In this document: positions 1 to 64,000 of the stretch, in pieces
Position numbering within the stretch: position 1 is the stretch's first letter
How the letters are laid out: every line of letters begins with the position of its first letter
Assembly: GCA_017983435.1 (NCBI GenBank)
Contig: JAGOBM010000006.1
Span: 11,921 to 75,920 of the forward strand
Direction of reading: 5' to 3'
Origin: Candidatus Moraniibacteriota bacterium
GTDB lineage: Bacteria; Patescibacteriota; Minisyncoccia; Moranbacterales; UBA1568
Length of the DNA: 64,000 nt
Position numbers and translations under genes: made by a program
Notes under the pieces: model-generated
Told to the model about the DNA's origin: nothing
What the model saw: only the letters and a program-made list of their open reading frames with translations
Database searches by the model: none

Positions 1-1
1 G

Positions 2-415
2 AGAATACTTCTCTCGCTTCTATTCATCGTCGGTGGTTTCGGATTTTTGACCAATTTTGCAGCCACGACGAAATTCGTCGGGATGGGGCTCGGCAATATC
101 GGCTTGCCGATGTCGCTCGCGAGCATCGCGCTCGTCATCGCGATCATCCTCAAGCTCGGCGGCGGACTCATGCTACTATTCAATTACCACACGAGTCGCG
201 CGGCCTGGATGCTGATCGCTTTCACGGTCGGCGCCACCCTCATGTATCACATGAACTGGGGCGGCGACGGAGGACAGATGCAGATGACGTCGTTCCTCAA
301 GAATCTCGCTATCATCGGCGGACTTATGCTCTATGCCAAGTGCCCATGCAAGCGCTGCAAAGCCGGAAGCGAGAGCTGCTGCTCTTCCAAGACTGAATCA
401 GCCGAGGAGGCCTAA
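2..415 (+). CDS. DoxX-family membrane protein, 5' end outside window; Cys-rich C-terminal tail
   Basis: ORF 47..415 stays open back to window start (listed start is TTG). Hydrophobic helices and C-terminal ...FLKNLAIIGGLMLYA fit the DoxX pattern. Tail KCPCKRCKAGSESCCSS. Hairpin plus T-run follows. Confidence 0.55.
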   Translation, partial: RILLSLLFIVGGFGFLTNFAATTKFVGMGLGNIGLPMSLASIALVIAIILKLGGGLMLLFNYHTSRAAWMLIAFTVGATLMYHMNWGGDGGQMQMTSFLKNLAIIGGLMLYAKCPCKRCKAGSESCCSSKTESAEEA

Positions 416-445
416 AGCCTTACGGGACACAGTCTAGTGACGACA

Positions 446-473
446 AACCGCCCCCCTTCTGGGCGGTTTTGTT
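446..473 (+). terminator. rho-independent terminator (ccgcccccc ttct gggcgg + TTTTGTT)
   Basis: GC hairpin followed by T-run directly after the DoxX-like stop. Confidence 0.6.
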
Positions 474-482
474 ATAGCACGC

Positions 483-488
483 TATAAT
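483..488 (+). promoter_or_regulatory. -10 box TATAAT 12 nt upstream of ATG 501 (near-leaderless mRNA)
   Basis: Exact TATAAT; no clear -35. Confidence 0.3.
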
Positions 489-500
489 CAGAATACGTTT

Positions 501-770
501 ATGTTTTCACATACCTCCCAGACCGGATTTGGACTCATCGGCATCATGCTCGTCGTTTTCATCATGCTCGCCATCGCCTTCGGTTTCCAAAAGCTCCGGC
601 CGAGCGAATCATCCCCTGCCAACGATACCTCACTCGGCACCTACCAGCCCATCACTCCGGATGGCCTATCAGGTCAGCTCGAGGCGGAATATCAAGCCAA
701 AAACAGTGCTCAGGCCACGGTCAAAAACCTCCAGGACCGTGTCTCCCGCGATGCCAGCGGCAGTGAGTAA
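501..770 (+). CDS. small membrane-anchored hypothetical protein
   Basis: ATG start; N-terminal hydrophobic segment GFGLIGIMLVVFIMLAIAFG (prepilin-like but non-canonical); followed by bidirectional terminator. Confidence 0.4.
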   Translation: MFSHTSQTGFGLIGIMLVVFIMLAIAFGFQKLRPSESSPANDTSLGTYQPITPDGLSGQLEAEYQAKNSAQATVKNLQDRVSRDASGSE

Positions 771-790
771 TATTGCCCGTCCTGAACTCT

Positions 791-836
791 TCAAAAAAAA
801 CAAAACACCGTGATTTAAACCACGGTGTTTTTGTTT
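791..836. terminator. bidirectional rho-independent terminator (A-run, acaccgtg/cacggtgt hairpin, T-run)
   Basis: Perfect 8-bp stem flanked by A-run and T-run between convergent genes. Confidence 0.6.
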
Positions 837-857
837 ATACCACTCGGCAATCGATAC

Positions 858-1613
858 TCAGTCCCGGATTTCAAATGTGAGCGTGACGCGTACCATCGAA
901 TCCTGTGTGCCTGGCTCAATCGATGGCGCTGCCGCTTCCATCGAGGATTTGGCAAGATCCATCCCGCCGCCACGGCCGTAGGCGATTGGATCCATATTCC
1001 CCTGATCCTCATACACCGCTACCAGACGCCCCACGTTGAACCCTCCGGCTCTGGCTGTATCCTTGGCTTTCTTCCTGGCCTCAGCCATCGCCTCGGCCCG
1101 AGCCTCGCTGCGCGCCACCTTGTCATCATCCACTTCAAAAGTAACATTGGAAACGGAGTTGGCTCCCTTGTCAGTCACACCTGAAAGCATATCTCCGAGC
1201 TTGTCGGTATCACGGACCTTGACCGCGAGCTCCTGCGTCAGCGTATACCCGGAGATGCGCGGTGCCGGACACTTGCCGTTCGTATCGCACATCGAGTACT
1301 CATAGCGCGGATTGAGCGTGTACTGCTCCGTCTTCATATCCTTCTTATCAACACCGATTTCCTTGAGGAAAGCCTGCACAGCATTCATCTTCTCCGTATT
1401 CATCTTCTGTACATCAGTCACCCGGGCGCCCTCAGAGACGACACTGACCGAAAACTTCGCGATATCCGGCACCAGGTTGAGCTTCGCATCCCCATCGACC
1501 GCAAAGGTCCGATTCGGATTCGTCTGCTGGATAGAGCGCCCATACTGATACACATACCCGAGCGCCGCGACTGCCAGGAGCAGCCACACCAGCACGGTCA
1601 TCTTTTTTGTCAT
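858..1613 (-). CDS. SIMPL/DUF541 domain protein (periplasmic immunogenic-protein family)
   Basis: Start moved to internal ATG (MTKKMTVLV..., GGTGA SD). Signal-anchor then motifs YTLNPRYEY and VKVRDTDKLGDML typical of DUF541. Confidence 0.65.
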   Translation of the reverse strand: MTKKMTVLVWLLLAVAALGYVYQYGRSIQQTNPNRTFAVDGDAKLNLVPDIAKFSVSVVSEGARVTDVQKMNTEKMNAVQAFLKEIGVDKKDMKTEQYTLNPRYEYSMCDTNGKCPAPRISGYTLTQELAVKVRDTDKLGDMLSGVTDKGANSVSNVTFEVDDDKVARSEARAEAMAEARKKAKDTARAGGFNVGRLVAVYEDQGNMDPIAYGRGGGMDLAKSSMEAAAPSIEPGTQDSMVRVTLTFEIRD

Positions 1614-1710
1614 CTCATCACCCATATGCGCAATGCCAATATTTACCCTCTCATTATACACCCTCATTGACGGAACCAGGGCATCGCGGTAGCCTTGTGA
1701 AGAGACACCT

Positions 1711-1783
1711 GTCCTCGTAGCTCAGCGGATAGAGCACTTGGCTTCGAACCAAGGGGCCGCAGGTTCGAGTCCTGCCGAGGACA
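1711..1783 (+). tRNA. tRNA-Arg (anticodon TCG)
   Basis: Cloverleaf read by hand: acceptor GTCCTCG/CGAGGAC, anticodon loop CTTCGAA, T-loop GGTTCGAGTCC; 73 nt; no encoded CCA. Confidence 0.85.
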
Positions 1784-1860
1784 CATCATCACAAGAAAAC
1801 AAGGCTCGGAGCAGTTGTCTGCTCCGAGCCTTTACGTATGCATCAATCCATGGAGAAAGC

Positions 1861-2361
1861 TTAGTTCTCAGCCACCGGTCGAAGCCGCATCAGCCAGACC
1901 ATCACCGCTATCAATCCAGCGAAACTGAGAAGCGACCACTCAGGCAAGGCCAAGCCGATCAGCGTGAAATCACGGATCGCGCAATTGCCCACGCCGCCGA
2001 GCGCCCGAAGAAATGAATCCAGGAAGGAACCAAAGGATACGACGCATATGGTCGGATCGATATCTGCCGGAGGAAAATGCTGCAACAGCACCTGACGCAC
2101 GGCGATAGAGCCGCCTATCAGGGAAAATCCCAGTATCAGCCAAGCAGCCAGACGCACTCTGATCCCTTCCAGCCAGCCGAAATACCCAGCCAATGCGGAG
2201 AGTCCGACCAAAAGGAAGAAGATTCGCTGCGCGACACAGAGCGGACACGGCACGAGTGTGGCGGTCGTCTGGATAATCACCGCACCGATCAAGAGTCCGA
2301 CACAAAACATGGCTATGCCGAGATACCATTGTTTCTCTGTAAGGTTTTTCAAGAAGTGCAT
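1861..2361 (-). CDS. DsbB/BdbC-like disulfide oxidoreductase (membrane)
   Basis: CPLCVAQR motif in a periplasmic loop and 4 hydrophobic helices. Start set at internal ATG (MHFLKNL) because the upstream 44 codons look non-coding. Confidence 0.5.
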   Translation of the reverse strand: MHFLKNLTEKQWYLGIAMFCVGLLIGAVIIQTTATLVPCPLCVAQRIFFLLVGLSALAGYFGWLEGIRVRLAAWLILGFSLIGGSIAVRQVLLQHFPPADIDPTICVVSFGSFLDSFLRALGGVGNCAIRDFTLIGLALPEWSLLSFAGLIAVMVWLMRLRPVAEN

Positions 2362-2502
2362 AAATATATCATCACTCAAATTATCAACAGGGACTTCCGG
2401 GCTACGAAAGCAGCTTTTTCCCTTGCTATCGCCTCGGAAGTCTCGGGCGTCAGGAAAAACCTCTTTCGCATCCCGGAAGCTACTCTCCCTCACTGCTAGA
2501 TT

Positions 2503-3447
2503 CTATATATCAATCCCGAATATCTGTCGGGCTGCCATACCGATAAATGCCGTGACCGCGACAGCGACCGTAAGAATGATCAGATTGGTCGCGATACGCC
2601 GCTTGGCATCCATACCCGAGAGAAACGCAAGGAGAAAGGAAATCAGCGACACGACGATACCCGAAGCAATCAGCGAAGCCATGACACTCTTGGCTCCGAA
2701 AAACACCGGGAGAATCGGTACCGCCGCTCCAAACAGATACGAAACACCGACCACGAGTGAAGAGCCAAACGGGTGCACCGTTTCTTCTTCATCAGTCTCC
2801 TCGGCCAGATAGCGCCGCTTCGAACGCTCCACCGCTCCCGCTTCCCGCTCCGATCCGACAGCCACGAACACTCCGGCCGCCATCGAGAAGGCCCCCGCTA
2901 TCGCCACGGTCGACGCGGCTGCCAGCACGGCCGGTATGGTCTGAAACGCGATATAGAATCCGCTGACCGCTCCGAGTATTTCGACCAGTCCATCGTTGAG
3001 ACCGAGAAAGATATCACGGATACGCTCCGGATGCACCTGGCGCTTGATCGTATCCGATACGATGGCATCCTCATGATGCAGCTCATCATCGAGGATCTGC
3101 CTCACCGCCTGGCCGAGCTCCTGGTCACGATAGATCTCCCAGACCTCGAGATATTTCCGGATGCCATTGATCTCGATCGCCTCGAGGATCAGGCTCGCCC
3201 CTGTATCGCCGAAAACCCGGACAAAGCCCGAGAACACCTGGAGGCGGATGCGCAATCCCAGACTAAGCGTCGCATCTTCTATGTGAAAAAATCCCTTCCA
3301 AAAATTGAGATGCCGCTCCTCTACCACGATCAGCTCATCAAAGAGGGCTCGCATATCACCGCCTGACTGCTGCCGCAACACCCGGTAGAGCGATAGGTCA
3401 AAAAGCTCCCCCATGACCAATTCCCGGCCCAATTTCTGATTATCCAT
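2503..3447 (-). CDS. VIT1/CCC1-family Fe/Mn transporter with N-terminal ferritin-like domain
   Basis: N-terminal rubrerythrin/ferritin-like helices and C-terminal VIT1 membrane domain (AGAFSMAAGVFVAV..., GAKSVMASLIASG...). Confidence 0.75.
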   Translation of the reverse strand: MDNQKLGRELVMGELFDLSLYRVLRQQSGGDMRALFDELIVVEERHLNFWKGFFHIEDATLSLGLRIRLQVFSGFVRVFGDTGASLILEAIEINGIRKYLEVWEIYRDQELGQAVRQILDDELHHEDAIVSDTIKRQVHPERIRDIFLGLNDGLVEILGAVSGFYIAFQTIPAVLAAASTVAIAGAFSMAAGVFVAVGSEREAGAVERSKRRYLAEETDEEETVHPFGSSLVVGVSYLFGAAVPILPVFFGAKSVMASLIASGIVVSLISFLLAFLSGMDAKRRIATNLIILTVAVAVTAFIGMAARQIFGIDI

Positions 3448-3485
3448 ACAAAAATATTATCCAGTCATACGATATCCGTCCCCTG

Positions 3486-3493
3486 ATTATACA
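3486..3493 (-). promoter_or_regulatory. extended -10 (TG-TATAAT) for the VIT1-like gene
   Basis: minus-strand gTGTATAATcag ~40 nt upstream of ATG 3447. Confidence 0.3.
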
Positions 3494-3537
3494 CCAAAAA
3501 AACCAAACAAAAACAACGCCCCAGGTGGGCGCTGTTT
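3491..3537 (-). terminator. rho-independent terminator ending the 16S transcript
   Basis: minus-strand hairpin aacagcgccc/ggggcgttgtt then TTTTTGTTTGGTTTTTTT, ~170 nt after the 16S 3' end. Confidence 0.45.
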
Positions 3538-3710
3538 CAAATATAGTTCACCCGCCTTCTCTGTCAGATGACAGATACGGCGAGGTATAACAATCTTTTG
3601 CGGTTAGTCCTCGAGACGGCGGTTCCAAACCCTGATATGAAATCAGGGTCGACCGAATGATGTGATCCTAGTCCACGAAGGACCGGTATCACTCACCTTT
3701 TACTCCCTAG

Positions 3711-5265
<1,555 letters not shown>

Positions 5266-5501
5266 AAACAGAGGAATGCCATCCCGAAGGATGCATTCCA
5301 AATGAAAACAATTGAAAGGAAATCCGCCATCTCCCTCTGTACAAGTACAGAAGAAAGAGGACTAACCACAAAAAATTGTGATTTGTTAAACTATATATTT
5401 GGCTCGAACAGATTGTTAAGGTGCCTTTTTTGCCATTCATCCCGAAAGGAAGAAAGCAAAGAGAAACAAAAGCAATCTAAATATTTCTAGACTGCCTACC
5501 T

Positions 5502-5529
5502 AGTATAGCAGCCAAAATAAGCCTGTCAA
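5502..5529 (-). promoter_or_regulatory. sigma70-type promoter for 16S (TTGACA-N16-TATACT)
   Basis: rc of 5524-5529 is TTGACA; rc of 5502-5507 is TATACT; ~230-nt leader to the 16S 5' end. Confidence 0.5.
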
Positions 5530-5645
5530 GCCCCGACCGCAACGCTTCGCGTAGCGATGCGGGCGGGCCCCGGTCTTCATGTAATCTAGTAAACAAAAAT
5601 ACCTTAAATAAAGGATTTTATATGGATACCACCAGCAACAACCCG

Positions 5646-6152
5646 CTATTTCAGCCGATTGTTGATAAAGAGCAGCGCCAGTATCGGCACCGCGATCCAG
5701 AGCACCGAAGTGAGCGGAGCGGCGAAAACAGCGAAGATTTGCGGACTGATCAGCCCGATCGTGAGTGATCGCGGAATCAGAGAAAGCAAGATGCTCGATA
5801 GCATGCCGGATACCAAGAGACTCATCACGATAAGCCGCCAAAAAAGATCCGTGCCAGCGCTCGAAATATGCAGATCGAAGAGTCGCTTGTCTATGGCCGT
5901 GAGCACAATCAAGAGTGCTAGAAATACACCCGCCTTGGCATACGGAGAGGCGAGATAGAAATCCGCAGGCAGCACCGCGATGAATGCCAAGGCGATATAG
6001 GCATTGATGAGAATATTGATCAGCTTGAAGCGACCGAAAAATACGCCGAGCGCGAGCGAGAGTCCGCAGAACATGAAGAAGAATGACAAATCAGCCGCCA
6101 TACTCTGCGACAGGCCTCCGACATCTGGAAGAAAAGGCACTCCTGCTTTCAT
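5646..6152 (-). CDS. polytopic membrane protein, function unknown
   Basis: ATG start; 5-6 hydrophobic helices; no recognisable motif. Confidence 0.5.
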   Translation of the reverse strand: MKAGVPFLPDVGGLSQSMAADLSFFFMFCGLSLALGVFFGRFKLINILINAYIALAFIAVLPADFYLASPYAKAGVFLALLIVLTAIDKRLFDLHISSAGTDLFWRLIVMSLLVSGMLSSILLSLIPRSLTIGLISPQIFAVFAAPLTSVLWIAVPILALLFINNRLK

Positions 6153-6333
6153 AGAAATCCGTGCTTACCCGGTACACCCATTGCGATATGCCGTGAGTGT
6201 ACCATCGCGCTCCTGACCCGTCAAAATAGTATTTACATTTTTTGGCTTATACAAGGGAGAAAAAAGTGAGTCCAGACTAGCCGAAGTCAAGAAACTGCGC
6301 TATACTGGCCCCATCAATCACTCCATACTTCCT

Positions 6334-7800
6334 ATGCAAGGCAAACTCCGCGTCATGCTCTTTCTCTTATTTGTCGCTTCATTTCTCGCCGCCTCCGGCA
6401 GCGTTCTTTTCTACGCTTTCGGCTATCGTTTTAATTTCGAGCGCGGTATATTCGTCTACGGCGGATCCATCACACTCAAATCCAATCCCGTCGAAATCAG
6501 CGTCCGTATCGATGATGCATTGATTCCGAGCGGTGAGCTCGACCAACTCAATCAGAGCTACCATATCACCGGTATCATTCCAGGTGAGCACCTGATTGAA
6601 GTCAGCGCTCCCGGATATCAGTCCTGGCGCAAGCGTGTCATCGTCCGGAGCGGTGTCTCAAATGAATTCTGGAATATCACGCTCCCGCGTCAGAGCTACG
6701 ATGCGGAACACTATGCTGGTACCGATGGTTTCACCCGCTATTTCCAATCGCCAGAACCGACCGTCTTCGCCGGGATACGTGAGAGCAGCGATATGGCAGA
6801 AATCATGATGCGTGATACCGAAGCAGAAGCCAATGAGACTCTCTTCGCCCGGTCCGAAACCCGTTTCGATCTCGCTTCGCACGAAAATCTCGAGTGGTCG
6901 CCTGCCGGAGACCAGATCGTCTTCCCAGTCTTCTTCGACCATGCCCGGCACGTCATGACCGTCGACATCGAAACCAGAGAATCCCGAGATCTGAGCCAAG
7001 AACTCAGTCACTTCTCCATGCTGCGACCCCGCTGGAATCCTGAGATCAAACGCTCGCTCCTCTATCTGGCCGACGGCAATCTCTATCGACTCGACCTCGC
7101 TCTTCCGGAAACAACACCACTGGTTCCGATGCTTCTGGCCTCTGATATCGTCACCTACGATCTTTCGGGATCCGATATCTACCTCTACCGGAAGGATGGG
7201 ACACTCAGTTTCTTCGATGCCGGTTCCGAGACGCCAGAGCCTCGTGTCATTACCTCAATTCCAGGAGCCGCTGATTATCAAGAGGACTCTACGCTCATAG
7301 TCTACGATGAATACCGCATCGCGCTGATCTCATCGGATGGCGCTCTGCTCTTCTTCAATGACTCTCTCGAGGAGACCTCCATCAAGACACTCGCCGCCAA
7401 AGATGTCTCCGGTGTCCAATTCTCAGACGATGGCAAAAAACTCCTTTTCTTCTCCGACCGTGATATCTCGGTATATTTCATCCAGGAATGGGAAGTACAG
7501 CCGAAGCGCATGCAGGAAGATATCTGGCAGATCAGCCGATTTGCCGATTCCATCTCTTCGGTCCAGTGGGCCAAAGACTATGAGCATGTACTCTACCTCA
7601 AACATGCCACCGTCTATGCGGCCGAGCTCGATAACCGCGACCAGCGCAATATCCATACACTGATAAGCTTCGATCGTCCGCCACTCCAGATCCTCTCCCG
7701 CGTCAATGAGAATCAAGTCTTCTTCGTCTCGAATGATGGCGACATACCCTCTCTCTTATCTATCGATTTTCCTGAATTTAAGGGATTTTTCACTCGCTAA
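6334..7800 (+). CDS. secreted/anchored protein with PEGA-like domain and beta-propeller-like region
   Basis: Signal-anchor MLFLLFVASFLAASG; IPGEHLIEVSAPGYQSWRKRVIV resembles PEGA; WSPAGDQIVF-type repeats. Confidence 0.6.
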   Translation: MQGKLRVMLFLLFVASFLAASGSVLFYAFGYRFNFERGIFVYGGSITLKSNPVEISVRIDDALIPSGELDQLNQSYHITGIIPGEHLIEVSAPGYQSWRKRVIVRSGVSNEFWNITLPRQSYDAEHYAGTDGFTRYFQSPEPTVFAGIRESSDMAEIMMRDTEAEANETLFARSETRFDLASHENLEWSPAGDQIVFPVFFDHARHVMTVDIETRESRDLSQELSHFSMLRPRWNPEIKRSLLYLADGNLYRLDLALPETTPLVPMLLASDIVTYDLSGSDIYLYRKDGTLSFFDAGSETPEPRVITSIPGAADYQEDSTLIVYDEYRIALISSDGALLFFNDSLEETSIKTLAAKDVSGVQFSDDGKKLLFFSDRDISVYFIQEWEVQPKRMQEDIWQISRFADSISSVQWAKDYEHVLYLKHATVYAAELDNRDQRNIHTLISFDRPPLQILSRVNENQVFFVSNDGDIPSLLSIDFPEFKGFFTR

Positions 7801-7817
7801 TACCCCACACCAACTTT

Positions 7818-9011
7818 ATGCCTTTTTTTGAAAAAATATTTTCCGGACGGCCAAAATCCAAAACACCATCTCTCATCAAAGAAGGTGAGGAATTGGCAGA
7901 AGAGATGGGCGGAGGAGGACGGTCAATGAACAATGAACGTTCCCCTGATGCGGAACAGCACGAGCGCCAATTCTGCGCTGGATTCGAGGCCACTCTGGCC
8001 ACCCTCAAGGCCGATCCGGAAGATATGGCCCGGCGTGTCGAAGCACTTCGGCATTCGACTGCCTGCGAAGGCATACTCCAAAAACTCGATACCTACTTCA
8101 CGCCGGAGCATTGGGAAATGACTGCCGTCCTCCAAGCCTACGATGAGCGGACATTCATTCATTCCCTTAATGTCGCCCGCTTCGTCTACGATATGACGAG
8201 CGGAGGCGGCGAAACTGAAGCCTATCTGCGCCAGCGCGTCAGCATGGAAGAAAGTTCCCTCCAAGAGCTCTATACGGCTGCTCTCTTCCATGATATCGGC
8301 AAGACAGCTATTCCCTGCAATATCCTTCATGACCATCAGACCCGTCGCGATTGGGCGCACCGTGCCAATACCTGGGCAGAACAGCATGACCAGCCTCTCT
8401 TTTTCGATCAAGCCACTCTAGAGACAGCGGAAGAAACAGATCTCGATCATTATTTCATGCGAGTGCACGCAATCAGAGGGTATGACCCGCTCAATCTGGT
8501 CCCCATCCAAGAAGTTTTCGATGAACACACTATCAAGGAGCTCGAGGCTCACGGCATCCCCGGAACCGCCACCTTCCGCGAGGTACTCAACCGGCATGAA
8601 ATCGCCACCAAGGCTATCCTGCGCAGCCGCAAGATGTATATCGCGTCTGACATAGCCTCACATCATCATGATTATGAGCATCGGCCGATCCGCTCCGAAC
8701 GCTATCCAACCGAAGTCTCAGCGGTCCGCCTCGGATTCGAACTTTCTATCTTGCGTTCCATGGATGTCTACGAGGCTCTGACTTCGGAAAACCGATCCTA
8801 CAAAGGCGCCTATCACCCTCTGATCGCGCTCGAGATCCTCGTCAGGGAAGCAGAAATCGATTTTACCGAACCGGAGCTGACCCGCTACGTCGTCCGCGAT
8901 CTCTACGCAAAAGAACAGGCTCGATCAGCTGATCATTTTTCGAATCTCCCTCCAGAGAGCCGAGAAGCCAAGGCACTTCAAAAAGTGCTTGATTTCATCC
9001 GCTCATCATAG
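7818..9011 (+). CDS. HD-GYP-like HD-domain phosphohydrolase (degenerate GYP: RYP)
   Basis: LFHDIGKTAIP (HD motif), SHHHDYEH...RYP, and DVYEALTSENRSYKG (HD-GYP DALTS..RPYK signature). Confidence 0.65.
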   Translation: MPFFEKIFSGRPKSKTPSLIKEGEELAEEMGGGGRSMNNERSPDAEQHERQFCAGFEATLATLKADPEDMARRVEALRHSTACEGILQKLDTYFTPEHWEMTAVLQAYDERTFIHSLNVARFVYDMTSGGGETEAYLRQRVSMEESSLQELYTAALFHDIGKTAIPCNILHDHQTRRDWAHRANTWAEQHDQPLFFDQATLETAEETDLDHYFMRVHAIRGYDPLNLVPIQEVFDEHTIKELEAHGIPGTATFREVLNRHEIATKAILRSRKMYIASDIASHHHDYEHRPIRSERYPTEVSAVRLGFELSILRSMDVYEALTSENRSYKGAYHPLIALEILVREAEIDFTEPELTRYVVRDLYAKEQARSADHFSNLPPESREAKALQKVLDFIRSS

Positions 9012-9044
9012 GTAAATACCTATTACAAGCCAATATCCGAGATT

Positions 9045-9073
9045 ACAGCTACCCTATCAGGGTAGCTGTTTTC
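9045..9073 (+). terminator. rho-independent terminator (acagctaccct atc agggtagctgt + TTTT)
   Basis: Perfect 11-bp hairpin after the first HD-GYP-like gene. Confidence 0.55.
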
Positions 9074-9225
9074 ATGGCTCCCTTGTTTCTTTTTCCCGGA
9101 AGAGTATAGTGGGGGCAGACGGTCATTCGGGTGAGCCGGTTTTGTTGTTTTGCAAAAAAAATCAACAGGCAGATCTCACCCACATTCAGTTCTTTCACAA
9201 CCGGCATCAAGACAAGGAGTCCATC

Positions 9226-10287
9226 ATGAACGCCCCTTCGCTCAAAAGAGCAGGGTCATCACTTCTGCTCGATACGATTTTTTCCCAAAGAGATACCGAC
9301 CTCGGACTCCTTGAGAAAAACGGACAGCTCAAGTCCGCTCTCTTTCAACTCAAACACCCGGGCATAAAACATATGATTCTTGGACGCCTTGCGCCCGAGA
9401 TCGAGCATGAATCGTTCGCTCCCATGCTCTGGCAAGAGCTGGCACTTCTGGCACATCAGGACAAGAAGACGTTCATGCATTCGCTCGGCGTCGCCTACAT
9501 CCTCCGCAAGATGCTTACTGAGGAAGGAGCGACCCGCCAGTACATCGAACGTTCGATGGAGCACCACGCGCTGACCCATGGCACATTCTTCGCTGCGGCG
9601 CTGCTGCACGATATCGGCAAGTACATCCTCAGGGAAATCATCCATGATGGACGGACAAAAAAAGAATGGGCGCGCCTCGTCAATCAGACACTCGGGACCG
9701 AGGTATTCGATCCGGCGTATCTCAAGAACCATGTTTCCGAGACCGCCTTCGACACCTACCTGCATGCCTGCGGGATCGACCCTATCGATTGCATTCCGCT
9801 CGAGGCTTCTTTCCCTTCGGACGTGCTTGCCCTCTTGGAAGCCCGGGGTATCTCCAAGGAGCTCACCTTCCGCAAGGCTATCGATCTGCACGAGGAAGGG
9901 ACGTATTGGCTCCTGCATCGCCATACCGGTATGGAAACGGTCGCTCTGATCGCCGCCTGGCATCACAGCTGCCATGAAATACCGATAAACGCGATACCGT
10001 ATCCGGTCGAGACATCCGCTCTCCGCATCGCGGTGACACAGTGCCTCCATCTTGCCGATACGCTCCAGGCGCTCATCTCCGGATTTCGTTCCTACAAAGG
10101 GACATTCCATCCGCTGATCGCGCTCGCCATCATCATCCGCGATACCAAATCACATCATCTGGATCGCGGCCTGACCAAGGCCTTTGTTCAGGACCAGCTC
10201 CAACAGCTCGCACGATCTGCCGCTTCGCCTGCCAATGACCCGGATCTACTCACGGCCAGCCATACCGTGTATCGATTCGTCGCCTAG
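9226..10287 (+). CDS. HD-GYP-like HD-domain phosphohydrolase paralog (degenerate GYP: PYP)
   Basis: Start set at ATG 9226 with AAGGAG SD 7 nt upstream. LLHDIGKYILRE, WHHSCHE...PYP, DTLQALISGFRSYKG. Shares C-terminal SYKG..HPLIALxI block with the upstream paralog. Confidence 0.65.
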   Translation: MNAPSLKRAGSSLLLDTIFSQRDTDLGLLEKNGQLKSALFQLKHPGIKHMILGRLAPEIEHESFAPMLWQELALLAHQDKKTFMHSLGVAYILRKMLTEEGATRQYIERSMEHHALTHGTFFAAALLHDIGKYILREIIHDGRTKKEWARLVNQTLGTEVFDPAYLKNHVSETAFDTYLHACGIDPIDCIPLEASFPSDVLALLEARGISKELTFRKAIDLHEEGTYWLLHRHTGMETVALIAAWHHSCHEIPINAIPYPVETSALRIAVTQCLHLADTLQALISGFRSYKGTFHPLIALAIIIRDTKSHHLDRGLTKAFVQDQLQQLARSAASPANDPDLLTASHTVYRFVA

Positions 10288-10310
10288 ACCTGCGCCATCG
10301 CGCGCACCCA

Positions 10311-10342
10311 AGACACGCCTTCACCAGCGTGTCTTTTTTTCT
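10311..10342 (+). terminator. rho-independent terminator (agacacgc...gcgtgtct + T7)
   Basis: Hairpin plus T-run after the second HD-GYP-like gene. Confidence 0.5.
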
Positions 10343-10346
10343 GTTC

Positions 10347-10380
10347 CAAAAAAAAAGAAAGCCCCGGTTTCCCAGGGCTC
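10347..10380 (-). terminator. rho-independent terminator for rpsI (minus)
   Basis: minus-strand hairpin agccc...gggct followed by T-run (plus-strand A-run 10348-10359). Confidence 0.4.
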
Positions 10381-10413
10381 TCTATTCTTCATTCAATATT
10401 CTCTCTTCCAGCA

Positions 10414-10848
10414 TTAGCGCTTCGACCATTGTGGGGCGCGACGAGCCTTCTTGAGACCCGGCTTCTTGCGCTCCACCGAACGGGCATCGCGGGTCAGAAG
10501 CTTCTGCGCCTTGAGGATGGGCCGCAGCGCCAGATCGGACTTCACGAGCGCGCGAGCGACACCGAGCTTCGTCGCATCAGACTGACCATGGACGCCGCCG
10601 CCCCGAGTCAATACTGACACGCTCCACTTCCCTTCCATGCCGACCACCTTGAGCGGCGAGAGAGCATTGTTCGTATAAGCATCCGTGCCGAAATACTTCT
10701 TCGCCTCACGGCCATTCACCACAAGCGTCGCGTCTTTCTCATCCGTTACCGGAGTGATACGCACCTGGGCCACAGCGGTCTTACGACGACCAACGGCCGC
10801 GACGTATCTCACTGTTCCTTCCTTCGCTTTTACGGTCTTTGTTGCCAT
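10414..10848 (-). CDS. rpsI: 30S ribosomal protein S9
   Basis: C-terminal ...GLKKARRAPQWSKR and overall S9 pattern. Confidence 0.95.
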   Translation of the reverse strand: MATKTVKAKEGTVRYVAAVGRRKTAVAQVRITPVTDEKDATLVVNGREAKKYFGTDAYTNNALSPLKVVGMEGKWSVSVLTRGGGVHGQSDATKLGVARALVKSDLALRPILKAQKLLTRDARSVERKKPGLKKARRAPQWSKR

Positions 10849-10873
10849 ACAACTGTCTCAAATCAAGAAATAT

Positions 10874-11290
10874 TTAGTCGTGCTTCACGTGAATCGTCTG
10901 ATGCTCATGCTCGGCACCCCTGTAGAGATTCAGCCGGGTCAGCATACGATCACGCAGCTTGTTCTTCGGAAGCATCCCGTAGACTGCCTGCCAGAGAAGC
11001 TTGCGAGAATCCTTCTTCATCTGATCCTTGAAAGCAATCGAAGCTAGACCACCTGGGTAGCCGCTGAAGTGATGATACATCTTATCCGAGCGCTTGTTGC
11101 CCGTCACGACGAGACCATCGGTGTTGGTCACGACGACACAGTCGCCACCATCGATATGGGAAGCGAAATCTACCTTGCCTTTGCCAGAAAGTACGCGGGC
11201 CACCTCAGTCGCCAGACGACCGAGCACCTTGCCCTGCGCATCGAACTGATGATACACCCGGCTCACTGATTGTTTCTTCGCTGTTGCCAT
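10874..11290 (-). CDS. rplM: 50S ribosomal protein L13
   Basis: GRLATEVARVLSGKGK...YHHFSGYPGG typical of L13. Confidence 0.95.
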   Translation of the reverse strand: MATAKKQSVSRVYHQFDAQGKVLGRLATEVARVLSGKGKVDFASHIDGGDCVVVTNTDGLVVTGNKRSDKMYHHFSGYPGGLASIAFKDQMKKDSRKLLWQAVYGMLPKNKLRDRMLTRLNLYRGAEHEHQTIHVKHD

Positions 11291-11306
11291 ACCGTTCTCT
11301 TCTCAA

Positions 11307-11678
11307 TTAAGCCACGAATTCGATAATCGCCATACGAGCGCCGTCTCCCTTGCGAGCCTCCATCTTGATGACGCGCGTATATCCGCTATTTCTCCCCTCG
11401 AAACGCTTCACGAAACCTTCCGAAAGAATCTTATCAGCAGCGAGAGCTGGGAGCGCTTCGCGGACCATGCGGATAACCGCTACCTGTGCCACGCCATCTT
11501 TCCTCGAACGCTTCGCCTTATTGACGAGCTGATCGACGAAGTTCTTTGTCTCCTTGGCTTTCGCCTCAGTCGTCTCTATGTGGCCATGCAGAACCAAGCT
11601 GGCGATCAGCCCTTTGATTAGAGCTTTGCGCTGCTTGCTTACGCGACCCAAAATGCGACCTTTATTCCTGTGCTGCAT
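11307..11678 (-). CDS. rplQ: 50S ribosomal protein L17
   Basis: MQHRNKGR...NKAKRSRKDGV...GYTRVIKM... L17 pattern. Confidence 0.95.
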   Translation of the reverse strand: MQHRNKGRILGRVSKQRKALIKGLIASLVLHGHIETTEAKAKETKNFVDQLVNKAKRSRKDGVAQVAVIRMVREALPALAADKILSEGFVKRFEGRNSGYTRVIKMEARKGDGARMAIIEFVA

Positions 11679-11704
11679 ATATCTCTATCACAATCCTTCC
11701 CAGA

Positions 11705-12502
11705 TTATTCTGCCTTCTTCTTGGATTTCTTTTCTGCTTTTGGAGCTTCTTCTTCAGTCACTTCTGTGGCGACTTCCGGAGCCGCTCCCTCTTCGACTAC
11801 CGCTGATACTTCCGCTTCAGCCGTCGCGAGTAGAGCAAGAGCCGTAAACTGTTCCATCAGAATAGCGACACCCTTGGAGAACGCCTCTTCCGGAGTGATA
11901 CTACCATCCGTAATCACTTCAAGCGTAATCTTGTCATAGTCAGTCCGCTTGCCGACGCGCATGTTCTCAACTTCGTAGTTCACGCGCTTCACCGGCGAAT
12001 AGATCGAATCGACAGCGATGACACCGATCTCACGCTCTTCGCGCTCGCGAGCTTCTACCGGGACATACCCGAGCCCGCGATCGATCTCGATTTCCATGTC
12101 GAGCTCGGTCTTCTTGTCGCTGATCGTCGCGATGATCTGATCACCGTTGACGATTTCCACGCTCGACGGCACTTTGAAAGCGCTCGCCGTGACTACGCCC
12201 TCGCCTTTCGCTTTGAGCGTCAGCTTGACCGGCTCATCGCTGTGCAGACGGAAACGGATCTGCTTCAGATGGAGCAGGATCTGCACGACGTCTTCCATTA
12301 CACCCGGAATGGTCGCGAACTCGTGCGTCACGCCGGCGATCTTGACCGAACGGATAGCAGCGCCCTCAAGCGAGGACAGGAGCACGCGACGAATCGCGTT
12401 GCCGAGTGTCGTACCGTACCCCGGATAGCATCCGAGAATCTCGAATTTGCCGTGGTGTTCACCCAGCGCGGTGTACTGTGGCTTTTGCGGGATGGCGATC
12501 AT
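11705..12502 (-). CDS. rpoA: DNA-directed RNA polymerase alpha subunit, N-terminal domain only (no alpha-CTD)
   Basis: Alpha-NTD dimerisation/assembly motifs (TLGNAIRRVLLSS). Ends in a 40-aa acidic/Lys low-complexity tail. Only 27 nt before rplQ, so no room for a CTD. Confidence 0.9.
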   Translation of the reverse strand: MIAIPQKPQYTALGEHHGKFEILGCYPGYGTTLGNAIRRVLLSSLEGAAIRSVKIAGVTHEFATIPGVMEDVVQILLHLKQIRFRLHSDEPVKLTLKAKGEGVVTASAFKVPSSVEIVNGDQIIATISDKKTELDMEIEIDRGLGYVPVEAREREEREIGVIAVDSIYSPVKRVNYEVENMRVGKRTDYDKITLEVITDGSITPEEAFSKGVAILMEQFTALALLATAEAEVSAVVEEGAAPEVATEVTEEEAPKAEKKSKKKAE

Positions 12503-12540
12503 AGGCGATGTGCTTAAAAACTTTTTTAATGGCGAAAAGA

Positions 12541-13173
12541 TTATTTCGAGTAGTACTCGACGACCATCTGCGGATCGACATTCACGCCGATATCATCGCG
12601 GGTCGGCAAAGCGACTACTTTCCCTTCGAGCTTATCGGTATCGAGCTCGAGCCAGCGAGGCACATCTTTCTTGGTCTTCAGGATCTCAATACGATTCTTG
12701 TTGTAGGTCTTCTCACGCTTCGTATCCTTGAGGCGGATCACATCACCGACCTGGACTTCGAACGAAGGGATATTCAGGCGCTTGCCATTGACGGTAAACA
12801 TCTTGTGCGAGACGAGCTGCCGACCAAGCGTGCGGGACGGCGAGAAACCGAGACGATAGACTACATTGTCCATACGGCGCTCCAGACGGGACAGGAGCAT
12901 ATCTCCGGTCACACCTTTCTGGCGCTGCACCTCTTCGAAATGATGGCGGAACTGCTTCTCGAGCACACCGTAAATACGCTTGATCTTCTGCTTCATCGCC
13001 AGCTGCTTCCCGAATTCGCTCTGATTGCGGGACGGGGTATGACCATGCACGCCTGGCGCATATGGCCGGCGGACCATGGCGCACTTCTGTGAGAAACAAC
13101 GATCCCCCTTGAGGAAGAGCTTCTCTCCGGCGCGACGGCAGAGCTTACATTTGGAGTCGAGATTTTTTGCCAT
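12541..13173 (-). CDS. rpsD: 30S ribosomal protein S4
   Basis: N-terminal zinc ribbon CKLCRR...C..C and S4 domain. Confidence 0.95.
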   Translation of the reverse strand: MAKNLDSKCKLCRRAGEKLFLKGDRCFSQKCAMVRRPYAPGVHGHTPSRNQSEFGKQLAMKQKIKRIYGVLEKQFRHHFEEVQRQKGVTGDMLLSRLERRMDNVVYRLGFSPSRTLGRQLVSHKMFTVNGKRLNIPSFEVQVGDVIRLKDTKREKTYNKNRIEILKTKKDVPRWLELDTDKLEGKVVALPTRDDIGVNVDPQMVVEYYSK

Positions 13174-13194
13174 AGTATCGTATAAGTAGCTGTC

Positions 13195-13659
13195 TTAGAT
13201 GCGGCGCGGACGGCGCGGACGGCATCCGTTATGCGGAATCGGGGTGACATCCTTGATGCCGAGGATTGAGAATCCATTGTTCGAAAGGGCACGGATGGCT
13301 GCCTCGCGGCCGCTGCCGACACCTCTTACAAACACCTCGAGCTCCTGCAATCCGTATTTCTTCACCTTTTCAGTCACATCGGCGACCACCTGAGTCGCAG
13401 CGTACGGAGTCGATTTCTTGGCGCCCTTGAAACCCATATGCCCAGAACTCGACCAACCGATGACATTGCCACCGAGATCAGTCAACGAAACGATCGTATT
13501 GTTGTAAGTACACTGAATCGTCGCCTTTCCCTTAAGGATCTGGCGGCGTGACTTTTTGACCTTCTTCACAACGGTCTCTTCAGCCGTAGATTCCTTTATC
13601 TTTTCTCCGCCCGAGGCGGATCCGCCTAGGGCGGAAGTTTTCTTCACTTCTTCTGACAT
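13195..13659 (-). CDS. rpsK: 30S ribosomal protein S11 (with ~25-aa N-terminal extension)
   Basis: ...NNTIVSLTDLGGNVIGWSSSG...TPIPHNGCRP S11 core. Confidence 0.9.
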   Translation of the reverse strand: MSEEVKKTSALGGSASGGEKIKESTAEETVVKKVKKSRRQILKGKATIQCTYNNTIVSLTDLGGNVIGWSSSGHMGFKGAKKSTPYAATQVVADVTEKVKKYGLQELEVFVRGVGSGREAAIRALSNNGFSILGIKDVTPIPHNGCRPRRPRRI

Positions 13660-13753
13660 ATTTCAATTCCAGTAAATTAGCTGATAGAGTCTTAGCTTAT
13701 AGTCTTTAAGAAAATCCTCTATCAACTATCAGCTATTATCTAAAAACTGTTCA

Positions 13754-14143
13754 TTAGGTCTTGCTATCTGACTTCTTGCGACCGCTGCCCATCGTCTTCC
13801 GGACATTGCCGCGCACCGTACGGGTGTTGGTCTTGGTCCGCTGTCCGCGAGATGGCAGACTCTTCTGATGACGGGTACCTCGGTAACAGGCGATTTCTTT
13901 CAGACGCTTGATATTCTGCTTCACCTCGTGACGGAGTTCACCTTCGACGCGGTACTTCTTCTCGACCGCTTCACGCAGCTTGTTCGCCAACGCTTCCGGC
14001 AAGTCCTTCGTACGGATATCGCGATCGATACCCAGCTCATCAAGAATCTTCTGGCTGGTCGTACGACCGATGCCATAGATATAGGTCAACGCGATCTCGA
14101 CGCGCTTGTTGTCCGGAATGTTGATACCTGCGATACGAATCAT
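13754..14143 (-). CDS. rpsM: 30S ribosomal protein S13
   Basis: [26 protein letters not shown] typical S13 N-terminus. Confidence 0.95.
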
Positions 14144-14199
14144 ATAGTTCTAGCTTGTAGCTTTTAGCTGCTTGGTTCCCGACTCTTCTCCGATCCAAA

Positions 14200-14313
14200 T
14201 TATCCCTGACGCTGCTTGTGCTTGGGATTGACGCAAATCACGCGAACGACGCGCTTGCGCTTGACGATCTTGCAATGGACACAGATTTTTTTGACGGATG
14301 GTCGGACTTTCAT
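14200..14313 (-). CDS. rpmJ: 50S ribosomal protein L36 (37 aa), absent from ORF track because <60 aa
   Basis: Hand translation [37 protein letters not shown]; canonical position between infA and rpsM. Confidence 0.85.
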
Positions 14314-14332
14314 GATCTTGCAACTTGCTGAC

Positions 14333-14557
14333 TTAGAATTTCAACCGCTGGACGATCCTCCCTTTGGAGAGGTCGTACGGGCTCATCTCGACGGTAACGC
14401 GATCCCCTGGCAGCAGGCGGATATAATGAACGCGCATTTTTCCGGAAATATGTCCGAGAATCTCATGGCCGTTATCGAGCTTGACACGAAAAGTCGTACT
14501 TGGAAGCGCTTCAGTCACTTCCCCGTCCATACGAATCACATCTTTTCCATTGGCCAT
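14333..14557 (-). CDS. infA: translation initiation factor IF-1
   Basis: S1-like OB fold sequence ...[34 protein letters not shown]. Confidence 0.95.
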
Positions 14558-14713
14558 AATTTCTGCTAGCTATCCAAAACAAGAGAAGCTTTCTGCAAAC
14601 AACACAAAAACAAAGGTGGATATTTTTCCGAAGCAAATCAATCCTTGTTCCTGTATTGCGCTTTCTGGCACCCTTTGCCCTGGATCTCTGCGGTTTTTCA
14701 AAATGTATTGACT

Positions 14714-14741
14714 ATTGTAGCAAAAGCTCCGGTTTTGTCAA
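14714..14741 (-). promoter_or_regulatory. near-consensus sigma70 promoter (TTGACA-N17-TACAAT) for the infA-rpmJ-rpsM... operon
   Basis: rc of 14736-14741 is TTGACA; rc of 14714-14719 is TACAAT; ~150-nt leader. Confidence 0.5.
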
Positions 14742-14771
14742 CAGGTAGCTAAGAGCCTATTGGGATAGACT

Positions 14772-15482
14772 CTAAGAACCGAACCGCCGACTGCGCTCTC
14801 CGTACTCTTCGATGGCCGCTTGAAACGCCTCCGGACCGAAATCCGGATACAGTTTCTCGGAGAAAAACAGCTGGGCATTGGCGATATCCCACATCATAAA
14901 ACCAGCTGAAAGATGCGGTTCGCCGCCCGTCCGGATCAGATAATCCACCGGTGGCAAATCCTTGGTCATCAGATGCTTTTTGATGAGTTCATCCGTCACC
15001 TGGACCCCGGACTGGATTTCATGACTGGCCCGCTCGAAAGCGATCCGCATCTCGTCATCCCCGCTGTAGGCCAAGAAAAAATTCAGGAAATGCTGATCAT
15101 ACTGCTTCGTCGCTTCGATGCAACGATACATCACGCGTTTCAGTGAATCCGGGAACTGCTCTTCCCAATGACCGATGAACCGGATACGCGCCTGATCGGC
15201 ATGGATATCCTCGCTCTCGGCGAGCTTGGCAAAATACTTCTCATAGATAGACAGGAGCGCCCGACTCTCCGCCACCGGCCGCTTGGTCAGATTTTCCAGC
15301 GAAGATCCCCAAAACGAGATCTCACGCACGCCCAGACGCCTTGCCTCGCGCACCAGGAGCTCGGTGTTCTCCGCACCAGCCTCATGCCCTTTCCAGGGGT
15401 CGAGTCCGCGCTCTTTGGCCCAGCGGCGATTGCCATCCGGGATGATGACGACGTGATTCGGCAGAAGTGTATCGGACGGCAT
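14772..15482 (-). CDS. uppS: undecaprenyl-diphosphate synthase (cis-prenyltransferase)
   Basis: HVVIIPDGNRRWA hallmark and FWGSSLEN...; 236 aa. Confidence 0.9.
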   Translation of the reverse strand: MPSDTLLPNHVVIIPDGNRRWAKERGLDPWKGHEAGAENTELLVREARRLGVREISFWGSSLENLTKRPVAESRALLSIYEKYFAKLAESEDIHADQARIRFIGHWEEQFPDSLKRVMYRCIEATKQYDQHFLNFFLAYSGDDEMRIAFERASHEIQSGVQVTDELIKKHLMTKDLPPVDYLIRTGGEPHLSAGFMMWDIANAQLFFSEKLYPDFGPEAFQAAIEEYGERSRRFGS

Positions 15483-15526
15483 GATCGAAATGTTTCAAAA
15501 TGAAAAATCGGGAAGCGAGCGGACGG

Positions 15527-16603
15527 CTAATACTCCCGTTCTGCCATATAATCAGCGATGGCCTCGAAAAAGTCAAACGCCGCTGGCGCAATATCAGGGC
15601 GGATAGTCTGGAGTGCCAGCTTGCCTTCCTCGATATAGCGTCGGGAAAGACTCTGCGCCCGATCAAGCGATCCGGTCGAACGGATGATCTCCCGGAAACG
15701 CTCGACATCCGCGAGAGACATCTGATCGCCCAATTCCAGAATCCTCCGGAGTTCCTCTTGTTCTTTGGCATCCCCCTGCTCCAACGCATAGGCCACCAGA
15801 AGCGTCAGTTTGCCTTCCTGTATATCCGAGCCGACCGGTTTCCCGAGTTTCGCCTCCGAGCCGAAGATACCAAGTATGTCGTCTTGGATCTGAAAAGCGA
15901 TACCGAGCGGCAATGCGTACCGATCGAAGCGGCTCGCGAGCTCTTCCGGAGCGCCCGAGAGCGCCAGTCCCATGCGGATGGGGCCTTCCATGGTATAGCG
16001 TGCCGTCTTGTTCCGATACATCTTGAGAATCTCTTCCTCGGTTGCCTCCCGAGAATATTCCATATAGATATCCCGCGCTTGCCCGATCACGGTGTACGAG
16101 ATGATCGACTGGAGACGTGAGAGCGCATCAAAGACGAGCTCCTTCGAGAAAGGAGCCCGAAAAATAATGTCGTTGCCGAGCGCAAACAGGAAATCGCCGA
16201 CGATCAAAGCGACCGAATTGCCGAAGTGTTCGTAATCCCGATCAGGAAATGCTTTCTGTCCGATTTCCGCATACCGCCGGTGCAGGGTCTGCTCTCCGTG
16301 ACGCAGTCCGTCACGATCGATGATATCGTCATGGATAAGCAGAAATGTATGCATGAGCTCGATAGCCACCGCGGTCTCCAAGAGCTTATCTTCCTCCGTA
16401 CCACCTCCCGCGAGATACCCGTAAAACATACAGGCGGGCCGGAGACGCTTGCCTCCGGACAAGGTAATCCGCCGCACATGTTGCAGCGCTTCCTTGACCA
16501 GGATATCCTCCTTGCCGGCTTCCTCCTCGACCTGATCGAAACAGGCCTGTATTTTCGGGTCGAAACGCACCTTGAATTCCTTGAGCAGTACCTGGATATC
16601 CAT
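15527..16603 (-). CDS. trans-polyprenyl diphosphate synthase (IspA/IspB family)
   Basis: FARM LLIHDDIIDRD and second Asp-rich motif FQIQDDILGIFG. Confidence 0.85.
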   Translation of the reverse strand: MDIQVLLKEFKVRFDPKIQACFDQVEEEAGKEDILVKEALQHVRRITLSGGKRLRPACMFYGYLAGGGTEEDKLLETAVAIELMHTFLLIHDDIIDRDGLRHGEQTLHRRYAEIGQKAFPDRDYEHFGNSVALIVGDFLFALGNDIIFRAPFSKELVFDALSRLQSIISYTVIGQARDIYMEYSREATEEEILKMYRNKTARYTMEGPIRMGLALSGAPEELASRFDRYALPLGIAFQIQDDILGIFGSEAKLGKPVGSDIQEGKLTLLVAYALEQGDAKEQEELRRILELGDQMSLADVERFREIIRSTGSLDRAQSLSRRYIEEGKLALQTIRPDIAPAAFDFFEAIADYMAEREY

Positions 16604-16685
16604 ACCATCAGCTAGCTATATATGATGACCGCATTGTATCAGAACCGAAACGAAAAACAATATTCCAGACATCGCCAGAATACCC

Positions 16686-17408
16686 CTAGCGCTCATCCGG
16701 AAACACGAAAAAATCCCGGTAGCGACGATACAGCTCGAGTGTCGCCCAGAGATCACGGGCATTGTACCGGGCGATCTCCCGATATTTCCCTTCCTTGAAC
16801 AATCCTCGGACATCATCGCCGGTCACGCCCTGCGCTTTGGGACTCTCTATCCCAAACGCTCGCGTCCACAGATGCAAGCTCCCTTTGCGCCGCACGGAAC
16901 CATAGAAGGATAGCTGGTCGAACAAATCGATATGTTTCGCCTGACGAGGCTGATAATTAAGATAGCGATTGGCCATGAGATTCTTCGTCGGCTTGATTCC
17001 ATGCACCGCCGAGCGCGTCCAGAGAAACGGAATATCGAAACTCCGGCCGTTGAACGTCACGAACGTATCGTATTTGACCGCGATACCCCAGAATTTCCGG
17101 AGCATATCCGCTTCCGACAGCGCCTCATATTTGCAGGCCCCCTCTTCAAAATCCCCATCATCTGCATCATTCGGCTGATAGTACACGGCGGCCCGCTCGC
17201 GCTCCGCATCCAGCACGCCGATAGCGACGATCTGTCCGGTCAGCGGTGAAAATCCGAGTCCATCCTCAAGGTCTTTGAGCTCGGCCGCGTACTCATCTTC
17301 CGAAGAGGTTCCGCGCTTGATCCAGCGCGTCAGACTCTCCTGAGTCGTCTCATCCATCGACCCGAAATCCTCACCGACCGTCTCGATATCGAAAATAAGC
17401 GTCGACAT
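16686..17408 (-). CDS. DEDD-type 3'-5' exonuclease (PolB-exonuclease-like / RNaseH-like fold)
   Basis: Exo I motif IFDIETVG at N-terminus; further D/Y-containing blocks (FDIPFL, YNARDLWAT). Confidence 0.6.
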   Translation of the reverse strand: MSTLIFDIETVGEDFGSMDETTQESLTRWIKRGTSSEDEYAAELKDLEDGLGFSPLTGQIVAIGVLDAERERAAVYYQPNDADDGDFEEGACKYEALSEADMLRKFWGIAVKYDTFVTFNGRSFDIPFLWTRSAVHGIKPTKNLMANRYLNYQPRQAKHIDLFDQLSFYGSVRRKGSLHLWTRAFGIESPKAQGVTGDDVRGLFKEGKYREIARYNARDLWATLELYRRYRDFFVFPDER

Positions 17409-17412
17409 ATGA

Positions 17413-17742
17413 CTAATGCGCCAATGTAGATCGAAACGCCGCTACCAATGCATCTATCCCTTGGCCGGATTCCATAGCCTCATCCGAATACGTCTGCAGA
17501 TACGTTTCCGCCAATGACTGCGCAGGAGCGCTCTCGAACCAATCCCGAAAGGCCGCACTATTGGCCGCGACCGCTGCCTCCCACTCCGTCTCATGCACTG
17601 CATCGACCCGATCAAGCGCGCCTTCCGTAGCGTCTTCAACCTGAGCCAATGACAGCTGCAAGAGATTCCGGAGCAAGAGCATGCGCTCTTCATGACGCTT
17701 CTCCTGGGGAATCAGCTGCTCCATACCTCGTTCGGTCAACAT
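17413..17742 (-). CDS. hypothetical protein
   Basis: ATG start 5 nt after the exonuclease stop; acidic/helical; no motif recognised. Confidence 0.4.
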   Translation of the reverse strand: MLTERGMEQLIPQEKRHEERMLLLRNLLQLSLAQVEDATEGALDRVDAVHETEWEAAVAANSAAFRDWFESAPAQSLAETYLQTYSDEAMESGQGIDALVAAFRSTLAH

Positions 17743-17847
17743 ACTGTTTTCTCAAAAATATCGATAGCATTGCCATTCTATCACAAAAAGAAAAAGGGGT
17801 GGCCAACGTACTTCTACGTCAGACACCCCTACAAGACAGCCTCAGGC

Positions 17848-18624
17848 TCATGCATTCTCGGTCAATGACCGGATGCGCCCGCTAAAATCGAGCAATGCCG
17901 CTCGCGGATCAATCGCCTCGACGATCGGATGCCCGATAAGCAGATAATCAGCCCCGGCCCTGACCGCGACTTCCGGCGTCACGACACGCCTCATGTCATT
18001 GGTTTCCTGACCGGATAACCGGATGCCCGACACCACCAGCTGGAAAGATTCCGGGTATTTCTCCCGTAAACCAGCCGTCTCCTGACCGGAACAGACCACG
18101 CCATCCAATCCGGATTGTGAAGCCAGGTCCGCTAGACGGAATACGAATGGCACCGTCGGTGCGATCGGTGCAGCCCGCTCAGATGACGGACGCGAAAGAT
18201 ATTCTCTCGGAATATGAATCGGCAACTTGGCGATGCCTATCTTTTCGAGATCATCCGATCCCATCGTCGTGAGCAGTGTCGCCCCTACTACCCATGGCCG
18301 GGAACAGGAGTGCACGGCCGCAGCAGCGGCTGCTTCCATCATGTTCCGCCCGCCCATCGTGTGGACACTCACCATCCATACCCCCAAATCAGCCATCGTA
18401 CGGATCGCGTTATCGATCACCCGTGGCATCTCATACAATCGGAGATCCAAAAAAACATCGAAACCCATCCGTTGCAGCTCGTGAACCACTTCCGGGCCCG
18501 CCGCCAAAAACAGCTCCGCACCCACTTTGACCCGACAGACTGCCGGATCAAGAGTACTGGCTATATCCAACGCCTTCTGCCGAGAGGAAACACTCAAGGC
18601 AACGATAATCATAGCGCGACTCAT
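17848..18624 (-). CDS. pyrF: orotidine-5'-phosphate decarboxylase
   Basis: KVGAELF (substrate-binding KVG), DLRLYEMP, HTMGG blocks; GGAGGTG SD. Confidence 0.85.
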   Translation of the reverse strand: MSRAMIIVALSVSSRQKALDIASTLDPAVCRVKVGAELFLAAGPEVVHELQRMGFDVFLDLRLYEMPRVIDNAIRTMADLGVWMVSVHTMGGRNMMEAAAAAAVHSCSRPWVVGATLLTTMGSDDLEKIGIAKLPIHIPREYLSRPSSERAAPIAPTVPFVFRLADLASQSGLDGVVCSGQETAGLREKYPESFQLVVSGIRLSGQETNDMRRVVTPEVAVRAGADYLLIGHPIVEAIDPRAALLDFSGRIRSLTENA

Positions 18625-18681
18625 GACGCACCTCCTTCTGATTGATTAAAGAACCAAAAACAGCAAAAGCTGATTGCCAGC

Positions 18682-18711
18682 AGCATACGTCCTCCCTCCA
18701 AACGTTGTCAA
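18682..18711 (-). promoter_or_regulatory. sigma70-like promoter for pyrF (TTGACA-N18-TATGCT)
   Basis: rc of 18706-18711 is TTGACA; rc of 18682-18687 is TATGCT. Confidence 0.4.
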
Positions 18712-18715
18712 CCGT

Positions 18716-18773
18716 TCGCCAGTTTCGTCTTCGCGAAAGGACTCGCTCCTGCCCGTTCGATTCCCCTTAGGGC
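18716..18773. repeat. conserved 47-nt block (copy 1) fused to a 19-nt inverted copy of the tRNA-Glu 3' end
   Basis: 18716-18762 matches 20515-20561 with 2 mismatches. 18755-18773 is the exact reverse complement of tRNA-Glu gene positions 18829-18847. Confidence 0.8.
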
Positions 18774-18778
18774 AAACA

Positions 18779-18820
18779 AACCAAAAACCTCCCGGAAATA
18801 TATCCGGAAGGTTTTTGGTT
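18779..18820 (-). terminator. rho-independent terminator after tRNA-Glu (17-bp hairpin + U-run)
   Basis: aaccaaaaacctcccgg / ccggaaggtttttggtt, one mismatch. Confidence 0.6.
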
Positions 18821-18826
18821 AACTTG

Positions 18827-18898
18827 TAGCCCTAAGGGGAATCGAACCCCTGTTTCCTCCGTGAGAGGGAGATGTCCTAGCCGCTAGACGATAGGGCC
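18827..18898 (-). tRNA. tRNA-Glu (anticodon CTC)
   Basis: rc gives GGCCCTA-TC-GTCT...anticodon loop CTCTCAC...T-loop GGGGTTCGATTCCCC...TAGGGCT-A; aligns to bacterial tRNA-Glu. Confidence 0.8.
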
Positions 18899-19008
18899 CC
18901 TTATGAACAGCTAATAGTTGATAGCTTATAGTTTATAGCTCTTTGAGAAATTCGAATACAATCCGCGACTCTAAAAAACTAACAACTATAAGCTATCAAC
19001 TGTTCACG
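18899..19008. repeat. inter-tRNA spacer forming a large AT-rich inverted repeat (gaacag...gttgatagcttatagtt / aactataagctatcaactgttc)
   Basis: Arms ~22 nt; motif tagcttatag recurs at 13702 and 14150. Confidence 0.5.
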
Positions 19009-19079
19009 CAGGAGTGGTAGGAATCGAACCTACGCAAACGGTTTTGGAGACCGTTGTACTACCATTATACGACACTCCC
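19009..19079 (-). tRNA. tRNA-Trp (anticodon CCA)
   Basis: rc: acceptor GGGAGTG/CACTCCT, D-arm GTAT..GTAC, anticodon loop CTCCAAA, T-loop GGTTCGATTCC. Confidence 0.8.
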
Positions 19080-19172
19080 GTACCAAGAAACAAAAAACAG
19101 TTAACAACCAACAAATAGCAGATACCCTTCATCTTACCCTGCTTCCTGTTCTTTGTTAACTGTTCCTGGGGC

Positions 19173-19334
19173 CTATTTGCCTTCGTTATGCACCGTGTGC
19201 TTCTTGCAGAACTTGCAATGCTTCTTCATAGAAAGCTTCTCTTTCACCTTCTTCTTGTTGCGTTGGGTATAGTAAGTGATGCGTCCGCAGTCCGAACACT
19301 TCAGCTTCGCCATGTTGTCCTTGATCTTGCCCAT
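19173..19334 (-). CDS. rpmG: 50S ribosomal protein L33 (53 aa), absent from ORF track
   Basis: Hand translation MGKIKDNMAKLKCSDCGRITYYTQRNKKKVKEKLSMKKHCKFCKKHTVHNEGK (Cys4 zinc ribbon); sits between tRNA-Thr and tRNA-Trp. Confidence 0.8.
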   Translation of the reverse strand: MGKIKDNMAKLKCSDCGRITYYTQRNKKKVKEKLSMKKHCKFCKKHTVHNEGK

Positions 19335-19404
19335 AGTCTTCCTGGAATCCCTTACGAATACAATGCACCTACTCTACGGAATTTTTCCGTTTTCGTCAAT
19401 ACTG

Positions 19405-19477
<73 letters not shown>

Positions 19478-19601
19478 TTCACATAAAAAACATTACAACC
19501 TCAAAAAAGAATCGAGGCTTTCCCTATTCTAACGATTTTCTGGAAAAAGTCCAATATCCAAAAGAAAACCCCGGATTTCTCATTGAGAAATCCGGGGAGC
19601 A

Positions 19602-20297
19602 TCACATCGTCGACAGTGCTGATGGATTATGCAGATACAAGAACCCATCACGCCGTGTCCAGCCGATACCAGGATGACTATCCCCGTCCAATATGAGCCA
19701 CGGCCCCTCCGATTCTCTCTGGAGAGCCAGACGGCAAATACCACCGAAATCTCCTCGGACGGGAGTATGCATCACCATCAGGGTATCGATACCCATCCGG
19801 CGCAGCATATCATCCGTCAGATACTGCCGGAGGAACGGTACCAGACCGATAGGCGGCTCGACATATCCACGCTCGATAGCCATGCGTTCTATATTCTCGA
19901 GCGTCCGATCAGTGTCTGTCAGCTCACTGCCCAGCAGGATACTGCACTCATACACGAGTCCGGAGGTCATATTGTCCACCATGGGATCCCCGAGCAGATC
20001 CTCGACTCCCCGACCGAACTGGCATCCATCCTGAGCCAGATCCCGAAGAATCATTCCCATAGTCTGCGGCGACGGAGTGATCGAAAAATGCGGCGAGAGC
20101 GGATCATCATCAATAGCGGCCGCGACCACAGCCAGAGTCGGTATCACCACCACGTCAGCACGCCCCTCCATAATCTCGACCAGCTTCTCCCACAAGCCAT
20201 TTTGTTGGATATATTTGACGATTTCCACTTCGGTAGACAGGATAGTCCCATCGCGAAGATAGATCGGTGCTACCCGAGTGACGGTTGAGAACAGCAT
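19602..20297 (-). CDS. conserved-looking hypothetical protein
   Basis: AGGAGG SD 6 nt before ATG; protein-like composition, whereas the antisense ORF 19629..20288 is Arg/His/Ser-rich; no family recognised. Confidence 0.55.
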   Translation of the reverse strand: MLFSTVTRVAPIYLRDGTILSTEVEIVKYIQQNGLWEKLVEIMEGRADVVVIPTLAVVAAAIDDDPLSPHFSITPSPQTMGMILRDLAQDGCQFGRGVEDLLGDPMVDNMTSGLVYECSILLGSELTDTDRTLENIERMAIERGYVEPPIGLVPFLRQYLTDDMLRRMGIDTLMVMHTPVRGDFGGICRLALQRESEGPWLILDGDSHPGIGWTRRDGFLYLHNPSALSTM

Positions 20298-20380
20298 GAT
20301 ATCCTCCTGATTGGTATAATCTCAAAGAACGCCCGTAACTCTACCGGATTCCCACAAAAAGTAAAGTGTCACAATAAAAA

Positions 20381-20421
20381 AACAAGCCCCTGCACCTAGA
20401 AGGCGCTGAGGTTTGTTTTTG
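20381..20421 (-). terminator. rho-independent-like hairpin + U-run downstream (minus sense) of the 148-nt tRNA-like element
   Basis: aaaacaagcc...ggtttgtttt, then TTTTTTT on the minus strand. Confidence 0.4.
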
Positions 20422-20423
20422 TG

Positions 20424-20571
20424 TGGGTAGGGAGGGATTTCCGCCTCGTCGTCTGCTGACGACTTCGTTGCCCTGGGCAGCGCCAGATGCTTGCTCGCGC
20501 GCATCTGTCGACACTCGCCAGTTTCGCCTTCGCGAAAGGACTCGCTCCTGCCCGTTCGAATCCCTCCCTAC
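20424..20571 (-). other. 148-nt element bounded by perfect inverted copies of the tRNA-Tyr 3' end; minus-strand RNA would have a 13-bp acceptor-like stem ending in CCA; contains conserved 47-nt block (copy 2)
   Basis: 20424-20439 directly repeats tRNA-Tyr gene 20626-20641 (tgggtagggagggatt). 20554-20571 is its inverted copy. 20515-20561 matches the 18716-18762 block. Confidence 0.75.
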
Positions 20572-20580
20572 TTCAAAATA

Positions 20581-20619
20581 AAACTACAAAAGCACCCAGG
20601 ATGGGTGCTTTTGTAGTTT
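20581..20619 (-). terminator. rho-independent terminator after tRNA-Tyr (perfect 18-bp hairpin + U-rich tract)
   Basis: aaactacaaaagcaccca gga tgggtgcttttgtagttt. Confidence 0.65.
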
Positions 20620-20625
20620 ATACTG

Positions 20626-20709
20626 TGGGTAGGGAGGGATTCGAACCCCCGTAGCCCGTAGGGCGTCAGATTTACAGTCTGATGCATTTGACCGCTCTGC
20701 TACCTACCC
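20626..20709 (-). tRNA. tRNA-Tyr (anticodon GTA), long variable arm
   Basis: rc: GGGTAGGTAGCAGAGCGGTCAAATGCATCAGACTGTAAATCTGACGCCCTACGGGCTACGGGGGTTCGAATCCCTCCCTACCCA. Confidence 0.85.
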
Positions 20710-20791
20710 ATTTTCGTAAAATAACCAAGCACCGAAATCCAATCACCAAATAAATCTCAATTCTCAATTATTCAAAATCCAAATAGGTTTG

Positions 20792-20853
20792 TTTGGAATT
20801 TGAAATTTGGTTATTGGAATTTATTTGGAAATTGAAATTTGGTTATTGGAAAT
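20792..20853. repeat. two tandem ~30-nt AT-rich direct repeats (tttggaaWttgaaatttggttattggaaWt) between tRNA-Thr(TGT) and tRNA-Tyr
   Basis: Units at 20792-20820 and 20824-20853; only two copies, no spacer structure. Confidence 0.7.
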
Positions 20854-20861
20854 TCCACTAG

Positions 20862-20933
20862 AGCCACCTCTCGGATTTGAACCGAGGACCAACGGTTTAC
20901 AAAACCGCTGCTCTACCCCTGAGCTAAGGTGGC
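20862..20933 (-). tRNA. tRNA-Thr (anticodon TGT)
   Basis: rc: GCCACCTTAGCTCAGGGGTAGAGCAGCGGTTTTGTAAACCGTTGGTCCTCGGTTCAAATCCGAGAGGTGGCT. Confidence 0.85.
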
Positions 20934-20983
20934 CGGTCGCTCTAACCCATCCATCATAGCGGAAGAAGCTCGGCTCTTCAAGC

Positions 20984-21775
20984 CTACTTCTGAGACAGGA
21001 GCCTTTCGAGACGGCGGATCTTGATTTTTACCATCCGCTGCACCGGAGAAAGCTTCAACACCTGGCGATAGCATTCTTTTGCATCCTGTATGCTGCCCCG
21101 TTCCATATAGAAGTCCCCGAGAGCTTCATACGCCGTATAATCCTTCGGGTTGACTGCGATACGCGCGATCAGATCTTCCTCTATCGGTTTCGGAGTGAGC
21201 TTGCGTTTCGGCCGCTCGGGCAGGGCGGCGCGATCACTGACCATCGGACGCACGACCGGTGTATCCGCTGATACTTCTTCAGTTTCCTCTCTCCTTCTCC
21301 GCCGGAGAGGCGTCGTCAGACTGAATGCCGGAGCGAGAGGCGCTTCCATCGACACCGATGTCTCTTCCAGAAGGATCGATGGCCGCATAGAACCGCTTGC
21401 TCCATCCATCAACGGCTGCGCGATATCGCTCTCGTCGAAATCATTCTCCTCATCAACCAGAGACTCAGATTCATGCTCTTCCGCGCTCGCCACCATCCGG
21501 CTATCGGAAATCTTTCTTTTCTCCTTCACTGACTGGAGGAAATCATGAAACGTATTGTGCACCCGCAGCGACATCACTTTGAAACGCTGCGCGAGCTTCT
21601 CGAGTACCCGCAAAGAAAACCCGCGCAAGGCGGCCCGGATCCGGCTCTCATGAGCATCCCCGATAGCCAAGGCCCGCTTCGCCACCTCCGGATCAACTCC
21701 TCGTAGGGAGAGATACCAGAGAATCAGGACAAAACAGGCGACAACGACTATCGGTGGAATGATGAGATGCCACAT
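20984..21775 (-). CDS. membrane-anchored TPR-repeat protein
   Basis: First ATG (MWHLIIPPIVVVACFVLILWYL) taken as start (ORF-track start is TTG). Low-complexity middle; C-terminal TPR-like YTAYEALGDFYMERGSIQDAKECYRQVLKL. Confidence 0.5.
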   Translation of the reverse strand: MWHLIIPPIVVVACFVLILWYLSLRGVDPEVAKRALAIGDAHESRIRAALRGFSLRVLEKLAQRFKVMSLRVHNTFHDFLQSVKEKRKISDSRMVASAEEHESESLVDEENDFDESDIAQPLMDGASGSMRPSILLEETSVSMEAPLAPAFSLTTPLRRRRREETEEVSADTPVVRPMVSDRAALPERPKRKLTPKPIEEDLIARIAVNPKDYTAYEALGDFYMERGSIQDAKECYRQVLKLSPVQRMVKIKIRRLERLLSQK

Positions 21776-21805
21776 GGACGCAGACAGAAACAATTAAGGA
21801 TGCGA

Positions 21806-22390
21806 TCAGATCTCGTAACGGACGAAGCTGCCTACCTGGATATTCTCCCCTACCTTATGGATCGCCTCGGTAATGAGGTCTCCAACCGTCTTTTCGGCAT
21901 CCTTGACGAACGCCTGCGAAAGGAGAGCGGCTTCATCGCGGAATTTCTTCTCTTTGCCAGCCATGATCTTCTCCATAATCTCAGCCGGTTTCTTCTCAGC
22001 TGCCAGCTGCTCTTTCCAGATCTCCTGCTCATGTGCCAGTACTTCGACAGACACGTCTTCCGGCTTGATACAGGTCGGGGCGAGCGCCGCGATATGCATA
22101 GCGATATCATGGGCCAAGGCCTTGAATTCATCGTTCCGCGCGACGAAATCCGTCTCGCAATACAGCTTGAGCAGTACGCCGACCCGGTCATTGCTATGCA
22201 CGTACGATACAACAACACCCTCATGCGTGTCGCGCTCGCCCTTCTTCATAGCCTTATCCTGGCCGCGCTTCCGGAGAATATCGATCGCTTTCGCCTCATC
22301 ACCAGCCGCTTCTTCGAGAGCCTTTTTGACATCCACGATGCCGGCTCCGGTCCGCTCGCGCAGACTCTTGATTAGTTCTATTTGACTCAT
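21806..22390 (-). CDS. tsf: elongation factor Ts (short form)
   Basis: MSQIELIKSLRERTGAGIVDVKKALEEA... UBA-like N-terminus and EF-Ts core. Confidence 0.9.
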   Translation of the reverse strand: MSQIELIKSLRERTGAGIVDVKKALEEAAGDEAKAIDILRKRGQDKAMKKGERDTHEGVVVSYVHSNDRVGVLLKLYCETDFVARNDEFKALAHDIAMHIAALAPTCIKPEDVSVEVLAHEQEIWKEQLAAEKKPAEIMEKIMAGKEKKFRDEAALLSQAFVKDAEKTVGDLITEAIHKVGENIQVGSFVRYEI

Positions 22391-22432
22391 AGAATGGTGC
22401 TTTTTTGATATTTTAACACGTCGAGTCGATGG

Positions 22433-23230
22433 CTACTTCCCCTCCTTCGCCTTGAGCACGACTTTGCCGAGCGCTCCCAACACCATGCGCAGCGACGACA
22501 CCGCGTCATCATTGCCCGGAATCGGATAATCGACGAACGATGGGTCGGTATTCGAATCGACGATGCCGACGATCGGCACTGAGAGCTTGCGCGCCTCATG
22601 AATCACGATATCCGCCTCGCGGGTATCCGCGATCACGATGGCGCCCGGAATCATATCGAGGGTCTTGATACCACCCATGCGCTTCTCGAGCCGTTCGATC
22701 TCTTCGTTCTTCTTGGCCTGCTCAAACTTCGTGTACTTCTTGAACTCACCACGGGCGAGCTTCTCCTCGGTCTCGACCAGATACTTGGCCCGCGACTTGA
22801 TATGGGAGAAATTGGTCAGCGTACCCCCGAGCCAGCGATCGATGACGTACGGCATCCCGATACGCTCCGCGAGCGACTTGACCGAGTCATGTGTCTGCTT
22901 CTTCACCCCGACAAACAGCACCGGCTTGCCGCTCTTCACTACTTCGGTCAGAAATGCCGAGGCAGTCTCCAACTTGGCGGCTGTCTTCTCGAGATCAAGA
23001 ATATTGATATTCTTGCGGGTCGTGAAGATATACTCATCCATCTTCGGATGACGACGCGACTTCAGATGCCCGAAGTGCACTCCTGCCTTGAGCAGATTCT
23101 CAAGAGTCACCTCGAGGGTGCCAAAATCGAAGCCGGCAAAGTATGCCACTTCTTCTACCGACTTGACTCCCTCCGCGGTGGTCGGTACAACCGCTTCCGC
23201 CGTCTCCGGCGCTGTGACGTTTTCCGTCAT
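22433..23230 (-). CDS. rpsB: 30S ribosomal protein S2 (with ~40-aa N-terminal extension)
   Basis: LLKAGVHFGHLKSRRHPKM and downstream S2 blocks. Confidence 0.95.
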   Translation of the reverse strand: MTENVTAPETAEAVVPTTAEGVKSVEEVAYFAGFDFGTLEVTLENLLKAGVHFGHLKSRRHPKMDEYIFTTRKNINILDLEKTAAKLETASAFLTEVVKSGKPVLFVGVKKQTHDSVKSLAERIGMPYVIDRWLGGTLTNFSHIKSRAKYLVETEEKLARGEFKKYTKFEQAKKNEEIERLEKRMGGIKTLDMIPGAIVIADTREADIVIHEARKLSVPIVGIVDSNTDPSFVDYPIPGNDDAVSSLRMVLGALGKVVLKAKEGK

Positions 23231-23488
23231 ATCTTTACCTTCCTTATTAGTTACTTCCGTTGCTCGTCATTACTGCGACTGACCAGCGCTGCTGCCGCTT
23301 ACCAGCGGAAACGAGCGAGGAATAGGTCAAAGTCTCGAGAAACGGGCTGATTTCACCGCTTACTCCGCGGAAAAATACAGTCGGAAGTATAGCAAATCAG
23401 CGGCCCTTGTCAATTTCTCATCCTTCTGCTAGGCTAGTGGCACGCTCATTTCTGGCGTTTTTGTTTTGTTATCCGCAATGCAACCGTT

Positions 23489-23764
23489 ATGAAAACCGGT
23501 ATCCACCCGACCTATCACGAGAAAGCGACTATTACCTGCGCCTGCGGTGCTGTTTTCAACACGGGTTCGACCGTCGTAGCGAGCAGCATTGAAATCTGCT
23601 CCCAGTGCCATCCGTTCTATACCGGCAAGAAGAAGTTCATCGACACCACCGGTCGTGTCGATCGTTTCAAGAAGCTGACCGAACGCGCTCAGGCCAAAGC
23701 AAGCGCTCTCAAGCCAAAAAAGGAGCGTGCTACCACCAAGGAAACCAAGGCCGAGGACAAATAA
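23489..23764 (+). CDS. rpmE: 50S ribosomal protein L31
   Basis: [20 protein letters not shown]...[13 protein letters not shown] (Cys4), Lys-rich C-terminal extension. Confidence 0.9.
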
Positions 23765-23824
23765 CGCGACCTATTCCCGCGTCGTTTCGGCTTCCTTACT
23801 TCTTTCTCTCACTCTACCGGCGAC

Positions 23825-23855
23825 GCAAAAACCCCACATCGGGGTTTTTGCTTTT
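23825..23855 (+). terminator. rho-independent terminator (aaaaacccc acatc ggggttttt)
   Basis: Hairpin plus T-run between rpmE and prfA. Confidence 0.55.
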
Positions 23856-23879
23856 AAAGAGCCATGCTATAACACTCTT

Positions 23880-24983
23880 ATGAATATCCAGGCCTTGATC
23901 AGTGACATCGAAGCAGAATATGCCTCCATCGAGGCGAGCTTGAGCGATCCTGCGATCGTCGCTCAATCCAAGAAGCTTATCGAGCTCGGCCGCCGGAAAT
24001 CGGAACTCGAGACGATTATGATGCCGATCCATACTTTGAAAACACTCGAGCAAAATATGCGCGGCAATGCTGAAATCACTCAGGATCCGGAAGCGGACCC
24101 GGAACTCAAGACCATGGCTCTCGAAGAAAACATCGGTCTGGTAAAAGAAAGGGAGATACTCGAAGCCGAACTTCACCGTCTCCTCCTCCCGAAAGACCCG
24201 AATGACGACAAGGATATCATCGTTGAAATCCGTGCCGGTGCCGGCGGCGACGAATCCAGTCTTTTCGCAGCGGAACTGTTCCGCATGTACTCCCGCTATG
24301 CCGAACGCCTCGGCTGGCAGACCTCGCTCATGCATTCCAACCAGACGGAAGTCGGCGGCTTCAAGGAAGCGGTTTTTGAAATCACCCGAGGCCGGAGTGA
24401 ATATCCAGTCTATTCCAAACTCAAATACGAATCCGGTGTCCACCGGGTCCAGCGCGTACCGGAAACCGAGAAAGCCGGGCGCATCCATACCTCCACTGCT
24501 ACCGTCGCCGTCCTCCCGCAGGCAGAAGAAGTCGATATCAGCGTCAACCCGAGCGATCTCCGCATCGATACGTTCTGCTCATCCGGCCCGGGCGGTCAGT
24601 CGGTCAATACCACCTACAGCGCCGTCCGCATCACTCACTTGCCAAGCGGACTTGTTGTTTCCTGTCAGGATGAGAAATCCCAGATCAAAAACAAGGAAAA
24701 AGCCATGAAAGTCCTCCGCTCACGCCTCCTCCAGGCTGAGGAGGAGCGCCGAGCCAAGGAGCTTGGCGACGCCCGCAACAGCCAGATCGGTACTGGTGAT
24801 CGCAGCGAAAAGATCCGCACGTACAATTACCCGCAAGACCGCATCACTGACCACCGCATCAAGCAGTCCTGGAGCAATGTCCCGGGTATCCTGGCTGGTG
24901 CCATCGACCCGATCATCATGGCGCTCGAGGAAGAAGATATGCGTCTGAAACTCGAAGAGGCCGAAAAACGATCTCGCGCATGA
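23880..24983 (+). CDS. prfA: peptide chain release factor 1
   Basis: Start set at ATG 23880 ([14 protein letters not shown]) downstream of the rpmE terminator. GGQ motif ([11 protein letters not shown]) and RF1-type PxT tripeptide (PET). Confidence 0.9.
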
Positions 24984-25876
24984 GTCTTTCCGTACATGAT
25001 CTCGTTGTCGCCCACCTTTCCTCCCTGGCTCCGGAGGATTTTTTCCTGCTGCTCGCCCATACGACCGGACAATCTCGGGAATACCTCATCGCACACCCCG
25101 AATACCAGGTATCCGCACACATCCACACAAGATTCCTCGCACTCGCGGATCGCCGCCGGCATCACGAACCGATCGCCTATCTTACGGGGCACAAGGAATT
25201 CTACGGACTTGACTTCTCCGTGACGAGCGCGACGCTCATCCCGCGACCGGAAACCGAAATCATGGTCGAACATATCATCGAAGAGAGTCTCAAAAAAATA
25301 ACCGGTTCAAAGAAAAAAATAATCATCGCTGACATCGGCACCGGAAGCGGATGCATCATTATCTCTCTTGCTGCTCATCTCAGAAAAATCAGCGCTGAAA
25401 AATTTTCATCATTCGAATTCTGCGCTACCGATATCTCATCAGCCGCGCTCCGCACCGCTCGGAAGAATGCCAAGCGACATGACGTCGATAGCGCCATCGC
25501 TTTTCGTACCGGCAATCTACTCGTTCCAATCAGCAGCACACTCTCATCAGCCGACGAGATCATCATCGCGGCCAATCTCCCCTATCTCTCATCGCGCATC
25601 TACCAGAGCTCTGCGCCAGATGTCAGAGACTATGAACCGCGTACGGCGCTTGAGAGCCACACACAGGGACTCGGGCATATCTTGCTCCTGCTCGAGCAGA
25701 TATCCAGCATCCAATCATCCAAGAGAGCCATCCCTATCACGCTCTGGCTCGAAATCAGCCCGGAACAAAAACCCCTTATTTCAGCCAAAATACAGGATAT
25801 GCTTCCCGAGGCCGATCTGACATTCATCCATGATCTCGCGGGGAAATGCCGCTTCGCGCACATCATACTCGCGTAG
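24980..25876 (+). CDS. prmC: release-factor glutamine N5-methyltransferase PrmC/HemK
   Basis: ATGA overlap with prfA; SAM-binding [12 protein letters not shown] and NLPY variant of the NPPY motif. Confidence 0.8.
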
Positions 25877-25887
25877 ATATATGCTTC

Positions 25888-25930
25888 AAAAAAAACAAAA
25901 CCCCCTTTCGGGGGATTTTGTTTTTCTTTT
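25888..25930. terminator. bidirectional rho-independent terminator (aaaaccccc tttc gggggatttt)
   Basis: A-run / GC hairpin / T-run between prmC (+) and the minus-strand micro-protein. Confidence 0.6.
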
Positions 25931-25950
25931 CGTGTTGAAACGAAGGAGAA

Positions 25951-26100
25951 CTACTTGCGCTTCTTTGAAGCCACCTTCTTCGTGGTCTTCTTTACGGCCT
26001 TCTTAGCAGTCTTCTTCACCGCCTTCTTCACGGTCTTCTTTACCGCTTTCTTGACGGCCTTCTTCACGGTCTTCTTTACTGCCTTTTTCTTGGTTGCCAT
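25951..26100 (-). CDS. Lys/Ala/Val-repeat histone-H1-like basic micro-protein (49 aa)
   Basis: Hand translation MATKKKAVKKTVKKAVKKAVKKTVKKAVKKTAKKAVKKTTKKVASKKRK; GGAGGTGA SD 5 nt before ATG; the plus-strand mirror ORF 25955..26149 is poly-Phe. Confidence 0.5.
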   Translation of the reverse strand: MATKKKAVKKTVKKAVKKAVKKTVKKAVKKTAKKAVKKTTKKVASKKRK

Positions 26101-26549
26101 AATGATCACCTCCTTCCATAATCTTCTGCATCAACTGACGTTGTCATGATGCGAAGACTTGTTATGGCACACAACATTTTTATATTTGTTGTTTGTGCGT
26201 GGCACGAAAGTTTTTTCATGCATCTTCATTATATATCATTTTAAAAAAAATCAAAGTGTTTTTTTCTCGTGTCAAGAGTCACGCGCGAAAAAAATAATTA
26301 AAAAAATATTTACGCGAAAAAATATCTCACGAAATATTTTGCTCATGCGACAGACAAAAAAATATACCGTGAGTACATATGGCAATCATCCGAGAGAGCT
26401 CTCCGTCATCGATCAGCACGCTCCCTCCGATGGCAGAAATATTTTTTCATCCCCCTATCGATGTTCTCACTCGGCATTCTCTAAAAAATACCCTGAAAAA
26501 CACCAAAAAAATCCCCTGAAATCAGCCATACATTGTCCATATTGTCTAG

Positions 26550-26578
26550 TTGACACCCCCGCGCATGAAACCTACTAT
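26550..26578 (+). promoter_or_regulatory. near-consensus sigma70 promoter (TTGACA-N17-TACTAT) with ~113-nt GC-rich leader before ATG 26699
   Basis: Exact -35, 17-nt spacer, 5/6 -10. Confidence 0.5.
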
Positions 26579-26698
26579 ACAAGGAAGGGGGTCGATTGGC
26601 TCTCGTTCTCCGGGAGTTCCGGGGCACCCTGAGCCGCCAGTCGCTTCAACGCAAGCAAGTCATTTGAAAACAATAACACTAGAAAGAGAGGTGACATT

Positions 26699-27292
26699 AT
26701 GAACGAACATGACATGGATGAGAAAGATCCGCTCTTCGAAGAAACATCCTCCAACGAAGTCCGCAATTGGCTTCAGGAGAATCTTCGCGTCATCGTGAGT
26801 GTCTTCATCGTCGGAGCGATCGCTCTTGGAATCTATTCCTACTCACAGCGCACCGAGACCGTATCGATGGATGACCTGGATACCGCTGCCTTGTCTGAGA
26901 TGGAAGCCGACGTCGTCGCTACCGATGACGCTGCCGTTTCATCGACGACGAAGGGTTCCGTAGCTCAGGCTCCGGCTGAAGTCTCCCGCGAGACTGAAGG
27001 AGCATTCATCGAGACCGCTGTCGCTGGCAATGGTTCAACCCATTTGGCCCGTCACGCGCTCATGAACTACCTGGAGAAGAATCCGGATTCATCGCTTTCT
27101 GCAGAGCACAAGGTCTATATCGAAGACTATCTCCGCAAAAACGTCGGACACCAAGGCGGTGTGCACGTCGGAACATCAATCGAATTCTCGAAAGATCTGA
27201 TCAACCAGGCGATCGGACAGTCGAAAAACCTGAACGACCGACAGCTCAACAATCTGAAGAAATACTCCGTACACGTCGCGGCTTACCGCTAA
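26699..27292 (+). CDS. membrane-anchored hypothetical protein
   Basis: AGAGAGGTGA SD; one N-terminal TM (VIVSVFIVGAIALGIY); followed by terminator. Confidence 0.55.
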   Translation: MNEHDMDEKDPLFEETSSNEVRNWLQENLRVIVSVFIVGAIALGIYSYSQRTETVSMDDLDTAALSEMEADVVATDDAAVSSTTKGSVAQAPAEVSRETEGAFIETAVAGNGSTHLARHALMNYLEKNPDSSLSAEHKVYIEDYLRKNVGHQGGVHVGTSIEFSKDLINQAIGQSKNLNDRQLNNLKKYSVHVAAYR

Positions 27293-27330
27293 TCTGTATT
27301 TCAGTCCTTCTCCGTTCTTTACCGTATGAC

Positions 27331-27368
27331 AGCAAAACCCCGGAAACTTCCGGGGTTTTGCTTTTTTT
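27331..27368 (+). terminator. rho-independent terminator (caaaaccccgg aaactt ccggggttttg + T7)
   Basis: Perfect 11-bp stem plus T-run. Confidence 0.65.
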
Positions 27369-27574
27369 GGGCCCATCCTCTTACTCGTAAGAATCAACAG
27401 CATTATATGGTTTTGAAATTTTCTTTTGTCATCCCGACCGAGTCTGCGAGTGGAGGGATCTCCATTGAAAATGCCCTGAGAAGCGAAATATTCAACGGAG
27501 ATTCCTCGACAAGCTCGGAATGACACATGAGTGAGATTTCAAGCAATACAAACAATACTGTTCATTCTTATAAC

Positions 27575-28015
27575 TTACTCGCTGTAATAGTCTATCCGAT
27601 CACCCTCTCTGAGCCGGTCCGCCGCTCCGGCATTCACTTCGATGACTTGGTCCGCCGCGACATCCGGACGGAACGTCTCTGCCGATGTCGGATCGATACG
27701 CCGCTCTATATACACCACTTTTCCTCCTGAGACCCAGATGATATCCAGAGGAAACCGCATTCCCTTCATCCAGAAGTCATGCCTCTCCGCTCGTGGAAAG
27801 ACAAACAGCATGGAGCACGCGGCACACAGGTCGTCTCTTCCGCTGAGTCCTCGCCCCCACAGCTCCGGCGTATCGGCGATTTCGATAGCATATTGGTTCC
27901 CCTGCCAGCCGACAGCCAAGAGCGTCTGATCAGACGAGGCAAAAAAATACGACCAGCCAGCACACCCGCCGACACCGAGCAGTAGTACTACTCCGATTAT
28001 GCAAACAGCGCGCAT
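27575..28015 (-). CDS. DUF192 (COG1430) family protein
   Basis: Signal-anchor then ...WGRGLSGRDDL...MLFVFP...FWMKGMRFPLDIIWVSGGKVV characteristic of DUF192. Confidence 0.65.
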   Translation of the reverse strand: MRAVCIIGVVLLLGVGGCAGWSYFFASSDQTLLAVGWQGNQYAIEIADTPELWGRGLSGRDDLCAACSMLFVFPRAERHDFWMKGMRFPLDIIWVSGGKVVYIERRIDPTSAETFRPDVAADQVIEVNAGAADRLREGDRIDYYSE

Positions 28016-28028
28016 ACTCCGTATTTCT

Positions 28029-29045
28029 CTATGAATTACTCTGATCCGGCACCTGATCCGAACGTTTCGCGACCACTACCGAAAGAAGAAAAGCGATCAG
28101 GAATACTCCGGTCAAAGCGAAGAATTTGCTTTCCGCTCGTGTCTTCAGCGCCAAGAGAGCGACGATGCCCGTAAAAGAGAGCAGTACAAAAGTAACCCGG
28201 CCCTGTGACCAGCCGAGACGCTTGAGCTTATGGTGCAGGTGGCGCTGATCGCCCTGAAATACCGACTTGCCCGACCAGAGACGCTCGAGAATGACATAGA
28301 ACGCATCCGCAATCGGCAGGACCAGGACCAGGAGAGCGGTCGCTATTTTCGTTCCGGCAGCCGTCGCCAAAAATGCGAGCAGAAAACCGAGAAACATCGA
28401 TCCGGTCGTACCGGCGAATATCCGTGCCGGCGGCAAATTGAACAAGAGGAATCCTGATACCGCACCGGCACCGCTCGCCGCGATGATCGCAAAGGCCGGC
28501 TGATTGACTTCCGGCTTCAATGCGAGGAAGAAAATCGTCAAGAGAGCGATCAGAGAGACGCCACCGCAGAGTCCATCGGATCCATCCAGCCAATTCAGAG
28601 CATTCATGAGCAAAAGGAGCCAAAAGAGGCCGATGAGGAATCCGATCAGCACCGAGAACTCGGACGGGAACGTGATGACGCCGCCGAACGGATTCGTGAT
28701 AAACAGGACGCGGGCCCCGAAGAGGAAGATCAGTACGGCCAGAATCGACTGGAAAAATATCTGCGATTTCCAAGAGAGCTCGAACAGGTCATCCCAGATA
28801 CCGAATCCGACGATAATCACCGTACCCAAGAGCAGTCCGACGAGCGGCAGCGACATCACGATGCGGCCATCCGCGAAGAATGCCGTCGAAAATCCCAGCA
28901 TGATGGCTACCCCGCCGAAACGGAACCACTGCTGCTTCCGTTTTTGAAGCCAAGAAGAAAGATGGACTATCGACAAGAACGCGAGTAGCACGGCCGTACT
29001 CACCAGAAAGGCGATCAGGAATGGCTTGAGAAAAAAATCCATCAT
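28029..29045 (-). CDS. MraY/WecA-family (GT4) polyprenyl-phosphate N-acetylhexosamine-1-phosphate transferase
   Basis: NALNWLDGSDGL and HLHHKLKRLGWS motifs; ~10 TM helices; start set at ATG 29045 (MMDFFLKPFL) so it does not overlap the upstream gene. Confidence 0.7.
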   Translation of the reverse strand: MMDFFLKPFLIAFLVSTAVLLAFLSIVHLSSWLQKRKQQWFRFGGVAIMLGFSTAFFADGRIVMSLPLVGLLLGTVIIVGFGIWDDLFELSWKSQIFFQSILAVLIFLFGARVLFITNPFGGVITFPSEFSVLIGFLIGLFWLLLLMNALNWLDGSDGLCGGVSLIALLTIFFLALKPEVNQPAFAIIAASGAGAVSGFLLFNLPPARIFAGTTGSMFLGFLLAFLATAAGTKIATALLVLVLPIADAFYVILERLWSGKSVFQGDQRHLHHKLKRLGWSQGRVTFVLLSFTGIVALLALKTRAESKFFALTGVFLIAFLLSVVVAKRSDQVPDQSNS

Positions 29046-29079
29046 ACGCCGTGACTCTCGCCCTCCCCGAGCAGCAGAA

Positions 29080-29496
29080 TCAATAGTTGATGTAGACGAT
29101 AGCGACACACCCGACCGCAACGCCCGCCAAAAGCATCAGAGACCCCAACAGGAACAGATAGGCTGCGATTCTCTCTTGCTGGCGAGTGTAGAAGTAGGAA
29201 GCCAGCCAGATATTGATTCCGACGAAACAGAGCGCGATGCCTGGCAGAATATAGGCCTGCCACCAAGCTCCCAGGAGATCGACGCCGAAATAGACATTGT
29301 AATGCAGCACGGTCAGTACATCGGACGGGTGCAGGAAGAACGGCAGCGTACTGAAAAGGGCTCCGATCATCAGTCCGATGCAGAGCAGCAGGAGACGGAC
29401 GATATTGTTCTGAAAAAATAAACGCCCCTCACCCGCTTCGAGCAGCGGCTGATCGATGGTTTCCTGGAATTGTTTTACCGGCCAGTCGAGAGTCAT
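29080..29496 (-). CDS. small polytopic membrane protein, unknown function
   Basis: 3-4 hydrophobic helices; overlaps rmuC stop by 4 nt (operon). Confidence 0.45.
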   Translation of the reverse strand: MTLDWPVKQFQETIDQPLLEAGEGRLFFQNNIVRLLLLCIGLMIGALFSTLPFFLHPSDVLTVLHYNVYFGVDLLGAWWQAYILPGIALCFVGINIWLASYFYTRQQERIAAYLFLLGSLMLLAGVAVGCVAIVYINY

Positions 29497-30590
29497 ACTG
29501 TTTTCGTTTCAGCGGGTGTCTCTTCAGTCAGGAGCGGCGTATCGCTCTCGCCATGCCGACCGCGTACCTGGATCAGATCATCTTCGAAACGATCGAGGAG
29601 GTGTTCGGCATCCTCATATTTTTTCCGGGCATTGCCGAGGTGTCCGCCGAGAATCTCGAATTCCTTGGCGAAGCGATCATGACTCTTCATCAGCTTCTCG
29701 AGCTGCCCCATGATCTCTTTGGCCCGCTTCTCGATCTGCATCCCCTGCAGACCGAACAGGATCGTCTTGAGATAAGCATAGAACGAGTTCGGCGAGACCG
29801 GAATCACCCGGCGCTCCGTCAAGTACGAAAGCAGACCTTGCTCCTCCTCATCCTTGATGATCACTTCATAATAGACGTTTTCCGCCGGGATATACATGAG
29901 TGCGATATCGAGTGTCCCCTCGTTCGGCACGATGTACTTGTTGGCGATGGCATCGACATGCTTCTTCACGTCATTCAAGAACTGCCTTCTCGCGACCTTC
30001 TTCTCCTCATCCGAGGCAGCCGTGACGATGCGTTTGAAATTCTCGAGCGGAAATTTGGAATCGACGCTGATATCGCCGCCCTTGAGCCGGATGAGTGCGT
30101 CCACCGTCTCCCCGCTCTTAAACGTATGCTGGGTCACGTAGTACTCCTTCGGCAGCATCTTCTCGAGCAGATCATAGAGCATCATCTCACCGAAACCGCC
30201 ACGTATCTTGGGCGCCGTCAGGATCTCCTGCAGCGAAGCGACATCTTTGCTGACCTCGAGAATCTGCCGATTCACCTGATCGACCTGAGCAAGCCGCTCG
30301 CGCACTTCCGTAAACGATTTGGCTGCCGTATCGAGCCGTTTATCAAGTCGGGAAGTATTGTCCGCCAGCCGGCTGTCGAGCATCCCCTGGAAGCCATGCA
30401 GCTGCTGATTGAGCGCGTGCGTCATATGATCCATTCGCTCATCGAAACGGCGATTGAGCGACTCCATCCGCAGCATCATCGCTTCCTGCGCCGCCGCATC
30501 AGATCCGACTGATCGCTCTCGCCGGAACACGAAAAACAACGCGATTCCGCCGACCAACACCAGGACTATGAGCACACTGAACCATTCCAT
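29493..30590 (-). CDS. rmuC: DNA recombination protein RmuC
   Basis: N-terminal TM, long coiled-coil, C-terminal ...LIRLKGGDISVDSKFPLENF... RmuC core. Confidence 0.8.
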   Translation of the reverse strand: MEWFSVLIVLVLVGGIALFFVFRRERSVGSDAAAQEAMMLRMESLNRRFDERMDHMTHALNQQLHGFQGMLDSRLADNTSRLDKRLDTAAKSFTEVRERLAQVDQVNRQILEVSKDVASLQEILTAPKIRGGFGEMMLYDLLEKMLPKEYYVTQHTFKSGETVDALIRLKGGDISVDSKFPLENFKRIVTAASDEEKKVARRQFLNDVKKHVDAIANKYIVPNEGTLDIALMYIPAENVYYEVIIKDEEEQGLLSYLTERRVIPVSPNSFYAYLKTILFGLQGMQIEKRAKEIMGQLEKLMKSHDRFAKEFEILGGHLGNARKKYEDAEHLLDRFEDDLIQVRGRHGESDTPLLTEETPAETKTV

Positions 30591-30700
30591 ATGTTTTCCC
30601 TCCCGATTATCCTTTTGTTTATGATTACGAGCGAGCCCGCAAGCGAAAGCTTGATTTCATCGGGGGGCGAGCGACGTAATTTCAAGCACCGTGACAGCGC

Positions 30701-31306
30701 TTATTTATGTATGCCCGCGATGAAACGCCGGAGCTCGGGGATCTTGTTGACTACCTCTTCATACGGCCCCTCAAGAAACTCGACAAAGAAGCGATCGAGC
30801 ATATTGAGCCGGTAATGCAGCTCCTCCGCATTCATGAGTACGAACTGTATCTCTTTGCCGACTTCAGCCTCGAGATACTGGATAGCGTGCCGCAGCTTAG
30901 TCCGATTCACGTTGTTCACGACGAGAATCATATCTACCTTGCTCTTCGGGTAATTGAGAAACAGTCCGCTGATCAGGATGAGCTTCACTTCACCGATGAC
31001 CTTGAGCTTCTTGAACACCTGCGACTGCGCATGCACGTTGAGCTTGGACACGAGACTCTTGAGCTCGGTATAGAAAGGAAAATCCGTATTGGTCGTATAG
31101 ACTTTCTTCCCCTTGCGCGCCTTCTCCGTGATCAGCTTGAGCTTCGCGAGCTTATTCACTTCGCGGGCAACATCGGTCCGAGACAGCATGATCTTCGCAG
31201 TGACATCGACCACCGAGTTCTCACCCTCGGCATTGAGCAAAAAAAACCGGATAACACGGGCACGGGCCTTGGAACCGAAAAGGGCATCAAACAGGATGAG
31301 GGACAT
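30701..31306 (-). CDS. hypothetical protein (possible winged-helix N-terminus)
   Basis: Start set at ATG (MSLILFDALFGSKARARVIRFFLL); no family confidently recognised. Confidence 0.4.
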   Translation of the reverse strand: MSLILFDALFGSKARARVIRFFLLNAEGENSVVDVTAKIMLSRTDVAREVNKLAKLKLITEKARKGKKVYTTNTDFPFYTELKSLVSKLNVHAQSQVFKKLKVIGEVKLILISGLFLNYPKSKVDMILVVNNVNRTKLRHAIQYLEAEVGKEIQFVLMNAEELHYRLNMLDRFFVEFLEGPYEEVVNKIPELRRFIAGIHK

Positions 31307-31417
31307 ACTTTCAGGGAAAATACGGATTACGGTATACTTCCCTTGAGTATACGGCAGAGTTCCGTGAAAAGTCAACGGAAAAAGCCACAAATAAGCCCTG
31401 ATACAAGCCGAAAATTG

Positions 31418-31427
31418 TGGTATACTA
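31418..31427 (+). promoter_or_regulatory. extended -10 (TGgTATACT) ~14 nt upstream of ATG 31441 (very short leader)
   Basis: ttgtggtatactag at 31415-31428. Confidence 0.3.
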
Positions 31428-31440
31428 GAAAAATGAAGCT

Positions 31441-33825
31441 ATGAGGGAACGAAAAGGAGAAAAACCAAAGGCGTTTCAGGAGTACGACCGTGTCATTACG
31501 GAGATCCAAGCGACCCGAGGACGGAATGCCGAACACTTCATAAAGATTTTCCGGCACGAAAACGATAATGTCGCTGGCGCTTCGCTCGGCGTCCTGCTTG
31601 GTGTTTTTGAGATCGATGACCAGAGCGAGGATTCCAAGTATATCGTCAATTTCCTTTTCTCCGTCGCCAAGAACGAATACTTCTGCAATCCTCGGCGCGG
31701 CGCCATGGAAAGCTTCGAAGCGGCGCTCCATAAGATCAACGTCGCCCTCGCTGAGATCGTCAAACATGGCAATATCGACTGGCTCGGCAAGTTCCACGGC
31801 ACCATAGCGATCATCGAAAAAAACTCCATCCATCTCTCCGCTACCGGCGATGGCCGCATCTATCTCTTCCGCAACGGTACGCTCTCGCATATCAGCGAAG
31901 GACTCGCTTCTCCGGATGCCGCGGAGCATCCGATCAAGACCTTCATCGAGATCTCCAGCGGTCGGCTCGCACCCGATGATCGTCTCCTCTTTTTTCTGCC
32001 TCAGGTCTTCTCGCTGCTCGATGAAGAAACCATCGAACGCCAAGCACAGCGCATGGACAAAGACCGGTTCGCTCAATTCCTCCGCACCGCCATGATCAAC
32101 GAGCTTGATCGGAGCGGCGCCATCATCGTCGATATCACCGAGCCAAGCGAGTCCGCTCGCGCCAAAGCGGAGGCCCCCGAAAGACAGCGTCCGGAAATCA
32201 AAAGCTATTTTTCCGAGGCCGCCTTCGAAGCGAAGCATCAGGAAAGCATCGCCGCGGCCCTTTCTGAGGAATCTCCGCACCATGCCTCAGGAACATCCGA
32301 ATACACCGATACGAAAACCGGCCATATCTATGTCCAGGGAGACGAGAATAGCACGCCGATAGAGACGTCCCGTTTCGCGGAGTATCTCGAGGATTTCTTC
32401 CATTCGAGCCGAGTCATCCGCGAGCAAGGCACCCGGGCCATGCGCCGGTCTTTCCGCAACTTCTCCGATCGAAGCCGCCTCTTCTGCGTCGCATCTGCGG
32501 AGCGATGCCGCCAGATCAGTGTCGGATTTTTCAAAAAACATCTCCGCTCCAGACGACCAGGAGCGACTGAATCCATCGCCACCCTCGAACCAGTCGCTGT
32601 TCTTCAAAAGCAACCGGTGCCTCAGACACCACCACATCACCCTACCGATACGCCCCGTCTACCGCTCTCATCGGCAGCGATACCAGCCACACCGGGATCA
32701 CCCCGTATCAAGGCTTCTTTTTCACAGTTTTCCCAAACATCCGGGCGTATAGCCGCCAAGACCGCTCCACTGTTCCGTAGAGCGCTCGCCTCTCTCCAGA
32801 CGGTTGCTGGTATGATTGTTTCCTGGCTTCGCACTTGGATACCCCGGCTCTCGAGCCAGATTGTCCGCTCTATACGCCCTGCTCTCTCACATATCGTCCG
32901 CCTCTTCCAAAGACTTCCGTTCAAAGCCCGCATCGGAGTACTCCTGCTCTCTACCGCGAGCATCGCGACTTTCTTCTGGATTATGGCGCGCCCCGATACC
33001 TCCGAACCGGCACCGACTTCGGAACCAGAGACAAACCTTTCCGAGGTAGAACCAACCGCATCCATCCGATCAACCGAAACACTCGCGGCCGATCTCCCAG
33101 CTCTGCGCCTTCTCTCAGAACACGCCGATACCATAGCCATCGCCTCTCTCAACGACACCCTCGTCATCGCCACCCGGACGACGATCGAAATCCCCTCACT
33201 CGCCATTTCAGCAGTACTCCCGGCCGAAAGCGGAGCGGTCCGCGCTATCGCTCCGATGCCTGACCTCCGGACATTGTTTATCCTCACCGAAAGCGGAAAA
33301 CTACTCTCCTTCACCCCTTCCAATACGACATTCACAGAAAACACCCTCCCAACCGACACTCATTCTATTCAGGCCATCGGCGCCTATCTCACCTATCTCT
33401 ACGCGCTCGATGGAAACAGCGGCCAGATCTATCGCTTCCCGCGCGCTCAGGGCGGATTCAGTGAGGGTCTCGCCTGGCTCAAACCATCGATTGCTCCAGA
33501 CAGAGAGGCGACATTTGCGGTCAACGACATGGTCTCTCTCTTTGCCCATGGTTCACTCCGCCAGTTTTCACGCGGCAAAGAAGTCCGGACTTTTGAAATG
33601 CCCAACGTACCTCTACAAACCCTGCTCTTAGCCTCCGAACCAGACAACACCCGCATCGTCGGACTCGATAATCAGAACCATCGCCTCGTCATCTGGAATA
33701 CCGAAGGTGCTATCGAACAGCAGTACTTCTCCGACCGCCTTGCTGACATCCGCAGTCTCTCGCTCCACGGACCAGTAGTCAGCCTCTCCACTGATACCGC
33801 AGTATTCGAGCTTATTCTTCCTTAG
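31441..33825 (+). CDS. 794-aa single-pass membrane protein: N-terminal degenerate PP2C/SpoIIE-like domain, low-complexity linker, C-terminal extracytoplasmic domain
   Basis: ...GKFHGTIAIIEKNSIHLSATGDGRIYLFRNG resembles PP2C motifs; TM IGVLLLSTASIATFFWIM around aa 520; bidirectional terminator after stop. Confidence 0.55.
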   Translation: MRERKGEKPKAFQEYDRVITEIQATRGRNAEHFIKIFRHENDNVAGASLGVLLGVFEIDDQSEDSKYIVNFLFSVAKNEYFCNPRRGAMESFEAALHKINVALAEIVKHGNIDWLGKFHGTIAIIEKNSIHLSATGDGRIYLFRNGTLSHISEGLASPDAAEHPIKTFIEISSGRLAPDDRLLFFLPQVFSLLDEETIERQAQRMDKDRFAQFLRTAMINELDRSGAIIVDITEPSESARAKAEAPERQRPEIKSYFSEAAFEAKHQESIAAALSEESPHHASGTSEYTDTKTGHIYVQGDENSTPIETSRFAEYLEDFFHSSRVIREQGTRAMRRSFRNFSDRSRLFCVASAERCRQISVGFFKKHLRSRRPGATESIATLEPVAVLQKQPVPQTPPHHPTDTPRLPLSSAAIPATPGSPRIKASFSQFSQTSGRIAAKTAPLFRRALASLQTVAGMIVSWLRTWIPRLSSQIVRSIRPALSHIVRLFQRLPFKARIGVLLLSTASIATFFWIMARPDTSEPAPTSEPETNLSEVEPTASIRSTETLAADLPALRLLSEHADTIAIASLNDTLVIATRTTIEIPSLAISAVLPAESGAVRAIAPMPDLRTLFILTESGKLLSFTPSNTTFTENTLPTDTHSIQAIGAYLTYLYALDGNSGQIYRFPRAQGGFSEGLAWLKPSIAPDREATFAVNDMVSLFAHGSLRQFSRGKEVRTFEMPNVPLQTLLLASEPDNTRIVGLDNQNHRLVIWNTEGAIEQQYFSDRLADIRSLSLHGPVVSLSTDTAVFELILP

Positions 33826-33854
33826 GGATACCCTCTAGAGAAGTATCGAGGAGC

Positions 33855-33890
33855 AAAAACAGCGATCACCCGCTGTTTTCTCTTTTTATC
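33855..33890. terminator. bidirectional rho-independent terminator (aaaacagcg atcacc cgctgtttt)
   Basis: 9-bp hairpin with flanking A-run and T-run between convergent genes. Confidence 0.6.
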
Positions 33891-33901
33891 CCCTCACTCC
33901 T

Positions 33902-34664
33902 TTACTTGCAACAAACGATAGAAATCGTAGCATCAGAGGTATATTCATCATCATCGGTCAAGCAGGCCTGTATATTGGCAGGATCAAAACTTATATCCCA
34001 ATCAGACTGGCCTGAAGCACTATTGCCAACACTGCGCATATAACAACCTGTTTTTTGATACTCTCCAAGACACTCTATCCCCCAAAGACGTATAAAAGAT
34101 TCATCCCGTATACTACTTCCTGTTCCAATAGACGCAACTTCTGATGTATCGCCGGTGGTAGTGCTTCCGTCCTTATAATACACCCGGATAGAATCATTTT
34201 TATACCGTGTCGCCTGCACGCAAGAGAGCCCGCTTGCCGCCACCGCCGTCTCCACCACTCGTGTGGTCCCAAAAGCGGAGCCTTCTGATTTGATCCGTAC
34301 CACAGTGTCTCTCCAATCCGTAGCGGCACAGGTGACGAGCACTCCATCATTGTCATAGAACGAGACTTTGATATTGCCTCCGACAACATTGCTCTTGGAA
34401 ATGGTGTCCGGCACAGGAGGCTCCGCCTCCCATGGCGGTAGCCATGGCATTGAGATCGGTGTAGTTGTTCTTGTAGATCTTCTGGAGAGCGAGCTCGATA
34501 CCGGAGTCAGCCACTTGGAAGGATTGGACGGATTTGCCGGTAGAAGAGGCGGAACGCTGATTGGTGATAGAGACACTCGCTACCGTGATAGCGGCGGAGA
34601 GGATGATGCTCAAGATGATGAGAGAGAAGACGAGGACAGAGCCTTTTTTGGGGAGGAGAGGCAT
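33902..34664 (-). pseudogene. pilin/pseudopilin-like gene split by a frameshift near 34430-34450
   Basis: ORF 34353..34664 has a class-III-like signal-anchor (MPLLPKKGSVLVFSLIILSIILSAAITVA) but a junk C-terminus. ORF 33902..34576 has a junk Pro/Ser N-terminus, then a globular Cys-containing domain. The two frames overlap by ~220 nt. Confidence 0.45.
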
Positions 34665-35143
34665 AGAAGATTTGAGTTATTGTTTGGTTTCAGTTTACGC
34701 TGTTTTGAGTGAGGGAGCAAGATGCGAAAGTAGATTTTTTCTGTGATTAAGAATTTCTTCCTGCTGGTTTCCCAGACCAGAAAATGCAATCCAGAGAATG
34801 CAGACCCCCACCGACCCAGCCAGCAAATTTTTTCCTCACTATCGGTTTAAAGCACCTCGGGCTTCAGAAAAAATCTCTGGCTGGGTCGGCGAGGGGGTGG
34901 TATTACAACGTCACAGTGAAATCGATTCCTAGACCAGAACAAAAGCACAAAGAACCATCAGCCGATCTCACTTCAGGGCGCGGCTTGAAAGCATTTCAGC
35001 ATGGTTTCCGTCAGGATGACGGAATGAAATGCTTTCACGTCAGTCAAAAGCTCGCAGGGATTTTGACGGCGCCATGAGGTGAGTCGGTTGGTGGTTCTCC
35101 GATGGGAATGCGGTTTTTTTTATAATTGAAGGGAAATTTTATC

Positions 35144-37630
35144 TCATATTTTTTCAGCCAGTTTGACCCGATCCATGATTTCACGGTTGACGATAGTCGC
35201 GTCGCGACCGAACCGCAACCGGGACAGCTCTTTCAGGGCATTGGCGATTTCCTGACTGCCCCGCGTCGGCGGATAGGTCTTCATGTTGAATGGCTTGGTC
35301 AGTTCTCCATTCATCAACAGGCGAGCGAAACAATTGTAATTATCCACGTTCATCAGGTCGTTCGGACTGAAGACCGGTGAGAACTGCTTCTCGAGAAATT
35401 CTGCATCTTCCGGACCGACTCGAAACGCCACCATCGAACCGACATTGCCGAAGACCGCCTTGGATATCTCCTCCTTGAGCTGCGCGATGAATTGGTGCGC
35501 CAAGACCAGACAGAGGCGATACTTGCGCGCTTCCGAGAGAATCTGCGCGATCGAATTCGTCGTGACATTCTGAAACTCATCCAGATAGAGATAGAAATCC
35601 TGCCGCTCATCTTCCGGAGTATCGACGCGAGACAGCGCTGCCATGAGCAACCGACCGACGATAACCATACCGAGCAACTTGGCGTTGATCTCCCCGATCT
35701 TGCCTTTGGAAAGATTGACGAGGAAAATCTTCTTTCCATCCATGATATCTCGGAAATCGAGGGCGCTCTTCTGCTGCGCGATAATCGGACGCATGATGTC
35801 GTTCGAGATGAAGGTCGTCAGCTTGGACGTGATATAGGGGACCATATTGGCCAGCGCTGCCTCGCCACCAGCCTTCTCGGCTTCCTTGAGCCAGAAATCA
35901 CGGACAATCGGATTCGTGCAGTGTTCGAGCTTGTACCGGCGAAACTCCTCATCCGCCAGCACCTTGGATATCTCCATAAGCGTCGAACCGCTTTCCGGAT
36001 GTTCCATGATCAAGAGCATCGCATTGCGCATATACTGCTCGAACATCGGCCCTCCGGTCGATTTGAGATCATACAACTGATCGAAGATACCGATCATCTC
36101 ATTGATGATGAAAGTCTTCTGCTCGGGATGCGCCGGGTCGTATTCGAGCATATTGATACCGATCGGTCGGGCGATATCTGATGGATCAAACACAATGACA
36201 TCCTCCGCCCGCTCCTTCGGAATCGCCGTCAGGATATCCTCGATCGCATCACCATGCGGATCGATAAAGCAGAAACCCTTGCCAGCTGCCGCATCTTTCT
36301 TCGCCATTTCCTGGAGAAAATTCGATTTTCCAGCCCCAGTCTGACCGATCGCATAGAGATGACGACGACGATCATTGTCCGTGATGCGTATCTCTGATTT
36401 GGCTCCACGATAGTCATTAAATCCGAGCAAGAGTCCCTCGGTCGGGATATTGATCGGAGGAGCAGCCGCACCGGATTTGAGCCATTTGATCTTCGGTGTT
36501 TCCGTCGTAGAAATCGGGAAATGGAAGATGCTTGCGATTTCCTCGATACCGAGCACACAAGCATGCTCTTCGTCGAAGGTCCGGAAGATATATTCGAAGA
36601 CCGCCCGCTTTTCTTTCACCCGGCGTAGTACTTTGAATGTATTAACATCCGGATTTTCAAATTGTCCGAACGCGTTTTCCATCTGAGAGAGTATCTCTTC
36701 GGCCCGAGCGTGATCCGCTGCTGTCGCGATCAGGCGGATATTGACCCGGAACGCTGCCTTGCCTGATTTGGCCTCGATAGCTTTTACCAGATCTTGCTCT
36801 TCCGGAGTCAGCGAGATCGGCTTTGGCTCATTCGCTTCCGGATGCGTCTGGGATGACAAGACACTCACCATCCCCTTCCCGAGCTCTTTACCGGCATCCT
36901 GCAAGAGAGACGAGTCGCTATGCGCATCCTTGAGCCGCTGCCCACCCTGCATCCTCTGGGCGATCGACTTGCCTGCGGACCGCCAATCGCTCGGAGCGCC
37001 TGAGAGCACCACCTGGATCGCCGCGCCTTCGGCTTCCGTCTTGAGCCGGGAGAGCGCGTTGGAAATCTCATTGAGCGGATCAGCACCGATCGAACGATAG
37101 GTGCGGAGCGGGAGAGCGTAGTTGTTCCGGAGACCGATCGTCGCGACCGCCGTCGCACTGTCTGGGGAAAAGACGGTGTAGTCGGATACCTTTTCGATCA
37201 CCGCGTTCGGGAAAAAACTATGTATCTGCTTCTCGATGCTTTCGCGGAAACGCTTCGGGACGGAAATATAGAAAAATATCTCCTCGCTGTTCGAGGGATT
37301 GGCGATTTCAAACACGATATTGGGCGCCGTATAGAACCACTGCCTCCAAGAACCCGTCTTCCATTTGATCGTCGCGACTGATGAGAGCAGTTGTTCCATC
37401 GCTGCCACTTCGTCCCGCCAGGCTTCGGCATCATGATTCTGTGCTTCTCCGGATGAACGGTTCGGACGGGATACTTTGACGACCTCCAGATCAGCATTCA
37501 TCGACTGGCTGACAGCGATACGAAATCGGAGCACGCTCCTGACTATAAGGAAGACACCCGAAAAAAACGCCAACAGACCAAAAACACCCAAGAGCGGTGC
37601 CAGGACTATATTCCAATCGAAACCCGACAT
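35144..37630 (-). CDS. membrane-anchored FtsK/HerA-superfamily P-loop ATPase (VirB4/VirD4/DUF87-like secretion or DNA-translocation ATPase)
   Basis: N-terminal TM (IVLAPLLGVFGLLAFFSGVF). Walker A AIGQTGAGKS around aa 440, then FIDPHGD, Walker B FYLYLDEFQNV, and ARKYRLCLVLAHQF (HerA/VirB4-type C-terminal motif). Confidence 0.65.
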   Translation of the reverse strand: MSGFDWNIVLAPLLGVFGLLAFFSGVFLIVRSVLRFRIAVSQSMNADLEVVKVSRPNRSSGEAQNHDAEAWRDEVAAMEQLLSSVATIKWKTGSWRQWFYTAPNIVFEIANPSNSEEIFFYISVPKRFRESIEKQIHSFFPNAVIEKVSDYTVFSPDSATAVATIGLRNNYALPLRTYRSIGADPLNEISNALSRLKTEAEGAAIQVVLSGAPSDWRSAGKSIAQRMQGGQRLKDAHSDSSLLQDAGKELGKGMVSVLSSQTHPEANEPKPISLTPEEQDLVKAIEAKSGKAAFRVNIRLIATAADHARAEEILSQMENAFGQFENPDVNTFKVLRRVKEKRAVFEYIFRTFDEEHACVLGIEEIASIFHFPISTTETPKIKWLKSGAAAPPINIPTEGLLLGFNDYRGAKSEIRITDNDRRRHLYAIGQTGAGKSNFLQEMAKKDAAAGKGFCFIDPHGDAIEDILTAIPKERAEDVIVFDPSDIARPIGINMLEYDPAHPEQKTFIINEMIGIFDQLYDLKSTGGPMFEQYMRNAMLLIMEHPESGSTLMEISKVLADEEFRRYKLEHCTNPIVRDFWLKEAEKAGGEAALANMVPYITSKLTTFISNDIMRPIIAQQKSALDFRDIMDGKKIFLVNLSKGKIGEINAKLLGMVIVGRLLMAALSRVDTPEDERQDFYLYLDEFQNVTTNSIAQILSEARKYRLCLVLAHQFIAQLKEEISKAVFGNVGSMVAFRVGPEDAEFLEKQFSPVFSPNDLMNVDNYNCFARLLMNGELTKPFNMKTYPPTRGSQEIANALKELSRLRFGRDATIVNREIMDRVKLAEKI

Positions 37631-37663
37631 AATCTGTTTTTGTTTGTTTTTTACTCTGCCTCT

Positions 37664-38107
37664 CTACTCCCGATCGATCATACCTTTCTCGACCAGTCCT
37701 TGATAGAACTTGTCTACCAACTCATCATGCATGCGATCCAACAGGTAGTAATTCTTCATCTTGCGGGCCACATTCACTCCATGCAGGACACCCTTCTGCA
37801 TAACCAGGTCGAGGAGGCGCGTCACTTGACTTTCCGTATCGCCGAGGAGAGAAAGATTGCGTGCGTCATCATGCGCATCGTCCCGCATGACAGCGCCTGC
37901 CTGCCCTGACACCAGTGCTGTTTTCTGGAGAATCTCTGATAACTTTCCTGTTTCAACTTCTCCCTTCGATTCAACCACCTGCTCCGGCACCGGTTCCGCC
38001 GAACCCGCTTCCACCTGTGGCGCAGACGTCGAACCAGACTCCGCCGAAGCAGCTTCAAACACCGCCCCAAACGTATTGTCACTGGATTTCAGATCTTCTG
38101 CGGGCAT
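37664..38107 (-). CDS. hypothetical protein (acidic N-terminus)
   Basis: ATG start; ORFan inside the operon. Confidence 0.45.
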   Translation of the reverse strand: MPAEDLKSSDNTFGAVFEAASAESGSTSAPQVEAGSAEPVPEQVVESKGEVETGKLSEILQKTALVSGQAGAVMRDDAHDDARNLSLLGDTESQVTRLLDLVMQKGVLHGVNVARKMKNYYLLDRMHDELVDKFYQGLVEKGMIDRE

Positions 38108-38118
38108 ACGATTCCGTA

Positions 38119-38442
38119 TCAGCTCAATTTCACTGTCTCCTTGAACTCCTTGACGATACCAGCCACAAAATCATCGTACTCGGGGATGCGCGAACGGAAA
38201 AATTGCGCTATATCGTCATCCGAAGGCGATTTCTCGAGCAGCGCTTCATATTCCCCTATGCCTGACTCACCGATTTTCGCCATGGATTCGGCATAAATCA
38301 CCTTGATCAGCGAAGCAAACGCCATCTCGAGAGCCTCTTCCTGCTTCTCTTCCGAAAAAGCACTCAGGCCGAACTCCTGCACCAGCTGTTGTCGGATCTC
38401 TTCTCTGTCAATCATCGGCTCCGTCATACATATGCATGTCAA
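38119..38442 (-). CDS. hypothetical small acidic protein
   Basis: ORFan, tightly spaced with neighbours. Confidence 0.4.
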   Translation of the reverse strand: MTCICMTEPMIDREEIRQQLVQEFGLSAFSEEKQEEALEMAFASLIKVIYAESMAKIGESGIGEYEALLEKSPSDDDIAQFFRSRIPEYDDFVAGIVKEFKETVKLS

Positions 38443-38451
38443 AAAATTATA

Positions 38452-41043
38452 TTATCGACTGGTCGAAAAAATCCCATATATTGTCCCTTGAGTCGCTCTC
38501 GGGGCTGCCTGCTTCAGGTACTCCTCTACCGTGCCATTGACATTGCCTCGGAAGAATTCCGTCATCGAGACGACACCGGCCTTCTGTAGGCTCGCAGCGA
38601 ATTCATAAAAATTGCGATACTGCTCCGGAGCAAGGCTACTACGATACCCCATCACCTTTCCGGCAGCGAAAGCCTGCGTGTCCCGGATGACATCCGCGAC
38701 CTTCACCCGCATGATTTCGGACCGATTCAGCACCCAATCCTGACCAGGAGTCGGACTCTCAACCCGGAAAATCTGCGCATACCAATCATCCACACGAGGA
38801 GCATGTTCTGAAACCGCGACTTCCTCCGCTAGAGGAGTCACCTCTGGCCTGGTTTCGGCAATCACCGACTCCACTGCCGGCGTATCGATCGAGATCGGTG
38901 ATGTTGCCAATGTTGCATCCATCTTGGCCAGAGCCGCCTCTCGTACCGCATCGACATTCGATACCGGCGCGTGAGGTGCGACGGTCTCCACGAAGCGCCG
39001 CGCATCGGCCAGGTATCGATCCAGATCCTGTGTCCCGAAGAGACGGGTGAAGTCAATACGATCACCCGGACGCAACTGCGCGATATCACCACTCGAAATA
39101 CCGAGCGCCCGGACCTCAGCCGGAGACAATGAAGCTGCTTTGTCCTTGATCGCATCTATCAGGGCATGCGACTGTCCGACATTCAATCCTAGTCCGCCGG
39201 TCCGCTCCTGCACGAGATTCCAGAAGTTATCACCCGCCTTCACATTGGCAGTCTTGAGAAAATTCGAATATTCGGATGAGAAGCCTTCTATGGACGCATG
39301 CGGCACTTCCGTTATCCGCTCAGGAACTGCAGATACCGCTGGCTGTGTTTCTACTGGTGTTGCCACCGGATCGGCCACACTGGCTTCTGGCAAGAGCGTC
39401 TCATCAGTCGCATCAGGGAGAGCGGCCAGACCGAATGATCGATCAAGCCATCCGATACCGGTCCCATGATCCATCACGTGTTGCACACCCTCACCGATCC
39501 AGCCCTTCCCGACGACGAGGCCAAGCGCGGCGCCCGACGCACCGATCAGGAGTTTCCGACGCTTCATCGCATCCACTCGTTCACGGAAAAGTCCGGAAGC
39601 TTCTTTGCCTGTTTGGAGATGCTGTTCGACAAACAGTTTCACTGATGCTTCAAAATCCCGCGCTTTCTCAGCCCGAGTCTCATCATCCATATCCATCATC
39701 AGGTCGGCATTACCTGTCTGCGCTTCTATCTCCGCAATCTTATCAAAAATTTTCTGTCCCGCCTCCTCAGCCTGCGCTCGGGCCCGCGCATCAGCCCGTC
39801 CTTCGAGCGCCGTATCGAGCGTCACCGAAAGTGAGCCTCCTGCCAAGACCGCCCGAGCAAAAGCCGCCCCGAAAGCCGCCGCGCCTCCAGCCGCCGTCAC
39901 TCCCACGAGAGCGCCACCGATCGTCAATTTCTCATACCATTTGAGCCCATTATACGCATGCATCCACTGAGAAAGCTTCTCTCCGATACGCCCATGAAGC
40001 GAGCTCGATTTTCGTTTTATTTCTGCCTGCTTGCGTGCCTCGTATAATTGCACACGGCCTTCGAATTCACCGAAGTTCAGCACCTCCGCCATTTCCCGCT
40101 TGTATGCATCACTTCGATCACCGGCATATTTCCGTTCGATACGTGCTAGACGCTCCTGAGTGAATCGGAGACGAGCCTCCTCATAGCGCGTGCGGGCATC
40201 ATCCACGTCTTCCAGAGGCACTTCCTGCTTGAGTCCGAACAGATTCCGCAGACGCAGCAGTGTGCTTGATTTTTCAAGGTCAACCGAGACGTAGCGCTCT
40301 CGAGCGATAGCCAGATCATTCTTCAGTGTTTCCAGCAAAGCATCCGCCTGGACCGTCTCTTCCGGAATCACAGCGGCTTCTTTCGGTAGACGGCCGTATT
40401 TGCGCAACACTTCCGCTTCCGCGGCTGATCCCGGCGCTGCGAATGCAGCCTCTTGCTGTTGTTTCAAATCTGCATCCTCAGCATCCAGCTCGGCAGGCTC
40501 CGCCATACTCGCCTTGATAAGTTCCGAAGCCCGGGCCTCTTCCTCCGGAGAGAGCGGCGTCGGCAACGGCTGGATCGGCAAAGTCGGATCGATTTCCACC
40601 CCCGCGCCATCTGTGCGCTCTCGTACGCCGAATCCCTTCAGGACTTCCTTCGGAAATTCTCCAGCTATCTCTTGAGCTGAATACTCTTCGGCGGGTGCGG
40701 AAGGCAGAGGAGGATGTGTCGTATCTTCCTTGATCAGATGCTGCACGGTCTCCATATCAGGATTCGTCAACGCACGACCATCCGGCGTCACGATAAAATC
40801 CTCAACCCCATCCAGAACAGGGTCCAGCGGCTCTACTACCGGCTGTTCGGCACGTTTCGTATTGGTTCGCCGGCGTCGGCGCAAGACCTGAGGAGCCGGC
40901 TCAGTCATAGGCTCTGCTGCCAAAGACAAAGTCGGTTCGATCTTCTCAGTCGACTTATCTGGCAACTGCGACAAATCCTCAGCCAGCTTATCGCCCATGC
41001 TGCGGATCCGTGCCAATACTGCCTCCATCTTCTTGTCCTCCAT
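38452..41043 (-). CDS. 863-aa membrane protein: acidic/coiled-coil N-terminus, two glycine-zipper TM segments, C-terminal LysM-like motif (tentative)
   Basis: GGALVGVTAAGGAAAFGAAFARAVLAGG and LLIGASGAALGLVVG hydrophobic Gly-zippers; VKAGDNFWNLVQE...GDIAQLRPGDRIDF LysM-like. Confidence 0.55.
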   Translation of the reverse strand: MEDKKMEAVLARIRSMGDKLAEDLSQLPDKSTEKIEPTLSLAAEPMTEPAPQVLRRRRRTNTKRAEQPVVEPLDPVLDGVEDFIVTPDGRALTNPDMETVQHLIKEDTTHPPLPSAPAEEYSAQEIAGEFPKEVLKGFGVRERTDGAGVEIDPTLPIQPLPTPLSPEEEARASELIKASMAEPAELDAEDADLKQQQEAAFAAPGSAAEAEVLRKYGRLPKEAAVIPEETVQADALLETLKNDLAIARERYVSVDLEKSSTLLRLRNLFGLKQEVPLEDVDDARTRYEEARLRFTQERLARIERKYAGDRSDAYKREMAEVLNFGEFEGRVQLYEARKQAEIKRKSSSLHGRIGEKLSQWMHAYNGLKWYEKLTIGGALVGVTAAGGAAAFGAAFARAVLAGGSLSVTLDTALEGRADARARAQAEEAGQKIFDKIAEIEAQTGNADLMMDMDDETRAEKARDFEASVKLFVEQHLQTGKEASGLFRERVDAMKRRKLLIGASGAALGLVVGKGWIGEGVQHVMDHGTGIGWLDRSFGLAALPDATDETLLPEASVADPVATPVETQPAVSAVPERITEVPHASIEGFSSEYSNFLKTANVKAGDNFWNLVQERTGGLGLNVGQSHALIDAIKDKAASLSPAEVRALGISSGDIAQLRPGDRIDFTRLFGTQDLDRYLADARRFVETVAPHAPVSNVDAVREAALAKMDATLATSPISIDTPAVESVIAETRPEVTPLAEEVAVSEHAPRVDDWYAQIFRVESPTPGQDWVLNRSEIMRVKVADVIRDTQAFAAGKVMGYRSSLAPEQYRNFYEFAASLQKAGVVSMTEFFRGNVNGTVEEYLKQAAPRATQGTIYGIFSTSR

Positions 41044-41064
41044 ACATCGTCAGATTATATCATC

Positions 41065-42204
41065 TCATTGTAGAACATTTTTTGCAATCCGCTGCATCAC
41101 GATATCGATAGCTCGATCGCGATCAGCGGCCAGCGCGATATTGCCGACCCGTGACAACACCTGGTCAAGATAGGTCGAGACGCAAACGCGCTGCGATGCC
41201 TGATCAAACCCATCCCCCATCTCTTCCGAGAGCAGCTCTACGAGTTGCGCTGCCGAATCCGCCATGATATCGAGGAGCATATCGGCATCCTTGGCACATC
41301 CGGCCAAAAGCTGCTGCCACTCCTCCGACCTATCTATCGCTTCAACCGAAACTGAGACATTCTCTTCGAGGCCAGTCGCTTCTGTCACTGCTCGATCAGC
41401 GCTCTGGGAAAATCTCCCGACATTCTTCGGGTCATTCCGATCAAAAACCAGCGTGCCGACATAATTCGTATCATGCGTCAGCAGCACACACGACACCGTA
41501 TCTCCTTCCACCCGCTCGATACGGTACTGGCTCCCGCCCTGCTCGGCATCTGCGATCTCGACGCCCGCTTCCATCACGAAGCCGTGCTCCACCCGAGGTG
41601 ATTCAGGCTGCGAAGCCGCTGCCGGAACCTCATCATGTTTGCGCACATCCAAATCGTCCTGCAAAACCCGCAATCTCTCGATGACCTCTTGGTCGTGTTC
41701 ACCTTCATTACCCAAACGTATGATTTCATCCAACTCGGCCAGCCAGCTATCGAGCAGCCCGGACAATCGTTTCGCTTCCTTCTTAGAAATGCGGTTATTC
41801 ATGCGTCGCACATTGAGAGTGGTGCGATATCGCTCGATCTGACCATGAGCGGCATCGATCTCATTCTGCAGCCACCCCATCATCGCCTCCAGAGGATCCA
41901 CCGCCAAAGACTCGGGGTCAGAAGGAACTACTAGGGTCACCTCTCTTTCGTGGTAAGGATCAGCCGACACAATATCAACATCCTCATGCTTCGGACTGGA
42001 CGCCGCTTCATGTATCACCGGATGATCCGGCCGCTTTGACTGGCTCTTCTTCGCCGGTATCGAAGTATCGGCACGCTCCCAGCGTTCCTGATCACGGCGC
42101 AGCTGCGTCAAACCAGCCGCCGGAGCTGCTGTTTTTTTCGATTTCTTCGGTTTTGCAGCAACATGATCGACTTCCAATCCTGCAGCCTGCATATTCTCAG
42201 TCAT
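41065..42204 (-). CDS. hypothetical acidic coiled-coil protein
   Basis: ATG start 22 nt upstream of the next gene; no TM; no motif. Confidence 0.5.
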   Translation of the reverse strand: MTENMQAAGLEVDHVAAKPKKSKKTAAPAAGLTQLRRDQERWERADTSIPAKKSQSKRPDHPVIHEAASSPKHEDVDIVSADPYHEREVTLVVPSDPESLAVDPLEAMMGWLQNEIDAAHGQIERYRTTLNVRRMNNRISKKEAKRLSGLLDSWLAELDEIIRLGNEGEHDQEVIERLRVLQDDLDVRKHDEVPAAASQPESPRVEHGFVMEAGVEIADAEQGGSQYRIERVEGDTVSCVLLTHDTNYVGTLVFDRNDPKNVGRFSQSADRAVTEATGLEENVSVSVEAIDRSEEWQQLLAGCAKDADMLLDIMADSAAQLVELLSEEMGDGFDQASQRVCVSTYLDQVLSRVGNIALAADRDRAIDIVMQRIAKNVLQ

Positions 42205-42224
42205 ATTCCCTCCAGGAAAACCCC

Positions 42225-42629
42225 TTATGCTTCAGATTTACCACGTTTTTCGAGACTATATCCTCCCTCGGCAGCAAAACGCTCAAATTCTTCTACTGAT
42301 CCAAAAAACCACTCCCCGTCCGGCGCATTTTCTTTCCTCTTGAAAAAAGCGAGGATCCGATTCGGTGAAAGCGGTTTCGGATCGAGATTGGCATCCGTAC
42401 GGAAACGAATACGCACGCTCCCGATCGGCGTAATCTGATCAACGCGAAACGAATATTCTCCATTCGTCCAAACGTCCGCGATTTGCACTCTCTTTTGATC
42501 TGGTTCAGCGGCATCGGCGGGTACCGGCGACGGAACTGCCGCATCTTCTTTCGGCGCTTCCGGAATCGGTACTTCTACCGGGACAGCGGCTGCTATCTTT
42601 TCCTCTGACGGAACGCGTATCTCATCCAT
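42225..42629 (-). CDS. hypothetical protein (Pro/Ala-rich N-terminus), first gene of the minus-strand operon
   Basis: ATG start; divergent promoter region upstream. Confidence 0.45.
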   Translation of the reverse strand: MDEIRVPSEEKIAAAVPVEVPIPEAPKEDAAVPSPVPADAAEPDQKRVQIADVWTNGEYSFRVDQITPIGSVRIRFRTDANLDPKPLSPNRILAFFKRKENAPDGEWFFGSVEEFERFAAEGGYSLEKRGKSEA

Positions 42630-42738
42630 ACGGTATGGTAATACATCTGAAAAACAGAGATGCTGCCCGCCTGACGGAGAAGCATCATTTATTTTTTATC
42701 TCTATTTCAGTATAATGATAGCATAACAAAAGAGAAAA

Positions 42739-44412
42739 ATGAAAAACGCGAGATACCCTTCCCGTGATTCCACCGGCAGGATCATCTCCGACCATACTAT
42801 GCGTGCACCGAATCGTTCCCATGCCCTGCGATACGGCCTGCTCGCAGCACTGCTGGCTCTCGCGTTTTTCCTCCGTATCTATCACCTCGACTCGATTCCG
42901 GTCGGGCTCTATCCTGATGAGGCAGCCAATGGCGTCGATGCGCTCCATGCCCTCGAGACCCACCGATTCGATCTCTTCTATCCAGCCAATTTCGGCCGCG
43001 AAGGGTTGTTCATCAATCTTCAGGCGCTTTCCATCTGGATACTCGGCAACAACTTCATCGGACTCAAGATCTTCTCCGTCATTTTTGGCACACTGACCGC
43101 ACTCGGACTCTATCTTCTCGGTAAAGAGCTCTTCCACCGGACGACTGCCGGTCTCATCGCCGGCTTCATGGTCGCCACCTCGTACTGGGCGATCAATTTC
43201 TCTCGCATCGGATTCCGGGCGATCATGACTGCCTTCCTCCTCTCTTTCTCCTTCTACTTCTTTTTCAGGGGACTCCGCACTCAGCGCAAGCTCGATTTCC
43301 TCTGGTCAGGACTGATCTTCGGCCTCGGACTCCATACCTATATCGCCTTCCGCGTCGCGCCGCTCATCCTCATCATCCTGCTCCCAGCGCTGATACTCTC
43401 CTACGAGCGCTTTTTCCCACGCTTCTGGAAACACGGGCTCGCCTTCATTCTCGGCGCCATGATCACCGCAACACCGATGTTCTATCATTTCTTCATCTCG
43501 CATCCTGAGGATTTCGAATCCCGGTCGTCGCACATCTCCGTGCTTTCTCCGGAAGTCAATCACGGCGATCTCTGGGGAACCATGGCCAAGACGTTCTCCA
43601 TCTCGCTCATCAAATACAATTTCTTCGGAGATCAGAACTGGCGTCACAATTACCCTCCCTATCCGATACTCGATCCGGTCGTCGGCACCTTCTTCCTCTC
43701 CGGATTCTTCATACTGCTCTGGCAGACATTCCATCTCCTCTACCGCCGCCTGCGCTTCGCTGATCGGGATTTCCGTCTCATCGTCAATTTCTTCCTCTTC
43801 GGATCATTCTTCGCCATGCTGGCACCCGAATTCCTGACCAATGAAGGCCTCCCCCACGCGCTCCGCTCCATCGGCACCCAAGTCCCGGTCTTTCTCTTCG
43901 CGACGGTCCCCGTGCTCTGGCTGATCAAAAAAGCCTCTCACGTCGGCTACGGGCTCCGCATCGCTCTATTCTCCGCTCTCATCATCGCCTTTTCCGCCTC
44001 CGCTCTCTTCAATATCACCAAATACTTCGTCCTCTTCGCCGGAAGTCCGAAGGGAGGAGAGTCCTTCAATGAAGGCTATACTCATATGGCCGAGTATTTC
44101 CTCTCTCTGCCCGACGAGACCCACAAGTACTATCTGATCGATCGACAAGGCAATACCGACCGCTTCCATCTGCCCGTCGCCGGCATGCCGGTCTATTTCT
44201 TCACCTACGGAAAGGCGAAGAACTTCGAGATCGTCGGTCCCGAGACGATCCTCCGCCGGCCTGGAGTCTTCGTCATGACCCACTTCGACCAGGGTACGGC
44301 CGACAGGCTCAAACATTTCTATCCGGACGCCTACACCCAAGAGATCGATCTCAACGGACCGGATCGCACCGGCGGAGAATTCAATACTGTCATACTCCCC
44401 ATGAAACCATAA
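42739..44412 (+). CDS. GT-C fold glycosyltransferase, PMT/ArnT-like (GT39/GT83 family)
   Basis: First periplasmic loop GLYPDEAANG (DE motif); >10 TM helices; TATAAT at ~42706. Confidence 0.75.
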   Translation: MKNARYPSRDSTGRIISDHTMRAPNRSHALRYGLLAALLALAFFLRIYHLDSIPVGLYPDEAANGVDALHALETHRFDLFYPANFGREGLFINLQALSIWILGNNFIGLKIFSVIFGTLTALGLYLLGKELFHRTTAGLIAGFMVATSYWAINFSRIGFRAIMTAFLLSFSFYFFFRGLRTQRKLDFLWSGLIFGLGLHTYIAFRVAPLILIILLPALILSYERFFPRFWKHGLAFILGAMITATPMFYHFFISHPEDFESRSSHISVLSPEVNHGDLWGTMAKTFSISLIKYNFFGDQNWRHNYPPYPILDPVVGTFFLSGFFILLWQTFHLLYRRLRFADRDFRLIVNFFLFGSFFAMLAPEFLTNEGLPHALRSIGTQVPVFLFATVPVLWLIKKASHVGYGLRIALFSALIIAFSASALFNITKYFVLFAGSPKGGESFNEGYTHMAEYFLSLPDETHKYYLIDRQGNTDRFHLPVAGMPVYFFTYGKAKNFEIVGPETILRRPGVFVMTHFDQGTADRLKHFYPDAYTQEIDLNGPDRTGGEFNTVILPMKP

Positions 44413-44454
44413 TGATGATATCCGACATATCCATAATATAATCACGCGAATCCT

Positions 44455-46344
44455 ATGCATCTCATGAAACGGCACGCCACCTGGATACTCTTCGGACTCC
44501 TCGCCTTCTACGGCATCATCTCACTGCTCGTCTCCGCTCAGGAGTCGGCAACTTTCGACGAAAAGGCCCACATACCCTCCGCCTACAGCTATGTCCGCTA
44601 CGGCGATATGCGGCTCAATCCTGAGCATCCACCACTCCTCAAAGATCTGGCTGGTCTCCCACTCTTGTTTCTCGATGTGAAGTTCCCTCTGGATACGCCC
44701 GAGTGGCAGAACGGTATCAACGAGCAGTGGACGCTCGGGGACCTCTTCATGAACTGCACCCGACCTGATATCGCCTGCAATGACAGCGACGAGATCCTCT
44801 TCTGGTCCCGATTGCCGATCACGCTCGTCGCGCTCCTCCTCGGTCTCTTCCTCTTCTTCTGGGGACGCGAACTCGGCGGTGCTCTGGCCGGACTCATCGC
44901 CACGGCGCTGTTCGTCCTCGATCCCAATACCATCGCCCACGGACACTACGTCACGACCGATATCGGCATCGCGGCCTTTCTCTTCTTCGCTTTCTATTTC
45001 TTCGTGCATTTCCTCAAGCGACCAAGTTGGAAAAACGTCCTGCTAGCCGGATGTTTCCTCGGCCTGGCCGAACTGACCAAGTTTTCCGCCGTTCTGCTCT
45101 TTCCGATCTTTGGACTCTTCGCGCTCCTCTATGCCTTGACGAAACCCGCGGCCACACCACAGAGCGACGCTACACCGTCCCGCTTGCATTCGCGCCTCAG
45201 CATCCTGTTCGAATACCTCTCCAAATACGCCGTCATCGTCGTCGTCTGCTTCGCGCTGATCTCCATCGTGTACGCGCTCAATACCTGGAACATGCCGGCT
45301 GAAAAGACGATTGCCAATGCCGAGCTCGTCTTCTCCGGAGAACGGCCAGCCAAAGTCTTTGCCCGCGAAACACTGACGACTCTCGCTACCACTCCCGGAC
45401 TCGCTCCGATGGCGCACTATTTCCTCGGCGTCTTCATGGTTTTCTCACGCGTCGCCGGAGGCAATACCTTCTATTTCCTCGGCAACGTATCAGACACCGC
45501 TTCCCCGTATTACTTTCCGATCATATTCGCCCTCAAAGAATCGCTCCCACTGCTCTTCCTCCTCCTCGCCACCACCGGCTACACGCTGTTCAGGATCACC
45601 AAGGCGGTCTCCGGCAAGCAGGCGTCCGACTTCTTCCGAGTCTTCGCCGAGTCTTTCCAGGCACGCATCACCCAGTATCTCGCGCTTTTCTTCATCCTCT
45701 TCTACTCTTATGTCAGCATCACTGGTAATCTCAATATTGGCTTCCGTCATCTCTTCCCAATACTGCCATTTCTCTATCTCCTCATCGCGAAGACGCTCGC
45801 CGACTTCATCCGACGCCATATGGAACAATCCGGCTATCTGATCCGGCCGCTCTTCGCATTCCTCTTCGTCTCCATGCTACTCATCCCCCTCTCCGTGTAT
45901 CCGAGCTATCTCTCCTACTACAACGCCATCGCCGGAGGACACGAGAACGGCTACACCATCGCGACAGATTCCAACTACGACTGGGGACAGGATCTGAAGC
46001 ATCTCCGCGACTTCATCGATGAGCACAATCAGTGTCTCAAAGCCAACTACCTCGGCTGCGATGAACGCCTCGTCGAGCTGCCTCCGATCGATACGATCCG
46101 TCTTGATTATTTCGGCGGTTCGAATCCGGCGCTCTATCTCCCGGGCCGCTACACCGCCTGGCACTCCGACAACGAACCGGAATCCGGCTGGTACGCCGTG
46201 TCGGCTGTGTTCTTCCAGGAGAGCATCTACAAGCACAAAGCCCCCGGGAAACGAGGGTACGAGTGGCTCCGCGATCAGGGCGAGGATGCCCGGGCCGGCG
46301 ACTCTATCTTCATCTTCTACGTCAGTCCGGACGATCTCCGCTGA
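44455..46344 (+). CDS. GT-C fold glycosyltransferase, PMT/ArnT-like paralog
   Basis: ATFDEKAHIPSAY (DE motif), polytopic; tandem with the previous gene. Confidence 0.75.
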   Translation: MHLMKRHATWILFGLLAFYGIISLLVSAQESATFDEKAHIPSAYSYVRYGDMRLNPEHPPLLKDLAGLPLLFLDVKFPLDTPEWQNGINEQWTLGDLFMNCTRPDIACNDSDEILFWSRLPITLVALLLGLFLFFWGRELGGALAGLIATALFVLDPNTIAHGHYVTTDIGIAAFLFFAFYFFVHFLKRPSWKNVLLAGCFLGLAELTKFSAVLLFPIFGLFALLYALTKPAATPQSDATPSRLHSRLSILFEYLSKYAVIVVVCFALISIVYALNTWNMPAEKTIANAELVFSGERPAKVFARETLTTLATTPGLAPMAHYFLGVFMVFSRVAGGNTFYFLGNVSDTASPYYFPIIFALKESLPLLFLLLATTGYTLFRITKAVSGKQASDFFRVFAESFQARITQYLALFFILFYSYVSITGNLNIGFRHLFPILPFLYLLIAKTLADFIRRHMEQSGYLIRPLFAFLFVSMLLIPLSVYPSYLSYYNAIAGGHENGYTIATDSNYDWGQDLKHLRDFIDEHNQCLKANYLGCDERLVELPPIDTIRLDYFGGSNPALYLPGRYTAWHSDNEPESGWYAVSAVFFQESIYKHKAPGKRGYEWLRDQGEDARAGDSIFIFYVSPDDLR

Positions 46345-46361
46345 CCGTCCTCCCTCTTAGC

Positions 46362-46404
46362 AAACATCCGCCCGCGGAAATTTTCCAGGGCGGATGTTTT
46401 TGTA
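46362..46404. terminator. rho-independent terminator (aaacatccgccc ... gggcggatgttt + TTTGT)
   Basis: 12-bp perfect stem after the second GT-C gene. Confidence 0.6.
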
Positions 46405-46445
46405 TTCCCGAGAATGATAGTCTCTCCCGACAAACCCTGGGCTGG

Positions 46446-47396
46446 CTATTCTTCCGACTGGGATTTCATAGCTGATTCCGGAGCAGATACTTCTGTCACT
46501 GGCTCATCCGGCAGCCGATAAAATGCTTTGCTCGGCACGCGCAGATCTACAGAAACAAGCTTCTCTGACTGCTCAGCCGAGACCGCCTTTTCACGGACGA
46601 TACGCAGCGTATTCAAAGTCTTCTCCAGTGGGACGCTCGAGCTCAAGAGCAGTACGAGACCATTCTCCGACTCGATACGCAGCTCATCAGCATATTTGGA
46701 CGGCAGATAGACCGTATCCGTCATCCGGATATCTGACTGCTCAGCCAATGCCTGAGGCAGACCACGGACAAAATCCAAAAACGCCGGGTCAGCCACCTGA
46801 TCCCCGGGAGAGGCTGGCTTGGATGATTCGTCACGGAGGAAGAGATGTTGGACACGGTCCTCGCCGAAGTGCTCTGCCGGCTCACTGATCACTCCCGCCT
46901 CATCTATCAGGAAGCAGCGATCGCCGGAACACCAGAATGTGAGATGCCCCCGCTCCAACAGCGATACTCGGAGAGTCCCCGGGAATACTTTTCGGATCTC
47001 GATGCTGCGGACCAGCGGCGAAACCATCTCGATCCGCTCTGCCAGAGCCCGCTCCGAGAGGAACAGCAGATTGTCCCGATCGACGATACCCGCATGCTTC
47101 CCCATCATCGTCTCATGAAGCAACTGTTCAATCTCCCCTTGGGTCAAAAGATTCGCCCCATCGATCTCGATCCGACTGACTGACAAGGCTCCTGAAAAAA
47201 AGAGCTGGTACCCGACGGCGCCGACGAACAGCAGCCATAAGGCCATCAGTCCGATGCTCCTCATATTCCACGTATCGGACAGGTCTGCCGCCTGCTTCTC
47301 GCCATGGCCGCCTCGGATGAATTTCCGTTCGGTCTTTTTTTGGAAGAGAGCTAGCCGATCGGGAGTTTTCGGCCGGAGATGGAAGAGTTTCTTCAT
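46446..47396 (-). CDS. ftsQ: cell division protein FtsQ/DivIB (POTRA domain)
   Basis: Cytoplasmic N-terminus, single TM, VSRIEIDGANLLTQGEIEQLL POTRA start. Confidence 0.7.
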   Translation of the reverse strand: MKKLFHLRPKTPDRLALFQKKTERKFIRGGHGEKQAADLSDTWNMRSIGLMALWLLFVGAVGYQLFFSGALSVSRIEIDGANLLTQGEIEQLLHETMMGKHAGIVDRDNLLFLSERALAERIEMVSPLVRSIEIRKVFPGTLRVSLLERGHLTFWCSGDRCFLIDEAGVISEPAEHFGEDRVQHLFLRDESSKPASPGDQVADPAFLDFVRGLPQALAEQSDIRMTDTVYLPSKYADELRIESENGLVLLLSSSVPLEKTLNTLRIVREKAVSAEQSEKLVSVDLRVPSKAFYRLPDEPVTEVSAPESAMKSQSEE

Positions 47397-48286
47397 ACGA
47401 TAGAGAGAAAAAGCTTTTCCAATTGCAGTCGGGCATTGGCCTGTGTGCCGCGCAGGATTTTCTCCATTTCTCCGAGCTGATCAAGCAAGGCGTACACCGA
47501 TCTGACTTCCTCCGGGCGATCGGTCTCGAGCGCGCGCTGCCGCAGACTCGGTATCCACCAGGCAAACATCCGCAGCGCCGAGAAACTGTCTTTCGCGAGA
47601 TCTTCCGCCAGTCGCATGCGATCCCTCTGCGCAAGCTCTCCGATCCGGAACAGTTGGCCGAGCACTCCGCGCATGACGGTAAATTCCTCCGGTTCGCGGA
47701 GAGCGAGCGCGACGACTCCGGGACGGCCGAGCTGATACCAAAATGCCTGTTCGGATGGCAATCGAAACGCTGCCTGCATCTCCTCTTCGGCAACGAAAGT
47801 GAAGTGCTGACGCTGCAGACGCGAATGCACGGTGTCGAGCAACGCGGATGGATCGTAGGTCACCAGTATCAATACCGAGGTCGGATTCGGCTCTTCCAAC
47901 GTTTTCAGCAAGGCATTCTGTGCACCGCGCGACAGACGGTGGGCATCATCGATGATCAGTACTCTTTTCTGCCCCGCCAGGGGATAGCGGGAGAGAAAAT
48001 TCATCGCCTCCCGGATAGCTTCAACCGGAATGTTCTTCTCGCGTGTCTTGCCCTTCTCGGTGACTCGTTCCGGCTCGAGCAGCATGACATCCGGATGAGC
48101 AAGCTCTGCTTCCGTACGACCAGCGAATTCTCCGCCACGCCCCAGAAGCGACCAGGAAAATTCAAGTGCTGATAAGCGTTTCCCGATACTCTCCGGACCG
48201 ACGAACAAGAAAGACTGAGGACACTCGGTGTGTCCAGCGAGCCTCTGCAGGCGTTCTCTCGCTGCGTGATGACCGACAATATGCAT
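47393..48286 (-). CDS. holB: DNA polymerase III delta-prime subunit
   Basis: FLFVGPESIGKRLSALEF (degenerate P-loop) and VLIIDDAHRLSRGAQNALLKTLEEP clamp-loader box; ATGA overlap with ftsQ. Confidence 0.75.
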   Translation of the reverse strand: MHIVGHHAARERLQRLAGHTECPQSFLFVGPESIGKRLSALEFSWSLLGRGGEFAGRTEAELAHPDVMLLEPERVTEKGKTREKNIPVEAIREAMNFLSRYPLAGQKRVLIIDDAHRLSRGAQNALLKTLEEPNPTSVLILVTYDPSALLDTVHSRLQRQHFTFVAEEEMQAAFRLPSEQAFWYQLGRPGVVALALREPEEFTVMRGVLGQLFRIGELAQRDRMRLAEDLAKDSFSALRMFAWWIPSLRQRALETDRPEEVRSVYALLDQLGEMEKILRGTQANARLQLEKLFLSIV

Positions 48287-48298
48287 ACGAGAAAAGAA

Positions 48299-49465
48299 TC
48301 ACGGTTCATCTATCCCGGCGACCAGCCGAGATATGGATTGTACAAAAGCCTCCTCGGAGAAACGGGTGACTGAATCGCAGAGCTTCTCAGCCGGATAACC
48401 TCCAGCGGATTCTTTCTCCACGAATCGTTTGATGGCCTCAGCGATCACTTCCGGCGTCTGAGAACGGAAGACCTCTCCGGTCTCGCCGATCCGCATGATT
48501 TCGCGTATCCCCCCGTACTCATAGGCGATAACCGGCGTACCGAGAGACAGTGCTTCCGCAGCTACCATGCCGAAATCCTCTTCGGAAGGGAAAAGCACCG
48601 CTCGCGCTTCCCGATAATACCGGCGGAGACGGGCGTCATCTGGAGCGCCGACAAACGAGATATTCGGACCGGCGATATCCTGAAGTCGGTGCTTATCGCG
48701 CCCGCTCCCGACGATCACCAGCGGGAAACCGAGCTTATTAAAAGCTTCGATGACTGGCTCTATCTTTTTGGACCGTGCCAGACGGGAGACGACGAGAAAG
48801 TGTTTGCGTTCGCCTCGGAGGATAATCTCATCCTGGCCAGCCGTACGCAGAGCCAAAGCCGGTGGATACACGACCTCGGCATCCTTCCGATAATATTTCT
48901 TTATCCGTTCCGCCGTATAGCGTGAATTGGCGATCAGCACATCCGGACGTTCCGCTGCCTGACGGTCCCACAGGCGCATATAGGAAAGCCAGAGACGTGC
49001 GAGGATACGTGGCACCCATCGAGGCAGGACTTCATCCAGATACGCTTCCGGCTGCTCCCAGGCATAGCGCATCGGCGAATGCAGATAGGCGATATGCCGG
49101 GTATGGAGACGCGTCACCACGCCCTTCGACCACGCTCCGGACGAAGAGATAACCAGATCGAACTCACGCAGGTCTAGAGTCTCGACCGCGATCGGATAGA
49201 ACGGCAAGAGCCACGGATAGCGGCGCCGGAGCCACCCGGGAAAATGCTCCAAAAATGAGGTCCGGATCGTTCGCCCAGGGAAATATTTTGCGACCAGGGC
49301 ATCGTCTTTGAGCAGCGTATAGATCGGCGCTTCGGGATAGAGCGCTGAGAGCGACTGCAGCACGCGTTCAGCTCCCCCGTAGGCGACGAGAAAATCATGC
49401 ACCAGAGCTATCTTTTTATGGCTCAATGGCTCAATGACTCCATTGCTATTATGATTCTCGTTCAT
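48299..49465 (-). CDS. GT4 (group 1) glycosyltransferase
   Basis: C-terminal FPSEEDFGMVAAEALSLGTPVIAYEYGG (E-x7-E region). Confidence 0.8.
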   Translation of the reverse strand: MNENHNSNGVIEPLSHKKIALVHDFLVAYGGAERVLQSLSALYPEAPIYTLLKDDALVAKYFPGRTIRTSFLEHFPGWLRRRYPWLLPFYPIAVETLDLREFDLVISSSGAWSKGVVTRLHTRHIAYLHSPMRYAWEQPEAYLDEVLPRWVPRILARLWLSYMRLWDRQAAERPDVLIANSRYTAERIKKYYRKDAEVVYPPALALRTAGQDEIILRGERKHFLVVSRLARSKKIEPVIEAFNKLGFPLVIVGSGRDKHRLQDIAGPNISFVGAPDDARLRRYYREARAVLFPSEEDFGMVAAEALSLGTPVIAYEYGGIREIMRIGETGEVFRSQTPEVIAEAIKRFVEKESAGGYPAEKLCDSVTRFSEEAFVQSISRLVAGIDEP

Positions 49466-50588
49466 CTTTGATAGCTCTTAGACAATATAGCTCTGAGCCA
49501 CGAAGCAATGTGGCAATAGCCTGAGCACATTTCTTCCAACTAAATAGCTCTACATTTCGCTTACCTTTCTCTATTATACCATCCCGGAAACTGCGGTCCG
49601 AAAGGAGCTTCTGGACGCCGAGAGCGATGCTTTCCGCGTTCAGAGGATCAACGTAGACGGCAGCATCGCCACCGACTTCGGGCAAGGAAGAGGTACCTGA
49701 TGCGACCACTGGCACACCGACCGACTGTGCCTCGAGCACCGGAATACCAAAACCCTCGTAGAGAGTCGGAAACAGAAAGACGTCGGCCTCTTGAAACAGC
49801 TCCCATTTCTCCTGTTCGCTCACGTACCCCAGCTCAATGACAGCCTCTCGATGTTTGATTGTAGATTGTAGATTTTTGATTTTGGAGTACCCATAGCCCG
49901 GCTTGCCGGCGAGTACCAGCGTGTGCGGGATATGATAGCGCTCTTTCAAGATCTCAAAGGCTTCGATGATACGCACGATATTCTTCCGCTCTTCCAACCT
50001 CCCGATAAACAAGAGGTAGGGTTTTGCATGCCGTATCGCCATGCTCGCATCCAATTCCATATTCGATATTCCATATTCGATATTCTGAGAATATCCCTCG
50101 TAGATGACCTGGATTTTTTCTTCGGGAACCGCATAGGTCCGCATCAGGTCTTGCTTCGTATTTTCCGAGACCGAAATGATCCTCTCAGCCGCCCAGCACG
50201 AGAAACGGATAGAGAGACGCATATACCAGCGTTCGAACCAGGCATAGGCCGCCGGACAAAACTCGTATTCCAATCCGTGTATCGTCACGATCGTCCGCTT
50301 TGGATGGATCAATGGCACGGTATGTGCCGGTACAAAGAGCACATCCGGAGGGTGAAGCAGCATCTCAAGCGAGAGCCTCCCCTGAGTCCAAAAGCGTGGC
50401 GCCCACAATTTTTGAATCTTCCACGCAGCGGGTATATCCAGATCTGCCTCCTGATCTGCCCGGATATACAAAATAACCTGCTCAGATTCGAGTGCCTGTC
50501 GCAGGTGCTTGATCACTTGATAACTATACTCTTCGATGCCCGTCCGCTTCTTGATGAACGCTCGCGAAGCATCGATACCAACAATCAT
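49449..50588 (-). CDS. GT4 (group 1) glycosyltransferase paralog
   Basis: FPTLYEGFGIPVLEAQSVGVPVVAS; start placed at first ATG (MIVGIDASRAF) because the track start is TTG; overlaps previous gene by 17 nt. Confidence 0.75.
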   Translation of the reverse strand: MIVGIDASRAFIKKRTGIEEYSYQVIKHLRQALESEQVILYIRADQEADLDIPAAWKIQKLWAPRFWTQGRLSLEMLLHPPDVLFVPAHTVPLIHPKRTIVTIHGLEYEFCPAAYAWFERWYMRLSIRFSCWAAERIISVSENTKQDLMRTYAVPEEKIQVIYEGYSQNIEYGISNMELDASMAIRHAKPYLLFIGRLEERKNIVRIIEAFEILKERYHIPHTLVLAGKPGYGYSKIKNLQSTIKHREAVIELGYVSEQEKWELFQEADVFLFPTLYEGFGIPVLEAQSVGVPVVASGTSSLPEVGGDAAVYVDPLNAESIALGVQKLLSDRSFRDGIIEKGKRNVELFSWKKCAQAIATLLRGSELYCLRAIKDERES

Positions 50589-50669
50589 AACAAACAACTT
50601 ATGACTTATGACGATTCACCCCCGTTTCGTATTTTTTGTTGTAAGTCATGAGTCATCAGTTGTCAGTGG

Positions 50670-51680
50670 CTACTTCGCGAGCATGATACTCCGCTTGTAG
50701 ACATCGAGATTCTCGAGCACGATACCGGTTCCCTTGGCGACGCAGAACGCCGGATTGTCAGCAACATAGCACGGGACACCGATAGTCTTGGCGATCAACT
50801 GATCCAGATAGCGGAGCTGAGCGGTGCCACCCGAGAGCACCATCCCCTTATCCATGATATCGGCCGCCAGTTCCGGCGGGGTCTCCTGAAGCACCTGCTT
50901 GATCACATTGATGATTTCCCGCAGCTCATCCTGTATCGCTTCCGTCACCTCGTTCGACGAGACATTGACCGTCCTCGGCAAACCTCCCATCAGATCGCGA
51001 CCCCGCACCTCCATGGAATCCTCCTTGACCTGCGCGATAGCCGCCCCGATCTTCATCTTCACTTCTTCGGCCGTCCGATCGCCGATCGCCAGCGAATACT
51101 TCCGCTTGATATAGTCTGAAATCGCCTGATCGATACGGTTGCCGCCGACACGAGCGCTGTGCGCCGCGACGACACCGCCGAGCGAGATAATCGCGATTTC
51201 CGAAGTCCCGCCGCCGATATTGATGATCATATTCCCCTGTGCGGTATGGATAGGGATACCAGCACCGATCGCCGCGAGTATCGGCTCCTTGACGACATAT
51301 GCCGCCTTAGCCCCCGCCTTGAGCGCCGCGTCGATGACCGCCCGCCGTTCAGTCGAGGTGATACCCGCCGGAATAGACAGGACGATTTCCGGACGAAAGA
51401 TACGAAGCCTTCCGGTGACTTTGTTGATGAAATACCGCAGCATCGCCTCAGTCACCCGATAGTCTGCAATAGCACCATCGCGCAACGGCTGCGAGGCGAC
51501 AATCGTATCCGGGGTACGCCCGAGCATCTCCTTGGCCTCGTTGCCGACCGCTAGCACTTTGTTCTCGATGAGCGACACGGCTACCACCGAAGGCTCATTG
51601 ATGACAATCCCCTTGCCCGGCACAAACACCAGTGTGTTGGCCGTACCGAGATCGATGCCGATTTTTCTGATCCAAGACAT
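50670..51680 (-). CDS. mreB: rod-shape-determining actin homolog MreB
   Basis: IGIDLGTANTLVFV phosphate-1 motif and full actin-like fold blocks. Confidence 0.9.
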   Translation of the reverse strand: MSWIRKIGIDLGTANTLVFVPGKGIVINEPSVVAVSLIENKVLAVGNEAKEMLGRTPDTIVASQPLRDGAIADYRVTEAMLRYFINKVTGRLRIFRPEIVLSIPAGITSTERRAVIDAALKAGAKAAYVVKEPILAAIGAGIPIHTAQGNMIINIGGGTSEIAIISLGGVVAAHSARVGGNRIDQAISDYIKRKYSLAIGDRTAEEVKMKIGAAIAQVKEDSMEVRGRDLMGGLPRTVNVSSNEVTEAIQDELREIINVIKQVLQETPPELAADIMDKGMVLSGGTAQLRYLDQLIAKTIGVPCYVADNPAFCVAKGTGIVLENLDVYKRSIMLAK

Positions 51681-51717
51681 AAGATTATAAAAAGAAAGCT
51701 AATCTTTGAGAGCATTC

Positions 51718-51790
51718 CAGATTTGAAAGAAGTTTTTCCGATGCCCTACACTTCCGAGCGTACAGCAAGGAAAGGCTGCTTTCAGATTTG
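51718..51790. repeat. stem-loop family copy A (12-bp stem incl. 2 G-U on plus strand; 49-nt conserved loop)
   Basis: cagatttgaaag ... ctttcagatttg; loop carries GATGCCCTACACTTCCGAGCGTACAGCAAGG core. Confidence 0.7.
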
Positions 51791-51819
51791 AAATTCTTTC
51801 TACAAAAAAACTGATACGA

Positions 51820-51908
51820 GTATCCCTGGCCGAAAAAGATGGTTTTTCTGATGCCCGAGACTTCTGAGGCGACAGCGAGGAAAAAATATCTTTTTCGGCC
51901 AGGGATAC
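51820..51908. repeat. stem-loop family copy B (perfect 21-bp stem; 47-nt conserved loop)
   Basis: gtatccctggccgaaaaagat ... atctttttcggccagggatac; loop GGTTTTTCTGATGCCCGAGACTTCTGAGGCGACAGCGAGGAAAAAAT. Confidence 0.8.
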
Positions 51909-51926
51909 AATCTAGCTTTTTTAAAG

Positions 51927-53195
51927 CTAGCAGCGTTCGACACGATGGATATCCGCTCCGAGCTTCTGGAGTCGCTCCTCGATACGCTCATAGCCGCGAT
52001 CCACCTGATAGATCTCCTCGATCGTCGTCTTCCCCTGCGCTGAGAGTGCTGCGATGATGAGTGCTGCGCCGGCCCGCAGATCGAAGCTCTTGATCGTCGT
52101 CCCCCGAAGCTTCTCTCCGCCGACGATTTCCGCCTGATGCGGATTGAGCACTTTCGCCTTTACGCCCATCTTCTCGAGCTCCGGAATATAATTGAACCGG
52201 CCTTCATAGAAATGGTCATGAATAAGTGTCTCCCCCTCCGATACGGCCGCCAGTACACCAAAAAGCGACTGCGTATCTGTCGGGATGCCCGGATAGAGTT
52301 CCGGCTTCACCTTGCCCGGAGTGACGAGCGGGGACCGAGGGAATACCCGGATCCGATTTTCATCCAGTACTTCGATACCGACGCCAAATTCGAGCAGTTT
52401 CTCGACGACAGCTTCCAGGTGCTCGATACGGGCATTGACCACCACGATATCCGAAAGTGTCGCCGCGCCGAGCACGAGAAAGGTCGCCGCTTCATTGGCA
52501 TCCGGGATGATAGCGTGTTCCGCCCCGTGGAGCGCCCCGCCTTCGATCGTGATCGTATGTGTCCCGAGTCCCGAGACTTTTGCGCCCATCTTGGCCAGAA
52601 ACATACCGAGGTCCTGCACGTGTGGTTCGGCCGCAGCCATCTTGATAATCGTCTTCCCTGGCAAGGCCGCCGCCAGCATCATCGCGTTCTCCGTCGCGGT
52701 CACCGAGAACTCCTTCAGTACCACGGTTCCCGCGACACGCTTGGTCGCATCGATACGATACTGCTTCTCGCCGTCGGAAACAATGGTCACGCCCATCTTC
52801 GCAAACGCATCGAAATGCGTATCGATGGGCCGCGCCCCGATAGAGCAGCCACCCGGATAGTAGAATTCAAACAAATCGAAACGCGCCGAGAGCGATCCGA
52901 GACAGAGTATCGACGAGCGCAGCCGCTTCACCAGATGCGCGTCCAATCGCTTCGGATCGATATCGCGAGCGGTAATCGCAACGGTCCGTTCATCCCGCCA
53001 AGCGACTTCCGCGCCCAGCCCTGCGAGGATTTCGAGCATGCGAAACACATCCTCGATACGAGGCACATTGTGAATCACGCAGGTTTCAGTCGTCAAGAGA
53101 GTGGCTGCCAAGATCGGTGTGGTCGCGTTTTTCGATCCCGAAACCGCGATTTCCCCTGAGAGAAGTTTGCCGCCTTCGATTTCAAAAACATCCAT
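51927..53195 (-). CDS. murA: UDP-N-acetylglucosamine 1-carboxyvinyltransferase
   Basis: Start set at internal ATG (MDVFEIEGGKLLSGEIAVSGSKNA); EPSP-synthase-fold blocks; the 525-aa track ORF has an implausible 103-aa Arg/Ser N-terminus. Confidence 0.85.
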   Translation of the reverse strand: MDVFEIEGGKLLSGEIAVSGSKNATTPILAATLLTTETCVIHNVPRIEDVFRMLEILAGLGAEVAWRDERTVAITARDIDPKRLDAHLVKRLRSSILCLGSLSARFDLFEFYYPGGCSIGARPIDTHFDAFAKMGVTIVSDGEKQYRIDATKRVAGTVVLKEFSVTATENAMMLAAALPGKTIIKMAAAEPHVQDLGMFLAKMGAKVSGLGTHTITIEGGALHGAEHAIIPDANEAATFLVLGAATLSDIVVVNARIEHLEAVVEKLLEFGVGIEVLDENRIRVFPRSPLVTPGKVKPELYPGIPTDTQSLFGVLAAVSEGETLIHDHFYEGRFNYIPELEKMGVKAKVLNPHQAEIVGGEKLRGTTIKSFDLRAGAALIIAALSAQGKTTIEEIYQVDRGYERIEERLQKLGADIHRVERC

Positions 53196-53305
53196 AGCCG
53201 CACGATAGACATTCGAATTATTCCGCCCGGACATACCGATACTGCAACGGGCATCCGCTTGCTGTACCTCAGGAGTATAGCGGAAAAATACCCCCTTTTC
53301 AAGCG

Positions 53306-53337
53306 ACAAAAAACGAAAAACCGACCCTGGGGGCCGG
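53306..53337 (-). terminator. rho-independent terminator after trxB
   Basis: minus-strand ccggccc cca gggtcgg then TTTTTCGTTTTTT. Confidence 0.5.
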
Positions 53338-53394
53338 CTTCGTATAGAGATGATTTCCGCCCGATGGAGCGGAAAAGATGCGGAATCGAAACCT

Positions 53395-54315
53395 CTACTC
53401 GCCCTTGCGGATAAAATCATACGCGGAAAGTGCCGCGACCACGCCATCCCCGGCCGAGATATTGTTCTGCTTATACGGAGCATCCGTGACATCACCAGTC
53501 GCAAAGATACCCAAGCGAGACGTCGCCTTGGTCCGATGATCGATCTTCACTTCGCCGCGCTCATTCAGATCGACGACTCCCCGCAAAAAATCTGAATTCG
53601 GCACCATGCCGATCTCCACGAACACTCCATCCGTCTCAATGATTTTTTCCTCGCTGGTATTGGCATCCTGATAGCGGAGACCAGCCACTTTCTCCTCGCC
53701 GAGCACTTCTTGTGTCAGTCCGAAATAGACGACCTGCACCCGCTCATCTGCGAGGATCTTCTCCTTGGTGATCGCATCGCCCTTGAGCTCGCCTGAGCGC
53801 ACCATCAGCTTGATCTCGCTCGCGTACGGCAAGAGATCTTCGACCGCCTCGAGACCGGAGTTGCCACCGCCGACCACGACGACTTTCTTGCCGCGGAAAA
53901 ACGGCGCATCGCAGGTCGAGCAATAGACGACCCCCTTGCCGCGAAACTTCTCTTCTCCCGGGACATCGAGCGACCGATGCCGTCCGCCGGAAGCGATGAT
54001 CACCGTCTTCGTCTCATACGTCTCACCGAGCGATCCGGTGACCGCATAGCCGACTGCCTGTGGGCTGACCTCCGTCACGATCTCACCGGTACGGATCTCG
54101 ATGCCCTCCTGCGCCCGCAGATGCGCTTCGAGCGACTGTGCAAGTTGCCATCCCGGGATAGAGATCGTCCCGATCCAATTCTCGATACCGGCCGAAACCG
54201 TCGACTGGCCGCCGATGCTCTCGGTGATGATCAGTGTCTTCAGCTGCTTGCGTGAGGCATAGATAGCCGCCGCTACTCCTCCCGGCCCTCCCCCGATGAC
54301 GATGATATCGTACAT
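53395..54315 (-). CDS. trxB: thioredoxin-disulfide reductase
   Basis: Start set at ATG 54315 (MYDIIVIGGGPGG FAD motif); redox-active CSTC (VVYCSTCDAPFF); NADPH motif VVGGGNSG. Confidence 0.9.
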   Translation of the reverse strand: MYDIIVIGGGPGGVAAAIYASRKQLKTLIITESIGGQSTVSAGIENWIGTISIPGWQLAQSLEAHLRAQEGIEIRTGEIVTEVSPQAVGYAVTGSLGETYETKTVIIASGGRHRSLDVPGEEKFRGKGVVYCSTCDAPFFRGKKVVVVGGGNSGLEAVEDLLPYASEIKLMVRSGELKGDAITKEKILADERVQVVYFGLTQEVLGEEKVAGLRYQDANTSEEKIIETDGVFVEIGMVPNSDFLRGVVDLNERGEVKIDHRTKATSRLGIFATGDVTDAPYKQNNISAGDGVVAALSAYDFIRKGE

Positions 54316-54340
54316 ACTCTTTTTTTTATGAAGATAAAAG

Positions 54341-55573
54341 CTAGTTTCGTCCGCGTGCCTGCATCGCCGCTGCGACCCGCTCCAACGCGAGGACATATGC
54401 GCCCTTACGCACCGTCGTATTGTACCGCTCATGCGCCGACCAGACCGCATCAAACGCCGTCTGCATCCGCTCCTTGAGCTTCTCATTGACCGAGGCTTCT
54501 GTCCAGAAGTCATTCATAGCATCCTGCACCTGCTCGAAATATGAGACGGTCACACCGCCGGCATTGGCCAAAATATCCGGAATCACGATGATACCCCGAT
54601 CAAACAGCGCGCGCTCTGCCTCGGGAGTCACCGGACCGTTGGCGACCTCGACGATCAGTTTCGCCTGGATATCTTTGGCGTTGTCGATACGGATGGCGTT
54701 TTCGAGAGCTGCCGGCACCAGGATATCACAAGGCACTGAGAGCACTGCCTCGCTCCCGAGCGTCTCGCAACCCGTACACTGAAAGAGCGACCCCGTCGTC
54801 CGCTTGTGTGCTTCGATCGCGCTGACATCGAGCCCTTCTTCGCGATAGACTGTCGACTTCGAATCAGCGATCGCGACGACCCGATACCCAGCCGCATCCA
54901 CAAGCCGGGCCAGATGCCCGCCGCCGTTGCCGAATCCCTGTATCGCCACCCGCGCACCCTCAGGCAGATGCAGCTTGGCAGCGGCATTCTCGAGTACGAA
55001 AAACGCCCCCTGCGCCGTCGCATAATCCCGGGCCAACGATCCGCCGATCACCACCGGTTTGCCGGTGATAACACCGGGCGCCTTCTCCCCGAGCAGCGCT
55101 TCATACTCGTCGAGCATCCAGCCCATGATACGAGGGTCCGTCGAGACATCCGGTGCCGGCACATCCCGGTTCTTGCCGATAAACGGAGCGAGAGCGCGAA
55201 TGTATCCGCGAGACAATGCCTGAAGCTCCCGATCGGAGAGCCCCTTCACATCGACGATCACGCCACCCTTGCCGCCACCGAGCGGCAGGCCGAGTACCGC
55301 GGTCTTCCAGGTCATCCAAGCCGAGAGCGCCATCACTTCCTCACGCGTCACACCCGGATGAAAACGGATACCTCCCTTATACGGACCGGCAGCGTCATTC
55401 CACTGTGAGCGGAACCCTGGGAATACCCGAGTGGTCCCATCATCCATCCTGACCGGAATCGAGACTTCGATGACCCGATCCGGTACCATGAGGCGCTCGA
55501 ATATATTCGCATCTATTTTGGCTATTTTCTGCGCCGATCGCAACTGCTCACGCGCGCTTTCAAGAGGATTCAT
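54341..55573 (-). CDS. gdhA: NAD(P)-dependent glutamate dehydrogenase
   Basis: KGGIRFHPGVTREEV and GLPLGGGKGG (GDH active-site lysine box). Confidence 0.9.
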   Translation of the reverse strand: MNPLESAREQLRSAQKIAKIDANIFERLMVPDRVIEVSIPVRMDDGTTRVFPGFRSQWNDAAGPYKGGIRFHPGVTREEVMALSAWMTWKTAVLGLPLGGGKGGVIVDVKGLSDRELQALSRGYIRALAPFIGKNRDVPAPDVSTDPRIMGWMLDEYEALLGEKAPGVITGKPVVIGGSLARDYATAQGAFFVLENAAAKLHLPEGARVAIQGFGNGGGHLARLVDAAGYRVVAIADSKSTVYREEGLDVSAIEAHKRTTGSLFQCTGCETLGSEAVLSVPCDILVPAALENAIRIDNAKDIQAKLIVEVANGPVTPEAERALFDRGIIVIPDILANAGGVTVSYFEQVQDAMNDFWTEASVNEKLKERMQTAFDAVWSAHERYNTTVRKGAYVLALERVAAAMQARGRN

Positions 55574-55601
55574 ATTGGCTTGTTGTCATATTTTTTAAAG
55601 C

Positions 55602-55693
55602 GTCTCTCGGGCTGCGAAAGAGGTTTTCCTTGATGCCCGAGACTTCCGAGGCGATAGCGAGAGGAAAAGCTGCTTTCGCAGCCCGGGAGAGAC
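55602..55693. repeat. stem-loop family copy C (12+7-bp stem with 2-nt bulge; 52-nt conserved loop)
   Basis: gtctctcgggctgcgaaag ... ctttcgcagccc gg gagagac; loop AGGTTTTCCTTGATGCCCGAGACTTCCGAGGCGATAGCGAGAGGAAAAGCTG. Confidence 0.8.
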
Positions 55694-55717
55694 TCCACCG
55701 AAAAAGGCTGCTTCGTT

Positions 55718-55972
55718 TTACTGCAATTTAAAAAGCGTCTTGAGATACGCCTCATCGATCTTCTTCTTGCCCTCCCACTTGCAGGCGAAATCATCTTTGA
55801 GCAGCTCGACCCCGAGCATCGCGACCGCCTCGCGCACCGCGCTCACCTGCGTGATGATATTGAGACATTCCTCATCCCCTTCGACCATTTTCCGGATACC
55901 CCGAAGCTGACCTTCGATCCGCGAGATCCGCGCCGCTATCTTTTCCCGCGCTGATTTCTGTTGCTGCGACAT
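55718..55972 (-). CDS. CsoR/RcnR/FrmR-family metal- or aldehyde-sensing transcriptional repressor
   Basis: Start at ATG 55972 (MSQQQKSAREKIAARISRIEGQLRGIRKMVE...); all-helical DUF156 pattern. Confidence 0.65.
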   Translation of the reverse strand: MSQQQKSAREKIAARISRIEGQLRGIRKMVEGDEECLNIITQVSAVREAVAMLGVELLKDDFACKWEGKKKIDEAYLKTLFKLQ

Positions 55973-56044
55973 ACACCGATATATATTAAAATATACCCCA
56001 TGGGGGTATATTAGGCCAAGCAACCATGACTGTCAAATAGGCGC

Positions 56045-57457
56045 TCAGACAGGCAGATCGGCGACGAGATTTCGAAACTGATCTCCGCGATCGAATTCAT
56101 TTTTGAAAAGACCGAAACTGGCCGCACCTGGCGACAACAGCACGATATCACCTGCCTCCGCGCTCCGGGAAGCGAGCTCTACCGCTTTGCCCATCGACTC
56201 GACCACCTCGAATTTCCATGTGCCCGCCCCGCTCTCCATAAGGCGATTGTGAATCTCGGCGAGCAGCTTGTCCGTCCCGGTACCCTTGAGAAAAACCACT
56301 CCCTTGGCCCGCTCAAGGATGACACAGGCGAGTCGGCCGAAATCGAGCTCCTTGTCAGTCCCGCCGACGATGAGGTAGACCGGCTGCCGGAAACTTTCGA
56401 GCGCCGCGATAACCGCTTCCGGTATCGTGGCAGCTGAATCATTATAAAAACGGATACCTCGCTTTTCGCCGACCAGCTCGAGCCGATGCGGCACCCCTTC
56501 AAAAGAAACGAGTCCTGCTTGTATCGAGGCTCCTTCGATACCGAAAGACCGGACTGCCGCTACCGCTGCCAACGCATTCTCTCGATGATGTGCCCCGATC
56601 AGTCTCGTCCCACTAAGATTAGCAATCTCTTCCTGATGCACACCACGCGCCTCTACGATACGATCTCCCTGCATCGAGAAACCATCTGAAGCCGCCACCG
56701 CTGTCTTCGAATACCAGACGACCGAGCCAGGAGCTTCGCCTCCCATCGCCTGTGTCCAGGCATTGTCCGCGTTGAGCACGAGCATATCTGATGCTTGCTG
56801 GAAGCGGAATATCTGCTTCTTATCCTCGACATACGCCTCCATGCTGCCGTAATAGTTCTGATGATCCGGATAGATATTCGTCACAACCGACAACATCGGA
56901 CTCTTATGGAGAGCCGCCAGTGCGGAGAGTCTCCATGACGACAGTTCAAAAACCACCACACTCTCCGGAGAGACCTTTGCGAGCTCGCCGAGTACTGATA
57001 CCCGACTAATGCCGACCCGTACTACTTTTTTTCCAGCCGTCTCGAGAAGATGAGCGATGAGCGATGAAGTCGTCGTCTTGCCTTTCGTCCCGGTCACGCC
57101 GATGATTGGCGCCTCACACAGATCGAAGAAAATACCCGAATCCATCGTCACCGGGACGTCATGCTCGAGCGCGATCTTGATAAAGGGATTCGTCCACGGC
57201 AACCCCGGATTCTTCACGACCAGGTCCGTCTCGACGAAATCCCGCTCGACATGGCCGCCCAAAGCGTAGCGTATCCCTTTGACTCCCTTGAGCGCCTGCA
57301 CCGAGGGCGCGAGTTCGAGAGCGGTCTTGAGATCAGTCACGATGATCTCGCGAACCCCCATATCCGCCAGAAAACGCACCGTCCCGACTCCGCCTTCATT
57401 GAGGCCGAGTCCCATCACCGTCACGCGCTTATCCTTGAAATAATCTCTGGTAAACAT
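56045..57457 (-). CDS. murD: UDP-N-acetylmuramoyl-L-alanine:D-glutamate ligase
   Basis: GVTGTKGKTTT P-loop, YNDSAAT, Mur ligase three-domain layout. Confidence 0.85.
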   Translation of the reverse strand: MFTRDYFKDKRVTVMGLGLNEGGVGTVRFLADMGVREIIVTDLKTALELAPSVQALKGVKGIRYALGGHVERDFVETDLVVKNPGLPWTNPFIKIALEHDVPVTMDSGIFFDLCEAPIIGVTGTKGKTTTSSLIAHLLETAGKKVVRVGISRVSVLGELAKVSPESVVVFELSSWRLSALAALHKSPMLSVVTNIYPDHQNYYGSMEAYVEDKKQIFRFQQASDMLVLNADNAWTQAMGGEAPGSVVWYSKTAVAASDGFSMQGDRIVEARGVHQEEIANLSGTRLIGAHHRENALAAVAAVRSFGIEGASIQAGLVSFEGVPHRLELVGEKRGIRFYNDSAATIPEAVIAALESFRQPVYLIVGGTDKELDFGRLACVILERAKGVVFLKGTGTDKLLAEIHNRLMESGAGTWKFEVVESMGKAVELASRSAEAGDIVLLSPGAASFGLFKNEFDRGDQFRNLVADLPV

Positions 57458-57498
57458 AAGTGAATTGTTTCCGACACCTCATCCTACAACAAAACAAG

Positions 57499-57526
57499 AA
57501 AAAAGACATGTCGCCCCCTGCACATG
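57499..57526 (-). terminator. weak rho-independent terminator after the D-aminoacylase gene
   Basis: minus-strand catgt gcagggggcg acatg followed by TCTTTTTT. Confidence 0.3.
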
Positions 57527-57553
57527 ACTTTTTCGCGTGAGGCAGTGTTTCAA

Positions 57554-59146
57554 TCACCACCGGAACCACGGACGGTCATGCCGGATGATTTCCCCAGCTC
57601 GCTTCTTCGTCATCCGTCCCTGCTCGAGCGCGATAGTCCCGTTGACCAGCACCCAATCGATACCCACCGGATACTGATAGGGATCTTCCATAGTCGCACG
57701 GGGCGCCACGACATCCGGGCGGAAAACGACGATATCGGCATGATACCCCTCCCTGATCAGACCGCGCTCTTCCAAGAGGAACTTCGCTGCCGGCTTGCCG
57801 GTCATCTTATGGATCGCCTCTTCCCAAGACAAGAGCTTCTTCTCACGCACGTATTCGGCGAGCACTTTCGGAAACGTCCCGAAATTTCTCGGATGCACCA
57901 GGTCTCCAGTCAGCTTATGCTCTATCGGGTAGCCCACGCCGTTGCTCGAAATGATAGAAAATGGATGAGTGACCGCCTTGTCGACATTCTTTTCGGACAG
58001 CACCTCGAGCGACACGATGGCCCGGCCATCGCTCGCCAAGAGCACGTCGATCACCACTTCCTCCGGCTGCTTCCCCTGCGCGACTGCGATTTCCGATATG
58101 CGCCGTTTGGTCAGCAGCCGATTGAGCTGAGACACGGAAATCAGGATCCGGGAATAATCACGTTTTTCCTTCTTCATATCCCGGATTACTGCCTGCCGGA
58201 CCTGAGTATCGCGCAGACGGTAGATCATCATCTTGCGGCCGCCTTCCGTAATCCAGGCCGGCAGCAAAGTGTACATGACCGAACCGGTCGTGATATATGG
58301 ATAGACATCGAAAGAGATATCGATACCATTCATCGAAGCGGTCTCTATCAGATGGAATACCTCATCCATAAGCGGCCAATGCTTCTCCCCGACCGCCTTG
58401 AGATGCGATATATGGAGCGGCATATCGGCATCCCGTGCCGTATCGATCGCTTCCTCGACCGCTTTGACCAATCCCGCCTCCTCGTCGCGCACGTAGGTCG
58501 CGTAGACGCCTTTTTCAGCCTGTGCCACCGATATAAGCTGCAGGAGCTCACGTGCTCCGGCTCCGCGGGCGTGCGTATAGACGAGACCGGTCGAGAGACC
58601 GAGCGCACCCTCTTTCATCGCCGTCCGCAAGAGCTTAGCCATCAGATCGATCTCATCCGGAGCGATCGGCCGCGTCTCATCGCGCATCGCTCCGCGCCGC
58701 AGTGTCCCGTGCCCGACCAGCGTGCCGAAATTCAATCCCAATCGGCGGCGCTCCACTTCCGATAGGAAATCCTTCATGGAGAGCCAGTTAAAATTGATCT
58801 TCCCGACGTCGGTCCACTTCTGGATGGAACGGATGACCGACGGATTCGTCAGCGGCGCGAGCGAAGACCCGGAGTTCCCACCGATGATCGTAGTCACTCC
58901 CTGACAGAGCATACCGGCAAGCTCCGGCTGTGCCAAAAGCTCCCAATATGTATCCGAATGGTTGTTCACATCGACAAAACCAGGCACGACATATGCCCCG
59001 TCCGCATCGATGACGCGCTCAGCTGCATCGGAAGATAGCGTGCCGATCGCCACGATCCGGCCCTCCTTGATCGCGACATCCGCTGGTACCATTGGAGCAC
59101 CGCTGCCGTCGATGACTGTCCCATTTTTGATGACTATATCGTACAC
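57554..59146 (-). CDS. N-acyl-D-amino-acid deacylase (D-aminoacylase) family amidohydrolase
   Basis: GTG start; MYDIVIKNGTVIDGSG...VPGFVDVNNHSD metal-binding HxH-type start of the amidohydrolase fold; 530 aa. Confidence 0.8.
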   Translation of the reverse strand: MYDIVIKNGTVIDGSGAPMVPADVAIKEGRIVAIGTLSSDAAERVIDADGAYVVPGFVDVNNHSDTYWELLAQPELAGMLCQGVTTIIGGNSGSSLAPLTNPSVIRSIQKWTDVGKINFNWLSMKDFLSEVERRRLGLNFGTLVGHGTLRRGAMRDETRPIAPDEIDLMAKLLRTAMKEGALGLSTGLVYTHARGAGARELLQLISVAQAEKGVYATYVRDEEAGLVKAVEEAIDTARDADMPLHISHLKAVGEKHWPLMDEVFHLIETASMNGIDISFDVYPYITTGSVMYTLLPAWITEGGRKMMIYRLRDTQVRQAVIRDMKKEKRDYSRILISVSQLNRLLTKRRISEIAVAQGKQPEEVVIDVLLASDGRAIVSLEVLSEKNVDKAVTHPFSIISSNGVGYPIEHKLTGDLVHPRNFGTFPKVLAEYVREKKLLSWEEAIHKMTGKPAAKFLLEERGLIREGYHADIVVFRPDVVAPRATMEDPYQYPVGIDWVLVNGTIALEQGRMTKKRAGEIIRHDRPWFRW

Positions 59147-59205
59147 ACTCGCTGGTTTCTATGTTTGTATTATTCCAACAATGCGAAACTCCGAATCGGA
59201 GATAT

Positions 59206-60330
59206 CTACTGCTGTTTTTCTTTCAGATCCTTGATGATCTGCTCCGCCTCTTCCAGAAACGCCTGATCATCCCGCAAGGCCTTCGGGAGAAACATCCGCA
59301 GATCTACCGCCTGTCCGAGCGCCTTCACCTTCTCGCGCGCCTGCTTCTTGGCGATCTCGAGCATATCAGTATAGCCTTCCATATCAGGCATCGCGTACCG
59401 GAGATTCCGGAAATCGTTCTTCACCGCCGCCATCACGACCGGTGCGGTCCGCGCTTCCGAAAGCATCTCCGCCAACGGATTCCCTGAGTTCCTCGGGTTA
59501 TTCATCGAGGCGATTTTCACATTGAATTCCTCGTTCTTCTTCAGTGTCTTGGCATCAGCATAATGCATCGCATACGCCGGATCCACCGCAGCCACCTTGA
59601 GCATGAATCCTTTGTCCTTCTTGAGCTCATCCGGCAGGCTTTCCAATCGAGACAGCGCGTCATCCGGGTTCTCCTCTAGGAGCTGGAGGAATTCTTTTGC
59701 ATCAGCACTCGAGGTCGCCATATTGATCCGCTCGCCCCCGATACGTTCATCTAGGATTTTTTGAGGCACTTTCTCCTCCTTTTTCGTTGCTTCTTCCGGC
59801 TCGACATCGGCAATCGCTGGAGCAACCGCTTCCGCTACCGGCTCCGGTTTTGATGCTGCTGCCGGTTCCTCCGCGACCTCCTCGGCTACCGGAGACTCAA
59901 TGATTTTCTCCGGCTCCTCCACCGACTTCTCTTCCACCGGCTCTGACGCCTCGGCTTCAGGTATCGGATCCGCGACGACGATTTCCTCCGACTCTCCGAG
60001 AGCAGCCAGCTTCGCCTCAAGCTTCTTACGCTCTGCTACCAGTGCCAAGAGGGTATCGTCATCCTTGTCTGGCGTAATCGAAGTATTCAGCTCAACCAAT
60101 GCCTGCTCGATCGCCTGACGTTCGGCAGCCGCCGCTTGTACCCGCTGCTCTTTCTCATCACGCTCCCGCTCATAGGCGGTATTTTCCTTTTCCAAAGTCC
60201 GACGCTCAGCCAGAAGTTCAAGCACCGATTCGTCTGAGAGTGTGCCTAACACAGTCTCAGCAATCGCCGTTAATCGATCAGCATTCACCTGATAGCCTTT
60301 TTCATCAAGAGTCACTATTTGTTTTTTCAT
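59206..60330 (-). CDS. hypothetical acidic coiled-coil protein
   Basis: GGAGGG SD; central Glu/Pro/Ala-rich low-complexity region. Confidence 0.5.
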   Translation of the reverse strand: MKKQIVTLDEKGYQVNADRLTAIAETVLGTLSDESVLELLAERRTLEKENTAYERERDEKEQRVQAAAAERQAIEQALVELNTSITPDKDDDTLLALVAERKKLEAKLAALGESEEIVVADPIPEAEASEPVEEKSVEEPEKIIESPVAEEVAEEPAAASKPEPVAEAVAPAIADVEPEEATKKEEKVPQKILDERIGGERINMATSSADAKEFLQLLEENPDDALSRLESLPDELKKDKGFMLKVAAVDPAYAMHYADAKTLKKNEEFNVKIASMNNPRNSGNPLAEMLSEARTAPVVMAAVKNDFRNLRYAMPDMEGYTDMLEIAKKQAREKVKALGQAVDLRMFLPKALRDDQAFLEEAEQIIKDLKEKQQ

Positions 60331-60423
60331 ACCCTCCAGATTTTATGCTGACCAGCGATCCACTGAGACGAACACTCCCGGATCATTCCAGCAAGTATGC
60401 CCTCAGTTTGGCTGGCTTCGCTT

Positions 60424-61437
60424 TTATTTTTCCCGACCGACCAGCGCGGCCATCTCGACCAGACGCTGCGAGTATCCCCATTCGTTATCATACCACGCCA
60501 CGACCTTTACGAAATCGCCATCGACCACTTTGGTCAGCGGCAGATCGACGATGCTCGAGAACGGGTTGCCGATAAAGTCCGATGAGACGAGCGGCTCTTC
60601 GGTCACTGCCAAGACTCCGCGCATCCGATCGCCCTCGGCTGCTGCCCTGAGCACCGCGTTGACTTCTTCGGCCGTCGTCTTCCTCTTGAGTAGAAAAGTG
60701 AAATCAGTGATCGAGACCACGATGGTCGGTACTCGGAGCGCCAGGCCGTCGAAACGATCCTTGAGCGCCGGAATCACTTCAGCGACTGCGATCGCCGCAC
60801 CGGTCGTCGTCGGCACGATATTCTGTCCGGCAGCACGGGCCCGACGGAAATCCTTATGCGGTGCATCCTGGAGATTCTGGTCGGCTGTATACGAGTGGAT
60901 AGTAGTCATCAGCGCCTTCTCGATACCAAAAGCATCCTCGAGGACTTTGGCTACCGGAGCGAGACAATTCGTCGTGCAGGACGCATTGGACACGACGGCC
61001 TCATCGGCATAGGTATCCTCATTAACCCCCATGAGAAAGGTCTTCACATCCTCGGCCCCACCCTTGGCTGGAGCTGACAAAACTACCTTGCGAGCCCCAG
61101 CGGTGATATGCTGCGCCGAGCTATCCTTATCCACGAAGCGGCCCGTGCACTCGAGCACGACATCGACCGAAAGATCTTTCCAAGGCAACTGGGTCGGGTC
61201 CTTCTCGCAGAGCACCGGGTAGAGCGTACCGTTCACGCGAATCCCTCCCTCCTCAGCGGTCGCGGTGTGCCGATACCGTCCATAGGCCGTATCATGCTGC
61301 AAAAGATGCGCGAGCGCCTTGGCATCAGCCAGGTCATTGATCGCCACCACTTCCATTTCTGGTCTCTCGAGCGCGATCTTGAAAGCAGCCCGGCCGATTC
61401 TCCCGAACCCATTGATCGCGATACGCATCTTTGCCAT
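60424..61437 (-). CDS. gap: glyceraldehyde-3-phosphate dehydrogenase (type I)
   Basis: INGFGRIGR NAD motif and ASCTTNCLAP active-site Cys. Confidence 0.95.
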   Translation of the reverse strand: MAKMRIAINGFGRIGRAAFKIALERPEMEVVAINDLADAKALAHLLQHDTAYGRYRHTATAEEGGIRVNGTLYPVLCEKDPTQLPWKDLSVDVVLECTGRFVDKDSSAQHITAGARKVVLSAPAKGGAEDVKTFLMGVNEDTYADEAVVSNASCTTNCLAPVAKVLEDAFGIEKALMTTIHSYTADQNLQDAPHKDFRRARAAGQNIVPTTTGAAIAVAEVIPALKDRFDGLALRVPTIVVSITDFTFLLKRKTTAEEVNAVLRAAAEGDRMRGVLAVTEEPLVSSDFIGNPFSSIVDLPLTKVVDGDFVKVVAWYDNEWGYSQRLVEMAALVGREK

Positions 61438-61476
61438 ATATTTTTGTTATTGGTATTCTGTTTATTTTTTTTCCGA

Positions 61477-62337
61477 CTACCAGGCTTTCCCTGCGCTCCC
61501 AAACATTTTCATCTTCTGTCGAACCGTATCCTTGGTCTCTTCTTTCGCTGCGCCCAGGATCTTTCGTAAATCAGTCTCGTCTCCGGAATCCAGCATCTTC
61601 CGAAGCTCCCCGAGGAATGCCAGTCTGATGGCCGTATCGACATTGAAACAGGAAATGCCCCGCTTGATCACCTCAGCCACCCGGCCGTTGTGCCAATCCG
61701 ACGCGCCATGCAGCACGAGCGGCACTGTCACGCGCGACGCGACCGCCGAGAGACGCTCATAGTCCGGCTCGCTCCGCTCTCGGAAAAACCCATGCGCGTT
61801 GCCGATAGCGACGGCCAGCGTATCGATACCGGTCTCGCGGACAAACTCTTCCGCCTGCTCCGGATCAGTCATATATTCATCCCACGCGACGTCTTCCATG
61901 GAGACTTCGCCGAGATATGGCACGCTGCCGAGCTCGCCCTGCACGGAGACGCCGCGTGCATGCGCATGCTCGACTATTTTCTTCGTCATCGAAAGATTGT
62001 CTGGATACTCCTTCCGGGAGCCATCATACATCACCGAAGGAAAGCCGATCTCGATCGATCGCTCGACCACTTCGAAACTCTTCCCGTGATCCAGATGGAT
62101 AGCGATAGGGATATCAGCCGCGTAGAACTCGGCCGTATTCTTCACGTAATTGAAAATCGCCCGACCACCGGCATAATCCAAAGTCTTCTCGGTCATCTGC
62201 ACGACCACCGGGGATCGCTCCTCGATAGCTGCTTCGATGATCGCCCGCGTCGTTTCGACATTCACCGTATTGAAAGCACCGACCGCATACCCCTCGGCTT
62301 TCGCCCGCTCGAGGATTTCCTTCGTACCGTAGATCAT
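61477..62337 (-). CDS. fba: class II fructose-bisphosphate aldolase
   Basis: AVGAFNTVNVE, IAIHLDHG metal-binding His block; 286 aa. Confidence 0.9.
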   Translation of the reverse strand: MIYGTKEILERAKAEGYAVGAFNTVNVETTRAIIEAAIEERSPVVVQMTEKTLDYAGGRAIFNYVKNTAEFYAADIPIAIHLDHGKSFEVVERSIEIGFPSVMYDGSRKEYPDNLSMTKKIVEHAHARGVSVQGELGSVPYLGEVSMEDVAWDEYMTDPEQAEEFVRETGIDTLAVAIGNAHGFFRERSEPDYERLSAVASRVTVPLVLHGASDWHNGRVAEVIKRGISCFNVDTAIRLAFLGELRKMLDSGDETDLRKILGAAKEETKDTVRQKMKMFGSAGKAW

Positions 62338-62340
62338 AAG

Positions 62341-63138
62341 TTATTCCGTCTCAGTGGTTGAATTATCCTGTCCGCGAGCTTCCTCGAGCAAGAGCATCAT
62401 CTTCACGACTTCAAAAGGGAAGAGGCTTTCCCGACCGACGAGCACGCCGTCCATCTCCGCCTCCCAGGACACCGCCCCAAGGAAACCGGCTTTGACCGAC
62501 CCGCCGTACACCACCGCGATGCGCTCTTCGGTCGCCTCACCGAGACGATCCAGGAGCCACTTCCGCAGCATGACCCGGACCTGATAGATCTCCTGCGTCG
62601 AAGGCAGCCGGTCCGTACCGATCGCCCAGCGCGGCTCATACGCGAGTATAATCTTCTCGGCCTGCATCTTGGACAGATCGCCAAAAATCGCATCGAGCTG
62701 CCGGGACAACACCTGATGCACCATGCCGGATTCGCGCTCCTCGAGCGTCTCGCCGATGCACGCAATCGGAATCAGATGATGCCTGAGCGCGGCCCGCACT
62801 TTCTCTCCGACGATCGCGTCCGTCTCCCCCCCATAGAAACGCCGCTCGCTATGTCCAATCAGGACGTATTCGAAACCGTCATTTTTGAGCATGACTGGAG
62901 AAATCTCCCCGGTAAAAGCCCCTTCTTTCTCCCAGAACACATTCTGCGCGCCCTTCGCGAAATGCTCCGGCAGATGATCGAAATCCCGGGAATACAAAAG
63001 CGGAGCACACACGATACCAAGCGTATCACCGAAATGCTTCCCCATGGCTTCGCGGCGCAGCACCGAAAGATACTGCTCCGCTTCTTCGCGTGACAGGAGA
63101 TTCATTTTTAGGTTGGCAATAAAATAGCGTTTCCTCAT
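62341..63138 (-). CDS. tpiA: triosephosphate isomerase
   Basis: IANLKMN, LIGHSERR, AYEPRWAIGT, VYGGSVK blocks; AGGAGT SD. Confidence 0.9.
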   Translation of the reverse strand: MRKRYFIANLKMNLLSREEAEQYLSVLRREAMGKHFGDTLGIVCAPLLYSRDFDHLPEHFAKGAQNVFWEKEGAFTGEISPVMLKNDGFEYVLIGHSERRFYGGETDAIVGEKVRAALRHHLIPIACIGETLEERESGMVHQVLSRQLDAIFGDLSKMQAEKIILAYEPRWAIGTDRLPSTQEIYQVRVMLRKWLLDRLGEATEERIAVVYGGSVKAGFLGAVSWEAEMDGVLVGRESLFPFEVVKMMLLLEEARGQDNSTTETE

Positions 63139-63180
63139 ATACTCCTATTCTAAATCAAAAACACCCAGGGAGCCAGCAGC

Positions 63181-63204
63181 GAAGAAAAAAGCTGCTTTTG
63201 CAGC
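63181..63204 (-). terminator. rho-independent terminator after galT (gctgc aaaa gcagc + T-run on minus strand)
   Basis: Hairpin plus T6 between galT stop and tpiA start. Confidence 0.55.
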
Positions 63205-63237
63205 CTGATCCCTATTACAAGAGAATCCGTACACTCG

Positions 63238-64000
63238 TTACAGTTGCGCTCGCAGATATTTTGCCGCTTCTTCCGGCTGTATCGTCGAGACTTCGATACC
63301 CGTCGAAAGTTCGAATCCTGCCCAAGTCGACGTATGCGGAATGATCTCGATATGCCACTGATAGTGCTCGTAATCCCGGCCATCGCACGGCGCGGTATGG
63401 ATATAGAAATTGTAGGCCGGATCATTGAGTCCCTTATAGATCGAGTAGAGCGATTGTTTCAGAGCCTGAGCCAGCGTGAATTTCTCCTCATCGGTGATAT
63501 GCTCGAAATACGGCGACGGGCGCTTGCCGACAATCCAGATTTCAAAAGCGGCCCGCGAAGCGAACGGGCAGAAAGCCACGAAATGCTCATTCTCAAAAAT
63601 CACGCGCTTCCCTGCTTCGCACTCGTATTCGACGATGGTCGAATAAACCTTGGTGCGCGTGCTGCGGAAATAACGCTCGGCGCCTTCCAGTTCGAGAGCC
63701 AGATACGGAGAAACGACCGGGATTGCCATGAGCTGCGAATGCGGATGAGCGATGCTCGCGCCCGCCTCCTTGCCATGATTCTGAAATATCTGGATATAGT
63801 TGACGCTTTTCTCATGCATAAGCGCCAGATAGCGATCCTGATACGCATCGATCAGCTCGGCTACCTGCCACGCTTCCAGAAGCGCGATCTGACGCTCGGC
63901 GTCACGAGTCACGAACAGTTCATGGTAGCCGACCCCGCTCATCGCAAAATACGGTCCTTCTGACAATTGCCGGATCGGCTTGCCAGCTGAAAAAGCCGGG
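63238..64000 (-). CDS. galT: galactose-1-phosphate uridylyltransferase, C-terminal part (5' end beyond window)
   Basis: HPHSQL HIT-like motif; reading frame stays open past the listed TTG start to the window end. Confidence 0.8.
   Translation of the reverse strand, partial: PAFSAGKPIRQLSEGPYFAMSGVGYHELFVTRDAERQIALLEAWQVAELIDAYQDRYLALMHEKSVNYIQIFQNHGKEAGASIAHPHSQLMAIPVVSPYLALELEGAERYFRSTRTKVYSTIVEYECEAGKRVIFENEHFVAFCPFASRAAFEIWIVGKRPSPYFEHITDEEKFTLAQALKQSLYSIYKGLNDPAYNFYIHTAPCDGRDYEHYQWHIEIIPHTSTWAGFELSTGIEVSTIQPEEAAKYLRAQL

Follow-up and report, generated by a model that had tools for sequence, protein, structure and literature searches.

The 47-nt repeat at the tRNA-Glu gene is, judging from sequence comparison, part of a ~200-bp, gene-less and hairpin-forming cassette located at the 3' end of a tRNA. 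It was analyzed in a stretch of 64,000 nucleotides from a Candidatus Moraniibacteriota genome, hereafter the window. On the tRNA strand, the elements are arranged in the order tRNA ending in X, terminator, X', scaffold S, second X and the older terminator of the tRNA. X' is the reverse complement of the last 18-19 nt of the tRNA (tRNA positions ~53-71). The second X extends from A58 in the T-loop to 2-5 nt beyond the tRNA. X' and the second X pair to form a 12-14-bp stem (P1) that closes S, a GC-rich, folded scaffold of ~115 nt that occurs in two types, A and B. The 47-mer covers the beginning of S and the part of X' that corresponds to the T-loop. The window holds a complete type A cassette at tRNA-Tyr and a type A remnant at tRNA-Glu.

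From this genome ~100 kb was analyzed, and from each of ~10 relatives a few kb; the contigs of the relatives (L-numbers) were obtained through homologues of a 231-aa protein and of pyrF. In this material the cassette appears confined to a narrow Candidatus Moranbacteria clade and to two tRNAs. As the comparisons below indicate, it is an insertion that is bounded by direct repeats of its target, is absent in some relatives, stacks, decays, exchanges sequence and keeps its fold. We give about an even chance to the explanation that it is a non-autonomous, site-specific insertion cassette for tRNA 3' ends, moved by a recombinase that acts in trans in the X core.

A complete cassette at tRNA-Tyr

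The duplication of the 47-mer, reported in the initial annotation, was reproduced, with 48/50 identical positions between 18716-18765 and 20515-20564. The 45-nt pattern (Y at position 13) has two exact matches in the window and none in 100 shuffled sequences. The first copy is associated with tRNA-Glu and the second with tRNA-Tyr, and all features described below are on the reverse strand.

tRNA-Tyr(GUA), the host gene of copy 2, is located at 20625-20709 (ARAGORN; Rfam, 64.6 bits). The left direct repeat X(Tyr), AATCCCTCCCTACCCACA, occupies 20624-20641, from A58 in the T-loop to the discriminator and 2 nt beyond it (family D5). It is followed by terminator 1 at 20581-20619, a perfect 18-bp palindrome with a U-run (inverted repeat I8; terminator scan). 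Terminator 1 travels with the cassette and stands before X' in the window, L024, L025 and L006, in the last case after cassette B. X'(Tyr), at 20554-20571, is an inverted copy of tRNA-Tyr 53-70 (inverted repeat I7). The existence of this inverted copy had been recognized before, with its tRNA arm placed at 20626-20643; that placement is 3 nt off, and the complementary arm is 20629-20646 (18/18, spacing 57 nt).

The type A scaffold S, 114 nt long, spans 20440-20553 and contains P2 (GGGCAGG/CCTGCCC) and hairpins H1, H2 and H3. The right direct repeat X(Tyr) at 20422-20439 is identical to 20624-20641 (18/18; family D5) and had escaped the initial annotation. It pairs with X' to form helix P1, which closes a stem-loop of ~150 nt. 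By its sequence, this segment is a displaced or duplicated 3' end of tRNA-Tyr. Terminator 2, a predicted hairpin at 20376-20420, is the older terminator of tRNA-Tyr and now lies downstream of the cassette. The equivalent position in L006 and L017 is occupied by lineage-specific terminators. Beyond terminator 2 lies the promoter region of the gene for the 231-aa protein. Contigs end at 20418, 20444 and 20557.

A truncated cassette at tRNA-Glu

tRNA-Glu(CUC), the host gene of copy 1, is located at 18826-18898 (ARAGORN; Rfam tRNA, 60.1 bits). Both occupied tRNAs in the window are intact, with scores of 60-65 bits. The X segment at 18829-18847 comprises the last 19 nt of the paired region (inverted-repeat pair I5). 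X'(Glu) at 18755-18773 is an inverted copy of tRNA-Glu 53-71, and its 19 nt are 100% complementary to 18829-18847 at a spacing of 55 nt, as first described. It covers the T-loop, the 3' strand of the T-stem and the 3' strand of the acceptor stem minus the last nucleotide. As a control, the search was extended to the four remaining tRNAs of the window and to those of the relatives, up to 400 nt downstream, where the best inverted matches reached only 10-12/20.

A terminator-like hairpin was indeed found between tRNA and inverted copy at both loci, at 18779-18820 for tRNA-Glu and at 20581-20619 for tRNA-Tyr. The tRNA-Glu hairpin is part of the left portion of the cassette (inverted repeat I4, 21-nt arms). 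It is identical to that of L006 (100%) and differs at one position from that of L051; the pyrF proteins are only 76-78% identical. The terminator at the empty site of L049, described below, differs from it.

At 18716-18754, X'(Glu) is followed by the beginning of S, 39 nt that comprise GGGCAGGAGCGA and the window-type hairpin H1. This segment matches 20515-20553 and is the tRNA-independent part of the 47-mer. The window copy ends here and is fused to the pyrF promoter, which indicates that 18716-18826 is a truncated cassette. In L006, S begins in the same way, is complete and leads into a directly repeated tRNA-Glu end. The deletion junction is at ~18712-18715, beside the -35 element of pyrF. 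The promoter-like site itself (TTGACA, 18 nt, TATGCT; promoter scan) is at 18682-18711, outside the cassette, and its edge at 18711 is 4 nt away from the block, in agreement with the reported adjacency. The pyrF promoter region is kept in L006, L049 and L051 and marks the right edge of the truncation.

Empty, occupied and tandem sites in relatives

The comparison of empty and occupied sites proposed in the initial annotation could be made at tRNA-Glu. L049 has a clean empty site, consisting of the tRNA, a terminator and the pyrF promoter. In L006 this terminator and promoter are found again, with a complete unit interposed after the tRNA. This unit consists of a terminator, X', S and the direct copy ATTCCCCTTAGGGCTACAAG, measures ~196 bp and is flanked by a 20-bp direct repeat. 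The terminator adjacent to the tRNA in L049 is the one found to the right of the second X in L006, indicating that L006 carries an insertion of ~196 bp.

At tRNA-Tyr, L017 contains type B only. The window, L024 and L025 contain type A only, and in L025 type A is followed by an extra X and terminator 1. L006 carries a tandem in the order tRNA-X, terminator, B, X, terminator 1, A, X. L017 and L006 therefore provide an empty/occupied contrast for type A at this tRNA. A single local inversion, which the initial annotation had raised as another origin of the inverted copies, does not explain the pattern.

Several copies are decayed. At tRNA-Glu, the L051 copy ends after 12 nt of S, and L047 and L012 contain only short degenerate stumps. 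Type B is truncated at tRNA-Tyr in L012, L019 and L023. These truncations (tRNA-Glu in the window, L051, L047 and L012; tRNA-Tyr in L012, L019 and L023) are independent of one another and differ in their junctions.

The decay pattern bears on the idea that X' is a cis-antisense regulator, in which read-through RNA would pair with the nascent tRNA over its 3' half and lead to RNase III cleavage or misfolding, with the downstream X serving as an anti-antisense. In the folding prediction, the read-through transcript forms a hairpin of 19 + 4 + 17 bp in which the 3' half of the tRNA takes part, and X' is retained in truncated copies. However, X' decays in older remnants, to 14/20 matching positions in L012 and ~10 contiguous nucleotides in L047. 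The full cassette is missing from some relatives that have no substitute, and the destruction of a read-through tRNA brings no apparent benefit. We find this function barely credible. An RNA element pairing in cis with the tRNA 3' half had been among the original suggestions. Such pairing is possible on paper, but X' has a dedicated partner in the downstream direct X, no promoter was found, and a strong terminator lies upstream.

Just outside the window, this organism's tRNA-His gene has a partial duplicate downstream, in direct orientation, which covers position 26 to +11 and includes an exact repeat of 29 nt. A 26-nt hairpin replaces part of the T-loop in the duplicate. The 16-nt palindrome TCCGCCAGCTGGCGGA, H1 of the L006-type A scaffold, also lies in the duplicate and is present in type A of both L006 and L024. 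Two other apparent differences were false alarms. The divergence of L005 at tRNA-Thr is due to a chimeric contig, and a 100-nt gap in L055 is a run of N in a scaffold.

Conservation and exchange between copies

The cassette is conserved beyond its surroundings. Between the window and L006, the left block at tRNA-Glu (83 nt) is 100% identical, and the tRNA-Tyr cassette is 88.8% identical as a whole and 96-97% identical outside hairpin H1. For the flanking genes the figure is 77-86%, and for other tRNA spacers 40-60%. In L051, a window-like left block (one mismatch) is joined to an L012-like right flank, and the L051 pyrF is only 76% identical to that of the window.

This conservation argues against inert footprints, that is, attL and attR arms fused after integrase-carrying elements in tRNA-Glu and tRNA-Tyr were deleted. 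Direct repeats of tRNA ends, tandems and truncations are the classical footprints of tRNA-targeting integrases, and the tRNA-His gene outside the window has a plain partial duplicate. But S of ~115 nt is found at two tRNAs in several lineages with 96-100% identity, while the flanks fall to 40-90%. Its hairpins are maintained by compensatory changes, an exact inverted copy of the core is foreign to ordinary attP arms, and no gene remnants are found between the repeats. We therefore consider inert footprints quite improbable. Of the three origins offered in the initial annotation, scars of attachment sites come nearest. The cassette is bounded by direct repeats of tRNA ends, is present or absent at identical sites and stacks in tandem. 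What does not hold is the notion of an inert scar of a large element; instead, the data describe a defined, gene-less cassette of ~200 bp whose fold is kept and whose conservation exceeds that of the neighboring genes.

Sequence appears to be shared between the two loci of one genome. One variant of H1 is common to both copies in the window, and another is common to both copies in L006. The X' of L006 at tRNA-Tyr is chimeric and carries the tRNA-Glu-type AATCGAAC. These observations indicate that the Glu and Tyr loci, 1.8 kb apart, exchange sequence. The Glu and Tyr copies have S in common, and their terminators and ends differ, so the second copy did not arise by a single unit merely jumping between the two tRNAs. 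Such exchange, and not a recent hop, may be the reason for the common 47-mer. Gene conversion between two old copies accounts for the common 47-mer at least as well. A module that copies tRNA ends had also been suggested. It is borne out insofar as the tRNA-specific ends change together on a common scaffold and sequence passes between the Glu and Tyr copies.

Terminator 1 has its loop in opposite orientations in the window and L024, and the two copies within L025 differ in the same way. Such a flip-flop is what one expects from a perfect palindrome undergoing extrusion or template switching. It raises the alternative that no mobile element is involved, in which terminator palindromes grew by intrastrand template switching to give X', and gene conversion between the loci spread the 47-mer. 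The flip-flop shows hairpin-mediated switching at this site, the type B palindrome is continuous from the acceptor strand through the terminator into X', and gene conversion between Glu and Tyr is evident. Growth of palindromes nevertheless leaves unexplained the origin of S, the second X, the empty site of L049 and the X-bounded tandem of B and A, and it offers no reason why X' ends at tRNA position 53 at both loci. We consider it very improbable.

Conservation of the fold

The consensus fold of five type A copies consists of P1 (X'/X), P2 and hairpins H1-H3. Pairing in P1 is kept, although eight of its pairs differ at both positions when the Glu and Tyr copies are compared. Each of the three single substitutions in the stems of S (3/3) gives a G.U pair on the tRNA-sense strand and would give an A.C mismatch on the other. 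In type B, four double compensatory and four G.U-type changes were found between L006 and L017 and no pair was broken, a comparison of limited power, as these two sequences had also served to predict the fold. The compensatory changes between these orthologous copies suggest continuing selection on the predicted fold. This pattern would fit an RNA used by the host as well as it fits a mobile element.

Among the rivals the strongest is thus a structured RNA gene, since compensatory changes imply continuing selection. X'-S-X would then encode an RNA whose ends mimic the acceptor/T-arm minihelix of the neighboring tRNA; S would be functional and the cassette-like behavior secondary. We regard this as possible, though doubtful. 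Equally tentative is the proposed route of expression, by read-through of the terminator and maturation by tRNA enzymes (RNase P, 3' trimming and possibly CCA addition). The RNA gene is favored by the GC content of S, 65.5% compared with 27-43% in the neighboring spacers, by the strand-specific, G.U-compatible substitutions and the double compensatory changes in both A and B, by the conservation of S beyond the flanking genes and by the terminator that follows each unit. In type B, moreover, the closing stem has an acceptor-like and a T-stem-like half, and a hairpin lies exactly at their junction, the place that the body occupies in a real tRNA.

Other features are difficult to reconcile with an RNA gene. 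A promoter scan revealed no sigma-70-type promoter-like site upstream of the unit, and a terminator with an 18-bp stem and a U-run lies directly before X'. Neither A nor B matches an Rfam 15 family even at E<=10, apart from chance-level miRNA-type matches over the hairpins. S alone folds only modestly better than shuffled sequences (z = -1.7). H1 is swapped wholesale between lineages, and many lineages retain only 5' stumps. The direct repeats include trailer nucleotides that are not part of the tRNA, and they bound the insertion, which points to an event at the DNA level.

Three further RNA-based or coding origins were rejected. A tmRNA or permuted tmRNA is not detected by ARAGORN, which finds six tRNAs and no tmRNA in the window, and the likeness of GGATTCGAAC to the 5' region of tmRNA is limited to the near-palindromic T-loop. 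A minihelix derived by deletion of the tRNA body does not fit, as X' holds the reverse complement of the T-loop (AATCGAA in tRNA-Glu) and not the T-loop itself. A coding peptide does not fit either; ORFs across the two copies are in different frames.

Searches for genes and related elements

The ORFs of the window encode housekeeping proteins and a secretion-type cluster (Pfam). The initial annotation had advised looking for integrase genes or element remnants nearby in other strains. In the window itself, Pfam searches of 46 ORFs, which cover most of its 64 kb, identified no integrase, transposase, reverse-transcriptase or resolvase domain. There is no ORF in the cassette and no gene remnant between its repeats. 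The absence of an integrase from both cassette and window leaves only membership among tRNA-targeting elements as a non-autonomous form.

No further dispersed copy of the cassette was found in ~100 kb of the genome or in the sequence collections. Exact scans with part of the 47-mer, using a pattern that included the window-specific hairpin, gave no match in genome contigs and none in metagenome contigs. As for the question, posed in the initial annotation, of whether the 47-mer accompanies other tRNAs, the 47-mer itself occurs only at these two sites in the reachable sequence, and the scaffold family is found at tRNA-Glu and tRNA-Tyr in several genomes. The type A core matched one JGI metagenome contig, a relative (L025), and had no match in viral contigs; the type B core also had none there. 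An 18-nt pattern for the X'-S junction gave 21 viral matches, all in the same gene junction of one unrelated prophage, and these were dismissed as chance matches. A BLASTN search (distant mode) with B plus A against phages and plasmids gave no match. No larger autonomous relative carrying S was found in the viral, phage, plasmid, metagenome and genome collections. A protein-guided search of GTDB species genomes with the 231-aa neighbor returned no relative, indicating that the clade is absent from that collection. Our search of the literature on tRNA-linked miniature and hairpin elements found no description of this tRNA-end cassette architecture.

Several known types of element were considered and rejected. 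X' stops 1-2 nt before the acceptor end and has no complement to the discriminator or CCA, which is at odds with a retroelement primer-binding site. Guide RNAs of CAST, omega RNA or bridge-RNA systems have no effector or transposase gene in the window and no Rfam match. Apart from X'/X, the ends of the unit are not mutual inverted repeats, as a casposon or a transposon with terminal inverted repeats would have.

Discussion

We propose that the cassette would move by site-specific recombination inside the 18-20-bp X core, with the recombinase supplied in trans, in the manner of cis-mobilizable elements, integron cassettes and elements that exploit Xer. It would bring its own terminator, and so the tRNA would stay functional. 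In single-stranded form, pairing of X' with X would restore the attachment core as a duplex, as in CTXphi attP(+) and integron attC. For a single-stranded substrate, the strand specificity of the wobble-compatible substitutions is no more than an indirect hint. Templated correction, running across the X-terminator-X' palindrome, would maintain the match between X' and the local tRNA. Against such an insertion cassette stand the lack of a recombinase among the 46 ORFs, the low copy number and the occurrence at only two tRNAs. The X'/X stems are also perfect; their outer ends are GTAGGG.../...CCCTAC and GCCCTA.../...TAGGGC, with no GTT core at the outer boundary, and they lack the mismatched center of CTXphi attP(+) and the core motifs of integrons.

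The insertion cassette resembles tRNA-targeting integrative and cis-mobilizable elements in several respects. It inserts at the 3' end of a tRNA, and the tRNA is restored by element-borne sequence. Its repeat of 18-20 bp (29 bp at tRNA-His) extends from the T-loop to a few nucleotides past the gene. Tandem accretion and both empty and occupied alleles are found in the family. Unlike these elements, it is ~200 bp long and gene-less, with no integrase in 64 kb, and contains an exact inverted copy of the att core and a conserved folded scaffold. One scaffold is also combined with two different tRNA-specific core pairs.

In CTXphi, attP is made up of two inverted dif-like sites that fold in single-stranded DNA, and the phage integrates as ssDNA (PMC4246890). 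Like CTXphi attP(+) and integron attC, the cassette has inverted target-like cores ~100 nt apart, whose stem can mimic a duplex target, and a fold that is conserved beyond sequence in a strand-specific manner. It shares with CTXphi and integron cassettes a paucity of genes, a recombinase encoded elsewhere (presumed for the tRNA-end cassette) and tandem arrays. In contrast, its target is a tRNA 3' end and not dif or attI. It has no XerC/D or R''/R' (RYYYAAC/GTTRRRY) motifs, no unpaired center and no extrahelical bases, and no single-stranded replicon is known for it.

MITEs, REP/BIME, ERIC, RPE and organellar GC-rich hairpin clusters are likewise short, non-coding, hairpin-forming and intergenic, and often lie near terminators. 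As in such small palindromic repeats, hairpin modules appear to have been shuffled, with the same palindrome in L006, L024 and the tRNA-His pseudo-copy. Unlike those of MITEs and REP elements, the termini of the cassette vary and equal the local tRNA end, its flanking duplication is 18-29 bp instead of 2-10 bp, and its copy number is very low and strictly linked to tRNAs.

The cassette also recalls tRNA-like RNAs (the tmRNA domain, viral TLS and minihelices), as its closing stem of 12-14 bp is as long as the top half of a tRNA. One strand of this stem is identical to the 3' strands of the tRNA acceptor and T-stem, with a perfect complement opposite. However, the cassette has no T-loop, D-arm or anticodon arm and is recognized by neither ARAGORN nor Rfam. 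Its 5' strand is a true reverse complement that includes the T-loop, and not the tRNA's own 5' strand. The crRNA of V-K CAST, the omega RNA of TnpB/IscB and the bridge RNA of IS110 are similar only in the layout of a constant scaffold plus 18-19 target-matching nucleotides.

A bolder reading, which we consider unlikely, is that the cassette is a new type of non-coding mobile element with an internal 18-19-nt target address, which is presented to a recombinase as the X'/X duplex, can be re-templated and is thus re-targetable. Similarly unlikely in our judgment are its particulars, namely an X'/X stem in single-stranded DNA or RNA form, a recombinase from the host or a helper and the neighboring tRNA as the template. 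That both arms change with the target suggests templated switching of target specificity.

If X'-S-X is instead an RNA, it would represent an undescribed family of RNAs clamped by tRNA ends. In these genomes, partial tRNA repeats and GC-rich hairpins downstream of tRNAs flag structured insertions that break short-read assemblies. If the cassette moves, it would be a minimal site-specific element of ~200 bp with no genes and its own terminator, and it would show how little sequence is needed to occupy a classical tRNA site without harming the tRNA. The principle of a folded-hairpin att site, known from CTXphi and integrons, would then apply also to tRNA targets and to mobile elements of the Patescibacteria (CPR), which are poorly known.

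A third copy of the tRNA-Tyr 3' end

The cassette is a gene-less insertion of about 200 bp at tRNA 3' ends. At the tRNA-Tyr locus, positions 20422-20439 of the window repeat the 3' end of tRNA-Tyr in direct orientation, identical at 18 of 18 positions to 20624-20641. This third copy is absent from the initial annotation. It pairs with the inverted copy at 20554-20571, and this pairing closes a stem-loop. Three contigs of the window's own strain end inside the cassette, at window positions 20418 (L005), 20444 (L002) and 20557 (L004), and L005 is chimeric at tRNA-Thr. The assemblies that break here are several independent short-read assemblies of one strain. Evidently, the threefold repetition of the tRNA end causes assemblies to break up.

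Palindromes in the cassettes and the tRNA cluster

The terminator is a perfect 18-bp palindrome. Its loop was compared at window 20581-20619, in L024 from a relative (256-300) and in two copies in the metagenome contig L025. Between otherwise near-identical cassettes the loop is inverted, ATCC versus GGAT, and opposite orientations are also found between two copies inside one contig. The inverted loop is a flip-flop of the palindrome.

In the window's own organism, just past the left end of the window, a partial duplicate of tRNA-His follows that gene in direct orientation (L055, 11830-11955). The duplicate spans position 26 to 11 nt beyond the gene and includes a 29-nt exact repeat. It is interrupted twice: the 16-nt palindrome TCCGCCAGCTGGCGGA sits at the anticodon-loop position, and a 26-nt hairpin lies in the T-loop. 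This palindrome is the same as H1, a hairpin in the cassette scaffold, in L006 and L024 from relatives.

The tRNA-Trp to tRNA-Glu spacer (window 18899-19007) is a 109-nt AT-rich, near-perfect hairpin with 32-nt arms and is 99% identical in L051, a contig of a relative. Other contigs of relatives have shorter versions, of 81 nt (L006), 19 nt (L012) and 11 nt (L049). This hairpin is a second length-variable palindromic insertion in the tRNA cluster, unrelated to the cassette. In the tRNA-Thr(UGU) to tRNA-Tyr spacer (window 20710-20860, 27% GC), a 32-nt unit occurs twice in tandem (20788-20851), and there are also long imperfect inverted repeats. The spacer is 151 nt long in the window; its counterpart in L006 has 87 nt and is only 40% identical.

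Genes in the window

A gene on the minus strand (window 19602-20297) encodes a 231-aa protein without a Pfam domain. It is always located between tRNA-Tyr and tRNA-Thr(GGU), and is deleted in L025. Homologues share 64-89% identity and are conserved in this narrow clade only; no relative was found among the GTDB species genomes.

Further along, a minus-strand gene (35144-37630) encodes a protein of 828 aa that has coupling-protein domains of the TrwB/TraG type. Its neighbors are large ORFs without a family match (38452-41043 and 31441-33825), and together these ORFs may form a secretion or DNA-transfer cluster.

Follow-up and report, generated by a model that had tools for sequence, protein, structure and literature searches.

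A small structured non-coding element with arms matching the adjoining tRNA gene, found 3' of tRNA-Tyr and tRNA-Glu in a Candidatus Moraniibacteriota genome and its relatives

tRNA genes are classic landing sites for integrating DNA, and we know of no insertion into such a gene that does not use a fixed att sequence together with an integrase carried by the element itself. Fragments of tRNA are reportedly left behind as a by-product of this integration, a point that Williams is said to have made in 2002. Folded recombination sites are known from integrons (attC) and from the CTX phage (attP(+)), where strand-specific hairpins re-create, in their stem, the duplex that is the target of recombination. 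The non-coding RNAs of candidate-phyla-radiation bacteria are, to our knowledge, almost unexplored.

Here we describe an element that carries the 3' part of a tRNA gene at both ends, once direct and once inverted, around a conserved, structured core. It was found in 64,000 nucleotides of DNA from a Candidatus Moraniibacteriota bacterium (this whole stretch is called the window below) and, in relatives, next to three different tRNAs. No description of such an element was found in the literature.

The tRNA-Tyr(GTA) gene of the window has no encoded CCA and reads ...CCCTACCC-A-CA. Between it and the element stands a perfect 18-bp stem (20581-20619) with the loop AUCCU and the U-run tail UUUUAUUUUGAA, a hairpin that can be read as a terminator either way. 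The element spans 20422-20571 on the minus strand with a terminator on each side (Table 1). At one end it repeats the tRNA-Tyr 3' end directly and at the other in inverted orientation, each time exactly and over 18 nt; an earlier note on this DNA had already claimed a direct and an inverted copy. Self-BLAST aligns the inverted copy, here called the anti-arm, with 20629-20646, and the direct copy, the 3' arm, with 20624-20641 (18/18 identical), its final CA being two bases of the tRNA trailer. The two arms pair with each other over 13 bp. At random, about 4e-9 exact inverted 18-mer matches would be expected within 300 nt, and the element is real and non-random. Both terminator hairpins pointed out earlier are likewise genuine, each followed by a U-run, and beyond the second lies the promoter region of a 231-aa ORF. 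The 3' CCA to which the earlier note drew attention is present at this copy, but it is simply C71-C72-A73 of the copied tRNA end; copies associated with tRNA-Glu lack it and end in UACA or CCGA.

Table 1. Coordinates of the element, its second copy and their host tRNA genes, counted from the first letter of the window
Feature	Position	Strand	Basis or remark
tRNA-Tyr(GTA), host/target gene	20625..20709	(-)	ARAGORN; Rfam RF00005, 64.6 bits
Trailer and terminator between tRNA-Tyr and element	20572..20624	(-)	-29.1 kcal/mol
Anti-arm GTAGGGAGGGATTCGAAC	20554..20571	(-)	exact reverse complement of tRNA-Tyr positions 53-70
Conserved core, family B, 114 nt, GC-rich	20440..20553	(-)	folds, consensus structure, pair counts, conservation
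Candidate long-range helix GGGCAG/CUGCCC	within core 20440..20553	(-)	fold
Hairpin b, UUUCGC-GAAG-GCGAAA	20522-20537	(-)	fold
Hairpin c, CAGAUGC...GCAUCUG, GCGA tetraloop cap	20484-20507	(-)	fold
Hairpin d, GUCGUC-AGCA-GACGAC	20448-20463	(-)	fold
3' arm AATCCCTCCCTACCCACA	20422..20439	(-)	direct copy of tRNA-Tyr positions 58-73 plus CA
Second intrinsic terminator, 3' of element	20372..20421	(-)	-22.7 kcal/mol, then UUUUUUU
tRNA-Glu(CTC), host of second copy	18826..18898	(-)	ARAGORN; Rfam
Terminator hairpin between tRNA-Glu and second copy	18779..18821	(-)	absent from empty alleles L038, L039
Truncated second copy of family B	18716..18773	(-)	self-BLAST, relatives' alignment

Read as RNA, the minus strand is predicted to form a 13-bp closing helix (GUAGGGAGGGAUU/AAUCCCUCCCUAC) around several hairpins, with a minimum free energy of -70 kcal/mol (z = -4.6; 0/200 shuffles fold as well). 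This fold reproduces the acceptor-like helix described in the earlier note together with its internal hairpins, GUCGUC/GACGAC and CAGAUGC/GCAUCUG. The 3' end of the core is GAGGCGGA.

The conserved 47-mer that had been seen to recur within the window belongs to a second, truncated copy, positions 20515-20564 matching 18716-18765 at 48/50 by self-BLAST. A point missed at first reading is that the arm attached to this copy mirrors tRNA-Glu and not tRNA-Tyr: the anti-arm GCCCTAAGGGGAATCGAAC at 18755-18773 is the reverse complement of tRNA-Glu positions 53-71. The copy retains the first 39 nt of the core (18716-18754). Judged against the intact copy of a relative (L001), an internal deletion at a GCGA microhomology has removed the remaining core together with the 3' arm and the native terminator. 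Since the module is constant and the attached arm is rewritten for tRNA-Glu, the variable segment mirrors the nearest tRNA.

Orthologous loci (L numbers) were drawn from contigs carrying homologues of the 231-aa ORF and from contigs encoding the same or a similar L33 protein; the named L33 homologues come from Candidatus Moranbacteria, a candidate-phyla-radiation lineage. In these loci Rfam found nothing but tRNAs. The core present in the window, that of family B (a sister family, A, is treated below), was found 3' of three tRNAs: Tyr-GTA, Glu-CTC and Glu-TTC. The intact Glu-CTC copy in L001 (5596-5738) has two Glu-type arms, its anti-arm being the one seen at the window's Glu copy and its 3' arm TAATTCCCCTTAGGGCTACA. 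In a Moranbacteria metagenome-assembled genome (L013) the core follows tRNA-Glu(TTC) and is flanked by the arms CCAAGGGGAGTCGAAC and ACTCCCCTTGG, which match the sequence of that locus's own tRNA-Glu(TTC), GTTCGACTCCCCTTGG, and a further copy at tRNA-Tyr was found in a metagenome (L022). In these alignments both arms match whichever tRNA adjoins, with the core staying 94-99% identical, and the acceptor-like pairing on which the earlier note had staked its reading is kept in the homologues, changing with the adjoining tRNA. The closing helix is 13 bp long at tRNA-Tyr, 14 bp at Glu-CTC and 11 bp at Glu-TTC, and in the predicted folds it reproduces the acceptor/T-stem 'top half' of the adjoining tRNA, the stem of the Tyr copy corresponding to tRNA positions 58-70. 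With a slash marking the boundary, the anti-arm meets the core at ...TCGAAC/GGGCAGG (the complement of G53) in 6/6 distinct B copies, and the core meets the 3' arm at GAGGCGKA/A58, again in 6/6. In the aligned copies, core and arms always meet at G53 and A58, the two edges of the T-loop.

Further copies were sought by pattern scans. The window's own version of hairpin b, which later proved to be variable, gave 0 exact matches in genome contigs and 0 in metagenome contigs. A second pattern, an invariant 26-mer of the core, gave one genome match (L013) and one true metagenome match (L022), the other 8 metagenome matches being chance matches in coding DNA; there was no match to this 26-mer in viral contigs.

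At tRNA-Glu(CTC) both occupied alleles (L001, L033, L035) and empty alleles (L038, L039) were found. In the empty alleles the tRNA is followed directly by the terminator GAGAAATCCTCACCCTTGCGGTGGGGATTTTTTTT. In the occupied ones this native terminator is displaced to just past the 3' arm of the element, and the tRNA is separated from it by a different terminator, the anti-arm and the core. In all, about 205 nt are inserted, flanked by an 18-20-nt duplication. The earlier note had proposed a comparison of occupied and empty sites for tRNA-Tyr; at the Glu-CTC paralogue this comparison bears out the insertion footprint. The unit is an insertion polymorphism, and its layout is tRNA, strong terminator, anti-arm (the complement of tRNA positions 53 to about 70), core, direct copy of positions 58 to about 75, and original terminator. 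An empty allele could also be explained by deletion between the direct repeats, gain and loss being indistinguishable in this comparison.

The tRNA-Tyr lineages that have no family B unit (L007, L011) carry family A or its remnant. In L001 the tRNA-Tyr gene is followed by tandem units, A then B, and L041 has two family A units in tandem; family A stands alone in L011 and L023, and decayed 5' stumps are all that is left in L007, L026, L040 and L050. Copies that are decayed or truncated (the window's Glu copy, L007, L040 and L050) are evidently dispensable.

The 77 nt that make up the 3' part of the core show 1-5 differences across all copies. Between the window and L001 there are 2-3 differences in these 77 nt, depending on which L001 copy is compared; DNA identity between the same two is 76.7% for pyrF and 86.4% for the 231-aa ORF. 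By this measure the core has diverged far less than the genes beside it. Tyr and Glu copies from one genome have a common hairpin-b type (UUUCGC in both copies of the window, UCCGCC in both of L001), orthologous Tyr copies of different genomes differ in hairpin b, and no sequence relationship is seen among the terminator hairpins in front of the copies. The part that is copied or homogenised would thus be the core, with or without its arms, and not the terminator. The copies do not appear to delimit the exact mobile or homogenised unit, as their terminators differ completely.

Changes in the core respect its predicted structure. In family B, helix c (CAGAUGC/GCAUCUG) passes from A-U through G·U to G-C across the copies, its capping loop varies between GCGA and GUGA, both of them GNRA tetraloops, and hairpin b is swapped in some lineages for a different perfect hairpin in the same place. 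Alignment cells with G·U, which can pair on the sense strand alone, amount to 13 in A and 12 in B (25 together); cells with A·C, for which pairing would be possible on the antisense strand alone, amount to 1 in A and 4 in B (5 together). All counts of covariation and conservation are based on 6 distinct B and 4 A sequences. On this evidence the fold appears to belong to the tRNA-sense strand alone and to be maintained through compensatory and G·U changes. Such a bias is equally compatible with an RNA and with single-stranded DNA.

The same holds for the sister family. Of 54 predicted pairs in family A, 7 are changed on both sides and few are broken, and its folding energy is about -69 kcal/mol for the sense strand against about -55 for the antisense, some 14 kcal/mol better on sense. 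In this family the anti-arm comes in two pieces with a hairpin between them, first GGUAGG, paired with the 3' strand of the acceptor, and then GAGGGAU, paired with that of the T-stem. The resulting 6-bp acceptor-like and 7-bp T-stem-like helices are arranged around a three-way junction, and family A is accordingly modelled as an acceptor/T-stem 'top-half' mimic. As A and B have in common the motif GAGGGAU...GGAGCGA and a UUUCGCG hairpin, they are taken to be distant relatives.

The explanation that we prefer, one that may well be right and may equally be wrong, is that A and B form a small family of structured non-coding elements (~145 nt) of Candidatus Moranbacteria which sit in duplicated tRNA 3' ends and spread as a non-autonomous insertion element. 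The element would enter the segment of tRNA genes from the T-loop to the 3' end with help in trans, its closing stem rebuilding the duplex of the target like a folded attC or CTX-phage attP site. Where transcription from the tRNA promoter runs on into the element, it may yield an RNA with a tRNA-like stem that could be cleaved by RNase P and RNase Z. The anti-arm could be re-templated from the target, or else kept matched through gene conversion or palindrome template switching. Independent traces of the last are the flipped terminator loops described below and the replacement of hairpin b by a palindrome.

Genes for the proposed mobility were sought around the copies. Neither in the 64-kb window nor in the relatives' short loci does a copy have a linked gene for a recombinase, transposase, reverse transcriptase or nuclease, and the 8 kb downstream in L013 hold no integrase and no distal repeat. 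Since no copy has an enzyme gene linked to it, mobility in trans is an assumption. A retron was rejected, there being no reverse transcriptase. The 231-aa ORF was considered as the element's partner and dropped, as it is absent from L022, where the element is still present. This ORF has only 7 close homologues, no match in Pfam, PADLOC, PHROGs or PDB, and an unusable AlphaFold model (pLDDT 37).

The main rival, which we hold to be a real but tentative possibility, is a resident small RNA gene linked to the tRNA and without mobility. It would make a read-through RNA of ~145 nt, excised by the enzymes that process tRNAs and with a cellular role of its own; selection or gene conversion would keep the arms matched, and gene conversion would homogenise the paralogous cores. 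Much of the evidence above suits it: a structure specific to the sense strand with compensatory changes, a loop that varies and remains a GNRA tetraloop, orthologous copies far better conserved than the adjoining coding DNA, and, in family A, an anti-arm that splits into one acceptor-like and one T-stem-like helix. Family A has also been kept 3' of tRNA-Tyr in lineages that share 83-100% identity in the L33 protein. Against this rival, no sigma-70-like promoter was found before the element, and a strong terminator stands directly upstream of it; expression of the element is uncertain for these two reasons. In a thermodynamic fold of the read-through transcript, moreover, the anti-arm pairs with the tRNA's own positions 53-70 and not with the 3' arm, and the 5' acceptor strand of the tRNA pairs with the distal 3' arm. 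The top-half fold would, on this model, need co-transcriptional folding to prevent pairing of the anti-arm with the tRNA. Presence/absence polymorphism, tandem accretion and frequent decay resemble an insertion element more than a resident gene, the 3' tail is not conserved, and the gene downstream is inconsistent. What lies 3' of the copies is variously the 231-aa ORF, pyrF or a gene on the opposite strand, and a cis-regulatory leader was rejected on account of this variation. Should the element be an RNA, it would represent a new class of tRNA 'top-half' mimic in candidate-phyla-radiation bacteria.

A bolder version of the insertion reading, which we consider doubtful, is an element or RNA family that has no protein gene and retargets itself: a core of ~110 nt would enter a tRNA gene at the T-loop, acquire both arms, direct and inverted, from that gene and mimic its acceptor/T-stem half, amounting to target-templated, reprogrammable insertion. 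A possible route would run through a folded single strand or through an RNA intermediate processed by RNase P and RNase Z. If the arms are indeed written from the target, this would be a new way to choose and remember an insertion site.

It is unlikely that the element is a functionless scar, that is, an attL/attR remnant of a deleted prophage, ICE or plasmid whose tyrosine integrase acted at tRNA-Tyr. Such events classically leave an identity block of the kind seen here, a direct repeat that starts in the T-loop and stops just beyond the tRNA, and the tandem units of L001 also speak for a scar. Relatives also contain tRNA 3'-end duplications around short unrelated inserts, at Thr-GGT and Thr-TGT in Moranbacteria tRNA clusters (L045, L046), and integration is a known source of tRNA fragments (PMC9897764). 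A scar does not account, however, for one core at three tRNAs with both arms switched and identical junctions, nor for covariation, nor for 94-99% conservation of the core where neutral DNA would be expected to differ by 15-25%. No larger parent element with the same ends was seen in the loci examined (the 64-kb window and the short relative loci), so that the longer, intact prophage or ICE which the earlier note had thought might contain this sequence was not encountered there. The loci hold no integrase, BLAST of the element against phage and plasmid collections gave no match, and viral sequences gave none either. A plain prophage scar is therefore disfavoured.

Distinctly less probable is a by-product of DNA repair or replication, arising either from palindrome-driven template switching or from fold-back repair after a homing endonuclease had cut the T-loop. 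Terminator loops do flip between relatives (ATCCT in the window against AGGAT in L030, as RNA AUCCU against AGGAU; GTCCT in L022 against AGGAC), and the perfect palindrome that replaces hairpin b in some lineages points the same way. A T-loop cut with a 5-nt stagger would match the junctions 52/53 and 57/58. In relatives, the same tRNA clusters contain homing-endonuclease-like ORFs and insertions in anticodon loops, and L046 contains a pseudo-tRNA-Tyr with hairpins inserted at exactly 57/58. A conserved 110-nt core at three tRNA loci, in two distant genomes, is left unexplained by such a process, and a simple snap-back copy was rejected because the spacers flanking the terminator are not complementary. 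An origin of family B from a tandem tRNA duplicate was also rejected, the Glu anti-arms holding the reverse complement of the T-loop and not the T-loop itself.

A guide RNA of the TnpB omega-RNA, Cas12k delocalised-crRNA or bridge-RNA type, with a programmable tRNA-targeting segment of 16-19 nt, seems most improbable. In three contexts a constant scaffold does adjoin a variable segment corresponding to the closest tRNA, and GGG stands immediately 5' of the matched segment in 3/3 targeted tRNAs. Yet Pfam and PADLOC found no TnpB, IscB, Cas12 or IS110 effector among the neighbours in the window or at any relative's locus, the variable segment would be buried in the closing helix on the folding (tRNA-sense) strand, family A interrupts it with a hairpin, and Rfam has no match. 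A true tRNA, tmRNA, RNase P RNA or other catalogued RNA gene, suggested superficially by an acceptor-like helix followed by CCA, is refuted: ARAGORN and Infernal/Rfam, the very check advised in the earlier note, found no RNA gene over 20422-20571 on either strand even at E <= 10, and the element has no anticodon arm, no tag reading frame and no T-loop before the 3' arm (GGCGGA/AATCCC), only the 3' strands of the T-arm and acceptor being present.

The earlier note had summed the segment up as a tRNA-like small RNA or a decayed integrative element. From that description the insertion footprint and the acceptor-like pairing survive; catalogued RNA families do not match it, the CCA is not conserved, and a plain prophage or ICE scar does not fit. 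In annotation, tRNA 3'-end fragments around such inserts should not be counted as pseudo-tRNAs or as evidence of a prophage.

Among the systems with which the element was compared, the primer-binding site of LTR retroelements offers an 18-nt complement to the 3' part of a specific tRNA, adapting to the tRNA used. It was rejected as a match, since the complementarity here covers positions 53-70 or 53-71 rather than the 3'-terminal 18 nt and excludes the CCA. The element also has neither LTRs nor a reverse transcriptase, and its direct copy carries the trailer CA in place of CCA. Guides that home to tRNA genes (the type V-K delocalised crRNA, the TnpB omega-RNA) likewise join a constant scaffold to a short tRNA-matching segment, whereas the element lacks effector and transposon genes and has its segment base-paired and at the 5' end on the folding strand. 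MITEs, REP sequences and other small palindromic repeats are, like the element, small, non-coding, hairpin-rich, intergenic and present at several loci; they differ from it in its strict association with tRNA 3' ends, in its 18-20-nt duplication and in that its 'terminal inverted repeats' copy the target and not the element.

tRNA-like RNAs such as mascRNA, YrlA, the viral 3' tRNA-like structures and the 3'-trailer RNAs come nearer. They share with the element a mimic of the acceptor/T-stem helix and a place on the same strand inside a tRNA transcription unit. Unlike them, the element has no T-loop or D-arm mimic and an unconserved 3' tail, copies the particular tRNA that adjoins it, and sits past a strong terminator.

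The folded attC and CTX attP(+) sites resemble the element, by analogy, in a hairpin that appears strand-specific and whose stem would re-create the target duplex, and in a structure conserved above sequence. The layout expected of CTX-type integration, namely hybrid site, loop, inverted copy, body and second hybrid site, is also like that seen here. This likeness is one of sequence and predicted fold. The element differs in having no known association with IntI or XerCD, in carrying no cargo and in targeting the T-loop and 3' end of tRNA genes; its junctions, TTCGAAC and GAGGCGGA/AA, do not fit the GTTRRRY/RYYYAAC boxes, and a cognate recombinase was not found.

Integrative elements of tRNA genes, with their CIMEs and att scars, share with our element the direct repeat from the T-loop to a few nucleotides past the gene, a tRNA that stays intact, tandem accretion, and occupied alongside empty alleles. 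They are unlike it in other respects: the insert here is ~205 nt with no integrase or larger parent found, the identity block and an additional inverted copy change with each tRNA around a constant core, and that core is a conserved, strand-specific fold. None of the compared systems fully accommodates a constant structured core whose direct and inverted arms match the target and which has no linked gene, and the closest kinds are tRNA-targeted integrative elements and folded att sites, or else tRNA-like RNAs.

Two hairpins, one beside and one inside the ~150-nt element downstream of tRNA-Tyr, vary among relatives. The terminator between the tRNA and the element (window 20581-20619) is a perfect 18-bp hairpin whose loop reads ATCCT in the window but appears inverted, as AGGAT, in the close relative L030, and within L022, another relative's locus, the loop is GTCCT in one of two copies and the inverted AGGAC in the other. 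The inversion is confined to the loop, while the flanking spacers keep their orientation. Hairpin b of the element core, compared between window 20522-20537, L001 3764-3779 and L030, is UUUCGC-GAAG-GCGAAA in the window, whereas some lineages have another perfect palindrome, UCCGCC-AGCU-GGCGGA, in its place. The replacement is centred on a neighbouring CTGGCG, and the variant is the same in both copies of one genome. This replacement resembles the outcome of template switching.

More distant Moranbacteria (L045 3279-3365; L046 2651-2745 and 2780-2920) carry further duplicated tRNA 3' ends. There, tRNA-Thr(GGT) carries a 67-nt insert between 19-nt repeats, tRNA-Thr(TGT) a 69-nt insert between 24-29-nt repeats, and two inserted GC-rich hairpins interrupt a pseudo-tRNA-Tyr precisely at T-loop 57/58, the position at which the element's core joins its 3' arm. 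In L013 (280-850), the locus from a Moranbacteria MAG with its copy at tRNA-Glu(TTC), the 3' arm ends early, after ACTCCCCTTGG; the adjoining stretch has 42% GC, compared with ~50% elsewhere in the locus, and contains an oppositely oriented 183-aa ORF that gave no family match.

Further features of the window and of two relatives' loci, L041 and L042, are listed below. The 231-aa ORF beside the element occupies a tRNA-cluster slot that holds tRNA-Gly in many bacteria. It had no match in Pfam, PADLOC, PHROGs or PDB, has only seven close homologues, and its AlphaFold model (pLDDT 37) is not usable; the ORF is missing from L022, and other ORFs take its place in L041 and L042. The spacer between tRNA-Thr(TGT) and tRNA-Tyr also bears 42-nt inverted arms (74% complementary), and its sequence is unrelated in relatives L001, L007 and L011. 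The inverted repeat that takes up the tRNA-Trp/tRNA-Glu spacer is found in L001 and L041 too.

Features of the window and of relatives' loci
Feature	Location	Strand	Details
16S rRNA gene	window 3711-5270	-	standing alone
Inverted repeat, tRNA-Trp/tRNA-Glu spacer	window 18913-19004		AT-rich, 32 nt, 84% complementary, 28 nt apart
231-aa ORF	window 19602-20297	-	flanked by element and tRNA-Thr(GGT)
Spacer, tRNA-Thr(TGT) to tRNA-Tyr	window 20720-20854		AT-rich, 32-nt unit x2 (93% matches)
Large-ORF cluster	window 31441-42204		794, 863 and 379 aa, no Pfam match, around 828-aa protein
Interrupted tRNA-Tyr and tRNA-Thr(GGT)	L041 1985-2290, 3155-3435; L042 2350-2650		
Free-standing homing-endonuclease-like ORFs	L041/L042 1371-1979, 2777-3145, 3734-4042		inside tRNA cluster

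Neither 23S nor 5S rRNA genes were found in the whole 64-kb window, and the rRNA genes are therefore unlinked. The 828-aa protein of the large-ORF cluster has TraG/TrwB-type coupling-protein domains, and the cluster may represent a module for type IV secretion, DNA transfer or DNA uptake; modules of that sort act on single-stranded DNA.

Within L041/L042, a 202-aa homing-endonuclease-like ORF comes after tRNA-Thr(TGT), a copy of the element's sister family A is interrupted by its 122-aa paralogue (32% identity), and a GIY-YIG ORF adjoins the gene for L33, one of the proteins used to find relatives' loci. In a close relative (L33 96% identical; L041, L042), anticodon-loop insertions of ~220 nt each split tRNA-Tyr and tRNA-Thr(GGT), which ARAGORN missed for this reason. 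The insertions are probably group I introns like those described from Patescibacteria (PMC13011429), although Rfam made no call on them at gathering score.

Follow-up and report, generated by a model that had tools for sequence, protein, structure and literature searches.

The question raised by this locus is whether a minus-strand gene cluster around an FtsK/HerA-type ATPase, lying in a core chromosomal region, encodes a secretion machine. An earlier note on the window (the whole 64-kb stretch of DNA that was analysed) had described seven tightly spaced minus-strand genes, a pilin-like gene among them, and proposed a minimal type IV secretion (T4SS) or competence-like envelope machine. Six of these genes are real members of one unit, a chromosomal operon of a Moranbacteria-type Patescibacterium that runs from 42629 to 35144 on the minus strand. 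With moderate confidence, we read the core of this operon as a translocase module made up of a domesticated T4CP-family ATPase and a dedicated 147-aa partner. The features of the locus are listed below.

42739-44412, plus strand: PMT_2 (GT-C) glycosyltransferase gene, divergent from the operon
42630-42738, no strand: divergent intergenic region of 109 nt, common to the operon and the glycosyltransferase gene
42225-42629, minus strand: first operon gene, 134 aa; acidic and Pro-rich N-terminus, small C-terminal domain
41065-42204, minus strand: second operon gene, 379 aa; fastest-evolving member, no family match
38452-41043, minus strand: 863-aa membrane protein with an acidic, coiled N-terminal half
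38119-38427, minus strand: DUF5663 protein, 102 aa from ATG; small, helical, Patescibacteria only
37664-38107, minus strand: predicted 147-aa partner of the ATPase; N-terminus acidic and variable, C-terminal domain (~65 aa) helical and invariant
37667-37870, minus strand: C-terminal domain of the 147-aa protein, residues ~80-147, from the alignment
35144-37630, minus strand: 828-aa ATPase, from the ORF and family profiles
37523-37621, minus strand: TM helix of the ATPase, residues 4-36, a single N-terminal hydrophobic helix
36431-37369, minus strand: DUF8128 N-domain of the ATPase, residues ~88-400
36323-36346, minus strand: Walker A of the ATPase, in the T4CP-type P-loop domain
36248-36268, minus strand: DPHGD motif of the ATPase
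35570-35581, minus strand: Walker B of the ATPase, DEFQ
34665-35143, minus strand: structured non-coding spacer of 479 nt, separating the operon from the pilin-like gene
33902-34664, minus strand: pilin/PilX-like gene, frameshifted; a separate unit
33856-33879, no strand: hairpin bearing T-runs on both strands; the pilin-like and 794-aa genes converge on it

Layout of the locus

Intergenic gaps within the six-gene unit, as called from the ORFs, measure 9-33 nt (10-35 nt had been given), and the gap described as 480 nt measures 479 nt. Synteny of all six genes is kept in close relatives. Across Moranbacteria the order 863-aa, DUF5663, 147-aa, ATPase is preserved, with a gradient of identity (ATPase 66-75%, 147-aa 33-47%, DUF5663 35-42%, 863-aa 21-32%), and large proteins together with DUF5663 are found near the ATPase in a few other lineages, e.g. 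L012, L022 and L077. Co-occurrence in related genomes holds for part of the cluster, but the other neighbours differ between lineages. The divergent arrangement with the PMT gene recurs in Moranbacteria loci, and in loci L035, L037, L038, L058 and L061 this gene lies directly against the 147-aa/ATPase pair. The divergent region for which a promoter had been claimed exists, but a scan of it for sigma-70-like consensus sites gave no match. At the opposite end, the bidirectional terminator placed at 33855-33890 is recognizable in the terminator-like hairpin with its two T-runs.

The surroundings belong to the core of the chromosome: the window also encodes 16S rRNA, ribosomal proteins and enzymes of glycolysis, and holB, ftsQ and rmuC lie near the operon. 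GC content and composition of the window are normal. Each of the ~58 ORFs scanned either encodes a housekeeping function or matches no family, and family scans across the 64 kb found no integrase, relaxase, VirB4 or phage genes, in agreement with the earlier statement on relaxase and integrase.

We take the frameshifted pilin-like gene for an insertion unrelated to the operon, at a site whose content varies. A 1-nt insertion splits it into a 103-aa ORF (34353-34664) and a 224-aa ORF (33902-34576); deletion in silico of one base in ~34398-34439 yields a 253-aa ORF, which aligns over the break with an intact 212-aa homologue from relative L088 (66% identity, 145 residues). The PilX_N model matches at E = 3.9e-4 and 20.8 bits, under its cut-off of 25.5, and no such gene was found in the same slot of other Moranbacteria loci. 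Frameshifted, set behind a structured spacer and missing from most relatives, the gene loses the place in the cluster that it had been given. The spacer itself is strongly folded (MFE -162.9 kcal/mol, z = -7.66), with a long hairpin (arms 34805-34832 and 34868-34895) and a second one at 34986-35037. It matches no Rfam family, and neither the rest of the window nor the fetched loci contain another copy. In L088 the spacer measures 231 nt, with ~250 nt missing, and a short hairpin with a T-run stands right behind the ATPase gene.

The ATPase and its neighbours

The ATPase is a member of a large two-domain family, in which a DUF8128 N-domain precedes a VirD4/TrwB-type FtsK/HerA P-loop domain. The motif set claimed for it (AIGQTGAGKS 427-436, FIDPHGD 455-461, DEFQ 684-687, ARKYRLCLVLAHQF 701-714) and the N-terminal TM helix are all located as described. 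Its placement in the FtsK/HerA superfamily near VirD4/TrwB is likewise borne out, and can be refined to DUF8128 plus T4CP-type by Pfam, by PDB profiles and by plasmid relatives beside a relaxase. The Pfam models TrwB_AAD_bind and TraG-D_C match at 33.8 bits (cut-off 20.5) and 29.8 bits (cut-off 22), NCBIfam matches are limited to VirD4/TraD/TraG-type models, and a PF26449 (DUF8128) match is precomputed for an identical protein. Profile search of PDB sequences retrieves TrwB (1.6e-8) and DotL (1.1e-5), with the xDPxGD motif in common, and Foldseek pairs the C-terminal domain with TrwB, DotL and Cagβ at E ~4e-6. With T4CPs (VirD4/TrwB/TraD/TraG; DotL; Cagβ) the ATPase thus shares Walker A, xDPxGD, Walker B, the C-terminal fold and an N-terminal helix. 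Unlike them, it is encoded on the chromosome, is conserved by vertical descent, shows no linkage to relaxase, VirB4 or mating-pair genes, and has a Patescibacteria-specific 147-aa partner that by fusion can replace the TM helix; classical TrwB/VirD4 lack its ~330-aa N-domain.

The nature of this N-domain is ambiguous, because the best full-length Foldseek matches are VirB4/TrwK and not T4CPs (TrwK chains, E 7e-11, with TM-scores of only 0.28 on a mediocre AlphaFold2 model of pLDDT 66). VirB4/TrwK proteins have the same ~800-aa layout of an N-domain and a C-terminal P-loop. By contrast, the ATPase gives no AAA_10 or CagE_TrbE_VirB signal, and plasmids carry a separate AAA_10 VirB4 beside the DUF8128-family ATPase. 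A profile of the N-domain retrieved nothing from PDB sequences and did not match the VirB4-like gp155 of phage G.

Homologues of the 147-aa protein are present in 54 of the 84 loci, fused to the N-terminus of the ATPase in 30 and as a separate gene beside it in ~22 further ones; among clustered neighbours the gene lies directly upstream of the ATPase in 20 of 21. The TM helix is missing in all 30 fused ATPases and present in 47 of the 49 unfused. All 39 database homologues are labelled 'hypothetical', and neither they nor the 147-aa protein contain a Pfam domain. Linkage of this neighbour is tight, as shown by the fusions, and marks the protein on sequence grounds as a dedicated partner of the ATPase.

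The other four genes are, as judged from sequence comparison, lineage-specific. The DUF5663 ORF reaches a TTG at 38442 (38119-38442, 107 aa); translation probably begins at the ATG at 38427, which gives 102 aa as in relatives. The protein matches PF18908 at 27.5 bits (cut-off 23.7), and its gene occurs near the ATPase in 12 of the 84 loci, sometimes downstream. A full-text literature search for DUF8128 and DUF5663 found no paper. The 863-aa protein evolves fast: it has only 9 database homologues and its family occurs in 10 of the 84 loci, with positional homologues in Moranbacteria of 855-1255 aa and 21-32% identity. Its alignment displays a conserved juxtamembrane block (residues ~240-370), Gly/Ala-rich hydrophobic segments (~372-410 and ~498-517) and C-terminal conserved regions (~590-680 and 746-863); a Kyte-Doolittle scan gives one hydrophobic stretch, and its topology is a guess from hydropathy. 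The AlphaFold2 model is poor (pLDDT 47) and fold search returned no match. The LysM-like peptidoglycan-binding motif attributed to this protein finds no support: searched by itself at E<=10, the segment gives no LysM match, and fold search gives none either. The first two genes change faster still: in two close relatives whose ATPases are 96% and 89% identical, the 134-aa protein, which has homologues only in such relatives, is 72% and 61% identical and the 379-aa protein 53% and 34%. The 379-aa family is found in only 3 of the 84 loci, and bears no similarity to the 561-aa protein at the same position in CP064975; the 134-aa protein has no match in Pfam, NCBIfam, PADLOC or PHROG. Of the four ORFans reported before, these two remain without a family match, and the 107-aa and 147-aa ones do not fit the term. 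None of the five non-ATPase proteins matches a T4SS component in Pfam, NCBIfam, PADLOC or PHROG, and the neighbours match no T4P or competence family either.

Relatives on chromosomes, plasmids and phages

At least 599 Patescibacteria species genomes carry the ATPase, and nearly all of the best 80 loci are labelled as Patescibacteria lineages. More than 120 clusters are 70-96% identical, and at E<1e-30 the search retrieves 5713 representatives of 50%-identity clusters. Within Moranbacteria the ATPase is 66–96% identical and its gene has housekeeping neighbours; between classes, identity is ~45% along 800 residues. In Paceibacteria the gene follows map and precedes ndk, closing the secY-adk-map block (secY-adk-map-[ATPase]-ndk…dnaX). 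Phmmer searches with B. subtilis plasmid queries found no VirB4-like ATPase, relaxase or conjugal protein within ±10 kb in 80 loci. In Patescibacteria the ATPase behaves as a chromosomal, vertically inherited, housekeeping-like clade. The earlier note had held that such a clade with unrelated neighbours would speak against its proposal. Half of this is what we find, because the ATPase belongs to a clade of that kind and its neighbours depend on lineage, but the 147-aa protein is fused to it in 30 genomes.

Full-length relatives also reside on 252 plasmids (tblastn). B. subtilis plasmid NZ_CP154917 carries, in this order, an ATPase homologue, a Replic_Relax relaxase, TcpC and an AAA_10 VirB4-like ATPase, and the coupling-protein position next to relaxase and VirB4-like ATPase is the site of the DUF8128 family on Bacillus plasmids. 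Proteins in the T4CP position on monoderm and archaeal conjugative plasmids, annotated as DUF87 or 'TraM-recognition' (WP_345805471, NZ_CP154917), are homologous over the full length including DUF8128; the family also extends to plasmids of archaea and of Streptomyces, and to large phages of Bacillus. The phage proteins of PHROG 5156 (phage G gp156, SP-10 gp203 and others) have the DUF8128 + ATPase architecture, with an N-domain hhalign probability of 99.2% and Foldseek E = 2e-33, but are only 21-23% identical and stand in a phage context; in phage G, gp156 is paired with VirB4-like gp155. The 147-aa partner and DUF5663 are not next to the plasmid and phage relatives in the neighbourhoods examined.

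The ATPase family is very probably the same gene population as the orphan T4CP homologues of Quiñonero-Coronel et al. 2025 (PMC12102498). The accessible text of that paper counts 5,713 VirD4-like homologues in 2,918 Patescibacteria genomes, only 148 of them near virB4, and calls them 'possibly exapted'; the abundance, the VirD4-like type and the rarity of nearby virB4 agree with our family. The same text, citing Wang et al. 2023, gives the T4CP homologue of S. epibionticum, the one genetically tractable species, as not essential for epibiotic growth; this homologue may or may not be of the DUF8128 type. This text does not describe the DUF8128 N-domain, a 147-aa partner adjacent or fused to the ATPase, the exclusivity of TM helix and fusion, or the Moranbacteria operon.

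Function of the operon

By analogy with its relatives, we infer that the ATPase would form a ring, a hexamer, and use ATP hydrolysis to recruit a macromolecule, either DNA or protein, and push it along. In the Moranbacterium it would act at the cytoplasmic face of the membrane, anchored by its N-terminal helix; because Paceibacteria relatives have no such helix, a place at the membrane does not hold for every member of the family. The 147-aa protein might serve as an adaptor or regulator, in a role like that of CagZ on Cagβ or of the DotL adaptors, and DUF5663, the Gly/Ala-rich 863-aa protein and the two hypervariable leading genes might be lineage-specific membrane-side partners or cargo. The docking site of the motor may be either the 863-aa protein or a Patescibacteria T4SS whose genes lie elsewhere. 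Against this translocase module stands that no substrate, channel or DNA-processing partner was found.

An exaptation of the ATPase for cytoplasmic nucleic-acid housekeeping, such as chromosome- or replication-linked DNA handling, with Moranbacteria neighbours of no common function, seems to us rather unlikely. DNA pumps belong to the FtsK/HerA superfamily, and conservation at 66-75% in a class-level group and ~45% across classes is extreme for a 'secretion' protein. The position between map and ndk and near dnaX in loci of Paceibacteria and of ABY1 type, the proximity of holB, ftsQ and rmuC in the window and the helix-less fused ATPases all point in the same direction. However, unfused ATPases nearly always have the membrane helix, the tight spacing and kept order of the four Moranbacteria genes argue for a shared operon, and in small genomes synteny with housekeeping genes says little. 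Literature search results moreover mention FtsK for the saccharibacterium TM7x, so a segregation pump may not be missing. We regard as improbable the proposal of a self-contained envelope-spanning apparatus for secretion or DNA translocation, in which the ATPase would be the motor, the 863-aa protein the channel or wall anchor and the pilin-like protein a surface filament. The TM helix of the ATPase, the conserved hydrophobic segments of the 863-aa protein, whose long C-terminal part could be extracellular, the four-gene order in Moranbacteria and the L012, L022 and L077 loci speak for it. Its filament gene is broken and lies outside the operon, the wall anchor has no LysM or other wall-binding domain and belongs to a rare family, the cluster contains no polytopic channel-like protein, and the ATPase does without its TM helix in Paceibacteria. 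The neighbours' lack of T4SS, T4P or competence matches also counts against the envelope machine of the earlier note.

The occurrence of the family on plasmids and in Bacillus phages, and the full-length match of PHROG 5156 to the ATPase (E = 3e-90), could suggest that the region is what remains of a conjugative element, plasmid or prophage once integrated here. Such an origin is highly improbable for a core region of normal composition and free of mobile-element genes, in which the locus keeps its synteny in many species and the protein follows lineage. Equally improbable is a HerA-type anti-phage defence module, for which weak PADLOC matches (mad8, E = 1.2e-12, and HerA models) can be cited: these matches are limited to the core of the P-loop domain, no effector such as a nuclease or SIR2 adjoins the ATPase, and broad presence with high conservation is atypical of defence islands.

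The operon and its chromosomal setting

The window is core chromosome of a Moranbacteria-type Patescibacterium. Besides a 16S rRNA gene it carries six tRNAs, ribosomal-protein genes, rpoA, mreB, murD, glycolysis genes, holB and ftsQ; in composition it shows nothing unusual. Moranbacteria are the nearest named relatives, and the NCBI assembly GCA_020050275.1 encodes an ATPase identical to that of the window. The following features are discussed.

3711-5270, minus strand: 16S rRNA gene, complete
7818-9011, plus strand: HD-domain protein, 397 aa
9109-10287, plus strand: neighbouring HD-domain protein, 392 aa
31441-33825, plus strand: 794-aa protein, convergent to the operon
33902-34664, minus strand: pilin-like gene
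34665-35143: 479-nt non-coding spacer
42629 to 35144, minus strand: operon of six ORFs, in order 134, 379, 863, 107 (DUF5663; 102 from the ATG at 38427), 147 and 828 aa (ATPase)
42739-46344, plus strand: two tandem PMT_2 (GT-C) glycosyltransferase genes, divergent from the operon

No 23S or 5S rRNA gene accompanies the 16S gene anywhere in the 64 kb, which makes the rRNA genes unlinked. The two HD-domain proteins are possibly tandem paralogues.

The six operon ORFs are spaced by 9-33 nt, and the order of all six tightly packed genes is kept in close relatives, where the encoded proteins diverge to very different degrees.

Table. Identity of window proteins to their counterparts in two relatives (ATPase 96% and 89% identical, respectively)
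Protein: ATPase-96% relative; ATPase-89% relative
DUF5663: 89%; 73%
863-aa: 77%; 48%
147-aa: 74%; 57%
134-aa: 72%; 61%
379-aa: 53%; 34%

The synteny and the divergence gradient together indicate that the operon genes are real and that their clustering is beyond chance. In Moranbacteria the operon has a core of four conserved genes, preceded by hypervariable leading genes. The proteins of 134 and 379 aa belong to no family and are not paralogues of each other; in Moranbacteria at a greater distance, unrelated genes take their place. An earlier note on this DNA had described a seven-gene operon. Six of its tightly spaced genes hold up, being syntenic in close relatives and retaining the four-gene core across Moranbacteria, whereas the seventh, pilin-like gene is frameshifted and occupies a variable slot. 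No relaxase, integrase or VirB6 gene, nor any VirB4, pilus-assembly or competence gene, was detected among the ~58 window ORFs scanned.

The pilin-like gene is represented by two overlapping ORFs in different frames, of 103 aa (34353-34664) and 224 aa (33902-34576). At the same place the gene is intact in a relative, L088, where it encodes 212 aa, and DNA alignment with it reveals one extra base in the window; removal of any one base in ~34398-34439 gives a 253-aa ORF, with 66% identity over 145 residues across the break. True type IV pilins have Glu5. The leader found here (KKG/SVLVF…) has the Gly and lacks Glu5, and PilX_N scores 20.8 bits on the N-terminus, under its cut-off of 25.5. The gene, broken in frame, thus does not qualify as a type IV pilin or pseudopilin. 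What lies between ATPase and 794-aa gene varies among the loci of ATPase relatives: nothing in L005, L006, L009 and L010, unrelated genes in L004, L007 and L008. The predicted fold of the spacer is much more stable than those of shuffled controls (z = -7.7) and contains a ~28-bp hairpin, of which no second copy occurs in the window or the fetched loci; Rfam at E<=1 returned only chance miRNA and snoRNA matches, far under threshold. About 250 nt of it are absent from L088, which has instead a short hairpin and T-run straight after the ATPase. This segment is an insertion relative to L088, the closest intact relative. The spacer might act as a complex terminator, yield a stable RNA or be what an insertion left behind. 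In view of the frameshift, the variable slot and the structured spacer, we exclude the pilin-like gene and take the unit as six genes, from 42629 to 35144.

A coupling-protein-type ATPase and its relatives

The motifs quoted for the ATPase in the earlier note are present, with Walker A (GQTGAGKS) at residues 429-436 and Walker B (DEFQ) at 684-687, and its placement in the FtsK/HerA superfamily near VirD4/TrwB is supported. Two Pfam models of type IV coupling proteins (T4CPs) pass their cut-offs, TrwB_AAD_bind (33.8 bits against 20.5) and TraG-D_C (29.8 against 22), and T4SS-DNA_transf stays under its own (17.4 against 20.1). NCBIfam matches are confined to VirD4/TraD/TraG-like models; all T4CP equivalogs score far under their cut-offs, so the ATPase is no orthologue of any named T4CP. 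The closest solved structures by sequence are TrwB (1.6e-8) and DotL, which have the Walker A and the xDPxGD block in common with the ATPase; the Walker A/DPNGD block of TrwB aligns with it, as expected for a nucleotide-binding domain of FtsK/HerA type. Foldseek with the soluble domain (model pLDDT 66) likewise retrieves a T4CP fold, that of TrwB, DotL and Cagβ, with E-values of 4e-6 to 1e-4 and target-normalised TM scores of ~0.45-0.50. Hydropathy indicates a single hydrophobic helix near the N-terminus (residues 4-36), in the manner of a membrane anchor. The N-terminal ~330 residues correspond to Pfam DUF8128 (PF26449), by the precomputed match for the identical protein and for all close homologues. 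Used alone, a profile of this N-domain matched no solved structure by sequence, nor did it match the VirB4-like gp155 of phage G.

The P-loop motifs, Pfam models, soluble-domain fold and N-terminal anchor are thus those of a T4CP; the difference lies in genetic linkage to relaxase and mating-pair-formation genes, which the window ATPase lacks among the ~58 ORFs. VirB4 is probably a different protein: the VirB4-like protein of the B. subtilis plasmid NZ_CP154917 scores AAA_10 at 8e-116, whereas neither AAA_10 nor CagE_TrbE_VirB is found in the window ATPase at E<=0.1. In fold, the top Foldseek matches to the full-length model are TrwK chains (E 7e-11), with a TM score of only 0.28. An FtsK/SpoIIIE chromosome translocase was also considered and rejected, there being no FtsK_SpoIIIE match in Pfam at E<=0.1 and, by hydropathy, one N-terminal hydrophobic stretch and no multi-helix membrane domain.

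The family numbers 5713 representatives at 50% identity (E<1e-30). Outside Patescibacteria, full-length relatives with DUF8128 come from large Bacillus phages and from plasmids. PHROG 5156, whose members include phage G gp156 and SP-10 gp203, matches the ATPase at E 3e-90, and full-length relatives are found on 252 plasmids, from Streptomyces, Bacillus, haloarchaea and Sulfolobus. On the 27.5-kb B. subtilis plasmid the homologue stands first in the conjugation operon, followed by a Replic_Relax relaxase, TcpC and the AAA_10 VirB4-like ATPase. From this coupling-protein position, the family is probably the T4CP used in conjugation systems of monoderm and archaeal type, and not a VirB4.

In Bacillus phage G (L085, 89194-93336) the VirB4-like gp155 (P-loop_TraG, AAA_10) lies directly upstream of the DUF8128-T4CP gp156, a conjugation-type ATPase pair in a jumbo phage; in Herelleviridae, such as SP-10, the homologue is close to replication genes. 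On the Halalkalicoccus plasmid NZ_CP144124 (L087) the relative apparently comprises two genes, of 447 aa (the N-domain part of the match) and 1023 aa (TraG-D_C), which suggests that DUF8128 is a separable module. Some members reach 1,400-2,000 aa (for instance, P0177) through C-terminal tails of ~900 aa rich in Pro, Ala, Val and Glu; these Pro/Ala/Glu-rich extensions are disordered and without domains, so they offer no functional clue.

When one genome per species was scanned, at least 599 proved to carry the gene. Of the 80 top-scoring loci, nearly all bear Patescibacteria labels (Moran-, Uhr-, Falkow-, Komeili-, Nomura-, Wolfe- and Magasanik-bacteria, Paceibacterota and others), and the few remaining labels among them, such as Bdellovibrionales or Gammaproteobacteria, were taken as mislabels. 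ATPase identity is 66-96% within Moranbacteria and ~40-50% over the full length between classes. The plasmid VirB4-like ATPase, relaxase, TcpC and conjugal proteins gave no phmmer match other than the ATPase itself within ±10 kb in the 80 loci. In Paceibacteria the gene order is secY-adk-map-[ATPase]-ndk, with dnaX close by. The Patescibacteria copies look domesticated.

The partner protein and other neighbours

When the ORFs of the 84 loci are searched iteratively, the 147-aa protein stands out. As a separate gene it adjoins the ATPase in ~22 further loci; of 21 clustered neighbours, 20 lie directly upstream. In 30 loci its homologue makes up the N-terminal ~140 residues of an ATPase of 900-970 aa. 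No other functional link in the locus is as strong as this gene fusion. The N-terminal hydrophobic helix is absent from all 30 fused ATPases and present in 47 of 49 unfused ones, and the fused domain leads straight on to the segment that, in the window ATPase, comes after the helix. The conserved part is a helical C-terminal domain of ~65 residues, preceded by a variable acidic tail. Pfam at E<=10 gave nothing for the isolated domain, and HMMs of the 147-aa protein and DUF5663 found nothing beside the plasmid and phage relatives.

ABY1-type lineages have an unrelated ~168-aa protein of similar design upstream of the ATPase and a β-rich ~240-aa protein downstream. In these loci (L018-L032, L059, L075, L080) the former combines an acidic tail with a conserved …IPGVNKFFLEQEAKIKTD… domain, and the latter contains …VIEGVFDGQNMVGPDGK… and is followed by dnaX. 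Neither matches Pfam (the ~168-aa family not even at E<=10), and hhalign ruled out that the ~168-aa family is a divergent form of the 147-aa protein.

The DUF5663 protein matches PF18908 over residues 20-103 (27.5 bits against a gathering threshold of 23.7), and the domain occurs near the ATPase in 12 of the 84 loci, sometimes downstream and beside other large proteins. The 863-aa protein has nine database homologues only. Its positional homologues in other Moranbacteria (855-1255 aa, 21-32% identity) share its layout: the N-terminal half is acidic and coiled and includes a conserved juxtamembrane block, and invariant Gly/Ala-rich hydrophobic segments and conserved C-terminal regions follow. 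The LysM-like motif ascribed to this protein was not recovered: Pfam gave no match to the whole protein and, at E<=10, nothing for isolated conserved segments, and Foldseek on a poor AlphaFold2 model (pLDDT 47) was empty.

Possible roles of the locus

The window thus holds an ATPase of the T4CP family whose N-domain is DUF8128; it is fixed in the chromosome and has a dedicated partner. It is somewhat probable, in our judgement, that the ATPase acts as a ring at the membrane, recruiting or pushing a macromolecule; the 147-aa protein would be its adaptor or regulator, and the 863-aa and DUF5663 proteins may be lineage-specific membrane-side partners or cargo. The main rival places the ATPase in the cytoplasm, in a nucleic-acid-related housekeeping role, and draws on the fused ATPases without a membrane helix, the synteny with housekeeping genes and the very high conservation; we consider it unlikely. 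The observation of the earlier note is confirmed in part and its interpretation supported in part; its self-contained envelope machine is possible but weak, and we give it very little weight. A mobile-element remnant or defence system is unlikely; PADLOC matches are restricted to the P-loop level, so the anti-phage reading is rejected.

Patescibacteria rely on other cells. The DUF8128 ATPase and its 147-aa partner could be a Patescibacteria-wide motor for translocating macromolecules, independent of the VirB4-based T4SS, with fast-evolving lineage-specific membrane partners (such as the 863-aa protein) fitting the host interface. We regard this as a distinctly speculative proposal; if true, the motor might, for example, move nucleic acid or protein between epibiont and host. 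The T4SS is essential in the single Patescibacteria species tested, S. epibionticum, yet no coupling protein can be recognised in this essential cluster (Wang et al. 2023, PMC10633639).

The ATPase family is already known, and orphan T4CP homologues in Patescibacteria have been published. PMC12102498 describes thousands of VirD4-like genes in Patescibacteria, rarely near virB4, that 'may be exapted', and a chromosomal ATPase unlinked to conjugation genes fits that account; this assembly is absent from the supplements of that study. The literature searched holds no account of the domain architecture shared with plasmids and phages, the fused partner, the mutual exclusivity of helix and fusion, or the operon, and a full-text search for DUF8128, DUF5663 and DUF87 in CPR returned nothing. 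The locus gives the orphan T4CP-like genes a concrete form, as a two-domain family common to monoderm/archaeal plasmids and Bacillus phages, and adds a small partner that gene fusion shows to be obligate, a membrane helix that gives way to the partner where the two are fused, and an operon specific to the lineage. 'Possibly exapted' becomes an experimental question, namely whether the motor feeds the T4SS, a channel apart from it, or a process in the cytoplasm.

The genes on either side of the operon recur as well. The 794-aa protein has one hydrophobic segment and no family match; of the 84 sources searched, 10 have its gene next to the ATPase, and these are all of Moranbacteria type, with 29-49% identity where compared. 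On the other side, five non-Moranbacteria loci (L035, L037, L038, L058, L061) have a PMT_2 gene as the immediate divergent neighbour of the 147-aa/ATPase pair, and this recurrence hints at an old link to envelope glycosylation.

Follow-up and report, generated by a model that had tools for sequence, protein, structure and literature searches.

The 64-kb stretch of DNA analysed here (the window), from the tiny-genome bacterium Candidatus Moranbacteria of the candidate phyla radiation (CPR), carries a previously undescribed family of hairpin repeats. Each member is an unbranched, rod-like hairpin of about 90 nt folded from one strand, and base pairing in the family is maintained by compensating mutations. 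We give an even chance to the view that it is a REPIN- or MITE-like non-autonomous hairpin repeat, which is recognised on one strand and the resident copies of which are under constraint. The first-pass annotation had described a family of three members; there are in fact five full-length copies (A, B, C, D and F) in the window, together with one truncated remnant (E), i.e. about 1 copy per 10 kb, and at least 35 distinct copies are found in related genomes and metagenome contigs.

The three copies reported at first were confirmed at the coordinates given, all on the plus strand: copy A at 51718..51790, copy B at 51820..51908 and copy C at 55602..55693. As had been proposed, they fold into long stem-loops (z = -4.8, -9.0 and -5.9, respectively, against dinucleotide shuffles). 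Copy A (type-2 core, covariance model (CM) score of 69.7 bits) is the weakest among the full copies of the window; its P3 helix is Watson-Crick (UACAC/GCGUA) with one A-C mismatch, and it lies in tandem with copy B, antisense to murA/mreB. Copy B (type-1 core, end loop UUCUGA, 86.2 bits) has a perfect outer stem of 22 bp and is antisense to murA, the stop codon of which lies 19 nt before it. Copy C (type-1 core, 95.6 bits) is antisense to both of its neighbours, with the csoR stop 25 nt before and the gdhA start 29 nt beyond.

Searches for further copies with a core pattern, with a covariance model as had been recommended, and by comparison with related genomes recovered copies D and F, remnant E and the copies in relatives. 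Copy D (2393..2480, minus strand; 97.0 bits) is a full hairpin with a type-1 core (GACGCCC-GAGAC-UUCCGA-GGCGA-UAGCAAG) that also matches the 23-nt core pattern, for which 0 chance matches are expected in the window. The VIT1 stop lies 23 nt before it and the dsbB start 32 nt beyond, and it is sense to both genes. Copy F (34805..34895, minus strand; 57.2 bits, E ~1e-13), sense to the genes on either side, is a divergent full hairpin with GC-rich arms of 23 bp and with the core variants GAAGCCC and UAGUGAGG. Its type-3 apex (P3, GAGGU/ACCGA; end loop, GCUUUAA) occurs also in L009:876-977, L035:851-951 and L059:963-1064. Remnant E (63178..63211, plus strand) was found by alignment with L027 and retains the 3' part only (AGC-GAAGAAAAAA-GCTGCTTTTGCAGCCTGATCC), the deletion of about 58 nt having removed the 5' arm and core that are present in its full-length orthologs (L027:1714-1812 and L064:1178-1278). 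On the gene (minus) strand it reads GCUGC-AAAA-GCAGC followed by U6, and a terminator-like match falls within it at 63206-63189 of that strand.

The outer stem comprises 16-24 bp and its sequence varies from copy to copy. Inside it is a UUUUYC/GRAAAA helix, beyond which a conserved internal-loop region (YGA-YGC-CC / YA-GCR-AG) provides a conserved 2x1 internal loop (GA opposite A), a P2 helix of 3 bp (YGC/GCR) and then a CC/YA internal loop. The P3 helix of 5 bp covaries, being either fully Watson-Crick or having tandem G-A pairs at its start (G-A/A-G alternating with U-A/A-U or G-C/C-G). The rod is capped by an end loop of 4-7 nt, variable in sequence, for which the UNCG-like UCCG is common. 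As the helix continues through the supposed loop of ~45 nt, that "loop" is itself structured. Conservation peaks at the apex, the outer ends of the hairpin differ among copies, and wobble pairs predominate at fixed positions (U-G in 25 of the 35 copies, G-U in 19 of 35).

A search of Rfam 15 for a known family, as had been advised, returned no counterpart. At the gathering threshold only 16S rRNA and tRNAs were detected in the whole window, and at E<=10 the region 51600-55800 gave only miRNA-precursor matches of 17-22 bits against cut-offs of 63-100. Neither phages and plasmids nor the searched literature contained a match to the family. The hammerhead ribozyme has a three-way junction with a CUGANGA...GAAA core; despite the presence of CUGAUG, a hammerhead or other small self-cleaving ribozyme was rejected on the unbranched rod fold and the lack of an Rfam ribozyme match even at E<=10.

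Compensation of stem substitutions, initially claimed on three copies, holds in 30-35 distinct copies, in which both sides change in 22-24 of the 31 pairs. In the same set 83-90% of the cells are paired, as compared with 71-73% after shuffling and 40-56% when the partners are slid; none of 500 shuffles reached the observed pairing and covariation values. The pairing of copy A on the plus strand only, noted before, is likewise a property of the whole family: there are 95 G-U/U-G against 19 A-C/C-A combinations, a 5:1 excess which means that one strand alone pairs well, and the CM scores are 57-99 bits on the sense strand and only 17-32 bits on the reverse strand. The copies were retrieved partly by a pattern with core bases fixed, and the core is kept in the 12 copies found only via the model or orthology. 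Template switching at quasi-palindromes could preserve the complementarity of arms without selection.

The copies sit in intergenic spacers, mostly 0-25 nt past a stop codon and in either orientation, and their neighbours are unrelated housekeeping genes. About 21 metagenome loci carry copies, and a second MAG has at least 6, the flanks at those loci not matching the window. The suggestion of a transcript antisense to the flanking genes was not sustained, as copies D and F run in the same direction as the genes beside them, and the loci counted comprise 12 antisense and 7 sense cases. This mixture indicates that orientation is independent of transcription. It is independent of replication as well, since the copies are found on both strands although the window has a negative GC skew throughout.

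In close relatives, copies have been gained, lost, inverted, replaced and truncated. Copies A, B and C are missing from the closest sister species, where another palindromic repeat fills those two spacers, and the csoR-gdhA spacer of a third species is empty (40 nt). The VIT1-dsbB spacer in the L051-type species holds a different subfamily in the opposite orientation, and the spacer of copy F contains different copies in the sister species. Decayed or truncated copies include remnant E, L066, L029:261-357 and copy A in the L055 species, which is degenerate with an internal deletion. No genome contains a near-identical pair of copies, hence a recent burst is not indicated.

Where orthologous copies are retained, they are 87-96% identical, as opposed to 63-82% at third codon positions. 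In the sister species, the ortholog of copy D shows 95.5% identity (third positions, 77-82%), whereas the orthologs of copy B (L055:7970-8070) and copy C (L055:3820-3921) are 87.6% and 86.7% identical, respectively (third positions, 63-70% in both cases). Between copy B and its L055 ortholog, two pairs have changed from G-C to A-U by compensation and P3 has A-G swapped to G-A; between copy C and its ortholog, complementary changes occur in both arms.

The first-pass annotation had set against its own proposal a mobile DNA element recognisable by terminal inverted repeats and target-site duplications. Mobility as a behaviour is largely borne out by the presence/absence, inversion, replacement and decay at orthologous spacers; the terminal signatures were not found. 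Flanking direct repeats measured 0 nt in 19 of 34 copies, 1 nt in 12, 2 nt in 2 and 3 nt in 1, which amounts to no target-site duplication beyond chance. The copies showed no preferred flanking dinucleotide, conserved flank, terminal motif or terminal inverted repeats, and no GTAG/CGTC tag or other conserved tetranucleotide at the hairpin ends. Pfam analysis of the 64-kb window revealed no transposase, Y1/HUH, reverse-transcriptase, Nop-domain or integrase gene, and no RAYT (Y1 transposase) gene was detected by Pfam in the window or the fetched loci. None of the genes flanked by two copies resembles a mobilising gene. The ORF between the two copies in L014 is rpsT read on the wrong strand.

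Dispersal, copy number, turnover at orthologous spacers, one-strand structure under selection, constraint on resident copies, independence of orientation and the lack of a promoter or U-tract at the copies speak for a repeat. Like REPINs or MITEs, the family would spread non-autonomously, and a protein encoded elsewhere in the genome would recognise the sense strand in its folded form, with the apical domain that is conserved; the recognised strand may be single-stranded DNA or possibly a transcript. An inserted copy might then persist with its structure constrained, a stable hairpin at the 3' end of a gene being useful or at least harmless, e.g. in mRNA 3'-end protection, in insulation or as a back-up terminator. 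Against the repeat stand the mobilising gene not found by Pfam in the window, the lack of a target-site duplication, conserved flank or terminal motif, and the lack of near-identical copies within a genome. Moreover, conservation of resident copies above synonymous sites is unlike that of purely selfish dead copies, and wobble pairs at fixed positions and the UCCG end loop are features expected of functional RNA more than of hairpins in DNA.

REPs are short (20-40 nt) conserved palindromes of which one end bears a GTAG or CGTC tag, and a REPIN is a REP doublet that forms a hairpin and is mobilised by RAYT Y1 transposases, the genes of which typically have the repeats on either side. Our family resembles them in its high copy number, in being non-coding, in its extragenic position, as a rule shortly downstream of genes and in both orientations, in its long hairpins of ~100 nt without target-site duplication, in the single-strand structural constraint, and in the turnover of lineage-specific families between relatives. 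The correspondence thus covers copy number, extragenic location, orientation and the lack of target-site duplication, but it does not extend to the architecture of the ends. A REPIN conserves the REP at its two ends and the loop least, whereas here the apex is conserved most, the REP tag is absent and the host is a CPR bacterium. MITEs (Correia/NEMIS, ERIC, RUP, BOX, RPE) are similarly small, non-autonomous, dispersed intergenic repeats, often decayed or truncated, whose transcripts form hairpins. However, the classical cut-and-paste forms end in conserved terminal inverted repeats and are flanked by target-site duplications of fixed length (e.g. TA), neither of which occurs here, and their stems gather uncompensated mutations, whereas those of our family covary. 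The earlier remark that the architecture is unlike that of REPs and classical MITEs therefore agrees with the most conserved apex, the lack of conserved ends and the lack of target-site duplication. Integron attC sites, too, are recognised as a folded single strand in a strand-specific manner, conserve structure beyond sequence and follow ORFs. Their boxes, R''/L''-L'/R', lie at the base of the hairpin (GTTRRRY) and they occur with intI; conservation at that base, extrahelical bases, a variable apex, and a single orientation in cassette arrays beside the integrase all set them apart. Our family has no base motif, its orientations are mixed among housekeeping genes, and no integrase was found by Pfam in the window.

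A functional structured RNA is a possible but clearly less probable explanation. The sense-strand transcript would bind a host protein through the conserved internal loops. Possible partners would be factors for processing, modification or chaperoning, as well as RNase III, for which the long stem would be the target; every copy would then serve as a functional RNA gene or cis-acting module, with dispersal secondary (through duplication or an earlier mobile phase). The strand-specific pairing, the wobble pairs at fixed positions, the tandem G-A covarying with Watson-Crick pairs in P3, the rod with asymmetric conserved internal loops, and orthologous copies conserved beyond synonymous sites with compensatory changes all point in this direction, and in the absence of an Rfam match such an RNA would be a new class. 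However, the flanks are not conserved, no promoter or terminator accompanies the copies, and as the orientation to neighbour genes is mixed, read-through would yield the sense RNA at only ~40% of the loci. Copies have been lost, truncated or swapped for an unrelated palindrome in the closest relative, and ~1 copy per 10 kb is a high density for an RNA gene, given that the genome is very small. Rather doubtful is the bolder proposal of a new class of protein-bound structured RNA in one CPR lineage, in which ~100 loci per genome, a figure extrapolated from the window density and an assumed genome of ~1 Mb, would each express a rod RNA of ~90 nt, whose internal loops (GA/A, CC/YA, tandem G-A) recruit a dedicated host factor marking or processing gene boundaries. 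If it were true, the family would be upheld by host-level selection and not by selfish spread, and analogous families could replace it in sister species.

It is improbable that the hairpins are the transcription terminators or 3'-end stabilisers of this lineage, with a conserved apex that merely reflects shared ancestry. Like intrinsic (Rho-independent) terminators they are stable hairpins shortly past stop codons, in most copies at 0-25 nt, and their stem can form whichever way transcription runs. A GC stem and U6 on the gene strand are exactly what remnant E keeps, and other palindromic repeats fill the same spacers in the sister species. However, only remnant E scores as a terminator. At the A/B, C and D sites the full copies have no U-tract in either orientation and no promoter, and their stem is far longer than needed. 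Canonical A-tract/stem/T-tract terminators coexist elsewhere in the window, one directly adjoining a copy in L014, and termination needs neither strand asymmetry nor a conserved, structured and covarying apical domain of ~45 nt.

Less likely still is a site in double-stranded DNA, i.e. a cruciform, as first suggested, or a palindrome bound by a protein at a recognition sequence in its centre, comparable with the IHF site inside some E. coli BIMEs. Palindromic arms around a conserved centre, in intergenic positions and both orientations, would suit it; the 5:1 asymmetry of G-U over A-C, however, disfavours a structure formed by both strands, and a duplex binding site does not require that P3 covary, let alone with non-Watson-Crick alternatives.

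We consider a TIGR-Tas-like (box C/D-like) system, with the copies as its stem-loop guide-RNA units, very unlikely. In the "stem arrays" of TIGR-Tas, too, the palindromic stems vary and enclose loops that bear short conserved motifs, and one of their clades occurs in CPR bacteria (PMC12045711), the host group of our family. These, however, are tandem arrays beside a tas gene, with two variable spacers in the loops (PMC12045711), whereas our copies are dispersed (2.4-63 kb of the window), without a Nop-domain protein found there by Pfam, and have a conserved loop that is self-paired (P2, P3) and lacks two variable spacers of 8-12 nt, which in TIGR loops are bounded by short box C / box D motifs. 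The complementarity of the core to 16S rRNA is not above chance.

Finally, a conserved micro-peptide (MPETSEA...) encoded by the core, raised in the first-pass annotation, is hardly credible: copies B and C do have an ATG followed by an open frame, with an AGAGG motif ~9 nt upstream, but this putative ribosome-binding site lies hidden within the stem, the ATG is replaced by ACG, CUG or AAG in about 10 of the 35 distinct copies (D and F among them), and the variants of P3 alter the peptide freely (PETSE, PFASE, PYASE, PCVSE), the substitutions preserving base pairs and not codons.

The family of long stem-loops proposed in the first-pass annotation had three members, all on the plus strand: copies A (51718-51790), B (51820-51908) and C (55602-55693). 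All three fold at these positions, and each is far more stable than its dinucleotide-preserving shuffles (-32.5, -50.4 and -55.0 kcal/mol, with z = -4.8, -9.0 and -5.9, respectively). The family is not limited to these copies, however. A 23-nt core pattern, for which zero chance matches are expected in the window, matched copy D (2393-2480, minus strand), a covariance model built from the family added the divergent copy F (34805-34895, minus strand; 57 bits, E about 1e-13), and comparison with a syntenic metagenome contig disclosed the truncated copy E (63178-63211, plus strand), which brings the density in the window to about 1 copy per 10 kb. The original observation was thus borne out and extended, while its interpretation was upheld in part.

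Thirty non-redundant copies could be aligned almost without gaps, and the fold derived from them with RNAalifold and completed by hand is a single unbranched rod; the median hairpin length is 90 nt. The basal helix P1 (16-24 bp) differs in sequence from copy to copy; its 5' arm is purine-rich, often ...GCGAAAGAGG, and its 3' arm often contains a bulged G. It is followed by the helix UUUUYC/GRAAAA, a 2x1 internal loop (GA opposite A), helix P2 of three pairs (YGC/GCR), a second internal loop (CC opposite YA) and helix P3 of five pairs, closed by the end loop. P3 exists in three flavours: (i) GAGAC/GGCGA, i.e. the pairs G-A, A-G, G-C, A-G and C-G, with variants including GAGGC/GACGA, GAGAU/AGCGA and GAGCC/GGCGA, (ii) fully Watson-Crick forms, namely UUUGC/GCAAA, UAUGC/GCAUA, UGUGU/ACACA and UACGU/ACGUA, and (iii) GCGGU/ACCGC or GAGGU/ACCGA, in which the end loop is GCUUUAA in place of UUCYGA. 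As these flavours come with differing end loops, the conserved part is the internal-loop region and not the end loop. The region previously regarded as a conserved 45-nt loop is therefore structured along its whole length.

The motif CUGAUG...GA was also considered as a hammerhead, a K-turn or a box C/D element. These readings were rejected, since in the register supported by covariation it forms the 2x1 loop (GA/A), and not a 3-nt bulge with tandem G-A pairs at that position. The tRNA-Tyr gene (20626-20709) has a 12-mer, CUGACGCCCUAC, running from the anticodon stem into the variable arm, in common with a composite of variants of the core: its first nine bases agree with copy D, and the stretch GCCCUAC agrees with copy A. 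As the structural context differs, the match is probably due to chance.

In a MAFFT alignment made without reference to structure, standard pairs occupied 83.0% of the cells, compared with 71.4% when partners were shuffled, and pairing fell to 42-56% when partners were slid by 1-3 columns. Changes on both sides were found in 22 of the 31 pairs, and any observed pairing measure was reached by at most 1 in 500 shuffles, so the compensated stem changes postulated from three copies hold for the family. The model-fitted alignment of 35 distinct copies, biased towards structure by construction, was paired in 89.9% of cells, with both-side changes in 24 of 31 pairs. The patterns used to retrieve most copies fix part of the core, but never included the stems or P3, and the 12 copies found by the model or by orthology alone keep the consensus uUUuu.cuGauGCcCgag...cgauAGc.aGg.aAAaa. 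The micro-ORF (MPETSEA...) suggested earlier was rejected, since substitutions preserve pairs rather than codons and the start codon varies.

The pairing is also strand-specific. Among 33 distinct copies, all helices together contain 95 G-U/U-G against 19 A-C/C-A appositions, two positions are mostly wobble (U-G in 25 and G-U in 19 of 35 copies), and covariance-model scores amount to 57-99 bits on the sense strand and 17-32 bits on the reverse strand. The excess of G-U over A-C and the weak reverse-strand scores indicate a constraint acting on one strand. Hence, the one-strand pairing first noticed in copy A applies to the whole family, whereas the symmetric cruciform offered as an alternative does not. 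The constrained form could be RNA or single-stranded DNA, and the data are compatible with both.

Every copy lies between genes, and the genes beside the copies are housekeeping genes unrelated to one another, including murA, mreB, csoR, gdhA, VIT1, dsbB, holA, rpsT, ruvA, uvrB, argS, tpiA and galT. Most begin 0-25 nt downstream of the stop codon of the preceding gene; their spacing from the start codon that follows varies more. With respect to co-directional neighbours, 12 copies are antisense and 7 sense (in the window, A, B, C and E versus D and F), so an antisense position is not a family trait, as had been supposed, and orientation is not tied to transcription. Nor is it tied to replication, since GC skew is negative throughout the window without change, which implies one replication direction, yet copies occur on both strands. 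Flanking direct repeats or target-site duplications did not exceed chance, and neither terminal inverted repeats nor a preferred flanking dinucleotide was found at the copies.

Simple scans revealed neither sigma-70-like promoters upstream of the full copies nor stem-plus-U-tract terminators at them. Ordinary A-tract/stem/T-tract terminators are present elsewhere in the window, and one adjoins a copy in the fetched locus L014. Canonical bidirectional intrinsic terminators are located at 18779-18820, 20580-20620, 25891-25925, 27328-27365 and 46360-46401; the organism thus has ordinary terminators beside its hairpin repeats. Pfam searches of the window detected no transposase, Y1/HUH enzyme, reverse transcriptase, integrase or Nop-domain protein, and the search for a partner gene in the window and the fetched loci yielded housekeeping genes only; what looked like an ORF between the two inverted copies of L014 proved to be rpsT on the other strand. 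Upstream of F, a minus-strand cluster (35144-42629) comprises genes for a TraG/VirD4-like coupling protein (828 aa), a DUF5663 protein and several large proteins without Pfam matches. The 16S rRNA gene (3711-5270, minus strand) has no adjoining 23S or 5S rRNA gene anywhere in the 64-kb window, and the rRNA genes therefore appear to be unlinked.

Orthologous spacers were compared with four relatives obtained by exact-protein look-ups. Gene identities place the window nearest to a sister species represented by locus L043 (third codon positions 74-82% identical), the species of L055 and L051 being more distant (57-70%). Orthologs of B (murA-mreB spacer) and C (csoR-gdhA spacer) are present in the distant L055 and missing from the close sister, which also lacks A; there, both spacers hold a repeat of about 130 nt that is palindromic and unrelated. 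This repeat (L043:8031-8169 and L043:4021-4154, respectively) is an imperfect palindrome with A/C-rich and G/T-rich arms, e.g. CACAAAAACCAAACAAAACAC ... GTTTGGTTTTTGTG. In the L051 species the csoR-gdhA spacer is empty (40 nt). The B hairpins of the window and L055 share 87.6% identity; two P1 pairs show a double change (G-C to A-U), one pair has gone from C-G to U-G, and P3 contains a swap of A-G to G-A. The two C hairpins share 86.7% identity, and the changes in one arm are complementary to those in the other. Beside the C ortholog, L055:3922-3975 contains an extra fragment of 27 nt that matches the 5' arm of the window's C without a mismatch, which suggests an earlier tandem pair or a partial duplication of the arm. 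Copy A is degenerate in L055.

Copy D and its ortholog in the sister share 95.5% identity, and in the L051 species the same spacer (VIT1-dsbB) carries a copy with the third P3 flavour in the opposite orientation. The spacer of F contains two different copies in the sister, whose arms and core type are not those of F. Full orthologs of E exist in locus L027 and in the sister, with the P3 changes A-U to G-U and U-A to C-G, and the L055 species has a degenerate one. In the window only the 3' third of E is left, the remainder forming a stem plus U6 on the gene strand. Insertion of the core into pre-existing terminator hairpins is not supported, because E, the sole 'half' site, arose by deletion and retains bases of the core. 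As no true empty site with the same stem was found, such insertion is unlikely rather than strictly excluded. In the sister, the galT-tpiA spacer also contains a nested palindrome of about 190 nt (L064, roughly 1285-1475; TTAGAGCTTATCTCAAAATTCA ... TGAATTTTGAGATAAGCTCTA), which adjoins the orthologous E copy and is absent from the window, L027 and L066. These comparisons show that copies are gained, lost, inverted or replaced, and decay within the time over which species diverge, and that retained copies evolve more slowly than synonymous sites while keeping their pairing.

Two degenerate core patterns were scanned against public genome, metagenome, viral, phage and plasmid collections. The genome collection gave five exact-pattern matches in the MAG CAZOKB01, to which a looser rescan of the same loci added a sixth copy, and three other matches lacking a hairpin, which we attribute to chance. 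In the metagenome collection 28 loci matched, with true copies in about 21. Viral contigs, phage records and plasmid records contained no match to the core patterns, and an origin from such elements was rejected. As aligned, the murA-mreB spacer of the window is identical to that of JAGOBI010000004.1 of GCA_017983395.1.

The CAZOKB01 loci (L001, L004, L005, L007 and L008) hold at least 6 copies about 90% similar to those of the window, and show no DNA-level match to it beyond hairpins. CAZOKB01 was deposited as 'uncultured Bdellovibrionales', a name at odds with the Candidatus Moranbacteria of the window genome, under which NCBI also lists the proteins of the window. Hence, the MAG is mislabelled or the family is shared between distant lineages. 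A 28-nt exact match (window 5531-5558, L008:7410-7437), a GC-rich ATCGCTACGCGAAGCGTTGCGGTCGGG-like hairpin, lies in the window just upstream of a TTGACA-17-TATACT promoter, itself before the 16S rRNA gene, and may represent another shared small repeat.

Dispersal to many unrelated spacers in several genomes implies some mechanism that copies the element or did so in the past. A number of traits agree with a non-autonomous repeat of the REPIN/MITE type, i.e. the lack of coding capacity, the intergenic position close to stop codons, random orientation, turnover and decay between relatives, the lack of target-site duplication and a structural constraint on a single strand. REP/REPIN elements behave in the same way, but the end-tagged sequence that defines REPs is not present in this family, and no RAYT gene was found in the 64-kb window or the short fetched loci; cut-and-paste MITEs differ in having the terminal inverted repeats and target-site duplications that are missing here. 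The unusual trait is that conservation resides in the structured apical domain and not at the ends, and we take this domain to be the putative recognition site of a protein. Synonymous sites are less conserved than the retained copies, which moreover show compensatory changes; this argues against resident copies being mere dead DNA. At the 3' end of a gene, a stable hairpin could be useful in either orientation, which would also explain why the sister species keeps some hairpin repeat at the same spacers.

The selected form may be single-stranded DNA or RNA. Conserved wobble positions, the alternation of tandem G-A and Watson-Crick pairs and a rod with internal loops are RNA-like, but the missing promoters and mixed orientation disfavour a dedicated transcript. 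Arm complementarity could owe something to template-switch correction of quasi-palindromes, yet this process would leave the G-U excess, the purine-purine swaps in P3 and the conservation of the core unexplained. The base motifs, array and integrase of attC sites were not seen with this family. TIGR-Tas arrays of CPR bacteria, with variable palindromic stems and motif-bearing loops, are superficially similar, but they are tandem, adjoin tas genes and contain variable spacers (PMC12045711), all of which are absent here, and Pfam detects no Nop-domain protein in the window. A guide RNA was rejected, as the complementarity of the core to 16S rRNA was no better than in shuffled controls. In agreement with the earlier view of the element as uncharacterised, no Rfam family matched at gathering or permissive thresholds, and a literature search (core sequence; CPR, Moranbacteria and Patescibacteria repeats) found no description of it. 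We place the element among the dispersed extragenic hairpin repeats; its conservation pattern is inverted, its bacterial host group has been little studied, and it might also represent a new class of structured RNA.

Bacteria of the candidate phyla radiation have genomes of roughly one megabase with very little non-coding DNA. Despite such compactness, this lineage carries about one hairpin per 10 kb, whose structure stays intact while synonymous sites become nearly saturated. If mobile, the family would be a REPIN-like system with its conservation pattern inverted and a putative mobilising enzyme, in a group whose repeats have hardly been described; if the copies are RNAs, they would form a new, strongly covarying motif class. 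The sister species, with different hairpin families in the same spacers, offers a system in which to ask whether such repeats are parasites, domesticated parts, or both.

Other inverted repeats also occur in the window. A long hairpin of 17 pairs (CTTATGACTTATGAC ... GTAAGTCATGAG; 50598-50652), unrelated to the ~90-nt family, takes up the mreB-glycosyltransferase spacer, and the sister species has it in conserved form. Four more long inverted repeats (12-21 pairs) at 13676-13737, 18912-19005, 19095-19165 and 20746-20828 sit between tRNA genes and in the ribosomal-protein cluster, and may constitute further hairpin-repeat families.
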